From assembly GCA_009923755.1 (NCBI GenBank), contig RFSW01000003.1, positions 1 through 50,594 of the forward strand: a stretch of 50,594 bases of DNA, given 5' to 3'. This stretch comes from Betaproteobacteria bacterium. GTDB lineage: Bacteria > Pseudomonadota > Gammaproteobacteria > Burkholderiales > UBA3065. Positions 1 through 50,594 of the stretch are shown piece by piece (position 1 is the first letter of the stretch; each line of letters opens with the position of its first letter). The notes under the pieces are model-generated. The model did not search any database and had not been told where the DNA came from. It was given only the letters and a program-made list of their open reading frames with translations. A program made the position numbers and the translations under genes.

Positions 1-407
1 ACGAACACGACATCGAGGTCATTGGCCGCGGGCTCGGTCTCGGGCATCGGGCGGCGACGCTCGCGCAGCTCGTAACCAAGTCGGTCCGCGACGAGAAGGA
101 GCGCGTTGATCGCCCGCGTCTCGATGGCGGCGTTGACCCGCACAACCGAGAGCACGTTGCTCCAGGTCGGGCGGTCCTCGAGCGGATCGCGCTCGAACCC
201 GAGGAGGCTGTCCATGAACGCTTCGGTGAGGGGCGGGATGTCGATCTCGCGGCCGTCGACGAACCGCACCAGCATGCCCGTGTAGGGCAGCTGCGTGACC
301 GACAGCACCACTTCAGGCCGATCATGGAACAATTGCTCGTAGACGCTCGCGTCGCTCTCGGTCAGAACCCACTCGAGCAAATGTTTTTTTATGGTGGTTG
401 AAAGCAT
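1..407 (-). CDS. hypothetical protein, runs off the left edge (MLSTTIKKHLLEWVLTESD...)
   Basis: ATG at 407 with AAGGAG RBS; open frame to window edge; absent from ORF track because truncated. Confidence 0.7.
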   Translation of the reverse strand, partial: MLSTTIKKHLLEWVLTESDASVYEQLFHDRPEVVLSVTQLPYTGMLVRFVDGREIDIPPLTEAFMDSLLGFERDPLEDRPTWSNVLSVVRVNAAIETRAINALLLVADRLGYELRERRRPMPETEPAANDLDVVF

Positions 408-555
408 CGAGAAACTCCTTGTGTGTTTATTTTATCATGCAAATAGAGGGAATGAAATTGGTTTGAGCTTGGCTTTTTTATCGTTTGTCGCAAATTACCT
501 CAAATGCACGGTATTCTAAACTTACCTTTATGATTTGTTTGCCATAATGGATGTC

Positions 556-1395
556 ATGACCGATACGTCCCTGACGCGCTCCACGGCCTGCAATCTGATC
601 CTGCTCGCCACCCTCCCGACCGGAGATCTCCTCGCCACCGCCTTCGATCTCGAGGACCGCACTTTGCCAGCGCGCGATGCGCACCAGAAGGCCGCGATGG
701 TCCAGCGCGAGCTGATCGTGGTCTCGATCTTCCGGCGCTACATCGCCACCGCCGACCGCCGCGCCGATCACATCCTGCCCGAGCAGCAGTACACGCTGCT
801 CGGTGCCTCGCTCGAGCGTCTCGTCGCCCCTCCAGGGCAGGTCCTAGCCGCGCTGCGCACCCATCTCGTCGATCCTGCCCTCGATCTGACGCCGGAGCTG
901 ACCGCGGCCGCCCACATGCAGGCCTCCAACGGTCTGCCGCCCGATGTCCCGCCGCTCGGGCGCATCATGACCAAGGCACGCACCGCCATCGCCGGTGAGG
1001 ACATGCCCATCCTCGATCCACTCGCCATGAAGTCTCTCCTGATGGCTCAGGCCTGTCTGCGCGCGATGTTGCCCGTCGCGCACCGCCGCCCCGATCTCGT
1101 GATGCGGACCGCCCCGGCCGATCCCTTACCGCTGCGCTTGGCCCAGGAGCTCGCCAACGCCGTCCTCCTCTCCGGTCTGCCGGCGGGGGAGAAAGAGCGT
1201 CAGGACATCGAGAACCTGACCTGTATTGCCGAAGAGCTGCTCTCAGCGGCAGGGCTCTCGAACCTCGCCCGGCAGTTGGCGGACTTCAGGGCGCATTTTG
1301 CGTTGGCTCCTGCCGCAGCCGGTACGGCACTGCCGGATCCCGCCGTGCCAGCTCTGATCGCCGGAGGACGCGCCCATGCCGCAGCCGACCGGTAG
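556..1395 (+). CDS. unrecognised helical protein, paralogue 1 of 3
   Basis: Long ORF; shares blocks (QRELIV, APPGQ.L, DL.P.L, VPP.G.I) with 1651-2475 and 3701-4547; start 547 or 556. Confidence 0.8.
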   Translation: MTDTSLTRSTACNLILLATLPTGDLLATAFDLEDRTLPARDAHQKAAMVQRELIVVSIFRRYIATADRRADHILPEQQYTLLGASLERLVAPPGQVLAALRTHLVDPALDLTPELTAAAHMQASNGLPPDVPPLGRIMTKARTAIAGEDMPILDPLAMKSLLMAQACLRAMLPVAHRRPDLVMRTAPADPLPLRLAQELANAVLLSGLPAGEKERQDIENLTCIAEELLSAAGLSNLARQLADFRAHFALAPAAAGTALPDPAVPALIAGGRAHAAADR

Positions 1396-1654
1396 TGCCG
1401 CGGCGACCGTCTGGCGGATCGGTGACCGCGCCATCGTCGAGGGGGCGGCGCGCTTCGAGGGTACGGTGACGGCGCTCTTCACCCTGACGGCCGCCGACGC
1501 CGACAAGCTGCGGATCAAGTATCCCTGGATCGAGGCCGGCGATCTGGTGCTCGTCCTGATGGACGACAGCGGCACGCAGCGCACCCGCATCGCCTCCGAT
1601 CCGACCGTGCGCCGCGTCATCACCCCAGCCGCCGCCAGAGGAGAGGAACCTTGA
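1376..1654 (+). CDS. small hypothetical protein, possible SH3/KOW-like beta barrel
   Basis: GGAGG RBS; overlaps both neighbours; 'WRIGDRAIV...FEGTVT' pattern. Confidence 0.65.
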   Translation: MPQPTGSAAATVWRIGDRAIVEGAARFEGTVTALFTLTAADADKLRIKYPWIEAGDLVLVLMDDSGTQRTRIASDPTVRRVITPAAARGEEP

Positions 1655-2475
1655 CCACACACAATGCTACATTGCCGTATTTTCGCAAACTCGCCGCGAT
1701 GCCGATCGGCACGCTTCTCCATCACATCGTCGAGCAGGACGCCCCGGGCCTGGTACCGCTAACCGTGCTCGAGGAAGCCGCGGACATCCAACGCCAGCTC
1801 ATCGTCATCGCCGCCTTCAAGCGCGATCTTCACACCGAAGGCTTGCTCGTCTCTCGACTGTCGCCCCACGGCCGCGAGACGCTGCGGGGTGCGACCGTCA
1901 GCTCTTATCTCGCGCCCGCCGAGGGCCTGCTGGCCGACTTTGCCCGCACCCATCTCGCCGATCCGGACGCGGATCTCTCGGCTTACCTGACGGTCGCCAA
2001 GATCCAACAGACCGCCAACGCCGTCGCACCCGAGGTGCCGACCATCGGGATCATTCTCTCGAGCCCCGCCGCCGCGCTCGGCCCCGACGGCCGCGCGTTG
2101 TTCGACCGCGACCTCGTCCGCGCCGCCCTCATCGTCAGCGCCTGCCTGCAGGCCCTGGTGCCCGATAGCCGTCGGCCGGTGATGCTCGCCCCGCGCGCCG
2201 GTGTGGAGAGCGAAAGATCAGCGTCGGCCCGCGACCGGGGGTTCGATCTCGGCTTTGCCGTTCGCAGCACGCAGCAGATTGCCGGCGCCGTGCTCTCCGG
2301 CGAGCACCCGCTCGACGCGAGCGTCCGCACCACGCTTCTGGGCTATCTGCGCCTGGCCGAACGCCGTCTCGTTCGCGACGGGTTCTCGACGTTCGCAGGT
2401 CAGCTCTCTGTCTTTCGTCAGCACGCAATGGATACCGGTGCCATGGTTCCCCCACAGACCCTGACTGTGTCCTGA
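1651..2475 (+). CDS. unrecognised helical protein, paralogue 2 of 3
   Basis: GAGGA RBS, TTG start overlapping upstream stop; homology to 556-1395. Confidence 0.8.
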   Translation: MTTHNATLPYFRKLAAMPIGTLLHHIVEQDAPGLVPLTVLEEAADIQRQLIVIAAFKRDLHTEGLLVSRLSPHGRETLRGATVSSYLAPAEGLLADFARTHLADPDADLSAYLTVAKIQQTANAVAPEVPTIGIILSSPAAALGPDGRALFDRDLVRAALIVSACLQALVPDSRRPVMLAPRAGVESERSASARDRGFDLGFAVRSTQQIAGAVLSGEHPLDASVRTTLLGYLRLAERRLVRDGFSTFAGQLSVFRQHAMDTGAMVPPQTLTVS

Positions 2476-2530
2476 TCGTGCGGACGGAGACCCCTGCCCA
2501 CGCCCACCACGGGGGAGGGGAGAACTGGAA

Positions 2531-2566
2531 CGGGGCCGGACATGCTGATGTCCGGCCCCGCTTTTG
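2531..2566. terminator. intrinsic terminator between convergent genes
   Basis: Perfect 13-bp stem cggggccggacat/atgtccggccccg followed by cttttg. Confidence 0.75.
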
Positions 2567-2582
2567 TGAGTGTGTTTCTATG

Positions 2583-3038
2583 TCAGTTGCTGCTGGTCGC
2601 CGGCGTCTCGGGTTTGGCCGGCCGGGCGGCGATCGCCGATTGCATCTCGGTCCAGGTCGCGGCCACGCGCGTGCCGATGATGTCGCTCATCTCCTGCTCG
2701 GTCTCCGTGAGTATCGCGCGCATCTCCCGCGCGCTTTCGACCGACGTGCGATAGGCCTGACCGAACAGATCCGCCTGCAGCTGCATCCGCCGGTCCGGCG
2801 TCTCGTGCCCGAGCGTCTCGGCCATCCGCGTGTTGTCCTGCACCATGCGCGTGACCATGGCCACCTGCCGCATCATCGCCTTCTGGATGCCGCGCATCGA
2901 GCACTGCATGGCCTCGCTCATCGCCTCGGCATTCCGCCGTTGGATATCCAGCACCAGACCGACCGGCGCCATATCCATCGGTGCCGGTACTTTGGGAAAT
3001 ATAAAACCGTTCAATCCATTCTTTTTATTGCTCGCCAT
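2583..3038 (-). CDS. phaP: phasin family (PHA granule-associated) protein
   Basis: CAGGAG RBS; 'QRRNAEAM..A.Q....G.Q....RQ', 'Q.DL...AY...V..ARE' pattern of alphaproteobacterial phasins. Confidence 0.7.
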   Translation of the reverse strand: MASNKKNGLNGFIFPKVPAPMDMAPVGLVLDIQRRNAEAMSEAMQCSMRGIQKAMMRQVAMVTRMVQDNTRMAETLGHETPDRRMQLQADLFGQAYRTSVESAREMRAILTETEQEMSDIIGTRVAATWTEMQSAIAARPAKPETPATSSN

Positions 3039-3200
3039 ATTGATCTCCTGTGAAATGGTTATTAACATTTATATTAATTTTGCTGCGTTTTCCACTCATT
3101 ATTGTATCGGGTCTTTTATGGAAGATTGGCTGCGTTTCTGGGAGCTCGTCTGGTCGCACTGTTTGCAACCTGTCATCGGCCGCTGTCCGAAGGGGCGGTC

Positions 3201-3653
3201 ATGACCAAATCCAAGTCACGCACCACGCCGCTCTCGCCGGTGCTCCCTATGCTCGCTGCCTTGCAGGACCCTAAGCGCGCGGGCTTGGCCGGCGCAGGCC
3301 TGATCCTTGTCCTTGCCGCCGTCCTGATCGTGAAAGCCTCCGCACCCGCGCCGATCTCGGATTGCGAGTTTCTCCTGCTCCTCAAGCGCGAGGCGCTGCG
3401 CTGCGGCGAGAAGGTGCTCGCCTACGAGGGCGCGGAGACTCGTCTGCAGTGCGCCGCCCGCCGTGCACTGCGCGTCACCGACACCCGCAATCTCGACCCG
3501 CCGCCCCGCGCCGAAACCCTGATCGCTCTCTTCGTTGCGCTCGATGCGCAGGTTCATGCCGGCGTCATTACCCCGGCTGCCGCCACCCGACGTCTCGAGA
3601 CCTTCGTCGGCCTGAAGGGGTGTCTGGCAGGCGCCGAGGAGACGCCGCGTTAA
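3201..3653 (+). CDS. hypothetical membrane-anchored protein
   Basis: AGGGG RBS; one hydrophobic segment followed by a Cys-containing domain. Confidence 0.65.
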   Translation: MTKSKSRTTPLSPVLPMLAALQDPKRAGLAGAGLILVLAAVLIVKASAPAPISDCEFLLLLKREALRCGEKVLAYEGAETRLQCAARRALRVTDTRNLDPPPRAETLIALFVALDAQVHAGVITPAAATRRLETFVGLKGCLAGAEETPR

Positions 3654-3700
3654 TCTCCCGATAACCAGAATTACCGTATACTGAATGATGGAAGGCAGGC

Positions 3701-4547
3701 ATGGAGCTTTTTTCCCCGTACGAGACCGACAGCATCCTCGACCATCGCATGACGGCCCGCGTGCCGTTCGGCGTCATTCTCCGCGAGATGATCGCGCTCG
3801 AAACCCGCGGCACCGAAAAGCTGCCCATCGCCGCGCTCTCGCGCGACCGAAATCCAGAAAGAGCTGATCGTCATCGATCTCATTCGCCGTGACATCGAAG
3901 CCGGCGGACCGTATCGCGAGATCATCGAGGAGGCCAAGCTCGGCAACCTCGCCACGGTCAACGCCTGGCTGCTCATCGCGCCCCCGGGGCAGGCGCTCGA
4001 CGCCTTCCGCGACCGCTTCCTGAAACGGCGCGATCTCGATCTCTCGCCGCTCCTGCACCGGGCGAGCCAGCTGCAGACCACCAACCACGTGCCGGCCAGC
4101 GTGCCGCCGATGGGCGCGATCTATACGAGTGCCCAGACGGGCCTCGGGCGCAACGGCGGGGCCATCGTCGACCATTTTGCTCTGAATGCCGCGCTGCTCG
4201 TCCAATCGGCCTGCCGGTCTCTCGTCGAGCCGTCCGAGCGTGGCGGGCTCTCCATCGCTAAGGTCTACGACAGCGATCCCGTACCGCTACGCAAAGCCCA
4301 GGAGCTCGCTAATCGGCTCCTGGTCGAGCGGCGTCTGCGCACCCCGCAAGAGGCCGCCGAGATCCACGACCTTCTCCAGATCGCAGCCGGCTGGCTGCTC
4401 GAGGCCGGCTTCCGCGTCTATGCCCAGACCGTCGTCAATCTCCTCGACCAGCCGCGCGGGCCGCTCTCGTCCTATCGTCTCGAAGCCCCCGATGGGGATC
4501 GGGCCGGTGAGATCGGACTGTTTCAACTCCGGCAGTTCGACGCCTGA
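3701..4547 (+). pseudogene. paralogue 3 of the unrecognised family, frameshifted near 3845
   Basis: N-terminus in 3701 frame; EIQKELIVIDLIRRDI... continues from 3849 in the 4089-4547 frame; shift lies in a cgcgcg run. Confidence 0.75.
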
Positions 4548-4969
4548 CCCGCGCGAGCGAGGGTCGGCCGCAGCAACGTGCGCCGTGTCCTGGCCCGCTG
4601 CGGGCGTTACATCTTGCGCACAGCGGCATTTGTCGAGCGCGACGCGATTTCATGCATGCGTGAGTCAAGGGCCGGCGAGAAGATGCAGTTCTCTGAGGCT
4701 GCGTCAGCCAGCACGGCGGCGGCAGCGTCTTCGATCGCAACGAGGGTCTAGGTCGGTCCGATCTCGCCGCGCCGCCGACGTACCATACCCCAACGGGTAC
4801 TGAGCAAATTTAGTCAAATCCGGCTCTGATTACAATGAATTCCTATCCCATTGTGCCGTCGGCACCGCGCGCACTCGACCATCTCAATGGTGTCTGGTTG
4901 CCTCGATGGAGAGGCTCACCGGTCTGGTTCGGTTCTCCGTGCCGCAGCGAACACCGACACCCATGCTCC

Positions 4970-5338
4970 TCACGGCGCATCCACGTAAGCGGACGCTGCG
5001 ACAAGCTCACCTGCGGCGCGGGTATCCGCGAGGACGGAGCGCCAGGACCTTGCGTGCTCCAACACCGGCTCGCTGCCGGCGGTATGACGGATGACGAGGA
5101 TATAGAGGCCGCCTATGGGGACCGTATCGAACGCCGGGCCGCTCATGACCGGCCGCCAGCCGTGCCGCTCGCGCACGATCACCGAGAACCTCCGCGCGTC
5201 AGTCGCAAACGTCAGGACAAGCGTCGTCTCGGAATTGCCCGCGCGGGATACAAGACGCGCCACCACGATCCCGTGGGGGGCTTCGCCTTCATGAGATGAT
5301 CCGGAGGGGCCGTTATGGCGCATACGCATGTATGGCAA
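4970..5338 (-). CDS. hypothetical protein
   Basis: ORF with plausible beta-rich composition only. Confidence 0.35.
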   Translation of the reverse strand: MPYMRMRHNGPSGSSHEGEAPHGIVVARLVSRAGNSETTLVLTFATDARRFSVIVRERHGWRPVMSGPAFDTVPIGGLYILVIRHTAGSEPVLEHARSWRSVLADTRAAGELVAASAYVDAP

Positions 5339-5783
5339 GAGTCACAGACTCGACAGCATCTCGCAACACGTCATTGCTTCCGAGCATGGTGCCTGCTGCT
5401 GCTCCAGCTGGCGACCTACCGAAAAGCACCCATGGCTCAGCGGGGCTTGCACTTGCGGCTGTACGGTTGTGCGTATCTACGGCATCAGCGCGTGTTTGAG
5501 AGACCGGGCCCGTGATAAATAAGCGTCGATTTTCACCACTGAATATGATAGGATAATAAAATATTCTGCTTAGCGCTTCGCGCTTCAGCCACATGCACCC
5601 AATCGGCAAAAATCATTTCCATAACGCAGAGTGATAATAGTAATTATGACAATGCATGGAAAAAAAGTGCTCGTTGTTATGTAAAATCACGCTCCGATGT
5701 TTTCTCGTCTGGCGGCTGTGATGTCGTGATTGACGACCGAGTTCGGTCTTGTTCGATGCGGCTGTCGATGTCAGACTTATTCC

Positions 5784-6200
5784 ATGGTGTTCTGTCTCGC
5801 TTTTTCGCTCTCTTCCGTCCGGCTTCGTCTCGCATTCAGCACGGCCCTCGCTGTCGCCCTTCTCAGCCCTCTCGCGGCAAAGGGCGCCGAGGCGCGTTCT
5901 CGCTCGGTCTTCGAAGCCATCACGTCGCGCCCCTGGGCACACGAGCCCGACCGACTGTTGTCGCCCGAGCCGGCGATGCCCGTCCGCGATGGCCGCAGCG
6001 GCACCTGCGCTTACACCGAGCTCGTCGGCCAGCTGTTCGGAGATGCCGACCTCTCGATCATCGAGACCCCCTTTCGCGTCAGCTATACGCAGGCGCCACC
6101 GCTCGACGCGCTGACGCCACGCGTGACGGTGCTCGTCGATCTGCAGACCGATCGTATCCTGCGCGTGCATTGTCCGCGGCCTGGGTCAACCCCGCGCTGA
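5784..6200 (+). CDS. exported protein with peptidase inhibitor I78-like domain
   Basis: Signal peptide; C-terminal 'C....LVGQ...RV......D...PRV.V.VD....RI..V.C'. Confidence 0.6.
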   Translation: MVFCLAFSLSSVRLRLAFSTALAVALLSPLAAKGAEARSRSVFEAITSRPWAHEPDRLLSPEPAMPVRDGRSGTCAYTELVGQLFGDADLSIIETPFRVSYTQAPPLDALTPRVTVLVDLQTDRILRVHCPRPGSTPR

Positions 6201-6276
6201 GCGACCGTCGTCGGCGGGTTGGGTTTTTTGATGAGGCTTGACGCTGAAACGAAGCTCGCTCTTGCCCGCGCTGCGG

Positions 6277-6546
6277 TCATGTCGCGTCCATCGCGTTCAG
6301 GAACCGTACCCGCACCGCCGGAGAGGCCTTCGCGAAACTGTCGTAGAACTGCAGGAGCGCGCACGTCCCGGGATCGGCAATACCGTCGCTGCTGCCGCCG
6401 CCGGCTAGCCCGTCGATCGCGACGATCGCGCTGCGCAGCACCGCCTTGATGTCGTGACGGTCGGCGCGCTCGGCTTCCTGCGAGAGAAAGTAGAGGGCGG
6501 CGAGGATGCCGCGGATCACCCGGGTTTGATGCGGCATGGCGTTCAT
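6277..6546 (-). CDS. 89-aa protein translationally coupled to luxI
   Basis: ATGA overlap with luxI stop at 6543-6546. Confidence 0.7.
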   Translation of the reverse strand: MNAMPHQTRVIRGILAALYFLSQEAERADRHDIKAVLRSAIVAIDGLAGGGSSDGIADPGTCALLQFYDSFAKASPAVRVRFLNAMDAT

Positions 6547-7181
6547 GCGGCTTGCGAGGTCACGGCCGCCCGGCCGTAGGAGAGGACACGGTCGTGCAGC
6601 CCCGTGGTACGGCGCACCTTGAGGAGGATCTCCGGCGTCACCGCCACCCATCCCGCACGGATCGCATGGCCGGTGCCGAGCGTGCGCTCCGGTCCGATCC
6701 AATCGATGTCCCAGCCCGAACGCGTGAAGATGTTGCGCCAGTAGGCCGGGTACATGATGCCGATGTAGCGGGTGATGCCGGTATCGAGCCCGTATTCGAG
6801 ATAGGCGACCACGATCTCCTGGATGATCCGGCGGCGGGCCTCGGCCGGAAGCCGGTCGTCGACGCAGAAGCGGCTCGCCTCCCAGACCGCGGGGGATTGC
6901 GGCAGCTCGATGTCGGTGACGAGGTGGCTGAACACCCGCTGCAGCATGTACGGCCGGTCCGTCGGGTAGAGCCGGCAGACGCCCTCCGCCTCACCCGCCC
7001 CGTTGCGGGCGACGAGATAAGTCGTCGCGGGGTTGTCGTAATCGTCGTACTCCAGCTCGCGGATCGTCGGCACGTCCCAGTTCTGCCGCGCGATCACGCT
7101 GCGGTAGCGCAGCCGGTGCTGCGCGGCGATCGGATTGCCGTCGAACAGATGGTTGGTCTCAAGCGTGACGCACTCGATCAT
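6543..7181 (-). CDS. luxI: acyl-homoserine-lactone synthase
   Basis: RLRY...W, EYDDYD, RLYPT..PYML, WEASRFCVD motifs; adjacent to LuxR. Confidence 0.95.
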   Translation of the reverse strand: MIECVTLETNHLFDGNPIAAQHRLRYRSVIARQNWDVPTIRELEYDDYDNPATTYLVARNGAGEAEGVCRLYPTDRPYMLQRVFSHLVTDIELPQSPAVWEASRFCVDDRLPAEARRRIIQEIVVAYLEYGLDTGITRYIGIMYPAYWRNIFTRSGWDIDWIGPERTLGTGHAIRAGWVAVTPEILLKVRRTTGLHDRVLSYGRAAVTSQAA

Positions 7182-7241
7182 GGTCTTCGTGGGGTCCCGT
7201 GATTACACGGGTTCCATCAGACCAGAGCGCCGTGTGCCGCG

Positions 7242-8003
7242 TTACCTAGCAACCTCGATAGGCTCGACGAAGTTGGGCGTGATGAGCCCCTGCCGCAGCG
7301 CCTTGGCAACCGCGAAAATCCGCTCGTTGGCGCCGAGCTTGCGGTAGATGTTGGCGAGGTGGAAGCGCACCGTCGGATATGAAATATGCAGCATATCCGC
7401 GATCACCTGGTCGCTCTTGCCCTCCGCCACCCACAGCAGGATCTCCCGCTCCCGTGCGCTGAGACGGATCTCGCGCGCGCCGTCGTGGGCGTCCGCGCAT
7501 TTCTCCGAGTAGGCGATGTGGAACTGTGCCGCCATCGCCTTCAGGAGCCCCAGCAGGTTCTTGTCGGGTTTGACGTCGCCGGTCGCATTGGCGAGGCCAA
7601 TGCCGGCAATCTCGCCGTTCGGGCCGTAGAGGGGAATGCCGACGCCGTCGCGCAGCCCCGCCTCCGCCGCCTCGTTCATCACACGCCGTTCCTCGTCCGT
7701 GAGAACGGCGTGTGCGACGAGCCAATCCCAGGTGAAGGCGTCGGCCGTCTTGAAGGCGAAGCGCGGCACCGGGTCCTTCCGCTCGTAGCCGCTCGCCGCG
7801 TAGTGCGCCATCCAGTCCTCGGGATAGTTTCGTTCGAGGCCGTGCCCGGCCTTGACGCCGAGCGAGGGGTGGTCGGTGATGCGGCTGTAGATGACGCGGT
7901 CGAAGCCGAGTGCGGCGAGCGCCTGCTGATAAAGATGAAACACCTCCTCCGGCGTCTCGGCGGCATTCGTTCGTGCAATGAAGTCCTCGAACGTCCGGCC
8001 CAT
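7242..8003 (-). CDS. luxR: LuxR-family AHL receptor
   Basis: NYPEDW..HY....Y...DP autoinducer-binding motif; C-terminal LSAREREIL..GKS HTH. Confidence 0.95.
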   Translation of the reverse strand: MGRTFEDFIARTNAAETPEEVFHLYQQALAALGFDRVIYSRITDHPSLGVKAGHGLERNYPEDWMAHYAASGYERKDPVPRFAFKTADAFTWDWLVAHAVLTDEERRVMNEAAEAGLRDGVGIPLYGPNGEIAGIGLANATGDVKPDKNLLGLLKAMAAQFHIAYSEKCADAHDGAREIRLSAREREILLWVAEGKSDQVIADMLHISYPTVRFHLANIYRKLGANERIFAVAKALRQGLITPNFVEPIEVAR

Positions 8004-8010
8004 GAAGACC

Positions 8011-8370
8011 TCACGTCCGCTGCAGGAACGCGTCGATCACCTGGAAGATGCAGCGGCGCGCCTCCGCGTCCTTGATGGCCGCGAACGAGCGCACCAGCCG
8101 GATCGTCGCGGGATCGAGATCGAGCACAGGCGCACGGCGCGTGGCCGGCAGCAAATCGTGCACGCCGAGGTCCAAGGCCTCGCTGAACCGCACCAGTTGT
8201 GTGAACGACACCCGGTTCTGCCCGGTCTCGTATTTCTGGACCTGCTGAAACGAAACACCGGTGCGCTCTCCCAACTCCTTCTGGCTCAAGCCGAGAGATT
8301 TACGGGCCGCCCGGATGCGTTTCCCGATGATGAGGTCGTTCGTGTCCGCTCTGCTTTTCGTCCTGCGCAT
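8011..8370 (-). CDS. XRE-family regulator, PraR/PhrR-like
   Basis: IGKRIR..R...GLSQ..LG...GVSFQQVQKYE.G.NRV; C-terminal 'LVRSF..I.D...RR' helix. Confidence 0.9.
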   Translation of the reverse strand: MRRTKSRADTNDLIIGKRIRAARKSLGLSQKELGERTGVSFQQVQKYETGQNRVSFTQLVRFSEALDLGVHDLLPATRRAPVLDLDPATIRLVRSFAAIKDAEARRCIFQVIDAFLQRT

Positions 8371-8838
8371 GAGAAATTTGCATATTATTCGTGTACGTGA
8401 CAATTCTAGCGCATGCCAATCGACATGCAAATCATCTTCGGGGGGATCCCTGTCGGGGGTTTCCGTAATGGCGCGGCCGTGGTGGCCGCCGATGCGGTCC
8501 GACGCACGGCCGTCAACGACAATGGGTGCGAAGACGACGACCTGCCGCCGTCAGGGCTGCTGACGTTCTATTGAAGCGTTGTCAGGCGTCCTCGAGGGCC
8601 GTCTCCGAGAGGCTCGTCACGCCGTCTTTGTCCGTCGCGGACGCGCAAGGCGATCTGGCAGGCTCTGTCCTTGTTGCCCCTGGACCAGCCCCCGTCGTCT
8701 ACGCGTGCGGCAGAGGTGGGCGCCCCGCCCTGTCGGTCGTCGGGCTCTCGTGAACCGAGCCCCGCCTTAGCTCACGCGAGAGCGGCGGGTCTCGGCCATC
8801 CGGCGTCGATCCCTGGCGCGGCTTCGCCCAAGCTCCAG

Positions 8839-10107
8839 TCATGGAGGAGCGCGTCTGGCCTGTTCGCTCAGCTCCGCAGTGATTGCCGAGAGCTCCACGA
8901 TCTGCCACTGCGCATTGAGCCGGACCGCGATCACCGGCACCGTCAGCGACGTCCGCCCATCAGCCGTCTGAGTCGGCGCAACGGGGACCTCGAACGACCC
9001 GCCCTCGAACGTCAGGGCACGAGCATCCGCGTCGAGGTTGAACGACACCGTGCGCGTGGTCACGTCGAACGCCAGCCGGCGCGCCGAGAACCGGGTGCAC
9101 GTCTGGCAGGTCAGCCTGAGATCCACAGCGCGGGGCATGTCCGCGTGCGCGATTTCGATCCTGATCCAGGCCTCCTTCTCGTCCTCGTCCTTGAGGCCGT
9201 CACAACTGTGCGCGCGATAGGTGGGACCCGACGCGATCGTGCTCTTGTCCGCCGTGCAGGCGAACCCGTGCTCCACCGGGGCGCCGCCGTGGCTCCAGTA
9301 GGTCGTCACATCGCCGTCACGGTCGGGACCACAGACACGGAAGGGACCACCCATGCGGCCCTCAGCCTCGCACGTGCGGATGGCCCGTACCTCTTCGGAA
9401 GAGCCTTTGAGCACGTTGGCACCCAAGACCTCACCGTCCTCGCTGAAGCTCACGAGGATCCGGCCCTCCTCTTCCGTTTGCGGCCACACTTTGCCGGAGT
9501 AGCCGAGGATCGATAGCGTCAGGAATCGTCTCTGCTCGGCACTGCCGAAGAAATCCACACTCTCGCAGCTCGATCTGACATTGACCTCGAGCTCGCGCGT
9601 ATCGCCGCGCCAGCGCGCGTTGGCGAAGGCTACCATCGGTTTGCCCTCGCGGGCCACCTTCTTGCACTTCACCTCGCCCGTGCGCCGGAACACGCCCTTC
9701 GGGCCGGCGAGGTAGATCGCGAACGCGCCGCGCGCGGACGTCCAGATGTCCTCCTGCGTCGTCCAGGTTCTGAAGAAGCCGACGACGCTCCCCTCCGCAT
9801 CGACGATCACGGAGCGCGCGATGACCTCGCCGCCGTCGACCTCGTCGATCACCACCTCGTCCCCGGATGTGAGGCGCGCGACGACCTCGACCTTGTCGCC
9901 GGCTTTCCACGCCGCAGGATCTTTTGTGCCCACGGCTCTGAGCGCAATCCGGACGGCGACGGGTTTGGTGTCAGCGGCAGCATAGTCCCGGGCCACCGCC
10001 TCGCGGTTCTTCTGCAGGGCGCTCCCGAGCTCAGCCGCCCGCAGCGCGAACGCGGGGCCGAGCAGACAGACGATAGCCGCCATGCAGCCGATGATCCGAC
10101 GCATCAT
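8839..10107 (-). CDS. exported hypothetical protein (422 aa)
   Basis: GAGGGGG RBS; signal peptide MMRRIIGCMAAIVCLLGPAFA; several Cys. Confidence 0.7.
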   Translation of the reverse strand: MMRRIIGCMAAIVCLLGPAFALRAAELGSALQKNREAVARDYAAADTKPVAVRIALRAVGTKDPAAWKAGDKVEVVARLTSGDEVVIDEVDGGEVIARSVIVDAEGSVVGFFRTWTTQEDIWTSARGAFAIYLAGPKGVFRRTGEVKCKKVAREGKPMVAFANARWRGDTRELEVNVRSSCESVDFFGSAEQRRFLTLSILGYSGKVWPQTEEEGRILVSFSEDGEVLGANVLKGSSEEVRAIRTCEAEGRMGGPFRVCGPDRDGDVTTYWSHGGAPVEHGFACTADKSTIASGPTYRAHSCDGLKDEDEKEAWIRIEIAHADMPRAVDLRLTCQTCTRFSARRLAFDVTTRTVSFNLDADARALTFEGGSFEVPVAPTQTADGRTSLTVPVIAVRLNAQWQIVELSAITAELSEQARRAPP

Positions 10108-10216
10108 GCCTGATCCCCCTCTTGCTGCCTTTCGATGTCCCGCGGGCCTCAGTCGTCGGACTTGATCGCCGCTTCTCAGGCCCTGTCCCGCCGCAATTCG
10201 TTGTCGTGCCCGCAAT

Positions 10217-10261
10217 CCTGGCTGTGTCTGGCCTGGCTGTGTCCGGCCTGGCTGTGTCCGG
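10217..10261. repeat. 15-bp tandem repeat x3 (cctggctgtgtcYgg)
   Basis: Read directly. Confidence 0.9.
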
Positions 10262-10379
10262 CGTGACTTCGCTCACATCCTACCGTGCGCCTTCTCGCCT
10301 GTCGTGCCGCTCGTTTTCCGATACGGCCGCAGGTGCAACCACGCTCGCTGTTGGCTCACGGAGAGCGTCCCACACGCCC

Positions 10380-10600
10380 AGTCGCGCGCGTCCGACCGGC
10401 CCCTTCATGCCCGCCGTCCTGCCATCGCGCGCGGGACCTGCAAGGCCGCTCGCTTCGGGCCTTCAGCCCTGCAGCAGCGCGCCGCTAACGCGGTGCGGCC
10501 GAGCCGCAGCCTGTGCACGCCCCGCTTCTCCGCGAGTGGCCTTGGGACCGGCGTCAGGGGCCGCGATCGGCGCGGCTCCGCAATGAAAGGACGCCCACCC
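10380..10600 (+). promoter_or_regulatory. long imperfect hairpin leader upstream of DUF6876-type gene
   Basis: cgcgtccgaccggcccttc... pairs imperfectly with ...tcaggggccgcgatcggcgcg. Confidence 0.45.
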
Positions 10601-10960
10601 ATGACCAAGACCCTCACCAAGACCGACCTCGCCCACTTCACCGGTACCGAGCAGATCTGGCGCCACAGCCTTGTCCGCCACATCGTCTATACCGACGGCG
10701 TGCAGCACGTGGCCGAAGCCGGCGAAGCCTACTGGCTGATCGACAAGGTCGCCTGCGCCCAGCTCGAGCCGCACATCCGGGCGCAAGAGTTCCAGCTCTG
10801 GACCCTGACCGTGAAGGACGATCTCTCGGCCACCCTCGTTTGCACCGATGGCAACGGCACCGAAATCGCGACGGAGACGATTAGCTACACGGACTTTCCG
10901 CTGCCGGAGCTGAAGCTCTACGTCACCAACAACACCATCCTGCTGCCGAGCGAGTATTGA
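10601..10960 (+). CDS. DUF6876-type plasmid protein
   Basis: L.HFTGTE, YTDGV.HVA..G.AYWLID, YTDFPL, LLPSEY; AAAGGA RBS. Confidence 0.85.
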   Translation: MTKTLTKTDLAHFTGTEQIWRHSLVRHIVYTDGVQHVAEAGEAYWLIDKVACAQLEPHIRAQEFQLWTLTVKDDLSATLVCTDGNGTEIATETISYTDFPLPELKLYVTNNTILLPSEY

Positions 10961-11115
10961 GGAGCATTCGGCGCCTGCGCCTCGTCCGGACCGCCGGGCG
11001 GGGCGCTCTGTCTTGTCCAAGCGCTCTCGACGCCACACCGGCGTTCTCCAGTTCTGGAAACCCCGCCGTTCGCACCCCCTCGCCGAGCCTGCGGACGTCG
11101 CCGTCGCGCCGCCGC

Positions 11116-11754
11116 TCAACGTCGTCGCGCGGCCGAAGCGGGCTGCACAAAAGAAGACTCTTTGAGGAAGTGGTTTGTGTCCGACACTTTTGTCCTATCC
11201 GGAATTCCCCCGGTTGCAGCCTCGTTGTGCGCAATCCAGTTCGACAACCATGTCAGCTGCCGGAAGCAGGGCAGCACTTTCTCGGCCAACTCGAGGATGA
11301 GACCGGTATAGAGACCATCCGCCCCGCAGCGCGGACGAGCCGCCACATAGCCGAAGCGCACCAGGTCCTGCAGCCATCGCCCGATCGTCCGCGTCGAGAC
11401 ACGCAAGCAATGGCCGAGCGTGGTCTTCGTCGTGTCCGTGCGACGGCCGTTTCCGGCGCGCGCCCTCAAGACGAGCAGCAACGAGACCGCGCCCCGCGCA
11501 AGACGTGGATCCCGCGCGGCCTCGGTCGTCATCGCACCGGCATACTGGATCGAGGCGCGCGGCGCAGTCCGCTGCCACCGCGAGGGCATGGCCGTCATGC
11601 CCGTCTCCAGCCGATGATAGAGCGTGGCACGCCGGGCCAGCGCGCGCTCGGCAGCGGCAAGATGATCGATGATCGATCCCATACCCCGACGCCGTCCAGC
11701 AGCGGGCTGCACACTCATGCGGTGCAACAGGTCCGGAAGATGAAGTGTTTGCAT
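11116..11754 (-). CDS. winged-helix protein, putative replication initiator
   Basis: AAAGGA RBS; 'DPRL..GA..LL...TL...L.VS.RTI.RW...L...GY' wHTH; ctRNA-like unit upstream. Confidence 0.7.
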   Translation of the reverse strand: MQTLHLPDLLHRMSVQPAAGRRRGMGSIIDHLAAAERALARRATLYHRLETGMTAMPSRWQRTAPRASIQYAGAMTTEAARDPRLARGAVSLLLVLRARAGNGRRTDTTKTTLGHCLRVSTRTIGRWLQDLVRFGYVAARPRCGADGLYTGLILELAEKVLPCFRQLTWLSNWIAHNEAATGGIPDRTKVSDTNHFLKESSFVQPASAARRR

Positions 11755-11828
11755 AATCAGGTTCCTTTCGTTGGAACCCGCGCGAAACCGGTCTTTTCAG
11801 GCAATAACAACCCGTGGCAAGAAATGAC

Positions 11829-11920
11829 TTGCAACGTAGTCTGAGTTTTGAGACGATGGGTTTGCGAAACTTCATCTCAAAGACCAGGTATCAAAGGCCC
11901 GCTTCGGCGGGTTTTTGTTT
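11829..11920 (+). ncRNA. candidate counter-transcribed RNA (promoter plus terminator) antisense to the rep leader
   Basis: TTGCAA-17-GACGAT; cccgc-TTCG-gcggg hairpin plus T-tract at 11896-11920. Confidence 0.5.
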
Positions 11921-12133
11921 GTCTACATGTTTCCTCACTCGGCCGACCAAGTGTCGGGCCATTGTTCAGCGTGCCGCATTCGCACAGCGAGAGCAACAGG
12001 AGCCTCCGTCGACACACGATCGCGTTCCAGGACCCGCGGCTCGCCGGGGCAGCGAGATCGTACGTGTCACGGCCGCTCACCCGCTCACAACACCGGTTTT
12101 CCACAGATGAACACGCCGGAATGCGCCCGACGA

Positions 12134-12150
12134 TTGACGTCATACGTCAA
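12134..12150. promoter_or_regulatory. palindromic operator ttgacgt-cat-acgtcaa overlapping a TTGACG -35 upstream of higA
   Basis: Perfect 7-bp inverted repeat. Confidence 0.6.
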
Positions 12151-12205
12151 ATAGCGCGATGCCTAGCAGCTACCGCTCCGCTGCTGCGATCAGGAAACCC
12201 GCGCC

Positions 12206-12547
12206 ATGCCCCGCACGGTCGTCCCTCCCGGCAAAGTGCTGCACGACGAGCTCAAGGCCATCGGCGTCACACCGAGTGAGCTCGCGCGCCAGATCGCCGT
12301 GCCGGCCAATCGGATCAGTCAGATCATCAACGGCAAGCGCGCCATCACCGGCGACACCGCGCTGCGTCTCGCGCACTGGTTCGGAACCGCCCCAGATTAC
12401 TGGCTCGGACTGCAGACCACATTCGACCTGCAACAGGCCGAGCGCGCTGCGGGACGCGCCATACAGAACCTGCCCACCCGGCCGGCCAGTGCCGCGACCG
12501 TCCGTCTAACCCAGCCGACGCGGCTGATGCGCTGCGGGAGGGGATGA
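12206..12547 (+). CDS. higA: HigA-family antitoxin/HTH (no adjacent higB)
   Basis: PPGKVL, RIS.IINGKRAIT.DTALRLA..FGT....W..LQ...DL. Confidence 0.9.
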   Translation: MPRTVVPPGKVLHDELKAIGVTPSELARQIAVPANRISQIINGKRAITGDTALRLAHWFGTAPDYWLGLQTTFDLQQAERAAGRAIQNLPTRPASAATVRLTQPTRLMRCGRG

Positions 12548-15500
12548 TGCCGCCATCGTTTTTCGAGCAACCGGTCCTGAACTCTCCCTACCTCATGCCG
12601 ACGCGTCATCACGCGCTCGACAAGGACGGGCAACCCCTCGACGCGCCGCCGATCGATGGCCGCCGCCGCTCCGAGCTCATCACGCCGGTGCCGAAGCCGC
12701 GCAAGCAGCAACGCAAGGCTGGCGGTGATCAACAGAGCTTCGTCCTCGCCGACGCCCAGGGGCTCTCGAGCGCCGAGCAGGAATACAACCCCACCCCCAT
12801 CATCAACGAGATCCGCCAGCACATCGCCACCTGGCGCCAAATCCCCAACCCCGCCGACTGGGGCGTAACGCCCGCGACGGCCCAGCTGCTCAAGCACTGG
12901 CGCCATCACAACTTCCAGGGCGTGCGCCCGTTTTTCTGTCAGGTGGAAGCCGCCGAGACCGCCATCTGGCTGACCGAGGTGGCGCGGCGCGAGAAGCGGT
13001 ACCGCCACCTCTGGGCGCATGTCGAAGGCGCCAACAAGGACGCCAACCCCGAGCTGCTGCGCCTGGCCCTCAAGATGGCCACGGGCAGCGGCAAGACCAC
13101 GGTCATGGCCATGCTGATGGCCTGGCAGACCGTCAATGCCGTGCGCTCGCCGGGCAGCTCCCTCTTCACGCGCGGCTTCCTCATCATCGCCCCGGGCATC
13201 ACCATCCGCGACCGTCTCCGGGTGCTCCTGCCGCAAGACCCCGACAGCTACTACCGCTCCCGCGAGATCCTGCCGGCCGACATGCTGCCGGACATCGACA
13301 AGGCCAAGATCGTCATCACCAACTACCACGCCTTCAAGCGCCGCGAGACGATGGACGTGTCCAAGGTCGGCCGCGCGCTGCTGCAAGGCCGCGGCGAGCC
13401 CGTGGTCACGATCGAGAGCGAAGGCCAGATGCTGCAGCGGGCCTGCGGTGAGCTGCTCGCCATGAAAAACATCGTCGTCATCAACGACGAGGCGCACCAC
13501 TGCTACCGCGAGAAGGCCAACTCCGAGGAGGAAACCGAGCTCAGGGGCGAGGAGAAGGACGAGGCCAAGAAGAACAACGAGGCCGCACGCCTCTGGATCT
13601 CCGGCATCGAGGCCTTGAGCCGCAAGGTCGGCGTCCGCGCGGTCTACGACCTCTCCGCGACACCGTTTTTCCTGCGCGGCTCCGGCTATGCCGAAGGCAC
13701 GCTGTTTCCCTGGACCGTCAGCGACTTCTCGCTGATGGACGCCATCGAATGCGGCATCGTCAAGCTGCCGCGCGTCCCCGTCGCCGACAATCTTCCCGAA
13801 GGCGACATGCCGATCTTCCGCGACCTTTGGAAATACATTGGCAAGGACATGCCCAAGAAGGGCGCGGGCAAGTCCGGCCAGCTCGATCCGTTCGCGATCC
13901 CGGCCCAGCTGCAGACCGCCCTCTACGCCCTCTACGGCCACTACACCCAGACCTACGAGGCCTGGCAGCGCGCGGGTATCGCGGTGCCGCCGGTCTTCAT
14001 CGTCGTGTGCAACAATACCGCGACCTCGAAGCTCATCTACGAGTGGATCTCGGGCTTCGAGCGCGAAAGCGAGGACGGCGAGAAGGAGCAGTCGCACCTC
14101 GGCCATCTCGAGCTGTTCCGCAACTACGATCCTTACGGCAACCGCCTGCCGCGCCCGAACACGCTGCTGATCGACTCCGAGCAGCTGGAATCGGGCGATG
14201 CCCTCGATGCCGCCTTCCGCGAGATGGCCGGCCCCGAGATCGAGCAGTTCCGCCGCGAGCTGATCCAACGCGGCGGCGCGGGCTCGGTCTCGCCCGACAG
14301 CATCACCGACAGCGATCTCCTGCGCGAGGTCATGAACACCGTCGGCAAGCCCGGTCGGCTCGGCGAGCAGATCAGATGCGTGGTCTCGGTCTCGATGCTC
14401 ACCGAAGGCTGGGACACCAACACCGTCACGCACATTCTCGGCGTGCGCGCCTTCGGCACCCAGCTGCTCTGCGAGCAGGTCGTGGGCCGCGCGCTGCGCC
14501 GTCAGTCCTACGACCTCAACGACGACCAGATGTTCGACGTCGAATACGCCGACATCCTCGGCATTCCCTTCGATTTTGCGGCCAAGCCCGTGGTCGCGCC
14601 ACCGAAGCCGCCGAAGCCCGTCACGCGCGTACAGGCGGTCCGCGAGCGCGAGGCCTTGACCATCGCCTTCCCCCGCGTCGTGGGCTATCGCAAGGACCTG
14701 CCCGACGAGCGGATCTCCGCCGAGTTCGGCGACGACTCGCGGCTGTTGCTCACGCCAGATCTCGTCGGGCCAACGAGCGTGCTGCTCGAAGGCATCGTCG
14801 GCCAAGGTACAAACATCGGCCCCGAGGTCCTCAAGGACATGCGCAAGAGCGAGATCACCTTCCATCTCGCCAAGCACCTGCTCTACACGCGCTTCCGCGA
14901 GCCGGGACAGCCGCCGCCGATGCACCTCTTCGGCCAGATCAAGAGCATCACCCGCCGGTGGCTCGACGAGCACTACCTCGAATGCACGGGCAATACCTAC
15001 CCGGCCATGGTCACGTATCTCGAGATCGCCGACAAAGCCGCCGAGCTGATCCATCTCGCCTGTCAGCGCCGCACCGGCTCGGATACGCGCATGAAGGCGA
15101 TGCTCGATGCCTACAATCCACGCGGCTCGACCACGGCCGTGAACTTCAACACGACCAAGAGCACGCTGTGGAAGACGTCGCCCGCGAAGTCCCACGTCAA
15201 TTACGTCGTGTGTGACAGCGATTGGGAGGCCGAGCTCGCGCGCGTCGTCGAAGCCCATCCGCGCGTCAAGGCCTACGTCAAGAACCAGGGCCTCCAGTTC
15301 GAGGTGCCGTACCGGGACGGCGCCATCCCCAAGCGGTATCTTCCCGACTTCATCGTCCAAATCGACGACGGGCATGACGATCCGCTGAACGTCGTCATCG
15401 AAACCAAAGGCTATCGCGGCCTCGACGCGCAGCTCAAGGCCGAGACGATGCAGAGTCTCTGGGTGCCCGGCGTCAACAACCTCGGCACCTTCGGACGATG

Positions 15501-15588
15501 GGCGTTCGCGGAGTTCCGCGACGTCTACGCGATCGAGACGGCCTTCGCCCGCCTCGTCGACGACGCAATCGGGAAGGTCTCGGCATGA
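12544..15588 (+). CDS. res: type III restriction endonuclease subunit (SF2 ATPase plus PD-(D/E)xK nuclease)
   Basis: MATGSGKT, DEAHH, MLTEGWD, EQVVGR.LR, YLPDF...IETKG. Confidence 0.93.
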   Translation: MMPPSFFEQPVLNSPYLMPTRHHALDKDGQPLDAPPIDGRRRSELITPVPKPRKQQRKAGGDQQSFVLADAQGLSSAEQEYNPTPIINEIRQHIATWRQIPNPADWGVTPATAQLLKHWRHHNFQGVRPFFCQVEAAETAIWLTEVARREKRYRHLWAHVEGANKDANPELLRLALKMATGSGKTTVMAMLMAWQTVNAVRSPGSSLFTRGFLIIAPGITIRDRLRVLLPQDPDSYYRSREILPADMLPDIDKAKIVITNYHAFKRRETMDVSKVGRALLQGRGEPVVTIESEGQMLQRACGELLAMKNIVVINDEAHHCYREKANSEEETELRGEEKDEAKKNNEAARLWISGIEALSRKVGVRAVYDLSATPFFLRGSGYAEGTLFPWTVSDFSLMDAIECGIVKLPRVPVADNLPEGDMPIFRDLWKYIGKDMPKKGAGKSGQLDPFAIPAQLQTALYALYGHYTQTYEAWQRAGIAVPPVFIVVCNNTATSKLIYEWISGFERESEDGEKEQSHLGHLELFRNYDPYGNRLPRPNTLLIDSEQLESGDALDAAFREMAGPEIEQFRRELIQRGGAGSVSPDSITDSDLLREVMNTVGKPGRLGEQIRCVVSVSMLTEGWDTNTVTHILGVRAFGTQLLCEQVVGRALRRQSYDLNDDQMFDVEYADILGIPFDFAAKPVVAPPKPPKPVTRVQAVREREALTIAFPRVVGYRKDLPDERISAEFGDDSRLLLTPDLVGPTSVLLEGIVGQGTNIGPEVLKDMRKSEITFHLAKHLLYTRFREPGQPPPMHLFGQIKSITRRWLDEHYLECTGNTYPAMVTYLEIADKAAELIHLACQRRTGSDTRMKAMLDAYNPRGSTTAVNFNTTKSTLWKTSPAKSHVNYVVCDSDWEAELARVVEAHPRVKAYVKNQGLQFEVPYRDGAIPKRYLPDFIVQIDDGHDDPLNVVIETKGYRGLDAQLKAETMQSLWVPGVNNLGTFGRWAFAEFRDVYAIETAFARLVDDAIGKVSA

Positions 15589-16508
15589 GCCAACCGGATC
15601 GCTTCGGGACGCTCGACGACGTTCCCCTCACCGACGCCTGGGCGCACGAGGCCCACGAGTTCACCCCGTGGCTCGCCCAGAACCTGAGCCGGCTTTCCGA
15701 CGCCCTCGGCATTCCGCTCGAGCTCACGGACACCGAGGTGGCCGTCGAAGCCTTCGCGGCCGATATCCTCGCGCGCAATCCGCAGGACGACACGGCCGTC
15801 CTGATCGAGAACCAGTTCAAGCCGAGTGATCATGGTCACCTCGGCCAGATCATGACCTATCTCGCAGGGCTCAACGCCTCGACTGTCGTGTGGATCGCGC
15901 CGAGCTTCCGCGAGCCGCATCTCTCGGCCATCCGTTGGCTGAACGAGAACACGCCCGAAAGCTTCGCGTTCTTCGCCGTCGCCTTGCGCGTCGTTCGTAT
16001 CGCAGATTCCCCGATGGTCCCCCTGTTCGACGTCGTGGAGCGGCCGAACGCCTGGGAGCGCCGCGTCCAGGAGACGAAGCGCGAGGCGCAAGCGCCGTCG
16101 GCCATCGGCGCGTTCCGGCGGAACTTCTGGGCCCACATGCTCCGCCGCCATCCCTCCGAAGGCGACCCCGCGAAGCCTTATGCGGCAAGCTCGAGGTGGC
16201 GCGAGCTCCCCGATCACAAGCTCGCCGTCGTGCAATACATCGCCCAATCCGGTCCCGGCATCTTCATCCGCTGCCCGCGAGGCGGGGACGACGAGGCGGC
16301 GGCCGAGCTGCTCGATCCCTACGAGCGGCAGCTCGAGGAACGGCTCGGTGTGCCGATCAACGCCACCAACCCACGCTATCTCTTCATCAAGCACCTGCGG
16401 CTCGATGCGACCAATCCCGGCAATTGGGATCACATCGCCGATTGGCTTCACGAGGAAGCCGATCGCTACGTGGCCGCGCTGACCGACGTTCTGGGAGAGC
16501 CTGCATAA
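15585..16508 (+). CDS. DUF4268 / NucS-like endonuclease domain protein
   Basis: W.HEA..FTPWL, ADILA, IENQ...SDH.HLGQ..TY; overlaps res stop and mod start. Confidence 0.8.
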   Translation: MSQPDRFGTLDDVPLTDAWAHEAHEFTPWLAQNLSRLSDALGIPLELTDTEVAVEAFAADILARNPQDDTAVLIENQFKPSDHGHLGQIMTYLAGLNASTVVWIAPSFREPHLSAIRWLNENTPESFAFFAVALRVVRIADSPMVPLFDVVERPNAWERRVQETKREAQAPSAIGAFRRNFWAHMLRRHPSEGDPAKPYAASSRWRELPDHKLAVVQYIAQSGPGIFIRCPRGGDDEAAAELLDPYERQLEERLGVPINATNPRYLFIKHLRLDATNPGNWDHIADWLHEEADRYVAALTDVLGEPA

Positions 16509-19441
16509 TGGCGAAACGAGCAACGAGCAAAGCGGCCAAGGACAAGAAGGTCGAGGCGCTCACGCATGAGACCGCACGCCGCAAGAACATTCCAACCGCC
16601 GAGCATCAAAGTCTCGCTCAGCGGCAGGAGGAGATCGCGCCCGTCGGTCCGATCCGCTATTCGCGGGTCTATCCGCTGAAGGCCGGTACAGAGCGTCCGC
16701 GCGACAAGGATCTCGATCCGCAGATCATCTGGAACGGCGCGCGCATCCGCCTCTCCAAGGACCAGATCCGCCAACTTCAGGAGAAAGGCGAGGTCGAGAT
16801 CGGTGACGCCCAGCTCGTCTGGCGGGGCAAGGACAACCAAGACTGGTCCGACCTCGTGGTCACTGCGCCGCCGCTCTACATTCAGGAGAAGGTGCATCCG
16901 AAGGCGATCATCGACGACCTCGTACGGCAGTCGCAGCAGGCCAAAGCCGATAACGACGACATGCCGGACCTGTTCGCCGACTTCAACGGCCTGGCGGACC
17001 CGGAGGCCCGGACGGAATTCTACCAGCACAGCCAGCACTGGTCGAACCGCATGATCCTGGGCGACAGCCTGCAGGTGATGGCGAGCCTCGCCGAACGCGA
17101 GCATCTGCGCGGTCAGGTGCAATGCATCTATTTCGATCCGCCGTACGGCATCAAGTTCAACTCGAACTGGCAGGTCTCGACGCTCAGCCGCGACGTCAAA
17201 GACGGCAAGCAGACCGACATCAGCCGAGAGCCCGAGCAGGTAAAGGCCTTCCGCGACACCTGGAAGGACGGGATACACTCGTATCTCACGTACCTCCGCG
17301 ATCGTCTCACTGTGGCGCGCGACCTGCTGCACGACAGCGGGAGCATCTTCGTGCAGATCGGTGACGAGAACGTTCACCGTGTGCGCGCTCTGATGGATGA
17401 GGTGTTTGGTCCGGAAAACATCTGCTCGCAGATTACAGTAGTAAAAACAGCCTCAGCAACCTCAGAGCATTTGGCGGGCGTTTCCGACCACATCCTTTGG
17501 TATGCTCGCGACATCAGTCGTCTGAAATTTAGGCCCGTTTACAACTTAAAGCAGGTAGGTGGCGCCGGCAGCGGTCAATACACGCGACTGCAACTCCCGG
17601 ACGGCGTAAGAAGAAGTCTCACGAAAGCAGAATTAGCCGGGGACGAGCTTCCCTCTGGAAGTAAAGTATTCCGGCTGGACAACATGACTAGCCAGCGCCC
17701 ACCGGGCGACTTCCCTGTAGCAATCGCAGGGCGAGAAATTCGTCCTTCTAAAGGTTATTGGAAGACAGGCGAAGTAGGAATGCCGCGCCTCGGTCGCGCG
17801 GCTCGCCTTGAACTGGTAGGCAACACTCTCACCTACGTTCGCTTCATCGACGACTTCAGAGTCTTCCCGATAAATAATGTATGGACCGATACCGGAGCTT
17901 CCGGATTCGGTGATGACAAGCTCTATGTTGTCCAAACGATCGCCAAAATCGTCGAACGCTGCATCTTAATGGCGACCGATCCCGGTGATCTGGTTCTTGA
18001 TCCAACCTGTGGTTCTGGCACGACAGCGACCGTCGCGGAACAATGGGGACGTCGTTGGATCACGATCGACACGTCGCGCGTCGCGCTCGCCCTTGCCCGG
18101 ACGCGGCTCATGAGTGCGCGCTATCCTTTCTACTTGCTGGCCGATAGCAGGGAGGGGCGTGCCAAAGAACAAGACGTCTCAGGCAAAATCCAGCCCGATA
18201 CGCCCATTCACGGCGACATCCGGCAGGGCTTCGTCTACGAGCGCGCCCCGCACATCACGCTCAAGTCCATCGCCAACAACGCCGAAATCGACGTCATCTG
18301 GGAGGAGGCCCAGAAGACCCTCGAGCCGCTCCGCGCCGATCTCAACAAGGCGGTCGGCAAGACGTGGGAGGAATGGGAGATCCCGCGGGAAGCCGATCCC
18401 AAGTGGTCGGCGTCAGCCCAGGAATTACACGCGGCCTGGTGGGAGGCCTGGATCGAGCGTCAAAGGAAGATCGACGCCTCGATCGCCAAAGCCGCCGACG
18501 TCGAGATGCTCTACGACCGGCCCTACGAGGATAGAAGCCGCGTTCGCGTCGCCGGGCCCTTCACCGTCGAGAGCCTGTCACCGCACCGCGTCGTGCCGGC
18601 CGACGACGACATGCTCGCCGAGGAAATGAAGGCCGCTGATGGCAATCGGCGACGCTCCAAGATCATGGCGCCTCCGACGGATTTTGCGCAGATGGTGCTC
18701 GAGCATTTGCGCACCGCCGGCGTGCATCAGGCCGAGAAACGCGACACCATCAGGTTCACGTCGCTAACAGGTTGGCCCGGAGAGTACATTTGCGCCGAAG
18801 CGCACTTCCTCGAAGGGGAGACGCAGCGCCGGGCTGCTGTGTTTCTCGGCCCGGAATTCGGCACGCTGTCCCGCGTCGATCTGGTCGCCGCCGCACGCGA
18901 AGCCACCGAGGCGCGCTTCGACGTGCTGATCGCCTGTTCCTTCAATTTCGACGCTCATGCCTCGGAGCTGACCAGGCTCGGTCCCTTGCCGATCCTGAAG
19001 GCCAAGATGAATCCCGATCTGCACATGGCCGACGAGCTCAAGAACACGGGCAAGGGCAACCTGTTCGTCGTGTTCGGCGAGCCCGACATCGACATCCTCG
19101 ATCAGGGTAACGAGACGATCGTCGTGAAGGTCAACGGTATCGACGTGTTCGATCCCAACACCGGACAGATCCGCTCCAACGACGTCAAGGGTATCGCTGC
19201 CTGGTTCATCGACACCGACTACAACGAGGAGAGCTTCTTCGTCCGCCATGCCTATTTCCTCGGCGCGAACGATCCCTACAAGTCGCTCAAGACCGCCTTG
19301 CGCGCCGAGATCAATCCTGAAGCCTGGGAGGCGCTCTATCGCGACACCTCCCGTCCATTTGCGCGGCCGTCGACCGGGCGCATCGCGGTCAAGGTCATCA
19401 ACCACTTCGGCGACGAGGTGATGAAGGTCTATCAGGTCTGA
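16508..19441 (+). CDS. mod: type III modification methyltransferase (amino-MTase, beta class)
   Basis: YFDPPY, then TRD, then VLDPTCGSGTT. Confidence 0.93.
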   Translation: MAKRATSKAAKDKKVEALTHETARRKNIPTAEHQSLAQRQEEIAPVGPIRYSRVYPLKAGTERPRDKDLDPQIIWNGARIRLSKDQIRQLQEKGEVEIGDAQLVWRGKDNQDWSDLVVTAPPLYIQEKVHPKAIIDDLVRQSQQAKADNDDMPDLFADFNGLADPEARTEFYQHSQHWSNRMILGDSLQVMASLAEREHLRGQVQCIYFDPPYGIKFNSNWQVSTLSRDVKDGKQTDISREPEQVKAFRDTWKDGIHSYLTYLRDRLTVARDLLHDSGSIFVQIGDENVHRVRALMDEVFGPENICSQITVVKTASATSEHLAGVSDHILWYARDISRLKFRPVYNLKQVGGAGSGQYTRLQLPDGVRRSLTKAELAGDELPSGSKVFRLDNMTSQRPPGDFPVAIAGREIRPSKGYWKTGEVGMPRLGRAARLELVGNTLTYVRFIDDFRVFPINNVWTDTGASGFGDDKLYVVQTIAKIVERCILMATDPGDLVLDPTCGSGTTATVAEQWGRRWITIDTSRVALALARTRLMSARYPFYLLADSREGRAKEQDVSGKIQPDTPIHGDIRQGFVYERAPHITLKSIANNAEIDVIWEEAQKTLEPLRADLNKAVGKTWEEWEIPREADPKWSASAQELHAAWWEAWIERQRKIDASIAKAADVEMLYDRPYEDRSRVRVAGPFTVESLSPHRVVPADDDMLAEEMKAADGNRRRSKIMAPPTDFAQMVLEHLRTAGVHQAEKRDTIRFTSLTGWPGEYICAEAHFLEGETQRRAAVFLGPEFGTLSRVDLVAAAREATEARFDVLIACSFNFDAHASELTRLGPLPILKAKMNPDLHMADELKNTGKGNLFVVFGEPDIDILDQGNETIVVKVNGIDVFDPNTGQIRSNDVKGIAAWFIDTDYNEESFFVRHAYFLGANDPYKSLKTALRAEINPEAWEALYRDTSRPFARPSTGRIAVKVINHFGDEVMKVYQV

Positions 19442-19443
19442 CG

Positions 19444-19863
19444 ATGAAGAAATCCAGCCAAGCCCCAACTGCACGTTGGACCGCCGGTCTTCTGGAAGCG
19501 CGTGCGCTGACCGTACGGCAGCCCTGGGCTTGGCTTATCGTCAACGGCTTCAAAGATATAGAAAACCGGGGCCGGCGGACACACTACCGTGGGCCCGTCC
19601 TGATCCACGCCGGACTGAACACGGATGAATTCAATGACGAGACCGCTGCGCGGATCTCGAAAAAATACGGCGTCGATATTCCGGAAACCTTGGAGTTTGG
19701 TGGCATCGTCGGAATCGCAGACATCGTCAGCTGTCACGATCGACATTCCTCGCCCTGGTATGTTCCAGGCAACTTCGCGTGGGAGCTCGCCAATCCCCGC
19801 CGATTGAGCTTTCGTGCCTGCACCGGAGCGCTCGGCTTGTTCAAGCCACACCTCGAGCCATGA
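19444..19863 (+). CDS. ASCH domain protein
   Basis: ALTVRQPWAWLIVNG.KDIENR...T.YRGP.LIHA. Confidence 0.9.
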   Translation: MKKSSQAPTARWTAGLLEARALTVRQPWAWLIVNGFKDIENRGRRTHYRGPVLIHAGLNTDEFNDETAARISKKYGVDIPETLEFGGIVGIADIVSCHDRHSSPWYVPGNFAWELANPRRLSFRACTGALGLFKPHLEP

Positions 19864-19935
19864 GAGGCTTCCGCAACTGACGTTTGATCGCTTCACTGTT
19901 CGACGGATGGCACGACAAAGTCCGGGAGCTGTTGG

Positions 19936-22062
19936 ATGGAATTCCGCATCGCAGACACCTTCACGAGCGCGCTCGGCAAGCTCTCCCGCGACGAGCAGAA
20001 GGCGGTCAAGACCTCGGCCTTCGATTTGCAGACGAACCCGACCAATCCGGGCCTCCAGCTTCACCGCATCGAAGCCTCGAAAGATCCCAATTTCTGGTCT
20101 GTTCGGGTCAACCGTGACATCCGCATCATCGTCCACAAGACGGCCCAGAGCTTCCTGCTCGCCTATGTCGATCATCACGACGATGCCTACAAATGGGCGG
20201 AGCGTCGGCGTATCGAGGCGCACCCGAAGACCGGCGCCATCCAGATCGTCGAGCTGCGCGAGCGCGTCTTGGAGCTGCCTCCACGACGTCCACAGCAACA
20301 GCCTCTCGATCTTCCGCGACCCGACGAGCTGCCGCTTTCCTCTTCTCGTTCGGCCAAATCACGTCAGCCCGCGCCAGTGCAGCCCTTTTTGGGCCTGTCG
20401 CGCGACGATCTCCTCTCGGTCGGTGTGCCGGAGGACTGGCTTTCCGACATTACGACAGCCACCGAGGACGCCTTCCTCGATCTCGCGCCCCACCTACCCG
20501 CGGAGGCCTCCGAGGCGCTGCTCGAGTACGTGGCGAGCGGCACCCTCAAGGCGCCGGCCCCAGTGGTCGTGGCCGACCCGTTTGCCCACCCGGACGCCCT
20601 GCGCCGCTTCCGTGTCGTCGACAATATCGAGGAGCTCGAGCAGGCCCTCTCCTATCCATGGGATCGATGGATCGTCTTTCTCCATCCCTCGCAGCGCGAC
20701 CTCGTCGAAAGGTCGTTCGCGGGTCCCGCTCGCGTCGCGGGCTCCGCCGGTACCGGCAAGACCGTAGTTGCCCTTCATCGCGCCCGCCGCCTCGCCAAAG
20801 ACCCGCAGGCGCGGGTGTTGCTCACGACCTTCTCAGAGCCACTCGCCTTTGCGCTCGAACGCAAACTGCAGATCCTGGCCGGCGAGCACGCCGAGATCGT
20901 ACCGCGCATCACGGTCGCGTCGTTCGATGGCATCGCAAGGGAACTCTACCAGCTTGTCCATGGCGGCAAGCCGGCACTCGCGCCCGACGACCTCGTGCGC
21001 CGCCTGCTGCTCAAGGCGGCAGAGGGCCGAGGAAGCCCCACTCTCACGGAGCGTTTCCTCGTCTCCGAATGGACCCATGTCGTCGATGCCTGGCAGATCA
21101 AGACTGCGTCCCAATATGCCGAAGTACCGCGGCTTGGCCGCAAGAATCGCATGGGTGCCAAACAACGGGACCGGTTGTGGCCGGTCTTCGAGCAGGTGCT
21201 CTCCGAGCTCGCGACGCGGGGCTTCGAGACCCAGGCGAGTGTCTTCGATGCTCTGACAGCGCACTACGCGGCGAGAAGCGAGAAACCGTTCACCCACGTC
21301 GTCGTCGACGAGGCCCAGGATCTCGGCGTCCCGGAGCTCAAATTCCTCCGCGCCATCGCACCTCAAGGAACCGATACGCTGTTTTTTGCGGGCGACCTCG
21401 GGCAGCGGATCTTCCAGCAGCCTTTCTCCTGGAAGGGCCTCGGCGTGGACGTCCAGGGCCGGTCCTCGACACTCAAGGTCAACTACCGGACTTCACACCA
21501 GATTCGCGAGGCAGCCGACCGCCTGTTCTCCGGCGCCATCGCCGATGTCGACGGCCGCCAGGAGGATCGTCGCGGAACCGTCTCGGTGTTCAACGGACCG
21601 AAGCCCGTCGTCTCGTTGCACGACACGCCGGACGAAGAAACCGCCGCCGTGGCCGCCTTCATCACATCGGCCCTGATCGACGGCACCAAGCCCGAGGAGA
21701 TCGGGCTGTTCGTTCGCACACGCGAGGCCATGCCCCGGGCTCGTGCAGCAGCGGCGCTTGCCGGTCTGGCCGTGGCCGAGCTGACGCCGCGCAAGGAAGG
21801 ACCCGTCAGTGCGATCCGCATCGGCATCATGCATCTCGCCAAAGGGCTCGAGTTCAAGGCCGTGGCGGTGATGGCCTGCGACGAGAACCTTCTTCCGCTG
21901 CAGGAGCGGATCGCGTCGGTCGCAGACGAGGTCGACCTGGACGACGTCTATGCGACGGAGCGACAACTTTTCTATGTTGCGTGCACGCGCGCCCGCGACC
22001 GCCTGCTCGTTACCGCCCTGAGACCCGGCTCGGAGTTCCTCGGGGATCTGTCTCCGGCTTAG
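19936..22062 (+). CDS. UvrD/SF1 helicase with N-terminal RelE-like domain
   Basis: GSAGTGKT, DEAQD, NYRT, AKGLEF, YVACTRAR; N-terminal 'F...L.KL...Q...WS.RVN.D.RII'. Confidence 0.9.
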   Translation: MEFRIADTFTSALGKLSRDEQKAVKTSAFDLQTNPTNPGLQLHRIEASKDPNFWSVRVNRDIRIIVHKTAQSFLLAYVDHHDDAYKWAERRRIEAHPKTGAIQIVELRERVLELPPRRPQQQPLDLPRPDELPLSSSRSAKSRQPAPVQPFLGLSRDDLLSVGVPEDWLSDITTATEDAFLDLAPHLPAEASEALLEYVASGTLKAPAPVVVADPFAHPDALRRFRVVDNIEELEQALSYPWDRWIVFLHPSQRDLVERSFAGPARVAGSAGTGKTVVALHRARRLAKDPQARVLLTTFSEPLAFALERKLQILAGEHAEIVPRITVASFDGIARELYQLVHGGKPALAPDDLVRRLLLKAAEGRGSPTLTERFLVSEWTHVVDAWQIKTASQYAEVPRLGRKNRMGAKQRDRLWPVFEQVLSELATRGFETQASVFDALTAHYAARSEKPFTHVVVDEAQDLGVPELKFLRAIAPQGTDTLFFAGDLGQRIFQQPFSWKGLGVDVQGRSSTLKVNYRTSHQIREAADRLFSGAIADVDGRQEDRRGTVSVFNGPKPVVSLHDTPDEETAAVAAFITSALIDGTKPEEIGLFVRTREAMPRARAAAALAGLAVAELTPRKEGPVSAIRIGIMHLAKGLEFKAVAVMACDENLLPLQERIASVADEVDLDDVYATERQLFYVACTRARDRLLVTALRPGSEFLGDLSPA

Positions 22063-22070
22063 GCGGTTAC

Positions 22071-23525
22071 CTACGCGACCTGCCGACCCGAATACCACTC
22101 CGGACCGATCACAACAAAGAAGCGCTCACTTCGGCCCGCATAGGTGCCGGTTCGCGTGTTGATGAGGAAAGCCTCCACCCAGTGCGCGCCGAGGTACAAA
22201 GTCTGTTCCCACCGCGACCCGTCGGAATCGCTGCTCTCGAACTGGCCCCTCAGTCCGTTCTGCGCAGCCGCTTCCTCCCCGGAGTTTACGACACGCCATT
22301 TGATCTGCCAGCCTGAGGGAATGCCTGAGGGCACGCGTGCCGAGAACCGCAACCATATACCCTTCGGCAGTACCACGCCCGAGGTGAAAGGGCGGATCGG
22401 TACGCCTCCGCGCTGTGCGTAAGCCGTCGCAGAGACCTCAACGCGCAACTGTCCAGATTTCGGCCAAGGCGGGCGGCTCACGTACGGCAGGTTGGCCGGA
22501 ATGCGTTCCAGGAGCGCCGGACCATGGCGGGACACCGCCGCCACCAGATCGGCACTCACGGATCGTGCCGCCTTCAGAACGACACCGGCGACGGAGGTCG
22601 CCTTCCCCACGACCTCGCTCTTGGCAAAGTCATCCCCGAAAACGCGTCGCCATTTCGCGATGCTCTCGTCGCGGTCGTTCTCGTTGTACGCGTCGTCGAT
22701 CCACAGCCGGTACTGTCGGATCTTGTCTCGGAAGTTGTCGTATGTCGCCTGATCCCAGTGCCTGTTGAAGTCCTCGCTCCGTAGCGCCGGATTTGTCACC
22801 GTCGGCATCAGCGGCCGGGCCTGCAGCCAGTCGTCGAGCAAACCGAAAATGGTTCTGAAAGCCGTGGGAACATCGGGATAGTAGAGGTCGCGTACTGTCG
22901 CATGCCAATCCTCCACCCGCTCGCCAAGCAGCGTGGCAAGCAGCACCGACTTCGCCGAGAACGTCCCCTTGATGTCCCGGAGATACTTGAAGAGCCGAGT
23001 CGTCTTCCGCAGCGCGTCGTTCCCGGCCACGATATTGCGACCCGCGAACCACTCCGCAAATCCCTCGCCGTCGGTCAGCTCGTAGGTATTCACTGCACGG
23101 TTGCACACCGCGTACCAGACATGGTTGTCGCGCTTCAACCGGATACAGACGACAAGATCGAGATGGAAATCGTTCGCGTAGTCGAGCGTCACGCAGCGTG
23201 TGTTACGCGTGGCGAGCGACTTGTACCGATCGCTGTCGCGAAACACCCGGTAGAGATCATCGATGTAGTCGCGCGGCTCCCATCCTTCGACGGAATCGAC
23301 GAGCACCAGCAGATCTGCATCGAAGTCCTTGCCGTTTGGCGGCTTGATGATCGTTTTGACCGCCCATGACCCCTGCCGCGAATAGCGCAGAATGCGAGCC
23401 CCGAAATCGCTGTTCGACAGGAAGTCCTCGATCGCATCGACACGGGCTTCGAGCAGGTCGATGCGGGTTGCGTTGAGGTTGACGACATCCCGCAGGAACG
23501 TCTCGAAATGCCCGACGAGCTTCAT
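22071..23525 (-). CDS. CBASS CD-NTase (SMODS nucleotidyltransferase) with C-terminal AGS-C-like domain
   Basis: QGSW...T.IKP...DFDAD, DLV, V.NP....EDF; tail 'W.VVNSG.EA.....LRG.F....E.T.Y.G.H.VE.F'; ATGA-coupled to capV. Confidence 0.88.
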   Translation of the reverse strand: MKLVGHFETFLRDVVNLNATRIDLLEARVDAIEDFLSNSDFGARILRYSRQGSWAVKTIIKPPNGKDFDADLLVLVDSVEGWEPRDYIDDLYRVFRDSDRYKSLATRNTRCVTLDYANDFHLDLVVCIRLKRDNHVWYAVCNRAVNTYELTDGEGFAEWFAGRNIVAGNDALRKTTRLFKYLRDIKGTFSAKSVLLATLLGERVEDWHATVRDLYYPDVPTAFRTIFGLLDDWLQARPLMPTVTNPALRSEDFNRHWDQATYDNFRDKIRQYRLWIDDAYNENDRDESIAKWRRVFGDDFAKSEVVGKATSVAGVVLKAARSVSADLVAAVSRHGPALLERIPANLPYVSRPPWPKSGQLRVEVSATAYAQRGGVPIRPFTSGVVLPKGIWLRFSARVPSGIPSGWQIKWRVVNSGEEAAAQNGLRGQFESSDSDGSRWEQTLYLGAHWVEAFLINTRTGTYAGRSERFFVVIGPEWYSGRQVA

Positions 23526-24532
23526 GCCTCCCTCCTGTCCGGCAACACGTAGCAAGGAACGAACGGCGCCGCCGGCTTCTCGAAGAAGACCCGCTGCAGA
23601 ACCGGAAACTGCTCGCGCGCCGTCGAGAACCCGAGCCCCTTGAGCTCGCCGATGACGCCCGCATCGTCCATGGCGTAGAGGTTCTCGGGCACCACATGGT
23701 CGATGCGGTAGATCGCAGTGCGGCTATGCGGATGACCCGTCAGCAGCATCGCGGTGCCCATCGACGACTTCGACTGGCCGTCCATCAGCAGCTTGATGGC
23801 CCGCACGCCAAGTGTGCCGATGCCGGCCGCTTTCGGAATCCGATACGTCTCCTCCAGGCACCCGAGGCTCAAAACGTCGAGTTCCTCTCCTTTCCACCCG
23901 AGCACTCCGACCGCCTCGATCACCGCCGGACCGACGGGATTGTTGGCCCACACCCCGCCGTCAACCAATCCGACGTCATTGGCCGTGATGTGCTCCCGGA
24001 AGAAAGTCGGCGCCGATGCCGTTGCAAGCGCCACATCCACCGCGCGATCGCAATAGTCCGTCAGAAGACGAGGATGATGCGCCGTCTTGTAAACGTAGAG
24101 ATTGCGAGCCGTCGGGTTCCACGCCGGGATCATGAGCCGCGTGCCCGACTCACCGAGCTGCCGAGCACCCAGCACGTCCTCGAGGGCAGACCGCAATCCC
24201 TCGGAGCCATATTTCGGGCGCACCAGTCGGCGCAACCCGCGTACCTTGCCGAGCGCGTAATCCACGAACGCGCCTCGCCCCTGACCGAAAATCACCGGTC
24301 CCCGCTCCGTATAAAGCCCGAGGATCTGACGCGCAGTCAGCCCAAGGCCAAGACCGAGAGCAATGATCCCGCCCCCCGAGGTCCCCGCGATCAAATCAAA
24401 ATACTGGCCGAGCGGTTTTCCGACCTTCTCCTCGATGGCCGCCAACACCGAAGCCGGATAGGTCGACAGCAAGCCGCCGCCGTCGATGCTCAAAATGCGC
24501 CGGACCTGCCCCGGCGATGGTTCGCCCGTCAT
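23522..24532 (-). CDS. capV: CBASS patatin-like phospholipase effector
   Basis: ILSIDGGG, FDLIAGTSGG, ATASAPTFF, VDGGVWANNP; directly upstream of CD-NTase. Confidence 0.9.
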   Translation of the reverse strand: MTGEPSPGQVRRILSIDGGGLLSTYPASVLAAIEEKVGKPLGQYFDLIAGTSGGGIIALGLGLGLTARQILGLYTERGPVIFGQGRGAFVDYALGKVRGLRRLVRPKYGSEGLRSALEDVLGARQLGESGTRLMIPAWNPTARNLYVYKTAHHPRLLTDYCDRAVDVALATASAPTFFREHITANDVGLVDGGVWANNPVGPAVIEAVGVLGWKGEELDVLSLGCLEETYRIPKAAGIGTLGVRAIKLLMDGQSKSSMGTAMLLTGHPHSRTAIYRIDHVVPENLYAMDDAGVIGELKGLGFSTAREQFPVLQRVFFEKPAAPFVPCYVLPDRREA

Positions 24533-24611
24533 GATCTACCCCCGAACCACGTGCACACGTCGCCCGCTCTGTTGACCAATCTGGGGGGTGCCGAGGCACC
24601 GATCAAGGGGA

Positions 24612-24651
24612 TTGCTTTACAAAATTTGTGTATGATATGATGTTTTGTAAA
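24612..24651 (+). promoter_or_regulatory. divergent promoter region with tttacaaaa/ttttgtaaa inverted repeat
   Basis: TTGCTT-18-TATGAT with extended -10 TG; IR at 24616-24624 and 24643-24651. Confidence 0.6.
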
Positions 24652-24675
24652 CCGCGAGATTGATCGGAGATAGCC

Positions 24676-25749
24676 ATGATTGGCGCACGGTTGAAGACGG
24701 CTCGCGCGGCGTCTGGGTTGTCGTTGCGTGAACTTGAGCATCGAATTGGAAAGCGCGTCACAGCGCAGATGATCGGCAAATACGAGCGCGACGAGACGAT
24801 GCCGTCGTCCGACGTGCTGATGGTGCTTGCCGAGGCGCTCGGCGTGTCAGAAGAGTTCCTCCTCTCCGATGGCAATCTCGCGCTCGAAATGGTCGAGTTT
24901 CGCAAGAAAGCTGCCACGTCGGTGCGCGAGCAGGCCCAGCTCGAAGGTCAGACGTTGCACTTGCTCTCGCGTTATCTCGCCATCGAAGGCGTCCTTGGCT
25001 TGTCGAGCATCTGGGACAAGCCCAGGGAGGCCCCTTATCCAATTTCCGCGGTTGCCGACGCCGAGAGTGCGGCGAACGCCGTGCGCATCCATTGGGGCCT
25101 CGGTGTCGACCCTATCCCCTGCATTGTCGAGCTCTTCGAGGAACGCGGCGTCAAGGTGCTGTCCGTGCCCCTCTCCGACATCTCCGGCATGACGGCCAAG
25201 GTGCGTCGGGTGGCCGGCGAGCCGGTGCCCGTCGTCGTCGTCAGCCACAGCGACTGGTCCGAGCGCAAGCGGTTCACGCTTGCCCATGAGCTCGGCCACA
25301 TGGTCATGGATACGTCCTCGCTCGGCAGCGAGAAAGACGCTGAGCGCGCCGCTCACCGCTTCGCAGGCGCGTTTCTCATGCCAGCCGAAGCCCTCTGGCG
25401 GGAGATCGGCAAACGCCGCTCCTCCATCAGCCTCGGCGAGCTGTTGAGCCTGAAGCACCTCTTTGGCGCGAGCTTCCAGGCCATCACCTATCGTTGCCGA
25501 GACCTTGGCCTGATCAACGATCACCTCTTCCGCCGGCTCTTCCAGGAGTTCGGCAAGCGTGGCTGGCGCTCGGCCCCCTTCAAAGAGCCCGGCGCCATCG
25601 ATCCATCCGAGGAGCAACCCCGCCGCCTCGAGCGGTTGAGCTACCGTGCCCTGGCTGAGGGCCTCATCGGGGAAGCGCGTGCCGCCGAGATCATCGGCAT
25701 CTCCGTGCGCGATCTCAACGCACGCATGGACGCGGCGAGCACGAGCTGA
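24676..25749 (+). CDS. XRE-HTH plus ImmA/IrrE Zn-metallopeptidase fusion (RmrA-like / CapH-CapP-like)
   Basis: N-terminal XRE HTH; RFTLAHELGH and E..A..FA..FLMP. Confidence 0.92.
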   Translation: MIGARLKTARAASGLSLRELEHRIGKRVTAQMIGKYERDETMPSSDVLMVLAEALGVSEEFLLSDGNLALEMVEFRKKAATSVREQAQLEGQTLHLLSRYLAIEGVLGLSSIWDKPREAPYPISAVADAESAANAVRIHWGLGVDPIPCIVELFEERGVKVLSVPLSDISGMTAKVRRVAGEPVPVVVVSHSDWSERKRFTLAHELGHMVMDTSSLGSEKDAERAAHRFAGAFLMPAEALWREIGKRRSSISLGELLSLKHLFGASFQAITYRCRDLGLINDHLFRRLFQEFGKRGWRSAPFKEPGAIDPSEEQPRRLERLSYRALAEGLIGEARAAEIIGISVRDLNARMDAASTS

Positions 25750-25753
25750 CGCC

Positions 25754-26245
25754 ATGGTGGTCCTCGTCTCGGATACCTCTGTTCTCATCGATCTGGAGCG
25801 GGGCAATTTGCTCGAGACCACGTTCGATCTTCCGTTCGAGTTCGTGGTACCCGACCTGCTCTACCGTCGCGAGCTACAGGCCTACAATGGCCCGCATCTG
25901 CTCTCGCTCGGCCTGCGGGTCGAGACCCTCTCCGAGACCGAGGTCTCGACCGCGACCGTTGCGCTCAGGGCCGAGCCGCGCCTGTCAACGCCGGACGCGT
26001 TCTCATTCGCACTCGCCCGGAGCCGGAACTGGCTCTTGCTGACTGGAGACGGCCCCCTGCGCTCCCTCGCCGGCCAGCATGGCCTTCGCCATCACGGGGT
26101 CCTGTGGATGCTCGATCAGATCGAGGGTCATGCACTCCTCGGTGCGGACGCGCTCCACGCCTCGCTGTCCCGGCTCATCGCCCATCCAAGGTGTCGTTTG
26201 CCGGCAATCGAGGTCAAGGAGCGCCTCCGGCGATGGCAGTCCTGA
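25754..26245 (+). CDS. PIN-domain protein (putative toxin)
   Basis: VSDTSVLID, LS..D, LLTGD..LR; 4 bp after the peptidase gene. Confidence 0.85.
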   Translation: MVVLVSDTSVLIDLERGNLLETTFDLPFEFVVPDLLYRRELQAYNGPHLLSLGLRVETLSETEVSTATVALRAEPRLSTPDAFSFALARSRNWLLLTGDGPLRSLAGQHGLRHHGVLWMLDQIEGHALLGADALHASLSRLIAHPRCRLPAIEVKERLRRWQS

Positions 26246-26302
26246 TCGCCGTTCGCCTCGAGCCGCACCGGCGAGGTGGGGAATCTCGTCTGTCTTCGAT
26301 CT

Positions 26303-26501
26303 GTGTTCGAGATCCGCGCGGTCTCGTGTGATGCCGACTGTGCGCCGGGTCGCGAACGCTTCAAGGGCGTTGCCCTCGGCTTCGGCTGCGCCGGCCGCCT
26401 CGCCCGTTCCGGTCTTCGGTTCCGCATCCGCTAGGAGCCCGTCGCCTTCGTCCGGCATCGAGACCGCAATCACGCGGGCCTCGAAACACGAAGGATCTGA
26501 C
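26303..26501 (+). repeat. hairpin leader family A, copy 1 (upstream of parB-like gene)
   Basis: 28-bp (26372-26399) and 19-bp (26450-26468) blocks identical to the ardC leader; self-complementary ends. Confidence 0.85.
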
Positions 26502-28370
26502 ATGACCGAGACCATCACCATCCCGCTGAGCAAACTTGCCCCCTGGACCGACAACGTGCGCCGCACAAGCGCCAACGACGGTATCGAGGAGCTGGCCGCC
26601 TCCATCGCCGCCCACGGCCTCCTGCAATCGCTCGTCGTCCGCAAGGGCAAACGCGGCAAATTCGAGATCGTCGCCGGCCGGCGCCGCTATCTGGCTCTCA
26701 CGAAGCTCGCCGCCGCCGGTGCCATCGACCAGGACTACGCCGTCGCGTGCATGCTGGCCTCCAGTGATATCGACGCGAGCGAGCTCAGCCTCGCCGAAAA
26801 TATCGTGCGGGCTCCGATGCATCCTGCCGACCAGTACGAGGCGTTCAGCGCTCTTGAGCAGCACGGCGCGAGCCCCGCCGACATAGCGGCCCGGTTCGGT
26901 CTCTCCGAGCTTGCCGTCACGCAGCGCCTGAAGCTCGGCCGTCTCGCACCCGCCATCCTCGGCGCCTACCGCGCAGGCGATCTGACGTTGGAATGCGCCC
27001 AGGCGTTCACCGTGACCGACGACCACGACGCCCAGGTCCGGGTCTATGACGACCTTCCGTCCTGGAACCGCGAGCCGCACATCATCCGCCGCGCCTTGAC
27101 CGAGGACGAGGTTCCTTCGTCCGACAAGCGCGTCCGCTTCCTCGGGCTCGATACCTATCTCGATGCGGGTGGCGCCTTCCGCCGGGATCTCTTCAGCGTC
27201 GATGGCGAAGGCTACATCCTCAATGTCGAACTGCTCGATCGTCTCGTCTCGGAGAAACTCAAGGCCGAGGCCGCACTGCTAGCCGCCGAAGGCTGGGCCT
27301 GGATCGAGACCTGTCCCGACACCGACTACCAGACGCTCGCGAGGTTCTCGCGCCGCCATCCCGAGCACGTTCCGCTCACCGACGCCGATCAGGCCGAGCA
27401 CGACCGTCTCGCCGAAGACTACGACACCCTCGTCGACGCCGACGATGCCGACGAGACGGCGCTCGCCGACATCGAGCAGCGCATGGACGCTCTCTCCGCC
27501 AAGTCGGAGGCTTGGTCCGCTGAGACGCTGTCCGTCGCCGGTGCGATCGTCACCCTCGATCATCAGGGCCGTGTGCGGGTCGAGCGCGGGCTCGTTCGCA
27601 AGGAAGACCTCGCGAAGCTCAAGCCGACCGCTGCCGACGACACCGCGTCCGAGCATGGCGATGCCCTCTCGGCGACTGCCAAACCTGGCTTGTCTCCCAA
27701 GCTCATCGAGGAGCTGACCGCCGAGAAGTCCGCGGCCATCGCCGCAGAGCTGACCGGTCTCCCCGACATGGGGCTGACCGCCGTGGTTCATGCGCTCACG
27801 CTCGAGATATTCTTTCCCGGCCGTGGCCAGCATAGCTGCCTGAAGCTCCGCCTCCAGGCGCCCGGCCTCGCCTTCTCGATGGCGAAGCCCGACGCGAGCA
27901 AGGCGCTGACCGCCCTGATGGCCGAGAAGGAACGCGTCGGCGACCGTATCCCCGGTGATCCTGCCCACCTCTGGGACTGGTGTCTCGCCCGATCCCGCGA
28001 CGAGCTGCTCCAGTTGCTCGCCTTCATCGCGGCTTATGCCGTGGACACCGTCCAAGCCAAGGGCGAGCGCGCCGACAGCGACCGCCTTATGCACGGCAAC
28101 GCTCTTGCCCAGGCCGTCACGCTCGACATGACCGAATGGTACGCGCCGACGTCGGAAGGCTACTTCAACCGGATCCGCCGCAGCCAGATCATGGCCTCTA
28201 TCGACGAAGCCAAAGGCGGCCACGGTCCGGCTCTCGACAAGCTCAAGAAGTCCGAGCTGGCCGCGCGGGCGGAAGTGCATCTGGCCGGAACGGGCTGGCT
28301 GCCGGAGCCGCTGCGCATCTCCGGGACGCCCGCACCGCGCGAGACCCGGCTCGCCGAGGCGGCGGAATGA
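26502..28370 (+). CDS. parB: large ParB/RepB/Spo0J N-terminal domain plasmid protein (622 aa)
   Basis: NVRR, ELAASI..HGLLQ.L.V, VAGRRR..A, SL.EN..R..MHPAD. Confidence 0.9.
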   Translation: MTETITIPLSKLAPWTDNVRRTSANDGIEELAASIAAHGLLQSLVVRKGKRGKFEIVAGRRRYLALTKLAAAGAIDQDYAVACMLASSDIDASELSLAENIVRAPMHPADQYEAFSALEQHGASPADIAARFGLSELAVTQRLKLGRLAPAILGAYRAGDLTLECAQAFTVTDDHDAQVRVYDDLPSWNREPHIIRRALTEDEVPSSDKRVRFLGLDTYLDAGGAFRRDLFSVDGEGYILNVELLDRLVSEKLKAEAALLAAEGWAWIETCPDTDYQTLARFSRRHPEHVPLTDADQAEHDRLAEDYDTLVDADDADETALADIEQRMDALSAKSEAWSAETLSVAGAIVTLDHQGRVRVERGLVRKEDLAKLKPTAADDTASEHGDALSATAKPGLSPKLIEELTAEKSAAIAAELTGLPDMGLTAVVHALTLEIFFPGRGQHSCLKLRLQAPGLAFSMAKPDASKALTALMAEKERVGDRIPGDPAHLWDWCLARSRDELLQLLAFIAAYAVDTVQAKGERADSDRLMHGNALAQAVTLDMTEWYAPTSEGYFNRIRRSQIMASIDEAKGGHGPALDKLKKSELAARAEVHLAGTGWLPEPLRISGTPAPRETRLAEAAE

Positions 28371-28538
28371 CCGCGGCCTTCCGGCTGCGCAGCGATGCGC
28401 AGCCGGTTCTCTTGAAGAACCGGGTGCGCCATAGCCGTGATCGCCTCCCTCCCAAAATTACCGAACTTGACCTCTCGCCCCGCCGATCTACGTCGCTTGC
28501 TGGCGCCCGCCATGATCCGGGCGCCGACGGACGAAGAT

Positions 28539-29582
28539 ATGACCACAGACCAAAGCCCACGAGACCTTCCACCCCATCACACCTCGGCACCCGGAACCCT
28601 GCTCGAAACACACGAGGACTGTCCGCTCTGCGAGGGCCGGTCACGACGGCTTCTCTGCCGCCATGGTCGCAACTTCGAGCGCCTCGATACGGTGATGTGT
28701 ACGGGTTGCGGCCTGGTGCATTCGCACCCGATCCCGGACCGCGAGACGCTCGCGGATTACTACCGGGAAACCTACAGGTCCGACTACAAGGCCGCTCGCA
28801 CGCCAAAGCTCAAACATCTCGTGCGCTACACCCCAGGCGTGCTCGCGCGTGTGCGCGAGATCCAGAGGCTGGCGCGTCCCGATCAGACAGAATTGCTCGA
28901 TATCGGGTCGGGATGCGGGGATTTTCTTTACATGGCCACCAAGCTCGGCTTCCACGGCCGCGGACTCGAGCCCCACAAGGGCTATGCTGCCTTCGCCCGC
29001 GACGAGCTCGGCATGCCCGTCGAGACAGGGTCCTTCGAGACCGCGACGTTCGACCCGGCGGCCTTCGACGTCGTCAACCTGCACCACGTGCTCGAGCACA
29101 TGTCCGAGCCCGTCGCCACACTTCGGCGCCTGCATACCCTGCTGCGTGAGGACGGCCTGCTGGCGATCGCCGTGCCCGACGTGTCGCTCTGCGCGCATGC
29201 GCCATGGACCCAGTTCCACCGGGCGCATATCTACAATTTCAATCACCAGACGTTGAGCGCCGCCCTCGCGCGCGCCGGGTTCGAGGTGCTCAATCCCGAA
29301 TTGGGCAGCACCTCGCTGATCGCCCGTAAGGTCTCGATATCCCGCGACAGCGGCCCCCGCTCCATGCCCTCCAATTACGCAGACCTTTGGGACCGCCTCT
29401 CGACCCATTCGGGGCCACGTCATTATCTGAGCCCCCGACCGTATCGCAGGCTCATGAAGAAGCTGATCCGCTATCCGGCGGAGATGCTCTGGGCAGCCCG
29501 ATACAGGACAGCCCGTCGCGTTCTCGACGATTGCTTCAATCGCTCCCCTAAGACACCCGACAACCCAAGACACCTTCCATAA
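28539..29582 (+). CDS. class I SAM-dependent methyltransferase with N-terminal Zn knuckle
   Basis: CPLC...C.GCG; LLDIGSGCG; FDVV.L.HVLEH. Confidence 0.88.
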   Translation: MTTDQSPRDLPPHHTSAPGTLLETHEDCPLCEGRSRRLLCRHGRNFERLDTVMCTGCGLVHSHPIPDRETLADYYRETYRSDYKAARTPKLKHLVRYTPGVLARVREIQRLARPDQTELLDIGSGCGDFLYMATKLGFHGRGLEPHKGYAAFARDELGMPVETGSFETATFDPAAFDVVNLHHVLEHMSEPVATLRRLHTLLREDGLLAIAVPDVSLCAHAPWTQFHRAHIYNFNHQTLSAALARAGFEVLNPELGSTSLIARKVSISRDSGPRSMPSNYADLWDRLSTHSGPRHYLSPRPYRRLMKKLIRYPAEMLWAARYRTARRVLDDCFNRSPKTPDNPRHLP

Positions 29583-29627
29583 TCGGCACGGACGTCAAAA
29601 ATACTTTATACGGAATATAAATACGCT

Positions 29628-29954
29628 ATGCTTGTGGGACCGATGCGTAAGAAACGTCCCGCCGATCGCGAGCCTTGCAGCAGTCCAGACGAGCTGCCAC
29701 CCCTCAGCGACCCCAACCACGTCGCCGAGTGCTACGCGAACCATACCGCAGGACTGAGCTTCCGGGATGGCGTGGTGCACCTGACCCTGAGCGTCGTCAG
29801 GCCGCTACACCTAACTACCGTCACAGGTCCGCACCTGGAAAATGTCGTCGTCGCACGCGTCGCGCTCTCCGAGCCTGCCATGCAGGCGATCGTGCAAGCC
29901 TTTGCGCAGCTCTGCGCCGCCATACAGACGCCCCGCCCGGAGAAGATGAACTGA
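29628..29954 (+). CDS. hypothetical protein
   Basis: ORF after AT-rich promoter; 'YAN...VVARV.LS' pattern reminiscent of DUF3467. Confidence 0.55.
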   Translation: MLVGPMRKKRPADREPCSSPDELPPLSDPNHVAECYANHTAGLSFRDGVVHLTLSVVRPLHLTTVTGPHLENVVVARVALSEPAMQAIVQAFAQLCAAIQTPRPEKMN

Positions 29955-30012
29955 TCGCGGGGGACCGCGTAGCCACGACCCAGCATCGCCAATTCCGGGA
30001 TCCCGCACATAC

Positions 30013-30309
30013 TCAGATGTTTCGCCGATACCGCCGGTCCTTCTGCGCCTTGGGCCGCGGCCCCTTGGCCGGCTTCACAAGACCCTCCGCCTGCAGAAAG
30101 CGCTCGAACCGCGCAAACGCCTTGTAGCCGGCCGGACCGTACCCGGAGAAGATGGCTGCACCCTGACGGTGAATGGCGACGGCCTCTCCGTCGGTCGCGC
30201 AGAAATGATGGCCGAGCAAATCCGCGCAGGGCTCGTCATAGGTCATGAAATTGGCGGCCGTCCGAAACACGTTCGCCGACGACCTATAGATCTCGATTAC
30301 GATCGGCAT
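30013..30309 (-). CDS. hypothetical protein, possibly leaderless
   Basis: TTGCCG-17-GATGAT ending 6 nt before ATG. Confidence 0.55.
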   Translation of the reverse strand: MPIVIEIYRSSANVFRTAANFMTYDEPCADLLGHHFCATDGEAVAIHRQGAAIFSGYGPAGYKAFARFERFLQAEGLVKPAKGPRPKAQKDRRYRRNI

Positions 30310-30366
30310 ACGGCAATCATCGCCGCGACCGCCGACAGCGGCAAGATGAGTGCCATCGCATGCAGC

Positions 30367-30558
30367 TCATATCCGGAAGGCCGGGCGACGTTGCAGTCGG
30401 TCGAGAAGCAGCATTGCGTGCCGCAGGTTCATGAGCGCCGTCTCATGAGCCGAAGATCCGGGCGTGAGCAGTGGGAGCACATTCCGCATGTCTCGGATGA
30501 CGAGGCGAAGCTGCGCCTCGGAATAGCGGCTCAATTCCAGGTAAGTCAGTAATCTCAT
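30367..30558 (-). CDS. 63-aa protein
   Basis: Strong AAGGAGG RBS; GC-rich structured-looking leader. Confidence 0.7.
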   Translation of the reverse strand: MRLLTYLELSRYSEAQLRLVIRDMRNVLPLLTPGSSAHETALMNLRHAMLLLDRLQRRPAFRI

Positions 30559-30857
30559 AGGGCCTCCTTGGTGAGGCCACGCACCGTGCGCGGCATCAAG
30601 GGACGCCTGACGCAGACCCGAGGGGAAGCCGCATCGCCTGCGACCGAAACGAACGTGAAGGAGTGTCCGTCGCCAACGGACACTTGCGGCCCACCAGCCA
30701 CTCGGATCTGCACACTGGCCGGCCTGTTGCCACGTTGCGCTGCCTCCGAGCGGAGGCTGGGATGACTGAGCTGCCCCTGGAATGGTCGCTTACGCAGGCG
30801 CGACGCGAGAATTTGACGGAGCGACCCGCTTGCTGCCAAAATGCGGCCTACTGAATT

Positions 30858-33509
30858 ATGAGCTCTCTGATCGATGCCCCGTCACGGCCCGAGGCCGTCC
30901 TCGAAACCACCCTCGCCATCCCGGGCGACCCGCTGCTGTCGGCACAATGGTATCTGCGGAATACAGGACAGAAGGGCGGCATACCCGGCATCGACATCGA
31001 CGTGCTTCCCGTCTGGCCCGATTTTGACGGCTCCGGTATCCGCGTCGCTGTAATCGACGACGGTTTCGATCTCCAGCACCATGAGCTCTCGGCCGCCTTC
31101 GGCCGGACTGCCGGATACGATTATCGTGCCAACGATCCCGACCCCACGGCCGGTCCGGGCGATCGCCACGGCACCGCCGTCGCCGGCATCATCGCGGCTG
31201 CCGCGAATGGTAGCGGGGTCGTCGGCATCGCGCCGGGCGTCGCAATCATGGGGCTGCGCGTCAGCTTCGAGGCCGATAGCACCGCCGCCATGTTCGAGCA
31301 GGCCTTGTCAGCCATCGTCGATGCCGACGTCGCGAACAACAGCTGGGGTTACACGCAGCCCTTCGCTGATAATTTCAGTGCGCCTTATATGCAGGTGATG
31401 CGCGCCGCAATCGAGACAGCGGCCGATCACGGGCGCGACGGTCTCGGTACCACCATCGTCTTCGCGGCCGGCAACGGACGCGCCTCCGGGGATGACACCA
31501 ACCTTCACTCCCTCAAGAACGCGAGCGCGATCATCACCGTCGCCGGCATCGACGCGTCCGGCCGCGCGCTCTCCTTCTCCACGCCGGGTGCCACGCTTCT
31601 CGTCTCTGCCCCCGGACAATCTATTCTGACAACGGACGTCATCGGCGCCCAAGGCTACGAGGCCGACGATGATGTCGCGCTCTCCGGAACATCGTTCGCA
31701 GCTCCGATGGTGAGCGCCGTCGTCGCCCTCATGCTCGACGCAAACCCGGCTCTCGGCAACCGCGACGTCCAGGAGATCCTCGCCTATTCGGCTCGCCAGA
31801 TCGATCCCAACGGCAGCCTCTGGCAGGTCAACGGTGCGGGCAACCGCAACGGAACCGGCCTCCATTTCTTGCACGACTACGGTTTCGGGCTTCTCGACGC
31901 GCATGCCGCCGTCCGCCTTGCCGAAACCTGGAACGCGGTACCGGCCACCAGCTCGAATGCCGTGCGCCTGACCGTAAGTTCGACCCTGTCGTCCGATATT
32001 CCCGACGGCTCTTCGTTCGTCCTCTCGACGATCAGCGTGACAACCCCACTCCGTATCGATCGCGCTGAAATCACGTTCGACATGTCCCATTCCCGTCCTT
32101 CGGATCTCGAGGTCGTGCTGATTTCTCCTCACGGCACCGAAAGCCGGCTGCTCGACCATCCGAACGTCGGCCAGCTGCCCATGTTCACATTCGGCACCGT
32201 CGCGAGCTGGGGTGAATCGAGCCTTGGCACCTGGACGCTGAAAGTCTCCGATACACGGACCGGCGAGCGCGGTCGGCTCGAGGGCTGGTCTCTCACGCTC
32301 CTGGGCGACCCTGTCACTGCCGACGACACCTACATCTTTACCGACGCTTACATCACGTCGGCAGCACCGGCTTTGGTCACAGACGCCAACGGCGGCGTCG
32401 ATACGCTGAACGCTGCCGCCGTCACGCAACCGGTCATCCTCGACCTCGGCGGGCGCACTGGCTGGCTCGGTGGCAAACCCGTCCACATCGCACCGGGCGC
32501 GTCGATCGAAGCGCTCGTGACCGGTGACGCGGACGACATCCTCACAGGCGATTCTCTTCGGAACCGTATTCTCTCAGGGCGCGGTGACGACCTCATCTTC
32601 GCCTCGACCGGCGGCGATCTGATCGATGGCGGACCCGGCACCGACACCTATGTCTATACGGATCGCTTCCGGGAGGCGCTCATCGCCAACACCGCCGAGA
32701 GCGCCACGCTGCGCCATCGCGACACCGGCGAGGTCACGCACCTGGCGCATATCGAGCAGGTCACGATTGCCCGCACCACCCTTCCGTTTCCGGATTTCTT
32801 GACCATCGCCGCTCTCGTCGACGGCTTCTTCAAGGACGGCGAGGCCGGGCGCGACATGCTGCGCGGCAGCCCCGACCGCGACGCGCTCTATGGCGGACCC
32901 GGCGACGATTACCTATTCGGCTTCGATCAAGCCGATTACATCCGGGGCGATGCCGGCATCGACCGGATCTACGCGGGAGCCGGCGACGACCTTCTCTTCG
33001 GCGGTGACGACGGTGACATCCTCTGGGGCGGTCTCGGCGCCGACACGCTCGAGGGTGGGGCGGGGCAGGACGCCCTGTTCGGCGAGGACGGCGCCGACAG
33101 GCTGAGCGGTGGCCCCGGCAACGACATCCTCTATGGCGGCGAAGGCGACGACATCCTCGCCGGCGGCGCCGGACAAGACACGCTCACCGGCGGGGCTGGT
33201 CGAGACACCTACGTGCTCGACGTCCTCGATGGCATCGTCGACTTCATCTTCACCTTCGAGGCGGATGGTCCGGAGGCAGACCGTCTCGATCTCCGCGCCC
33301 TGCTGACGGGTCTCGATCCCTCCGCTTCCCTCGACCGCTACATTGCCTTGTCGCTCCACGGCACGGACACGCTCGTCTCCGTCAATCCAGACGGGCTCGG
33401 TTCCGATGCCATCCCGCTCGCGCGCCTCGCCCACGCCAGTCTCGGCGAACCGATCCAGCATTACCTGGACCGTAACATCCTCATAGCTTTCGACGCGCAA
33501 CTCGCCTGA
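30858..33509 (+). CDS. S8 (kexin-like) serine protease with P-domain and RTX Ca-binding repeats; probable T1SS substrate
   Basis: VIDDG, HGTAVAG, AAGN, GTSFAAP; GGxGxD repeats; no signal peptide. Confidence 0.92.
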
Positions 33510-33546
33510 TTGCCCTCGCGCGTCGCTCGACGCGCTGACGCCACGC

Positions 33547-33761
33547 CTCCTGTCCGCCGCCGCAGAGCGGTCTCTCATCATGCCGACCATGCGCCAGGGC
33601 GCGGGCGCTTCAAGGGCTCACGCCCTCGGCTTCGGCTGCGCCGGCCGCCGGCCCCGTCTTGGAAGGGAGGGGGGCCGGTTCCGCACCCGCTCGGGCCCCG
33701 TCGCCTCTGTCCGGCATCGAGACCGCACTCACGCGGGGCTCGGCAGGACAAGGAGAAGCTA
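33547..33761 (+). repeat. hairpin leader family A, copy 2 (upstream of ardC)
   Basis: Identical blocks 33622-33649 and 33709-33727; outer stem ctcctgtcc pairs with ggacaaggag (RBS). Confidence 0.85.
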
Positions 33762-34667
33762 ATGTCAGCCCGTCATCAGATCAAAACCGAGCGCAGGGAC
33801 ATCCACGCGGAGATCACCGCAAAGCTCATCGCCAGCATCGAGGCCGCGCCCGGCCGTCCGTCACTGCCCTGGCGGCGATCGTCTGCGCCCCTCTTCATGC
33901 CGGAGAACGCGCTCACCAAGAAGCCCTACAACGGCATCAATATCGTCAGCCTCTGGGTTGCCGCCGAGGCGCACGGCTATTCCGTCCCTGTATGGGGGAC
34001 GTACAAACAATGGTCGGAAATGGACTGCCAGGTCCGCAAGGGCGAGAAATCGTCCCTCGTCGTCTTCTACAAGGAGTACGAGGCCGAGCCCGACCCGGAC
34101 AAAGCCGACGACGACGGCAAGCGCCGCGTAGCGCGCGCCTCCTACGTCTTCAACGCCGCCCAGGTCGACGGCTTCACCGCTCCCGGGGCACCGGAGCCGC
34201 TCGGTCCCATCGACCGTATCGCCGCGGTCGACCGCTTCGTCACGGCGACGGGCGCCCGCATCGAGCACGGCGGCGAACGCGCCTACTACCGCCCCTCGAC
34301 CGACCACATCCAGATGCCCGACGAGACGCTCTTCTGCGGCACGACGACCATGTCACGCTCGGAGAGCTACTACGCCGTCCTCTGCCACGAGATTCTTCAC
34401 ATGAGCGGCTCGGAGAAGCGTCTCAATCGCCAGTTCGGCAAGCGCTTCGGAGACGCGGCCTACGCCGCCGAGGAGCTCGTCGCCGAGATCGGCAGCGCCT
34501 TCCTGTGTGCGGAGCTCGGCATCACGCAGGATACCCGCGAGGACCACGCCCAGTACCTGGCGCAGTGGCTGACCCTGCTCAAATCCGACAGCCGGGCCAT
34601 TTTTACCGCCGCCGCCAAGGCCTCCGAGGCCGTCGCCTACCTCAAGGCACTGCAGGCTCCCTCGTAG
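33762..34667 (+). CDS. ardC: ArdC antirestriction / ssDNA-binding protein with zincin-like domain
   Basis: LPW, P.N..T...Y.GIN...LW, WGTYKQW...QVRKGEK, VFNA.Q, HEILH, YA.EELVAE. Confidence 0.92.
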   Translation: MSARHQIKTERRDIHAEITAKLIASIEAAPGRPSLPWRRSSAPLFMPENALTKKPYNGINIVSLWVAAEAHGYSVPVWGTYKQWSEMDCQVRKGEKSSLVVFYKEYEAEPDPDKADDDGKRRVARASYVFNAAQVDGFTAPGAPEPLGPIDRIAAVDRFVTATGARIEHGGERAYYRPSTDHIQMPDETLFCGTTTMSRSESYYAVLCHEILHMSGSEKRLNRQFGKRFGDAAYAAEELVAEIGSAFLCAELGITQDTREDHAQYLAQWLTLLKSDSRAIFTAAAKASEAVAYLKALQAPS

Positions 34668-34701
34668 GGAGCCTTTTCGACTCCCCTTCGGCGCTTATGT
34701 G

Positions 34702-34729
34702 ACCGGACACCGGGGTGATCCGGTTTTTT
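34702..34729 (+). terminator. intrinsic terminator after ardC
   Basis: accgga...tccggt stem followed by T-tract. Confidence 0.6.
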
Positions 34730-34791
34730 CAGAATTATGTCCAAAACGGCAAAATTGCAGAACCTGAAACGAATGCTCTATAATGCCCGTC

Positions 34792-35124
34792 ATGTCTCAC
34801 GCAGAAATACGATCCGAAGAAATTATCGCCTACCTTCAAAAGCTCGGCCTCGATTACAAAACCGCGCAAAACCTGGCCGCCCAGGTCGAGCTGGCGACCC
34901 AGCCCCAAGAGCCGCGTCTCCACAGCTCGCTCAGCATCCACGAGGCCCAGGACTGGCTTGCCGCCAACGATCCGGCCGGCGCCGACTACTGGCGGGCGCA
35001 GCAGCCCAATGTCGAGATGATCGCCGCCGTCGGCGAGCAGCTGATGCTGGCAAACGCAAGCCGCCAGCTCGTCTTCGACCGCGAGTGGCAAGAGCGCTAC
35101 CTGCGCGGCGATATCCCCGGATAA
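34792..35124 (+). CDS. hypothetical protein, likely leaderless
   Basis: TTGCAG-18-TATAAT ending 7 nt before ATG 34792. Confidence 0.65.
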   Translation: MSHAEIRSEEIIAYLQKLGLDYKTAQNLAAQVELATQPQEPRLHSSLSIHEAQDWLAANDPAGADYWRAQQPNVEMIAAVGEQLMLANASRQLVFDREWQERYLRGDIPG

Positions 35125-35140
35125 TCTGCCCGCCGGCGCC

Positions 35141-35515
35141 TTACGAGTCGCTGCCCCTGGCGGCTCGCTTCAATCTCAGAATGTGCCTGAACACCGCCTC
35201 CCAGGCCTCTGCGTCCTGCCGGCGGCAGCGCGCGTCGATCTCATCCCTCCGCGGAACGTCTACGGCCTCTTCGTAGTGCAGCACGCCGCGCAGCCGGTCG
35301 AGCATCGAGACCTGCTGCCGATCGCGCCGGATCAGCGTGCAGATGTATTGGCTCGCGCTGTTGTACCCTCCGGCTGACACCTGTTCCCTGACCCACGCCC
35401 TGAGATCGGGCGACAACGCGAAGTTCAGCGTGCAGCGTCCGCCTCTCCTCCGAACGGCGCGCGCGGATGAATCGTCGGGGTGCTGGGGCTGATCTGGAGT
35501 GCTTATGGGTGTCAT
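35141..35515 (-). CDS. ribbon-helix-helix, ParD-like antitoxin (no parE adjacent)
   Basis: LNFALSPDL..WV..QV..GGY.SAS.YI..LIR.D. Confidence 0.75.
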   Translation of the reverse strand: MTPISTPDQPQHPDDSSARAVRRRGGRCTLNFALSPDLRAWVREQVSAGGYNSASQYICTLIRRDRQQVSMLDRLRGVLHYEEAVDVPRRDEIDARCRRQDAEAWEAVFRHILRLKRAARGSDS

Positions 35516-35677
35516 GGACAAATGCTGCCATGCCCTGTCTCCTCACTCAATAGAGCGGGCGCGCAAAACCCAGTGTGCTCAACAATGACGCGAAAACAGG
35601 ACCCCCGGCAAATACCCGGACCATGGTTGCGGCGATTTCGGTTAAATGGACATGTTTCAAATTTGCAGAGCAATTAT

Positions 35678-35717
35678 TTGACGTATTCTGACATAATTGG
35701 CATAATCGCCAATTATG
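35678..35717 (+). promoter_or_regulatory. sigma70 promoter with 10-bp operator palindrome
   Basis: TTGACG-17-CATAAT; cataattggc-ataatc-gccaattatg covers the -10 and the ATG. Confidence 0.6.
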
Positions 35718-35933
35718 CAATCTGATTTTAATTTATTAAGTCGCCTTGCCGATCACCTCGAGAAATCCGGAAACTTCGAAAAAGCCTGGATCGTCGTCGC
35801 GGAGCTCGCCTCCAGCCTGCCTCCACGGCATCCATTCCACACGCGCCTCCTCGTGCTCGAGACCCTCCTCCAAGAACGCCAGCATCCCACGACGACGACC
35901 AGCCAACCCGCGCCGTCGCCTAAACCGCAATAA
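35715..35933 (+). CDS. 72-aa hypothetical protein
   Basis: ORF directly behind a good promoter. Confidence 0.55.
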   Translation: MQSDFNLLSRLADHLEKSGNFEKAWIVVAELASSLPPRHPFHTRLLVLETLLQERQHPTTTTSQPAPSPKPQ

Positions 35934-35946
35934 GCCGATCCGCGCG

Positions 35947-36198
35947 TCAATCCGCGGCAACAGCCGGCGTCACATAGCCCCGGCGCGCCCGCTCTCGGGC
36001 GAACTCGGACACGAGACGCGCCGCCTCACCGTGTGAGCCACACCAGTGCTCACGCTGCCCACCGCGGCGCCCGATCCGGCCCCACTCGCGGATCACCGCC
36101 CAGTCTCCGAACAGCGTCCTCTCGACCGACAAGCGATAATAGCGGGCCTCGTTGCGGGCCGTGTTTCGACGCTCGAAATACATTTCCATTGACATCAT
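35947..36198 (-). CDS. WGR domain protein
   Basis: RNEARYY.L.V...LFG.W...REWGRIG..G...RGY. Confidence 0.9.
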   Translation of the reverse strand: MMSMEMYFERRNTARNEARYYRLSVERTLFGDWAVIREWGRIGRRGGQREHWCGSHGEAARLVSEFARERARRGYVTPAVAAD

Positions 36199-36382
36199 GC
36201 CGAATCGTAACAGCGCCGCGATTCGTTGCGCAAGCACAATTGCAATTCCATGCGTTAACGGGTTTTGCCGTATCTCATTTGAAATTTATTAACGTCAATC
36301 AATTTATAATAGAATGTCCGTTTTATAATTAGCGGATTTATTGAACCATTTGGCGTCGCAGGACGCAGAAAGAGAAGCTACA

Positions 36383-37006
36383 ATGAAAATAAGTGCAGAC
36401 AATATTGCTCAACATCTGGTGGCCTTCGGCTATTCCGCCAAGGCCGGCAGCATCAAGGACCGCAAGACCGGCGAGCCGCAGGACGTCGTGTTCATCAACG
36501 GTCTCGGCAGCATCAACGCCTATCTGAACCTCTCTTCCGATCCCGGCAAGTTCGGGCTCAAGGTGTTCGGTAACCTGCCGGAAGGCTACGCCCCTGTCGT
36601 CCTCGACGACGATGGCCGCGTCATCCGTGAAACGGTCATCCAGAACGGCGAGAGGATCACCCGTGCCAAGCGTGGGGAAGCGCTCGACGCCGAGGCTCTG
36701 AAGCGGAAAAACAACGAGATCAGCCTCGTTGCCCGCAAGGAGATCTCGGCCGCCGTGCTGGCCGCCTATATGCTCGAAGCATCGGGTGGCGATCTCGAGA
36801 TGCTGCGCGAGGGCTTCCGTCTGCAGAAATGGGAAAGGAACGGTCAGAAACCCGCTCTCGACGGGCAGGAGGTGAGCGAGACCGCCATCGTCGACCTCTC
36901 CGCCGAGTTCACCGAGGCCGCAGACCCCGCCTCCCAGACCGAGGCGACCGTCGAGGCCGCTCAGACCCGCCGCAAAGTGAAACGCGAGAAGGGCCTCAGC
37001 CTCTAA
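36383..37006 (+). CDS. hypothetical protein with basic C-terminal tail
   Basis: Strong GC3 codon bias; ends RRKVKREKGLSL. Confidence 0.8.
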   Translation: MKISADNIAQHLVAFGYSAKAGSIKDRKTGEPQDVVFINGLGSINAYLNLSSDPGKFGLKVFGNLPEGYAPVVLDDDGRVIRETVIQNGERITRAKRGEALDAEALKRKNNEISLVARKEISAAVLAAYMLEASGGDLEMLREGFRLQKWERNGQKPALDGQEVSETAIVDLSAEFTEAADPASQTEATVEAAQTRRKVKREKGLSL

Positions 37007-37413
37007 CCCGCCGTCCACATTCCACATGAGACGCATGATGCCCCGCCTCCGGCGGGGCATTTCCATTCCGCCCGCCATCGCCCTTGGCGATACCCCAGAA
37101 AACATCGCGCCCCGGAAGCCAAAGCCTCCGGAGCGCGCCCGTCCACATTCCACAGTAGACAGATCGGAGCATGCCCCCGCACATGCAAACGAATGCCGAA
37201 AGCCATTCCATAGCATTCAATACATCCGATAATCAAATCTACAAATAGTATTTTTAACGCCAAATTAAATGGACTTGACGGAAAATCTTAATGTGGAGCC
37301 AGATGTGTCCGCGTAATACGCGAACGTGATCTGGCAGGGCGAATTCGCGAACCCCACCCGCCAGCCGGCTGCGCTTCCCGTCTCTCGCTCCGAACCCGAG
37401 CCAAAGGCCGCGA
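37007..37413. other. putative oriT region / mob promoter
   Basis: Non-coding, upstream of mobC-relaxase; 16-bp direct repeat (37011, 37139), several inverted repeats, weak MOBP-like ccctg^c on - strand near 37335. Confidence 0.45.
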
Positions 37414-37761
37414 TTGACGAACCAGAACACCGAGCAACACCGCACCATCATCCTGACCACCAGAGTCAACCCCGAAGAGCATGCCCTCATCATCGAGGCT
37501 GCTGCCCGTACCAATCTCCCTCCCGCCACCTATCTCCGCGCCGCCGCCCTCAATGCCAGACTGGTCGTGAGAACCTTCGCGACGATGGCGCCCGAGGACC
37601 TGGCGCAACTGAAACGGTTGGGCAATCTCCTCAACCAGATTGCGCGCTCGGGCTGGCGAGGACGCTTTACCCGGCCGACAGAAGAACTCCATGCCCGGGT
37701 GATGCTGGAGCTGCTGACCGTCATTCGCCGCCTCGGCTCGACCAAGTCGCCGTCGGCATGA
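37414..37761 (+). CDS. mobC: relaxosome accessory protein MobC
   Basis: RHH N-terminus; 'L.RLGN.LNQIAR'; ATGA overlap with relaxase. Confidence 0.88.
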   Translation: MTNQNTEQHRTIILTTRVNPEEHALIIEAAARTNLPPATYLRAAALNARLVVRTFATMAPEDLAQLKRLGNLLNQIARSGWRGRFTRPTEELHARVMLELLTVIRRLGSTKSPSA

Positions 37762-40253
37762 TCGTCGCGCGCATCGACAACGCCCGCTCCTCCCGGACGC
37801 CGTTCCGACGCGGCAGGTCGTTCAAAGGCGCTCTCAAATACCTTCTGACCGGATCGAAGACCGCACCCAGTCCGGAGCGCGTCCTCTACGCCGAGACCGT
37901 CAACATCTATGGCGACCTGAGCGACGCCGCCCATGCCATGGCCACGACATGGCAAGCCCGTTTTGCGCTCATGCGCGCGGCAGGTCTCGCGCCCAAAAAC
38001 GGTGCTGACAACAAGGCGCCGGTCTATCACCTCGTCATCTCCTGGTCGGCTGACGAAGATCCGCCGCCATCACGCGAGATGGCCGATCTGGCAAAACAGC
38101 TCCTCTGCCTGCTCGGCCTCGGCGAGCACGAGGCCGTCCTCGTGGTCCACGGGGATACCGATCACCCGCACATCCACATCATCGCCAATACCGTCCACCC
38201 GGTCACCGGCCGGACGGCCCCCCTGAGCTTCGACAATCGCATCATGCAGGGGTTCGCTGCCCGCTACGAGGAGTTGCGCGGCAAGATCGTCTGCACCGGT
38301 CGCTTTGCGCCCGAAGTCCGCTCGGCCTTCAACGCCGCGGCCGGACTGACCGCGCGCGGGCGGCGCCAGAGTCGCCCGAGGTGGCACCGCAGCACCGCGC
38401 CCGTCCGTGAGGCCGCCCGCATCGCGCTGCCTTCGGTCGTCCTCGAGGCTTTGACCCGTCACAACGCGACGTTCTCGGCCGCCGAGCTCGCCCGCGCCGT
38501 CACCGAGACGACGGCGACGCCGGGCGCGTTCGCCGATCTCATGGCCGCTGTCATGGCTTCGCCCGAGCTCGTCCGTCTGACCGATGCCGAGGGTGCTCCC
38601 CGTTACACCACACGCACCCAGCTCGACGCCGAGGCGCGCCTCGCCGCTTCCGCCGCGCATCTCGCCACAACGATCACGCACGACGTCACCACCGTGGCGC
38701 GCACCCGGGCCCTGTCACGCTTTGCCGGACCAGAGCAGAGCGGTCCCCGCGAGGCCCTCGCGCACCTGCTCGATCCGCGCGGCCTCTCGGCCGTCGTCGG
38801 CTATGCGGGCGCGGGCAAGTCGACGCTTCTCAAAGCGGCCGCCGAGGCCTGGCACGCCTCGGGATATCGATTGCGGGGGCTGGCGCTCGCCGGGCGCGCG
38901 GCCGAGGCCCTCGAGGCCGACTCCGGCATTCCCTCCGGCACCATCGCCGGCTTTCTGATGGGCCTCGACTCCGGCGCCGTCGTGCTCGGCGCCAAGGACA
39001 TCATCGTCATCGACGAGGCCGGCATGGTCGCGAGCCGACAACTCGACCGGCTTCTGTTCGCCGTCCGCCAGGCCGGCGCCAAGGTCGTCCTTGTCGGCGA
39101 TCCCGAACAGCTCCAGGCGATCGAAGCCGGCGGCCCCTTCCGCTACATCGTCGAGCATTTCGAGCACGCGCGTCTCACGACGATCTGGCGCCAGAAGGAA
39201 GCCTGGATGCGCGAGGCCACCCGGAACCTGGCAGAGGGCGCGACGCAGCTTGCCCTCACCGCCTACACGAACGCCGGTATGGTGCAAGCGCATGACGCCA
39301 AGGCCGACGCCATCACCTCGATCCTCGACATGTGGCTCGCCAACCGCGAGCGCGGTCTCTCGCAGCTGATCCTGACCGCCACCAACGCAGATGCAGGGCT
39401 CGTCAACACGGCCGCACGCGGTCGCCTCAAGGAGATGGGTGTTCTCGGCCCCGACACCGTCGTGGACCTCGAGGAGGGTCCCATGGCCGTCGCCGCCGGC
39501 GACCGCATCGTCTTCCGCCGCAACGACCGCACGCTCGGCGTCAAGAACGGTACCACGGGCACGCTCGTCACCGTCGCCGGCCAGGGTCTCGTCGTCGCGG
39601 TCGACGGTCCCCCGCCACGGCTCGTGGAGGTCGATACGGCCCGCTATCCCCACATTGCCCACGGCTATGCCGTGACGATCCATAAGGCACAGGGCGCGAC
39701 CGTCGATCGCACGTACGTTCTCGCCGCCCCCAACATGGACCGGCATTCGGCCTATGTCGCGCTCAGCCGCCACCGCGAGCGGGTCTCGCTGCACTGGTCG
39801 AAGGATGTCTTCCCCGACGTCGCCATCCTCGCCCGGCGGCTGGCGCGCAAGCGCCTCAAGGATACGACCCTCGATTACCGGGAGGAGGTCGCCGCCAAGC
39901 TGCGCACCGTGACAGCCAAGGCCCGCGCCGCGACAGCGACCATGCCCGATACCAAGGCCTGGGCGGGTTTCCTCGCCGCGCAACGCGCCGAAGCGGACCA
40001 CGTCGCCGGCATGAGCACGCTGCGTCGCACCTTCTGGATGGCTGCCCATCTCGACCGGTTCGTCCGCGCGCGCGCCGTCACGCTTGCCGGGCTGCAGACT
40101 CGCGAGCGCGCCGCATTCGCGGCAATGCTGCGCAAAGCACCCGTCGGTGACGCGCAACCGGGGGCATGCCCCACAGCTCGACCATCCGGCATCGAACCGG
40201 CGGCGCCGCGACGTCCGTCCCTCCCCCGCGGACCGGCGCCCCGCACACCATAG
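37758..40253 (+). CDS. MOBP-type relaxase fused to TraA/RecD-like helicase
   Basis: YHLVISW...H.DTDHPHIHII.N.V.P; GYAGAGKS, DEAGM, GD.EQL, GYA.TIHK.QG.TVD, YVALSRHR. Confidence 0.92.
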   Translation: MIVARIDNARSSRTPFRRGRSFKGALKYLLTGSKTAPSPERVLYAETVNIYGDLSDAAHAMATTWQARFALMRAAGLAPKNGADNKAPVYHLVISWSADEDPPPSREMADLAKQLLCLLGLGEHEAVLVVHGDTDHPHIHIIANTVHPVTGRTAPLSFDNRIMQGFAARYEELRGKIVCTGRFAPEVRSAFNAAAGLTARGRRQSRPRWHRSTAPVREAARIALPSVVLEALTRHNATFSAAELARAVTETTATPGAFADLMAAVMASPELVRLTDAEGAPRYTTRTQLDAEARLAASAAHLATTITHDVTTVARTRALSRFAGPEQSGPREALAHLLDPRGLSAVVGYAGAGKSTLLKAAAEAWHASGYRLRGLALAGRAAEALEADSGIPSGTIAGFLMGLDSGAVVLGAKDIIVIDEAGMVASRQLDRLLFAVRQAGAKVVLVGDPEQLQAIEAGGPFRYIVEHFEHARLTTIWRQKEAWMREATRNLAEGATQLALTAYTNAGMVQAHDAKADAITSILDMWLANRERGLSQLILTATNADAGLVNTAARGRLKEMGVLGPDTVVDLEEGPMAVAAGDRIVFRRNDRTLGVKNGTTGTLVTVAGQGLVVAVDGPPPRLVEVDTARYPHIAHGYAVTIHKAQGATVDRTYVLAAPNMDRHSAYVALSRHRERVSLHWSKDVFPDVAILARRLARKRLKDTTLDYREEVAAKLRTVTAKARAATATMPDTKAWAGFLAAQRAEADHVAGMSTLRRTFWMAAHLDRFVRARAVTLAGLQTRERAAFAAMLRKAPVGDAQPGACPTARPSGIEPAAPRRPSLPRGPAPRTP

Positions 40254-40286
40254 ACACCGTGACGGTCCACACCCCGGCGCTCGCCC

Positions 40287-41429
40287 TCAATTGAGCCGTT
40301 GACCGCTCTCGGCCACGGCCGCGGTTTTGAGGCCAATTCCGACATAGCGCGTGCGCCGCCGCTGCCGCACCTTCTCGAGGCCGAGACTGTCGATCTGGCG
40401 CACGAAGGCCGGCATGGTCAGCGGCCGGACGCCCCGGCTCTCGCACCACGTCCGATAGGCCTCGTAAAGCGCGGTCGCGGTGAACGCGTCGCGGCCCGCG
40501 CGATCGACCTGCTCCTGGCAGAACTGCGCGACACTATTCCTGCGGGCGCCCCCTTCATCGGTTTGCGCCGGCGGCGGTAACGCGATTGGCACCGTCACGA
40601 CCGGGCCGACGACGATGTCCGGGGCGGCGCCCCTGTCGTCCGGATTGCCCGAACGCCCCTGCCAGAGGCTCATGGCCATGTACATGCCGAGGCCCGATCC
40701 GACTTCGAGCAGGATCGCCACGAACACGACGAGCCTGAACTGCACGCGCGCCACATCGAGACCGAGAAGCTCGGCGAGCACGGCGGCCTGCGGGTCCGCT
40801 CCGCCCGACGCCGCCGCGCCGTTCATTCCTTCGAGCTTTGTCTGCGCGTCCCGGATGCGCAGGCCGAGCGCCTCGGCCTGCTGCCCCGACTCGAGCTCGA
40901 CAACGAGGGTCTGGTATTTCTGGCAATAGTCCCGCGAGATTTTGCCCGTGACCGCCGTGCAGGACTGCGTCGCCGTCCACAGCCGCTCAGCCTTGAGGCC
41001 CGCGATCTCGGCCCGCACGGCAGCCGGCGGCCGATGCGGCGCAATCCACGACAGCTGGTCTTGCGCCCGTTTCAGGTCGTCGCTGACCGCCTTGTAGGCC
41101 TGGATCTCGACCAGCCGATGTCCGGCCGTCGCATTGCGGTTCAGGGCCGCATGACCGAGAGCAGCAGCGAGCGAGTAGGCCGTGACGACGGCGCCGACCA
41201 CGGCGGCCGCCGCCGCGTGCGACCACATCCGGTTGCGCACCGCCGCGAAGAAGAAGAACGGCACGAGCGCCTTCAAAGCGTCGGCAGCGGCAGAGGCTCC
41301 GGCATAGATGAAGCCGTCGACCTCGGTCCGCCCGAGGCTGTAGCCGAACCGCCAGTTCATTGCCCCCGAGACCAGCACGAGGAGGCCCGCTGCCATCACG
41401 CCGAGGATGCCGCACACATGCCGGATCAT
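40287..41429 (-). CDS. multi-TM/coiled-coil protein with C-terminal D5-primase-type winged helix
   Basis: About 4 hydrophobic helices, coiled coil, 'LY.AY..WC...G.......F...GL.K.....Y.GI.L'. Confidence 0.8.
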   Translation of the reverse strand: MIRHVCGILGVMAAGLLVLVSGAMNWRFGYSLGRTEVDGFIYAGASAAADALKALVPFFFFAAVRNRMWSHAAAAAVVGAVVTAYSLAAALGHAALNRNATAGHRLVEIQAYKAVSDDLKRAQDQLSWIAPHRPPAAVRAEIAGLKAERLWTATQSCTAVTGKISRDYCQKYQTLVVELESGQQAEALGLRIRDAQTKLEGMNGAAASGGADPQAAVLAELLGLDVARVQFRLVVFVAILLEVGSGLGMYMAMSLWQGRSGNPDDRGAAPDIVVGPVVTVPIALPPPAQTDEGGARRNSVAQFCQEQVDRAGRDAFTATALYEAYRTWCESRGVRPLTMPAFVRQIDSLGLEKVRQRRRTRYVGIGLKTAAVAESGQRLN

Positions 41430-41467
41430 GGCCTCACCTCGTTGTGCGGGCAGCGATTGAAGCCGCC

Positions 41468-42106
41468 TCAGAAGGGAATGTCATCGCCATGCGCGTTGTC
41501 TCTGAGAGCCCGGTGAAACGCGGCGTAGGCGGCCATGATGACTTCGCTCACCGCCGCACTCCTGCTGTCGTCCCCCTCACGGTCCCCGAGCTGCGCCCTC
41601 ATCTCGGCATGCAGCACCGGCGGCAGCGTCACGGCGAGCGTGACGTCCTCGCCGAGCGGGCCAACGCGGCCGATACGGATCGGTCCGGCCTCCTGGGAAA
41701 CCTGCGCAGCGGCCGCGAGCAGCGTCCCGGCTTCGCTGATGCTCCAGATGACCATGCTCGTCAGGGGATCGGCCTGCTGTTCCGCAGAGGCCTCCGGCAG
41801 CTCCAGCAACTCCTCGCGCAGCATGTCGTCCTCGATCACCTCGTGGGCGAGCTCGCCGAGGATGTCGACAACCGCATCGACCAGCTTCTCCCCCGGAGCG
41901 AGCCCCGCCGTGATCTCCGCGCACGCCGACGCTCTGACCGCGAGCGTCACATCGAGCGACCGCCGCCGTTCGGTGATGCCGGTGATGCGTACCCAGTCGA
42001 ATGCGTCGGGGGCGATCGCCATGCCATCCCGCCAGAGGTCGAGATCCATCTCGCTGATGCGCCGCGCCGGCAGCGTGATCTCCTCGTTGTCCGTCTCGAT
42101 AGTCAT
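41468..42106 (-). CDS. hypothetical protein, paralogue of upstream gene
   Basis: GAGGAGG RBS, ATGA overlap; ends DDIPF. Confidence 0.7.
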   Translation of the reverse strand: MTIETDNEEITLPARRISEMDLDLWRDGMAIAPDAFDWVRITGITERRRSLDVTLAVRASACAEITAGLAPGEKLVDAVVDILGELAHEVIEDDMLREELLELPEASAEQQADPLTSMVIWSISEAGTLLAAAAQVSQEAGPIRIGRVGPLGEDVTLAVTLPPVLHAEMRAQLGDREGDDSRSAAVSEVIMAAYAAFHRALRDNAHGDDIPF

Positions 42107-42762
42107 GGGCGTCCTCCTCTCTCTGCGTTGGCTCTATCCTCGAGCGCCTGCTCCTCGCTCCTGGCTGTTCTCACGATCCCGGTGATGACGCGGACGACCG
42201 TGTCGTCGTCGGAACGCGCCCCAAGCCGCGCCATTGCCTCGGCCCGGAGGGCAGCCGGTAGCAGCACGGCGAGCACCACTTCGTCCGGCTCCAGCACGCC
42301 CAGTCGCAGGATCCGCGTGGTGGACACCTCTCCGCGCGCGCCGGCCACGAGACGCACCACGAGACCCGCGTCCTCGATCGGCCAGAGGGCGACGAGCGCT
42401 TCGGCTGAGACGGCGTCACGCGCGACACAGGGAATCTCAGCGACAAGCCTCTTGGCGAAATCGCGCGCAGCGATCGCGTCGCCGTCCTCGCGCAGCAGTT
42501 TGGCGATCGCGGCCTCGATCGACGGATACTCCGCCGTCTTTGCGCGGGCGCGGGCGAGGTAAGCCGGTGTGAGCCTCACGGTCACGTCGACATCGTCCCC
42601 AGAGCGCCACCTGCGGCCCGTCTCGAGAACACCCGCCATCCGCGCGGGATCACATCGGCGCGCCTCTCCCCAATGCCACAGCCCATAGCGGTCGAGGCGC
42701 AACACGAAGCTCTCCGTGCCCTGCACCGGCGCTGTCGTCCGTTTGTCGATTCCCCTCGTCAT
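42103..42762 (-). CDS. hypothetical protein with RHH-like units
   Basis: GAGGTG RBS; similarity to 41468-42106. Confidence 0.7.
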   Translation of the reverse strand: MTRGIDKRTTAPVQGTESFVLRLDRYGLWHWGEARRCDPARMAGVLETGRRWRSGDDVDVTVRLTPAYLARARAKTAEYPSIEAAIAKLLREDGDAIAARDFAKRLVAEIPCVARDAVSAEALVALWPIEDAGLVVRLVAGARGEVSTTRILRLGVLEPDEVVLAVLLPAALRAEAMARLGARSDDDTVVRVITGIVRTARSEEQALEDRANAERGGRP

Positions 42763-42790
42763 GTGCACCTCGCCGGCTCTGAAAAAGCAT

Positions 42791-42810
42791 CGAAAACATA
42801 GCTGTTTTCG
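42791..42810. promoter_or_regulatory. palindrome cgaaaaca-tagc-tgttttcg, probable operator
   Basis: Perfect 8-bp IR 28 bp upstream of the 42762 start. Confidence 0.5.
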
Positions 42811-43410
42811 GCGTTTTCGTCAGCACTCAGAACCTCTCGGCGCATGCCATCGCATGCCGCAACATTGTCGGCAGCCCTTGCTACACGCCACGGACGGCGA
42901 GGCGTTCTGCATGTCGCGAGGAGGCACCTGACGATCGGGCGATGCTCTCCGCCGCTCAGAGATGAAAGAACCCGGATCAGATCGACACGCGCGCTGTATC
43001 ACGCGCTCGGCCTGGACGTATTCGTGCGGTATCACCGCCTCCATGCGCGCGCCGTCCTATTATCGATGACGGTCCGACGCCGGAGTTGCGCCAGGCGGCA
43101 CCGTCGCGTTCGTGACGAAGCGGCTCTGATTTCTCCGAGCGCGTGAACAATCACGAATTCGCGCGTGACCGAGAGCATCGCAACAGTCTCCTCGCCCTCG
43201 TGCGACCGCGGTCTCACTTGCCGGTGTGCCCGCGTCGCTGATGACGCCACAGCACCGAGCACGGCTCGATTGCGGCCGGCGCCGCCGCCATCGGCAGCAT
43301 TGCGCCCGTCCGTTTCCATCACACGCCCTGCAGAGACAGCCCTCGGGCGCATCGGCAAAGGGACCGGGGTGTCTTGCACGATGCTCCGTCTGCTCTCGGT
43401 GCGATCCGAA

Positions 43411-43607
43411 GCCCACGCACGTCCTCGATGATGGGTCCTAACCGCCTCCCGCTCGCTTGCGATCAACAGGCTGCCCGCTCCGTTCGCCCCCCGACGCAAA
43501 GCTGGGGGCTCCCGTGTTGCCTGTGTGACGCGCTCCCGGGGGCGGTTGTGACGGATCCCATCGGACGGGCGTGGTGCTCGTCCCCACAACGAAAAACGGA
43601 GCAAAAC
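43411..43607 (+). promoter_or_regulatory. long hairpin leader of the small-gene array
   Basis: gatgggtcc-taaccgcc pairs with ggcggttg...ggatcccatc; ccacgc/gcgtgg outer stem. Confidence 0.55.
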
Positions 43608-43841
43608 ATGAGCAAGAAACCCAACGAGTCCAACCGGCCGACGCACGCCATCTGGCTGGTCACTGGCGAAGGCGAGAAATCGCGATGGAACCGCATCGGA
43701 TCGGCCTGGCTGCACAACGACAAGAAGGGCGCCAACCTGAAGTTCGAGAGCTTCCCGCTCACCGGCCGCGTCGTGATCCGCGAGATCGAGGACAACATTA
43801 CCGGAGACGCCGACGCCGCAGCGCAAGGGGGTGAGCAATGA
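43608..43841 (+). CDS. small plasmid protein with W.RIG.AW motif (possible ssDNA binder)
   Basis: GGAG RBS; RWNRIGSAW...KG.NL. Confidence 0.8.
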   Translation: MSKKPNESNRPTHAIWLVTGEGEKSRWNRIGSAWLHNDKKGANLKFESFPLTGRVVIREIEDNITGDADAAAQGGEQ

Positions 43842-44011
43842 GCCCCTTGCTGTTCAGCCCCAACGTCGACGACGCCTTCGACATGTTCATCGGCTCGACG
43901 ATCCGCAGCACCGACGATCTCTACTTCCTCGACGGAGAAACCGCCTTCCGCAGAAGCGGACGGTCCATCGAGACCTTCGACGCCGAACTCGCACTGGGAG
44001 GTCAGCCATGA
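43838..44011 (+). CDS. 57-aa acidic protein (MSPLLFSPNVDDAF...GGQP)
   Basis: ATGA overlaps on both sides; below ORF-track cutoff. Confidence 0.7.
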   Translation: MSPLLFSPNVDDAFDMFIGSTIRSTDDLYFLDGETAFRRSGRSIETFDAELALGGQP

Positions 44012-44190
44012 CCTCCCAGCAAATCAAGACCAGGTTCGCCGACGCCGTGTCCCTGCTCGCGATGTGCGAGCACCTGCTCGAGGACCCCTATGTCCAGGAG
44101 CGGCACTGGGAGCTCGTCGACCTCAAGCATCGTGTCCAGGGCTTCATGGACCACTACCGCCAACACCTCGCCGAAGGAGGTGCCGCATGA
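44008..44190 (+). CDS. 60-aa protein
   Basis: GGAGG RBS plus ATGA overlap. Confidence 0.75.
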   Translation: MTSQQIKTRFADAVSLLAMCEHLLEDPYVQERHWELVDLKHRVQGFMDHYRQHLAEGGAA

Positions 44191-44393
44191 TCCGCGCCGA
44201 CATTCGCCTACGGCGGGCCAAAGCCCAGGTCGTCATCGACGCCTACTGCGACACGCCGCTCAAACGCGCGCAGCACGAGGCCCTGATCGATGTCCTGGCC
44301 GACCTCATGCACTGGACCGACGGCAAGAAGCTCGACTTCCAGAACGCACTCCGCCACGCGCAATCCCACCACGACGCGGAGGTGCAGCCATGA
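44187..44393 (+). CDS. 68-aa protein (D.LADL.HW motif)
   Basis: GGAGG RBS plus ATGA overlap. Confidence 0.75.
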   Translation: MIRADIRLRRAKAQVVIDAYCDTPLKRAQHEALIDVLADLMHWTDGKKLDFQNALRHAQSHHDAEVQP

Positions 44394-44713
44394 GCTTCTG
44401 CATCTGTACGACCTGTGGCAGCCGCTACGCGTGGGCGTGGGAGGAAGCGTTCGACAAGTTCGGCTTCCATGACGGCGACGGCCTGGTCATGACCGAGACC
44501 GTGGCGGACGCTCTGAGGGCCGCGGACTTCACCGTCCGCACCGAGGTCTTCGGCTTCCACAACCTCGTCATCACTGCCATCGAGCGCGACGGCCGTTCCT
44601 TCATCCCGGACGGCACCAGCCTCGGCTATGCCGATCCGAGAGCCTATCTCCCGGACGACATCGTCCCCCTCCTCGATGCGGCGTTCCCCGAGCACGCGGA
44701 GGTGCAGCCATGA
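44390..44713 (+). CDS. 107-aa acidic protein
   Basis: GGAGG RBS plus ATGA overlap. Confidence 0.75.
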   Translation: MSFCICTTCGSRYAWAWEEAFDKFGFHDGDGLVMTETVADALRAADFTVRTEVFGFHNLVITAIERDGRSFIPDGTSLGYADPRAYLPDDIVPLLDAAFPEHAEVQP

Positions 44714-44928
44714 GCACCGTCCGCGACACCTTCGGTCTGTGCTGCCCGACTTGCGGCAAAGACCACGCCCTGATGGTCGAGATCACGACCATGGCCCGGC
44801 TTCACGGCGACGGCACCGAAACCGTCGGCGACGAGGAATGGGCCATCGACAGCCCGTGCGGATGCACGGCCTGCGGTACCTGGGGCATCGTCGGCAACTT
44901 CATCGTCAGCGAAGGAGGCCAGCCATGA
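44710..44928 (+). CDS. small Zn-ribbon protein (CPTC...CTAC)
   Basis: Two CxxC; paralogue of 49915-50244. Confidence 0.75.
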   Translation: MSTVRDTFGLCCPTCGKDHALMVEITTMARLHGDGTETVGDEEWAIDSPCGCTACGTWGIVGNFIVSEGGQP

Positions 44929-45608
44929 CCACCTTCGCCAGCCCCGCCACATGGAGCGCCCGTCGGACGAGCGTACGCGAGGCGCAGAGCCTACCCGCAC
45001 GGTCCGTTCCAAGACGATTGCCGAACGAGTTCTATCCGACACCGCCCGAAGCCACGCGTGCGCTCCTCTCCGTCGAGCATTTCGACGGGGACATATGGGA
45101 GCCTGCGTGCGGCGACGGACGCATCGCCAAAGTGCTCGAACGGCACGGCCATCCCGTGGTCGCGACCGACCTCTACCCCTACGGCTACGGTGCAACCGGC
45201 GTCGACTTCCTGCGCGAGCGGGAACCGCGCGCCAAGCACATCGTGACCAATCCGCCCTAAGGGTGGGGTCTCGCCGACCGCTTCGTGCGCCAGGCCCTGC
45301 GCCTGACGGCGAAAACCGGCGGCAAGGTCGCCATGCTGCTCAACATGGCCTCGCTCTGTCATTCACGCCGGACCGACGAGTGGCGCGAGACGCCGCCCGC
45401 CCGGATCTATGCGGTCGACGACATCGTCTGCTGGCCCGAAGACCGCTACGGCCCGCCGCCGCGCCACTTCACCAAGCATCGCTACGTCTGGGCCGTCTGG
45501 ACGCACGATCACAACGGCCCGCCAGCCTTCTGGTGGCTCTCCGGCGCGGAGTTTCGCGCCGCAAACGACGTTCCATCCCAAGCCTTCAACCCAAGGAGTT
45601 TCTCATGA
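44925..45608 (+). pseudogene. small amino-DNA methyltransferase with in-frame TAA at the NPP(Y) position
   Basis: FYPTPP, WEPACGDG, VDFL, IVTNPP*; frame continues GWGLADRFV...KVAMLL. Confidence 0.85.
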
Positions 45609-45970
45609 CCGATACATCCCTCATCCGACTTGCCCACGCCTATGTCTGCCCGCGCGCCATGACCACGGCCCTCGTTCTCGAAGGCCGGCGCGCACGGCGC
45701 CTCAATCGACCGGAGATCGCCGGCATCGTGCGCGAGAACAACGGCGACAGCATCATGGCCGACGCCATCGCCATCCGCCTCGATCTCATCGCGACGCTGA
45801 TCGATATCGATGACGACCTGAAGCACATCGCCGCGCGGCTCGCGCCCGAGACGATAGGTCCGGTGCTCGCGGCCGTTCCGTTGCGCATCCGCGACAACAG
45901 TCTCGACGTCGACGCCGACGCGCTCGTCGCCACGCTCGTGCGCGCCGTGCCACCCGCAGGCGTCGCTTGA
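45605..45970 (+). CDS. hypothetical protein
   Basis: AAGGAG RBS, ATGA overlap. Confidence 0.7.
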   Translation: MTDTSLIRLAHAYVCPRAMTTALVLEGRRARRLNRPEIAGIVRENNGDSIMADAIAIRLDLIATLIDIDDDLKHIAARLAPETIGPVLAAVPLRIRDNSLDVDADALVATLVRAVPPAGVA

Positions 45971-46020
45971 GGCGCAGGTCCGTTCATCTTTATACATATG
46001 ATTTTAGAAAGGCTCATTCC

Positions 46021-46251
46021 ATGTCAGACCATAATCCCGTCACCCTTCTCCTCACGGTCCTCGCGCAGCATCTGCACGAGGCCAGTGCGACCGCCACCGC
46101 AGCCTGCGAGGCTGCGCGCGCCGGCAACCAGAACCTCGCGATCGGCACCCTGCTTCCGGCCGAACGCCTGTGCACCGAGGCCCAAGCGCTCCTGAGCGTC
46201 GTCCTCTCGCTCCACGCCCATATGCGGGATGTGCCGAAAGACAGCGTGTGA
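46021..46251 (+). CDS. 76-aa helical protein
   Basis: AAAGG RBS; 'A..G..N.AIGTL' helix. Confidence 0.6.
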   Translation: MSDHNPVTLLLTVLAQHLHEASATATAACEAARAGNQNLAIGTLLPAERLCTEAQALLSVVLSLHAHMRDVPKDSV

Positions 46252-46297
46252 GTGCCCGCCCTCTGCATCGCAGAAGACGTTCCGTGTCGTGGCCCGC

Positions 46298-46927
46298 TCA
46301 GTCGATGACGCGCTCCTCGGCTTTCAGCCGCGGCGCTGCACTGCCGCCACGGGCCGTAATCCCCATGTCCTGACGCAATTCGGCGAGCGCTGTCGTCAAC
46401 GACACGGCCAGCATATGGGCCTGGTCCGGCGCCAGCTTGTCCGCGATATGCACGACGTGTCCCGAGCCGTAGAAAATCTGGACGCCGTGCGTATAGATCG
46501 TCGCGTCGTCTCCCTTCGGCTTGAGGCACTGCTCCGCTTCGATCGACAAGATGTCCGAGTGCGGCAGATGCAGGGTGCCGTGCCGCAGCTTCACCGTCGA
46601 CAGACCCGTGGGCGCGACCGTCGCGCCCTCACGCCAGAAGGTGAGCTCGCGCACCCGGCCCGGCACCCGCCAGCCGATCCAGAAGAGCCCGTACGCAACA
46701 CCATAGAGAAGTGCGGCAATGCCGAGCCCCGCAAGCACAGGCTCCGGCCCAAGACCGACGAGGAGAAGACTGCCGATCCCGATCATCACCGCGACCACGA
46801 AGACGCACGTGCCCATGCCATGACACAAGGCTTCACACACCGGGCGCGCCTCGGTCCACCGCGCGCCGAGACACGTCGCCCTCCCGTCGTCATCCCTGTT
46901 CTCGACGATCTGGCAGCGGAACATCAT
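46298..46927 (-). CDS. two-TM membrane protein coupled to the coupling-protein gene
   Basis: GAGGTG RBS, ATGA overlap; two hydrophobic helices. Confidence 0.75.
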   Translation of the reverse strand: MMFRCQIVENRDDDGRATCLGARWTEARPVCEALCHGMGTCVFVVAVMIGIGSLLLVGLGPEPVLAGLGIAALLYGVAYGLFWIGWRVPGRVRELTFWREGATVAPTGLSTVKLRHGTLHLPHSDILSIEAEQCLKPKGDDATIYTHGVQIFYGSGHVVHIADKLAPDQAHMLAVSLTTALAELRQDMGITARGGSAAPRLKAEERVID

Positions 46928-48309
46928 GGCGCCGTCACCTCGTAGCCAAGCCGCTGCATGTAAATCGGCGGGCGGCCCGGCACGAGCACCAGCTGCCGCC
47001 CGGTCTCGCGCGCGAACGCGGTCGTGATCTCGTTGGCGTCGAGGAGGCGCACGCTGCGCAGGTTCTCGCGCCGTCCCATGTCGCCGTGCGCCATGGCGCC
47101 CCCCGACACCCGGATCTGCTGGCGCTCCATCACCTGCGTCATGCCGAGCATCTTGGAGAGGTGCTCCGTCGTCGTCACGTCGACGTTCCCGAACGCCTGG
47201 ATGACGCCGGCATTGCCGAGAAACGTCTCCCAGGACTTCGGGTAGTGCGTCTGGAGCTGCGTGAAATCCTGAATGACGGCCCACAGCTTCACGCCCATAC
47301 CCGCCATCAGGCCCGCCGCCGCCTCGATCGGACGCATGTGCCCGAGTGCCGGGAACTCCTCGAGCACGAACCACACCGGCAGTCGTCCGCGCGGCACGGG
47401 AACCCGTTCCATGGCGATGAGCGCCTGCTGAATGACAAGCCGCAGCCACCGGTAATGCGTCCCCATGCGCATCCCCGGCAGCACGAGGAACAGCGTCGTC
47501 TTGCCGGCCGACAGCGCCGACAGCTTGAAATCCGATCGCTCGGTGATGGCGACGACGTCGTCGAGCGGCGCCGTCTGCTCCTGCGCGGTCGACAGGATGC
47601 CCTGCAACTCACGCCCGCCTGATTCCTTCTTGCCGAGAAACGACGCACCGATGTTGGCGACGATGCCGTCGAACGCACTCGAGCGCACCATGTCCGCAAA
47701 CAGACGGTCGAGCTCGGCCGGTGTCGCATTGAGGAGGCGGCGCACCTCGCGCAGCGTTGCCTTGCCCGGCTCCCGGTCGAGAAGATGCAGCGCAATGCCC
47801 CGAATGAGGTTCTTGGCACTGTCCGTCCAATGCGGATCGCGCGGATTGCCGATGATGAGCGCATCCGCGAGCTGTGCCGCATCCGCGGCGACGTGCTCGC
47901 GTCGTCCCATCCCGAGCTCCCCGAACGGGTTGTGGCTCGCGGTCTTCATCCCCGTCTCCCCGAACGGGTCGAGAATGAACACCTGCTGGCCGAGCGCCGC
48001 GCAGTGCTTCGCCGTGGCGCGGGCGAGCTCGCCCTTGATGTCGATGACGACCTTGGAGCCCGGGTAGCGCATCAGGTTCGGAATGAGCACGGTCGACGAC
48101 TTGCCCGTGCGGCTGCCGGCGACCGTCACCACGTGCCGGTCGTCGTCCCGGCCGAGAAGCCGCCCCTCCCACTGCCCGAGCAGCACCGAGCCCGGCTTCC
48201 AGTCCCAGCTGGCGCCGAGCTGCCAGGGATGCCCCCACGTTTGCGACGCCGGGCTCTCAACGCGGCCCTCGATGCCGGTGCCGCGCGGGGGAAATGCGTT
48301 CGCGTCCAT
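46924..48309 (-). CDS. traG: type IV coupling protein (VirD4/TraG family) without N-terminal TM
   Basis: AGSRTGKS, D.KGEL, LDPF, LEEFPALG, Q...QL...Y...W.TF..N; AGAGGA RBS. Confidence 0.9.
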   Translation of the reverse strand: MDANAFPPRGTGIEGRVESPASQTWGHPWQLGASWDWKPGSVLLGQWEGRLLGRDDDRHVVTVAGSRTGKSSTVLIPNLMRYPGSKVVIDIKGELARATAKHCAALGQQVFILDPFGETGMKTASHNPFGELGMGRREHVAADAAQLADALIIGNPRDPHWTDSAKNLIRGIALHLLDREPGKATLREVRRLLNATPAELDRLFADMVRSSAFDGIVANIGASFLGKKESGGRELQGILSTAQEQTAPLDDVVAITERSDFKLSALSAGKTTLFLVLPGMRMGTHYRWLRLVIQQALIAMERVPVPRGRLPVWFVLEEFPALGHMRPIEAAAGLMAGMGVKLWAVIQDFTQLQTHYPKSWETFLGNAGVIQAFGNVDVTTTEHLSKMLGMTQVMERQQIRVSGGAMAHGDMGRRENLRSVRLLDANEITTAFARETGRQLVLVPGRPPIYMQRLGYEVTAP

Positions 48310-48859
48310 CAGCGGGCGTCCTCTGCTGTCGTCCTTTTGTGAAAACCCCAACCGGGCGTTTTTCGAACATAAGGACACGCGCTTTCGGCCACAACGAAGC
48401 GCCAAACGCCGTGAAACGACGGGAGGGAATACGCGGTTACGCGATGTGATGGAGAAAATTTTTTGAGTTTTCGCCGGAGGAGGTTTTGAGGGGGTTTTTG
48501 CGCGTGGGTTTTTTGTTTTTGGTTGGCCCGTTGTTTTTGCTCCACCCCCACCCGCCGCGCCAGGCGTCACACGCCCGCGTGCCCTAGACCCGGGCGCCGC
48601 ACGAACGGCACGGACGGACGGCAGCGGCACCATGGCGGACGGACACGAGCCGCGTCCCTGCGGCGAGACCGCTGCGCCGAGGCCAGCCCGTTGCGCACGG
48701 AGGCCAGGTCCGCGCGCGGCAGCGCCCGGCGGCCCAAAGGCGCGCCTGGGGCCGGCGCTGTCGGCTCGTCCCCGCCAGAGCGCGTCTCGGGCCACGGCGG
48801 AGCGCCGTGTGTGGCGGCACGGGGCGCCGTCCCCCTCTTTGCCGCGCCGGCCCTTGCCC

Positions 48860-49085
48860 GCCGCTCGACCTCAGGATGACGCCTAACCGAACCCGGACGG
48901 CTGTTCAACGCGGCTCGCTTCCGCGCTTCCCCCGGGACAAGCCCGGGGTCGCTTGTGCAGCTCCGCCCCCCTCCGGGGCGCGCGTGCCGCGCGGCGTTTG
49001 ACCCTCCGTCCCCTCGGGTTCGGTTTTAACGGCCTCATCGGTCGAGCGCGGTGCTCGGCCCAGCACAAAGAGCAAAGGACCACCC
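48860..49085 (+). repeat. hairpin leader family B, copy 1
   Basis: 84-bp core 48911-48994 identical to 49748-49831; aaccgaaccc/gggttcggtt outer stem. Confidence 0.9.
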
Positions 49086-49385
49086 ATGCCCCAACACACT
49101 CACGACCTCTCGCCCTGGACCGTCGACGCCGCGCTCGAAAGCGTCGGCCGGACCATCCCCGGAACGCCCCGCTATCTGCGCCCGATCGGCCGCTCGATCG
49201 CCAACGCGCTCGAGCTCTACCTCGAGGCGTCCCTGCTCGCGAACTGGGGCGACCTCGACCAGTCGATCCAGACCCTGCACCTCTGTCAGCGGCACGTGGC
49301 CGATGCGCTCCGCCAGTTCGAGCGCGTCGACGTCAGCGCCCGCGCCGACTTCACCATCGTAGCGGCCCGGCCCCCCATGCACTGA
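49086..49385 (+). CDS. 99-aa hypothetical protein
   Basis: AAAGGA RBS; coding-like GC3. Confidence 0.7.
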   Translation: MPQHTHDLSPWTVDAALESVGRTIPGTPRYLRPIGRSIANALELYLEASLLANWGDLDQSIQTLHLCQRHVADALRQFERVDVSARADFTIVAARPPMH

Positions 49386-49673
49386 CCACATGGGAGGGAG
49401 CGTGCCCTCGGCGGACGCGGAGGGCGGCGGCGGTCACGTCGCCGGCCCCGGACGCTCGCTCTTAGGCCTGCACGACCCGCCGACGACACGGCGCCGTATC
49501 GCGCGCGCAGCGAGGGGCACCCGAGCACCGTGGGCGCCCGGCCGGAACATTGCGAGGCCCACGGGCCGCGGGACGGCCTGAAGGCGGAAGGGGGCCGTCC
49601 TCTCTGGCATCTCGATGGAATTCTGCCGGGTCGTACCGATGGTGCTCGCGTTCGCCTGTGTATCTCGCCCACG

Positions 49674-49914
49674 TGTTGTTTCCACGGGGCCGCACGCACG
49701 CTTGGCTTTGCATGGAACCTGACCGGGTCCTCTCCTGCGGGTCAACTCGGCTCGCTTCCGCGCTTCCCCCGGGACAAGCCCGGGGTCGCTTGTGCAGCTC
49801 CGCCCCCCTCCGGGGCGCGCGTGCCGCGCGGAGTGTGACCGCGTCGCTGACCCGGTCCGGGACGGTTCCATAAGCCGCGCGTGACGCTCGGCCGGAAACA
49901 ACAAGGAGATACAC
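49674..49914 (+). repeat. hairpin leader family B, copy 2
   Basis: Same core; outer stems atggaacc/ggttccat, gaccgggtc/gacccggtc, tgttgtttcc/ggaaacaaca. Confidence 0.9.
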
Positions 49915-50244
49915 ATGACGAACAGCAACCATCTGACCCACAGCTTCCCCGAGGCCATCGAGGCCGACGCGGCGCCCGCGGCGTACGTCCCGCGGCCCGA
50001 GGACCTCGGAAGGACCGTGCGCAGCAGCCACGGACTCGCCTGCCCCAACTGCGGCAACGATGACGGCCTCTACGTCACCGCGAACGTGCAGATAGAGCTC
50101 GCCCCGAGGCGCTACATTCAAACCGGCGTCCCCCGCGTTCACGAGAGCAACGACATCCAGTGCGTGAGATGCGGCAACTTCGGCACCGTCGCCGCATGGC
50201 GCGTCTGGGAGGGTGAAGACATCGACCTCTTCTGCATCGGCTAG
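49915..50244 (+). CDS. Zn-ribbon protein (CPNC...CVRC)
   Basis: AAGGAG RBS; paralogue of 44710-44928. Confidence 0.75.
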   Translation: MTNSNHLTHSFPEAIEADAAPAAYVPRPEDLGRTVRSSHGLACPNCGNDDGLYVTANVQIELAPRRYIQTGVPRVHESNDIQCVRCGNFGTVAAWRVWEGEDIDLFCIG

Positions 50245-50594
50245 GCCCGAACGCCCTCGGCCAAGCGCCGAGGGCGTCGCCGTACCTCCGCCCGCGCCCG
50301 ACGTCCCACACGGCCCTCGCCTCAGCCCGTTCCGGGCTTCGTCTCGGCGCCTTTGCGCCCCTCCGCCTCTGTCGTCGTCTGCATCAAAAAAAACTCATCC
50401 CCCCAACCGCTCATAATGGCATTTCCATATTCAGCACCATTCACCACGGATACGCCATGCGCCGCGAGGTGACGGATATTGCCGTTTACCGGAAATCCGA
50501 TGATTAGAATTGATAGCAGCAGGCGCAAACACACATTGCAATCATGTGGCGCCGAAGAGGAGTAGCGAGATGGGGATTTGTTTACGTAAACAAA

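Follow-up and report, generated by a model that had tools for sequence, protein, structure and literature searches.

Single-stranded DNA (ssDNA) promoters are among the closest described counterparts of the element considered here, and our comparators among them are Frpo/ssi (class 1) and classes 2 and 3, from IncF and IncI1 plasmids (F, ColIb-P9, and pESBL). In F and pESBL, promoters of classes 1-3 precede ssb, psiB, ardA, klcA, and a methylase gene, their start sites are mapped by RACE, and the ardA and klcA hairpins of pESBL are alike (PMC12672017). Leading-region anti-defense genes are reported as T-strand-encoded, an expression that we read as meaning that the T-strand is the template (PMC11541004). 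The 50,594-nucleotide stretch of DNA analyzed here (the window) carries two related leaders of roughly 210 bases, A1 and A2, for which an initial annotation proposed either a GC-rich ssDNA promoter or a cis-regulatory RNA. Both proposals find partial support: the first we favor, tentatively, as a new ssDNA promoter class with the further effect of masking the ribosome site in RNA that reads through from upstream, and the second is somewhat less probable.

Leader A1 occupies positions 26287-26501 of the plus strand, its covariance model match (26310-26482, 139.4 bits) being extended by outer arms that reach the base preceding the ATG of a parB-like gene (26502-28370, plus strand; 622 aa, ParB_N/HTH_ParB, Pfam PF02195, E 1.5e-11). 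Leader A2 (33545-33761, plus strand; match 33557-33740, 129.1 bits; outer arms at 33547 and 33746) adjoins the start of ardC (33762-34667, plus strand; 301 aa, with an ArdcN domain, PF08401, E 4.7e-33, and a zincin peptidase domain, PF18818, E 8.7e-50), which is followed by a terminator-like hairpin with a T run (34709-34724, plus strand). The leaders have a GC content of 0.71-0.76, share 83% mean column identity over an alignment of 241 columns, and match each other by blastn with E 4e-32. The features picked out by the initial annotation are all there: identical blocks of 28 nt (26372 and 33622) and 19 nt (26450 and 33709), the stems formed by GCGGTCTC (26318 and 33567) with GAGACCGC (26460 and 33719) and by ATGCCG (26331 and 33580) with CGGCAT (26453 and 33712), and outer arms peculiar to each copy, GTGTTCGAG at 26303 with CTCGAAACAC at 26480 in A1 and CTCCTGTCC at 33547 with GGACAAGGAG at 33746 in A2, the latter covering the ardC ribosome site. 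When the window was searched with the unfiltered covariance model, A1 and A2 scored 139 and 129 bits and the next best site 15.8 bits; the 1.99-Mb assembly contains no further copy.

Some 69 relatives of the leader were found, the main set with a search pattern that included TTGAAG, and the named hosts are all Hyphomicrobiales. A search of Rfam, recommended by the initial annotation, left the leader unmatched; it is not an Rfam family. Members serve the starts of ardC, parB-like, DUF6876, or DUF7222 genes, and the 56 distinct downstream products comprise 31 ArdC, 15 ParB_N, 2 DUF6876, and 2 DUF7222 proteins together with 6 that have no family. An open reading frame with a ribosome site lies directly 3′ of the element at 61 of 68 loci, the distance from element end to start codon is 41-49 nt in all 50 measured cases, and at gene starts the element always has a single orientation. 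In PLSDB, blastn matched only two Bradyrhizobium fragments; on two Bradyrhizobium plasmids, a truncated 5′ half of the element lies beside insertion sequences.

In the predicted fold, a long outer stem that encloses the ribosome site is combined with a four-way junction and with three distal hairpins, which lie at 26364-26420 in A1 (H7 26364-26376, H8 26378-26396, H9 26397-26420) and at 33613-33679 in A2 (H7 33613-33626, H8 33628-33646, H9 33647-33679). Over 66 distinct sequences, 86.6% of cells are paired, compared with 38-45% when partners are slid, and compensatory change occurs at 38 of the 59 pairs, values reached by none of 500 shuffles. A structure-blind MAFFT alignment agrees (83.1% paired, 24 pairs), and the addition of divergent members brings the covarying pairs to 44 of 59, so that the covariation sought by the initial annotation is present and strong. 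It is seen in H8 and H9, and in H7 among divergent members. It is seen also in helix 2 of the model (H3), in which segment A (GCGGTCTC; 26318-26325 in A1, 33567-33574 in A2, plus strand) pairs with segment B (26460-26467 in A1): 90.5% of cells are paired, eight of nine pairs show compensatory change, and the sequence is wholly swapped in divergent members. Repetition within the window, and the truncated copies near insertion sequences, could suggest that the element is a functionless dispersed repeat (REP or MITE) or that the similarity arose by chance. We reject this notion, of which the initial annotation had named the REP/MITE form as a refutation of its proposal, as scarcely credible: each genome has two copies, invariably at gene starts and in one orientation, compensatory changes are extensive, and neither terminal repeats nor target duplications were observed.

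The outer stem, H1, differs from copy to copy. In A1, the 5′ arm (26287-26311, plus strand), which includes an anti-ribosome-site CTTC, is predicted as a duplex with the 3′ arm (26480-26501, plus strand), which holds the ribosome site GAAGGA at 26490-26495 (permutation 0/2000); in A2, the 5′ arm (33545-33556, plus strand; CTCCTGTCC) pairs with 33742-33761 (plus strand), where the ribosome site AAGGAG lies at 33750-33755. Among 51 members, a leader's own 5′ and 3′ flanks pair with a mean of -17.2 kcal/mol, against about -13.8 kcal/mol with the flanks of other members, and none of 2000 permutations reached the own-flank mean. Copy-specific pairing of the outer arms thus exceeds chance. The mean unpaired probability of the ribosome site rises from 0.20 for the full leader RNA to 0.47 for the short transcript predicted below, and the site is more open in the predicted short form for 43 of 50 members.

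These observations also bear on a purely RNA-level translational switch on the plus strand, transcribed as an intercistronic or 5′ leader, a reading that we take seriously although we think it the less probable one. The four-way junction would sense some ligand, protein, or small RNA; with A-B closed, C would pair with a′ and the outer stem would hide the ribosome site, and a local B-C hairpin would free it. The ribosome site, in some copies with the start codon, does lie in a stem that covaries copy by copy, and three mutually complementary segments are kept. Segments B and C (26460-26482 in A1, with B at 26460-26467 and C at 26474-26482; 33719-33741 in A2, with B at 33719-33726 and C at 33733-33741; plus strand) give B two alternative partners, A for the long fold and C for a hairpin formed locally; B-C pairing stands at 80.9% against 31-50% in slid controls, with weak covariation, and in the alignment A, B, and C are altered together in two members, L161 and L028. 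Leader A2 begins about 36 nt past the stop codon of an upstream gene on the same strand that has its own promoter-like site at 30813, so read-through RNA must include the leader. A large hairpin reaching the ardC start was found in all ten of the other alphaproteobacterial ardC plasmids examined, which fits a general ribosome-site mask. Against such a switch, the family alignment shows no conserved promoter upstream of the element, Rfam offers no match, and no obvious ligand logic joins genes for ArdC, ParB-like, DUF6876, and DUF7222 proteins.

The types of base pair speak to the same question. Typical RNA families favor G.U over A.C, and the leader family differs, with 66 G.U and 87 A.C cells when one conserved position is set aside. 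In H3-H6, the main stem, the figures are 20 and 63, to which mutational skew could contribute; the plus-strand junction strands and conserved mismatches are pyrimidine-rich (216 C.U or U.C cells, tandem pair included), and with RNA parameters the plus strands of the two leaders have only a weak folding advantage over shuffles (z -0.78 and -2.21). All of this argues against a switch made of RNA, whereas H9 accepts G.U on the plus strand (22 cells and one conserved position, versus 6 A.C cells), a point that favors the switch and that we count against an ssDNA promoter. A conserved tandem mismatch in H9 is tandem G.A on the minus strand and U.C on the plus strand, and the H8 loop on the minus strand reads C-GNA-G in 28 of 51 members, with all four kinds of middle base. 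In 26 sequences the composition-controlled z-score averages -2.91 for the minus strand and -2.21 for the plus strand, the minus being lower in 19; these strand hints favor an ssDNA promoter. The leaders fold 7.1 and 8.9 kcal/mol better on the minus strand, a difference that already amounts to 3.1-5.9 in ordinary 220-nt windows; the plus strand is C-rich over the whole window regardless of gene orientation, and an excess of minus-strand G.T pairs in the outer stem is equally there with permuted partners. Composition accounts for much of the apparent strand preference, and that share, too, we count against an ssDNA promoter.

The initial annotation saw no obvious sigma-70 consensus. This holds for the plus strand, where no sigma-70-like site was found just upstream of A1 or A2; it does not hold for the template strand, which bears TTGAAG-N16-CANNNT on the correct arm. 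In A1, the -35-like TTGAAG (26359-26364, minus strand) sits at the four-way junction and the -10-like CACAGT (26337-26342, minus strand; key A 26341, T 26337) in the internal loop between H4 and H5; A2 has TTGAAG at 33608-33613 and CATGGT at 33586-33591, both on the minus strand. TTGAAG is present in 58 of 59 members, an invariance that the search pattern forced in the main set; divergent members found with the model have TTGCAG, TTAAAG, or TTGAAG. On the minus strand, CANNNT follows TTGAAG by 15-17 nt in 52 of 59 members (by 16 nt in 45), and the -10-like hexamer lacks its T in 7 of 59, which, like the forced invariance of TTGAAG, counts against an ssDNA promoter. Among divergent members, L185, L186, and L188 have TTGAAG, TTAAAG, or TTGCAG, then 16 nt and GATGGT, and L187 has TTGCAG, 16 nt, and CACGGT. 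Matches to TTGNNN-N15-18-NANNNT in 51 sequences number 49 on the minus strand versus 5 on the plus strand. For the -10-like A, the unpaired probability is 0.91. In known ssDNA promoters, both the -35 and the -10 box are described as being rebuilt in a stem, and it counts against our reading that here, at the junction, the -35-like hexamer is largely open (its middle bases have unpaired probabilities of 0.59-0.79). We also count against it that, in the ten other alphaproteobacterial ardC hairpins, TTG...NANNNT occurs in one only, once per strand, where about two were expected; the nine without the motif suit the RNA switch.

In double-stranded DNA the same motif points leftwards, which, with the somewhat better folding of the minus strand, might suggest that the fold belongs to an antisense RNA pairing with the mRNA leader. 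We regard this as very improbable. A transcript from the motif would hold only the complement of the 5′ arm, without the fold; for a transcript to span the entire fold, a promoter would have to lie within the first codons of four unrelated gene families, exactly where conservation stops, and at the far ends of the two leaders the minus strand showed no terminator-like site.

Downstream of both leaders, their strand carries a nikA-like relaxosome accessory gene (37414-37761, plus strand; PF21983, E 1.6e-16) and a relaxase gene (37758-40253, plus strand; MobA/VirD2 nuclease domain, PF03432, E 7.7e-22, and AAA_30 helicase, PF13604, E 3.2e-54). A candidate oriT region (37007-37413), proposed from its position relative to this operon, has direct repeats at 37011 and 37139 and is a local minimum of minus-strand folding. 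In five of five other genomes, too, the leader's strand has a relaxase-domain match downstream of it, contig identity being confirmed only for G042, and the leading-region context suggested by the initial annotation is thus supported. Since the leaders precede the operon and are co-directional with it, gene order points to the minus strand, their template, as the strand that is probably transferred. Such a position, and the strand hints above, would serve equally well an ssDNA feature for DNA conversion rather than gene expression, either an ssi/sso-like entry site for primase or polymerase or a roadblock that delays conversion; the three adjacent distal hairpins presumably resemble G4-type priming signals, a further point in its favor. 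Precedent exists in a recent preprint in which Frpo is reported also to prime DNA synthesis and ssp2 of F to stall conversion (bioRxiv 10.64898/2026.01.09.698686). Conversion alone nevertheless leaves both the constant start-codon spacing and the ribosome site within a stem unexplained, and we consider it unlikely.

On the ssDNA promoter reading that we prefer, the minus strand would enter the recipient as ssDNA and fold, and its gene-distal arm would act as the non-template strand, displaying TTGAAG-N16-CANNNT, with H5 and H6 keeping the spacer duplex and with the -10-like A placed in an internal loop that is already open. Host RNA polymerase would start near GAGACC, at about 26460 in A1 and 33719 in A2 as predicted from the -10-like motif, and yield a short mRNA whose 41-49 nt leader has the B-C hairpin at its 5′ end and leaves the ribosome site more accessible. 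After conversion to double-stranded DNA the promoter would stop pointing at the gene, and read-through transcripts from upstream would hold the whole leader, fold, and hide the ribosome site. A promoter confined to ssDNA, with masking of read-through RNA, would mean that ArdC and the ParB-like protein are made mainly during entry. In other words, we suspect, with some reserve, that each leader is a cis-acting gate for the genes that a conjugative element requires earliest on reaching a new host.

The sso elements of rolling-circle plasmids and G4-type ssi are strand-specific folded ssDNA that recruits polymerase or primase after conjugative entry. The leader may share this character, although those elements, unlike the leader, are not tied to gene starts. 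Like translational riboswitches and other ribosome-site-masking leaders, it has a conserved, covarying multi-helix core, a closing helix of which one strand can instead join a hairpin, and a ribosome site in the outermost stem; unlike them, it has no Rfam family or known ligand, and its sense-strand junctions and mismatches are pyrimidine-rich with G.U not favored over A.C. From Frpo/ssi classes 1-3 it differs in lacking sequence similarity in the blastn search of PLSDB, in being GC-rich, in its Hyphomicrobiales hosts, in a promoter role that is here predicted, and in design. Instead of forming a simple long stem-loop, it branches at a four-way junction and bears three distal hairpins; its -35-like box lies at the junction and its -10-like box within an internal loop, neither being rebuilt in a stem. 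The nikA-relaxase type of relaxosome genes is shared with IncI1 plasmids such as R64. With the same three classes the leader shares a large fold-back of about 200 nt, a leading-region position before establishment and anti-restriction genes, and the predicted transferred strand as template, and, as in pESBL, several copies of one hairpin type precede different genes (PMC12672017).

The two leaders described in the initial annotation are real. A1 (26287-26501) ends directly before the ATG of a plus-strand gene for a ParB_N/HTH_ParB protein (26502-28370), and A2 (33545-33761) ends directly before the ATG of ardC (33762-34667, plus strand). They have exact 28- and 19-nt blocks in common, align with 83% mean column identity, and each contains, in its place, every stem motif that had been listed. 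When a covariance model was scored at every position of the window, A1 and A2 were the only significant matches (139.4 and 129.1 bits; next best 15.8), and the 1.99-Mb assembly holds these two copies only. The comparison with Rfam that had been proposed returned no match at gathering score for the whole window on both strands and, at E values up to 10, unrelated families only, at 13-16 bits, with no family matching the leaders. The initial annotation had also raised a match to a known REP or MITE. Such sequences occur as many dispersed copies, have terminal repeats and stand in no fixed relation to genes; the presence of two copies per genome rules that identity out, as does the ORF with a ribosome-binding site that immediately follows the element in 61 of 68 loci, and we regard a REP/MITE or a chance origin as almost certainly wrong. 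The seven loci without a downstream ORF are contig-end cuts or degenerate copies. What emerges is a genuine cis-element, conserved and structured, of a family (here called family A) that has yet to be catalogued.

Among 56 distinct downstream products, a Pfam scan found 31 ArdC and 15 ParB_N proteins, the rest being DUF6876 (2), DUF7222 (2) and proteins without a family (6). In all 50 cases measured, the ATG follows a conserved GAGACC at a distance of 41-49 nt. A result on the orientation of the upstream gene was discarded because the GC3-based ORF picker behind it, which left 40 of 53 sequences without a call in one version and 18 of 50 in the next, was unreliable and produced spurious antisense frames.

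A blastn search of PLSDB (72,556 plasmid records, which we take to include IncF and IncI plasmids) matched two Bradyrhizobium plasmid fragments and nothing else, and gave no sequence similarity between the leaders and known Frpo/ssi elements. Both fragments (L005 and L006, each at 4001-4059) carry the 5′ half of the element alone, ending after GCCCTCGG, with neither ardC nor a parB-like gene behind it; insertion sequences lie close to the half element in L005. Two collections were scanned with a motif from the conserved core, GCTTCAAGGGC...GCCCTCGG, which recovered at least 121 stretches from genomes and 55 from metagenomes, and a profile search across all these loci yielded at least 87 matches, at least 69 of them scoring 78 bits or more. 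The bases of this motif are invariant in the main alignments because the members were collected with it. A later covariance-model search, free of the pattern, took in 150 further genomes of the order to which one Hyphomicrobiaceae carrier belongs; three of them proved to be carriers, with divergent copies of 48-67 bits, mostly two per genome. The named hosts among the matches listed are all Alphaproteobacteria (Hyphomicrobium/Hyphomicrobiaceae, Devosia, Nitrobacter, or unclassified). The window's own assembly belongs to a Burkholderiales lineage, every named host of the leader family among the matches listed belongs to the Hyphomicrobiales, and a search of 40 relatives of the window's genome did not recover the element; the GC content of the contig (0.649) matches that of the bin (0.657). 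This host mismatch means either that the element has moved between classes or that the contig is mis-binned.

The helices of the leader were taken from votes over per-sequence minimum-energy folds together with a reading of the alignment; RNAalifold, run on the gappy MAFFT alignment, gave 21 pairs only. In the resulting fold, an outer stem (H1) joins the copy-specific 5′ arm to the ribosome-site region, H2 pairs segment a′ with segment C, H3 pairs segment A (GCGGTCTC) with segment B (GAGACCGC), and H4 pairs ATGCCG with CGGCAT; two further helices (H5 and H6) lead to a four-way junction bearing hairpins H7, H8 and H9. Covariation, which the initial annotation had named as a check, is present. 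When 51 sequences were aligned with MAFFT, blind to structure, 83.1% of cells were paired, against 40-44% with slid partners, and 24 pairs had changed on both sides, values that none of 500 shuffles reached. An alignment fitted to the covariance model R1, itself built on a trimmed alignment, comprises 74 matches (66 distinct); 86.6% of its cells are paired and 38 of 59 pairs covary, with 212 compensatory cells, and again none of 500 shuffles reached these values, in an alignment that itself leans towards structure. With the divergent copies added, in which H3 and H7 are fully swapped, 44 of 59 pairs covary. The outer stem has a mean energy of -17.2 kcal/mol with its own flanks and about -13.8 with foreign partners, and none of 2000 permutations came as low, which supports the earlier proposal that the copy-specific outer arms each pair with themselves.

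In the predicted folds, segment B can pair with A or, alternatively, with C as a local hairpin. The B-C hairpin is 80.9% paired against 31-50% with slid partners, its covariation is not clearly above shuffles, and in two loci (L161 and L028) segments A, B and C change in concert. The leader thus combines features expected of a riboswitch, a conserved covarying structure and, as modeled, occlusion of the ribosome-binding site by the outer stem with an alternative pairing. All of these would suit an element that is purely an RNA-level switch, and a survey of more distant genes is in keeping with control at that level. We took ten ardC loci (L190-L199) from alphaproteobacterial plasmids in PLSDB, with hosts in Peteryoungia, Rhizobium, Methylocystis, Agrobacterium, Bradyrhizobium, Salipiger, Ancylobacter, Aminobacter and Bosea. 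In all ten a large predicted hairpin ends at the start codon and takes the ribosome-binding site, often the start codon too, into its base. Their sequences are unrelated to family A, Bosea and R. etli sharing one type, and since the family model gave no significant match in any of the ten (9.6-12.8 bits just before ardC in five), they are not members. A hairpin masking the ribosome-binding site therefore appears to be general before ardC in this class. What the distant hairpins lack is a promoter-like pattern found in family A: TTG...NANNNT is absent from both strands in nine of ten, and the totals, one per strand and all in one plasmid, compare with about two expected, so this motif is specific to family A. 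We consider a purely RNA-level switch possible, though less likely than not.

The motif lies on the minus strand, the template strand of the leader genes. The arm of that strand that would form the non-template side for rightward transcription carries CCCTTGAAGC in 58 of 59 members, a box forced by the search pattern, and CANNNT follows 15-17 nt beyond it in 52 of 59 (16 nt in 45), this second box lying outside the pattern. Among the divergent copies, L185, L186 and L188 have TTGAAG, TTAAAG and TTGCAG, each followed after 16 nt by GATGGT; L187 has TTGCAG, 16 nt and CACGGT, and L184 has CAGACA in place of the second box. A search of 51 sequences for TTGNNN-N15-18-NANNNT gave 49 matches on the minus strand and 5 on the plus strand. 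The initial annotation had seen no obvious sigma70 consensus. That holds for the plus strand, where no sigma-70-like site lies just upstream of A1 or A2; the minus strand has the promoter-like arrangement TTGAAG-N16-CANNNT. Two by-eye candidates, a sigma-54-like reading of CGGCATCGAGACCGCC and a sigma-32-like reading of CCCTTGAA, were dropped. When the minus strand is folded as an ensemble, H5 and H6 keep the spacer double-stranded, and the -35-like box, located at the junction, stays mostly unpaired; the -10-like box falls in an internal loop, where its A has an unpaired probability of 0.91 and its T one of 0.17. Counting from the -10-like box places the predicted transcript start near GAGACC, at 26460 in A1 and 33719 in A2. 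A transcript beginning there would have the B-C hairpin at its 5′ end, and the mean unpaired probability of the ribosome-binding site is 0.47 in this predicted short form and 0.20 in the full leader, the site being more accessible in the short form in 43 of 50 cases. An antisense RNA, another way to read a motif on this strand, seems to us very improbable.

Evidence on which strand folds must be handled with care. Folding with RNA parameters makes the minus strand the stabler one in 57 of 58 members, and folding with DNA parameters does so in 58 of 58. The plus strand of the window is C-rich in every block tested (C 0.34-0.39, G 0.28-0.31), even in the block with minus-strand genes, which gives minus-strand folds an advantage of 3-6 kcal/mol per 220 nt throughout; ordinary 220-nt windows favor it by 3.1-5.9 kcal/mol and the two leaders by 7.1 and 8.9. 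For this reason we rejected the raw energy difference as a main argument. This skew, which would fit frequent single-strandedness of one strand, is a trap for arguments from strand asymmetry. We likewise rejected an excess of G.T pairs in the outer stem on the minus strand (147 vs 41), because permuted partners give about 158 vs 58. With composition controlled, z is -2.91 for the minus strand and -2.21 for the plus strand, the minus strand being lower in 19 of 26; for the two window leaders the values are -2.78 and -3.85 against -1.16 and -2.02. As DNA, the minus strands of the two leaders fold at -56.0 and -69.7 kcal/mol, a stability that is partly compositional, and in a sliding-window folding scan each leader marks a local minimum. 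The H8 loop on the minus strand reads C-GNA-G in 28 of 51 sequences, with all four middle bases occurring, and H9 has a conserved tandem mismatch, G.A/A.G on that strand and U.C/C.U on the other. In typical RNA families G.U is favored over A.C. Here we counted 66 G.U and 87 A.C with one conserved position set aside, a comparison confounded by the strand-wide excess of C over G; that G.U is not favored fits pairing needed as DNA, or on both strands. The main stem favors A.C, and H9 favors G.U (22 cells and one conserved G.U position, against 6 A.C), which counts against the minus strand as the folding strand. The strand evidence that survives these controls is modest.

The position of the leaders bears on the direction of transfer. 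Downstream, on the same strand, the gene for a MobA/VirD2-AAA_30 relaxase (37758-40253) begins within a nikA-like gene (37414-37761), and a coupling-protein gene lies beyond the relaxase; the window also holds a LuxI/LuxR pair. A terminator-like site at 34709 closes the plus-strand gene run that includes both leaders (24676-34667). In each of the five other genomes checked, the element is followed 6-15 kb downstream by a same-strand relaxase-domain match, with contig identity confirmed for G042 only. The oriT-nikA-nikB layout of R64 follows the rule that the far side of oriT enters first. The same rule, that DNA beyond oriT from the relaxase operon is transferred first, is used in PMC11541004. 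Applied to the gene order here, it puts the leaders in the leading region, with their genes pointing towards a candidate oriT, and makes the minus strand both the template and the predicted transferred strand. The leading-region context suggested at the outset is thus supported by the nikA-relaxase operon. Two properties of Frpo/ssi elements accordingly have counterparts here, if the transferred strand is read correctly from gene order: a large stable fold-back on that strand, and a leading-region position in which that strand is the template.

The segment upstream of the nikA-like gene (37007-37413) is a likely oriT. It carries direct repeats of CCGTCCACATTCCACA at 37011 and 37139, with a third partial copy at 37204, and its 37181-37400 part has the strongest minus-over-plus folding bias of the scan (-40.8 vs -26.1 kcal/mol). 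We recognized no nick motif within it; the motif TGCGCCCT occurs twice elsewhere in the window, no more often than expected by chance, and a blastn comparison of the sequence preceding the relaxase with plasmids gave no matches.

Several other features of the window deserve mention. Defense cargo adjoins the leading region (12544-24532): a type III restriction-modification pair (12544-19441), a UvrD-like helicase (19936-22062), and a CBASS pair on the minus strand consisting of a SMODS cyclase (22071-23555) and a patatin phospholipase (23522-24532). A gene between A1 and A2 (30858-33509), unusual as leading-region cargo, encodes a subtilase of 883 aa that carries a P-domain and RTX calcium-binding repeats; it has its own promoter-like site at 30813. 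The AT-rich intergenic stretch 35678-35752 contains a perfect 10-nt palindrome, CATAATTGGC/GCCAATTATG, at 35692-35717; it looks like an operator, since it overlaps promoter-like sites on both strands. A second pair of repeats (44349-44395 and 44669-44715, 77% identical), both ending in GGAGGTGCAGCCATGAGC, looks from the sequence like a shared ribosome-binding site and start before two different ORFs, possibly another leader family. A 104-nt direct repeat (48900-49003 and 49737-49840, 95% identical, 837 nt apart) adjoins the coupling-protein gene.

Our verdict is that the element gates leading-region genes of alphaproteobacterial conjugative elements, a function we predict. As to how, we tentatively favor, with confidence somewhat short of even, a single-stranded DNA promoter carried by the transferred strand, the same element serving in read-through RNA as a mask of the ribosome-binding site. 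More tentative is the suggestion, possible but to be held with reserve, that alphaproteobacterial conjugative elements have here a new promoter architecture giving entry-on, later-off control at two levels. The incoming strand would fold to a four-way junction that holds the -35-like TTG box; a pre-melted internal loop would display the -10 A and T, allowing the host polymerase to start without melting DNA; and read-through RNA, copied later from double-stranded DNA, would hide the ribosome-binding site. The ssDNA-promoter reading predicts a start near GAGACC, a need for one A and one T in the internal loop, and loss of activity on double-stranded DNA. If these predictions fail, family A would be an unclassified structured RNA controlling anti-restriction genes, which would be new as well.

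To our knowledge, ssDNA promoters have been demonstrated experimentally in enterobacterial IncF and IncI plasmids only, and our full-text searches found neither such promoters nor this leader described for rhizobia or their relatives. In PMC12672017 the promoters of F, ColIb-P9 and pESBL fall into three classes of large stem-loops with rebuilt boxes, their starts confirmed by RACE; Frpo homologues are described as widespread, by similarity to enterobacterial ones, in PMC11541004. According to a preprint (bioRxiv 10.64898/2026.01.09.698686), ssp2 of F stalls strand conversion as well. A stable fold on the incoming strand could by itself act as a priming site or conversion roadblock; given the fixed distance to the start codon in family A, we think it unlikely that this is its only role. 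Family A is a well-defined, covarying, GC-rich candidate for an ssDNA promoter in soil and freshwater alphaproteobacteria. If it is one, conjugation would in general involve early anti-restriction expression from the incoming strand, and the DNA fold behind such expression could be rebuilt in very different ways: the Frpo/ssi classes rebuild their boxes in a stem, whereas family A would present its -35-like box at a junction and its -10-like box in an internal loop.
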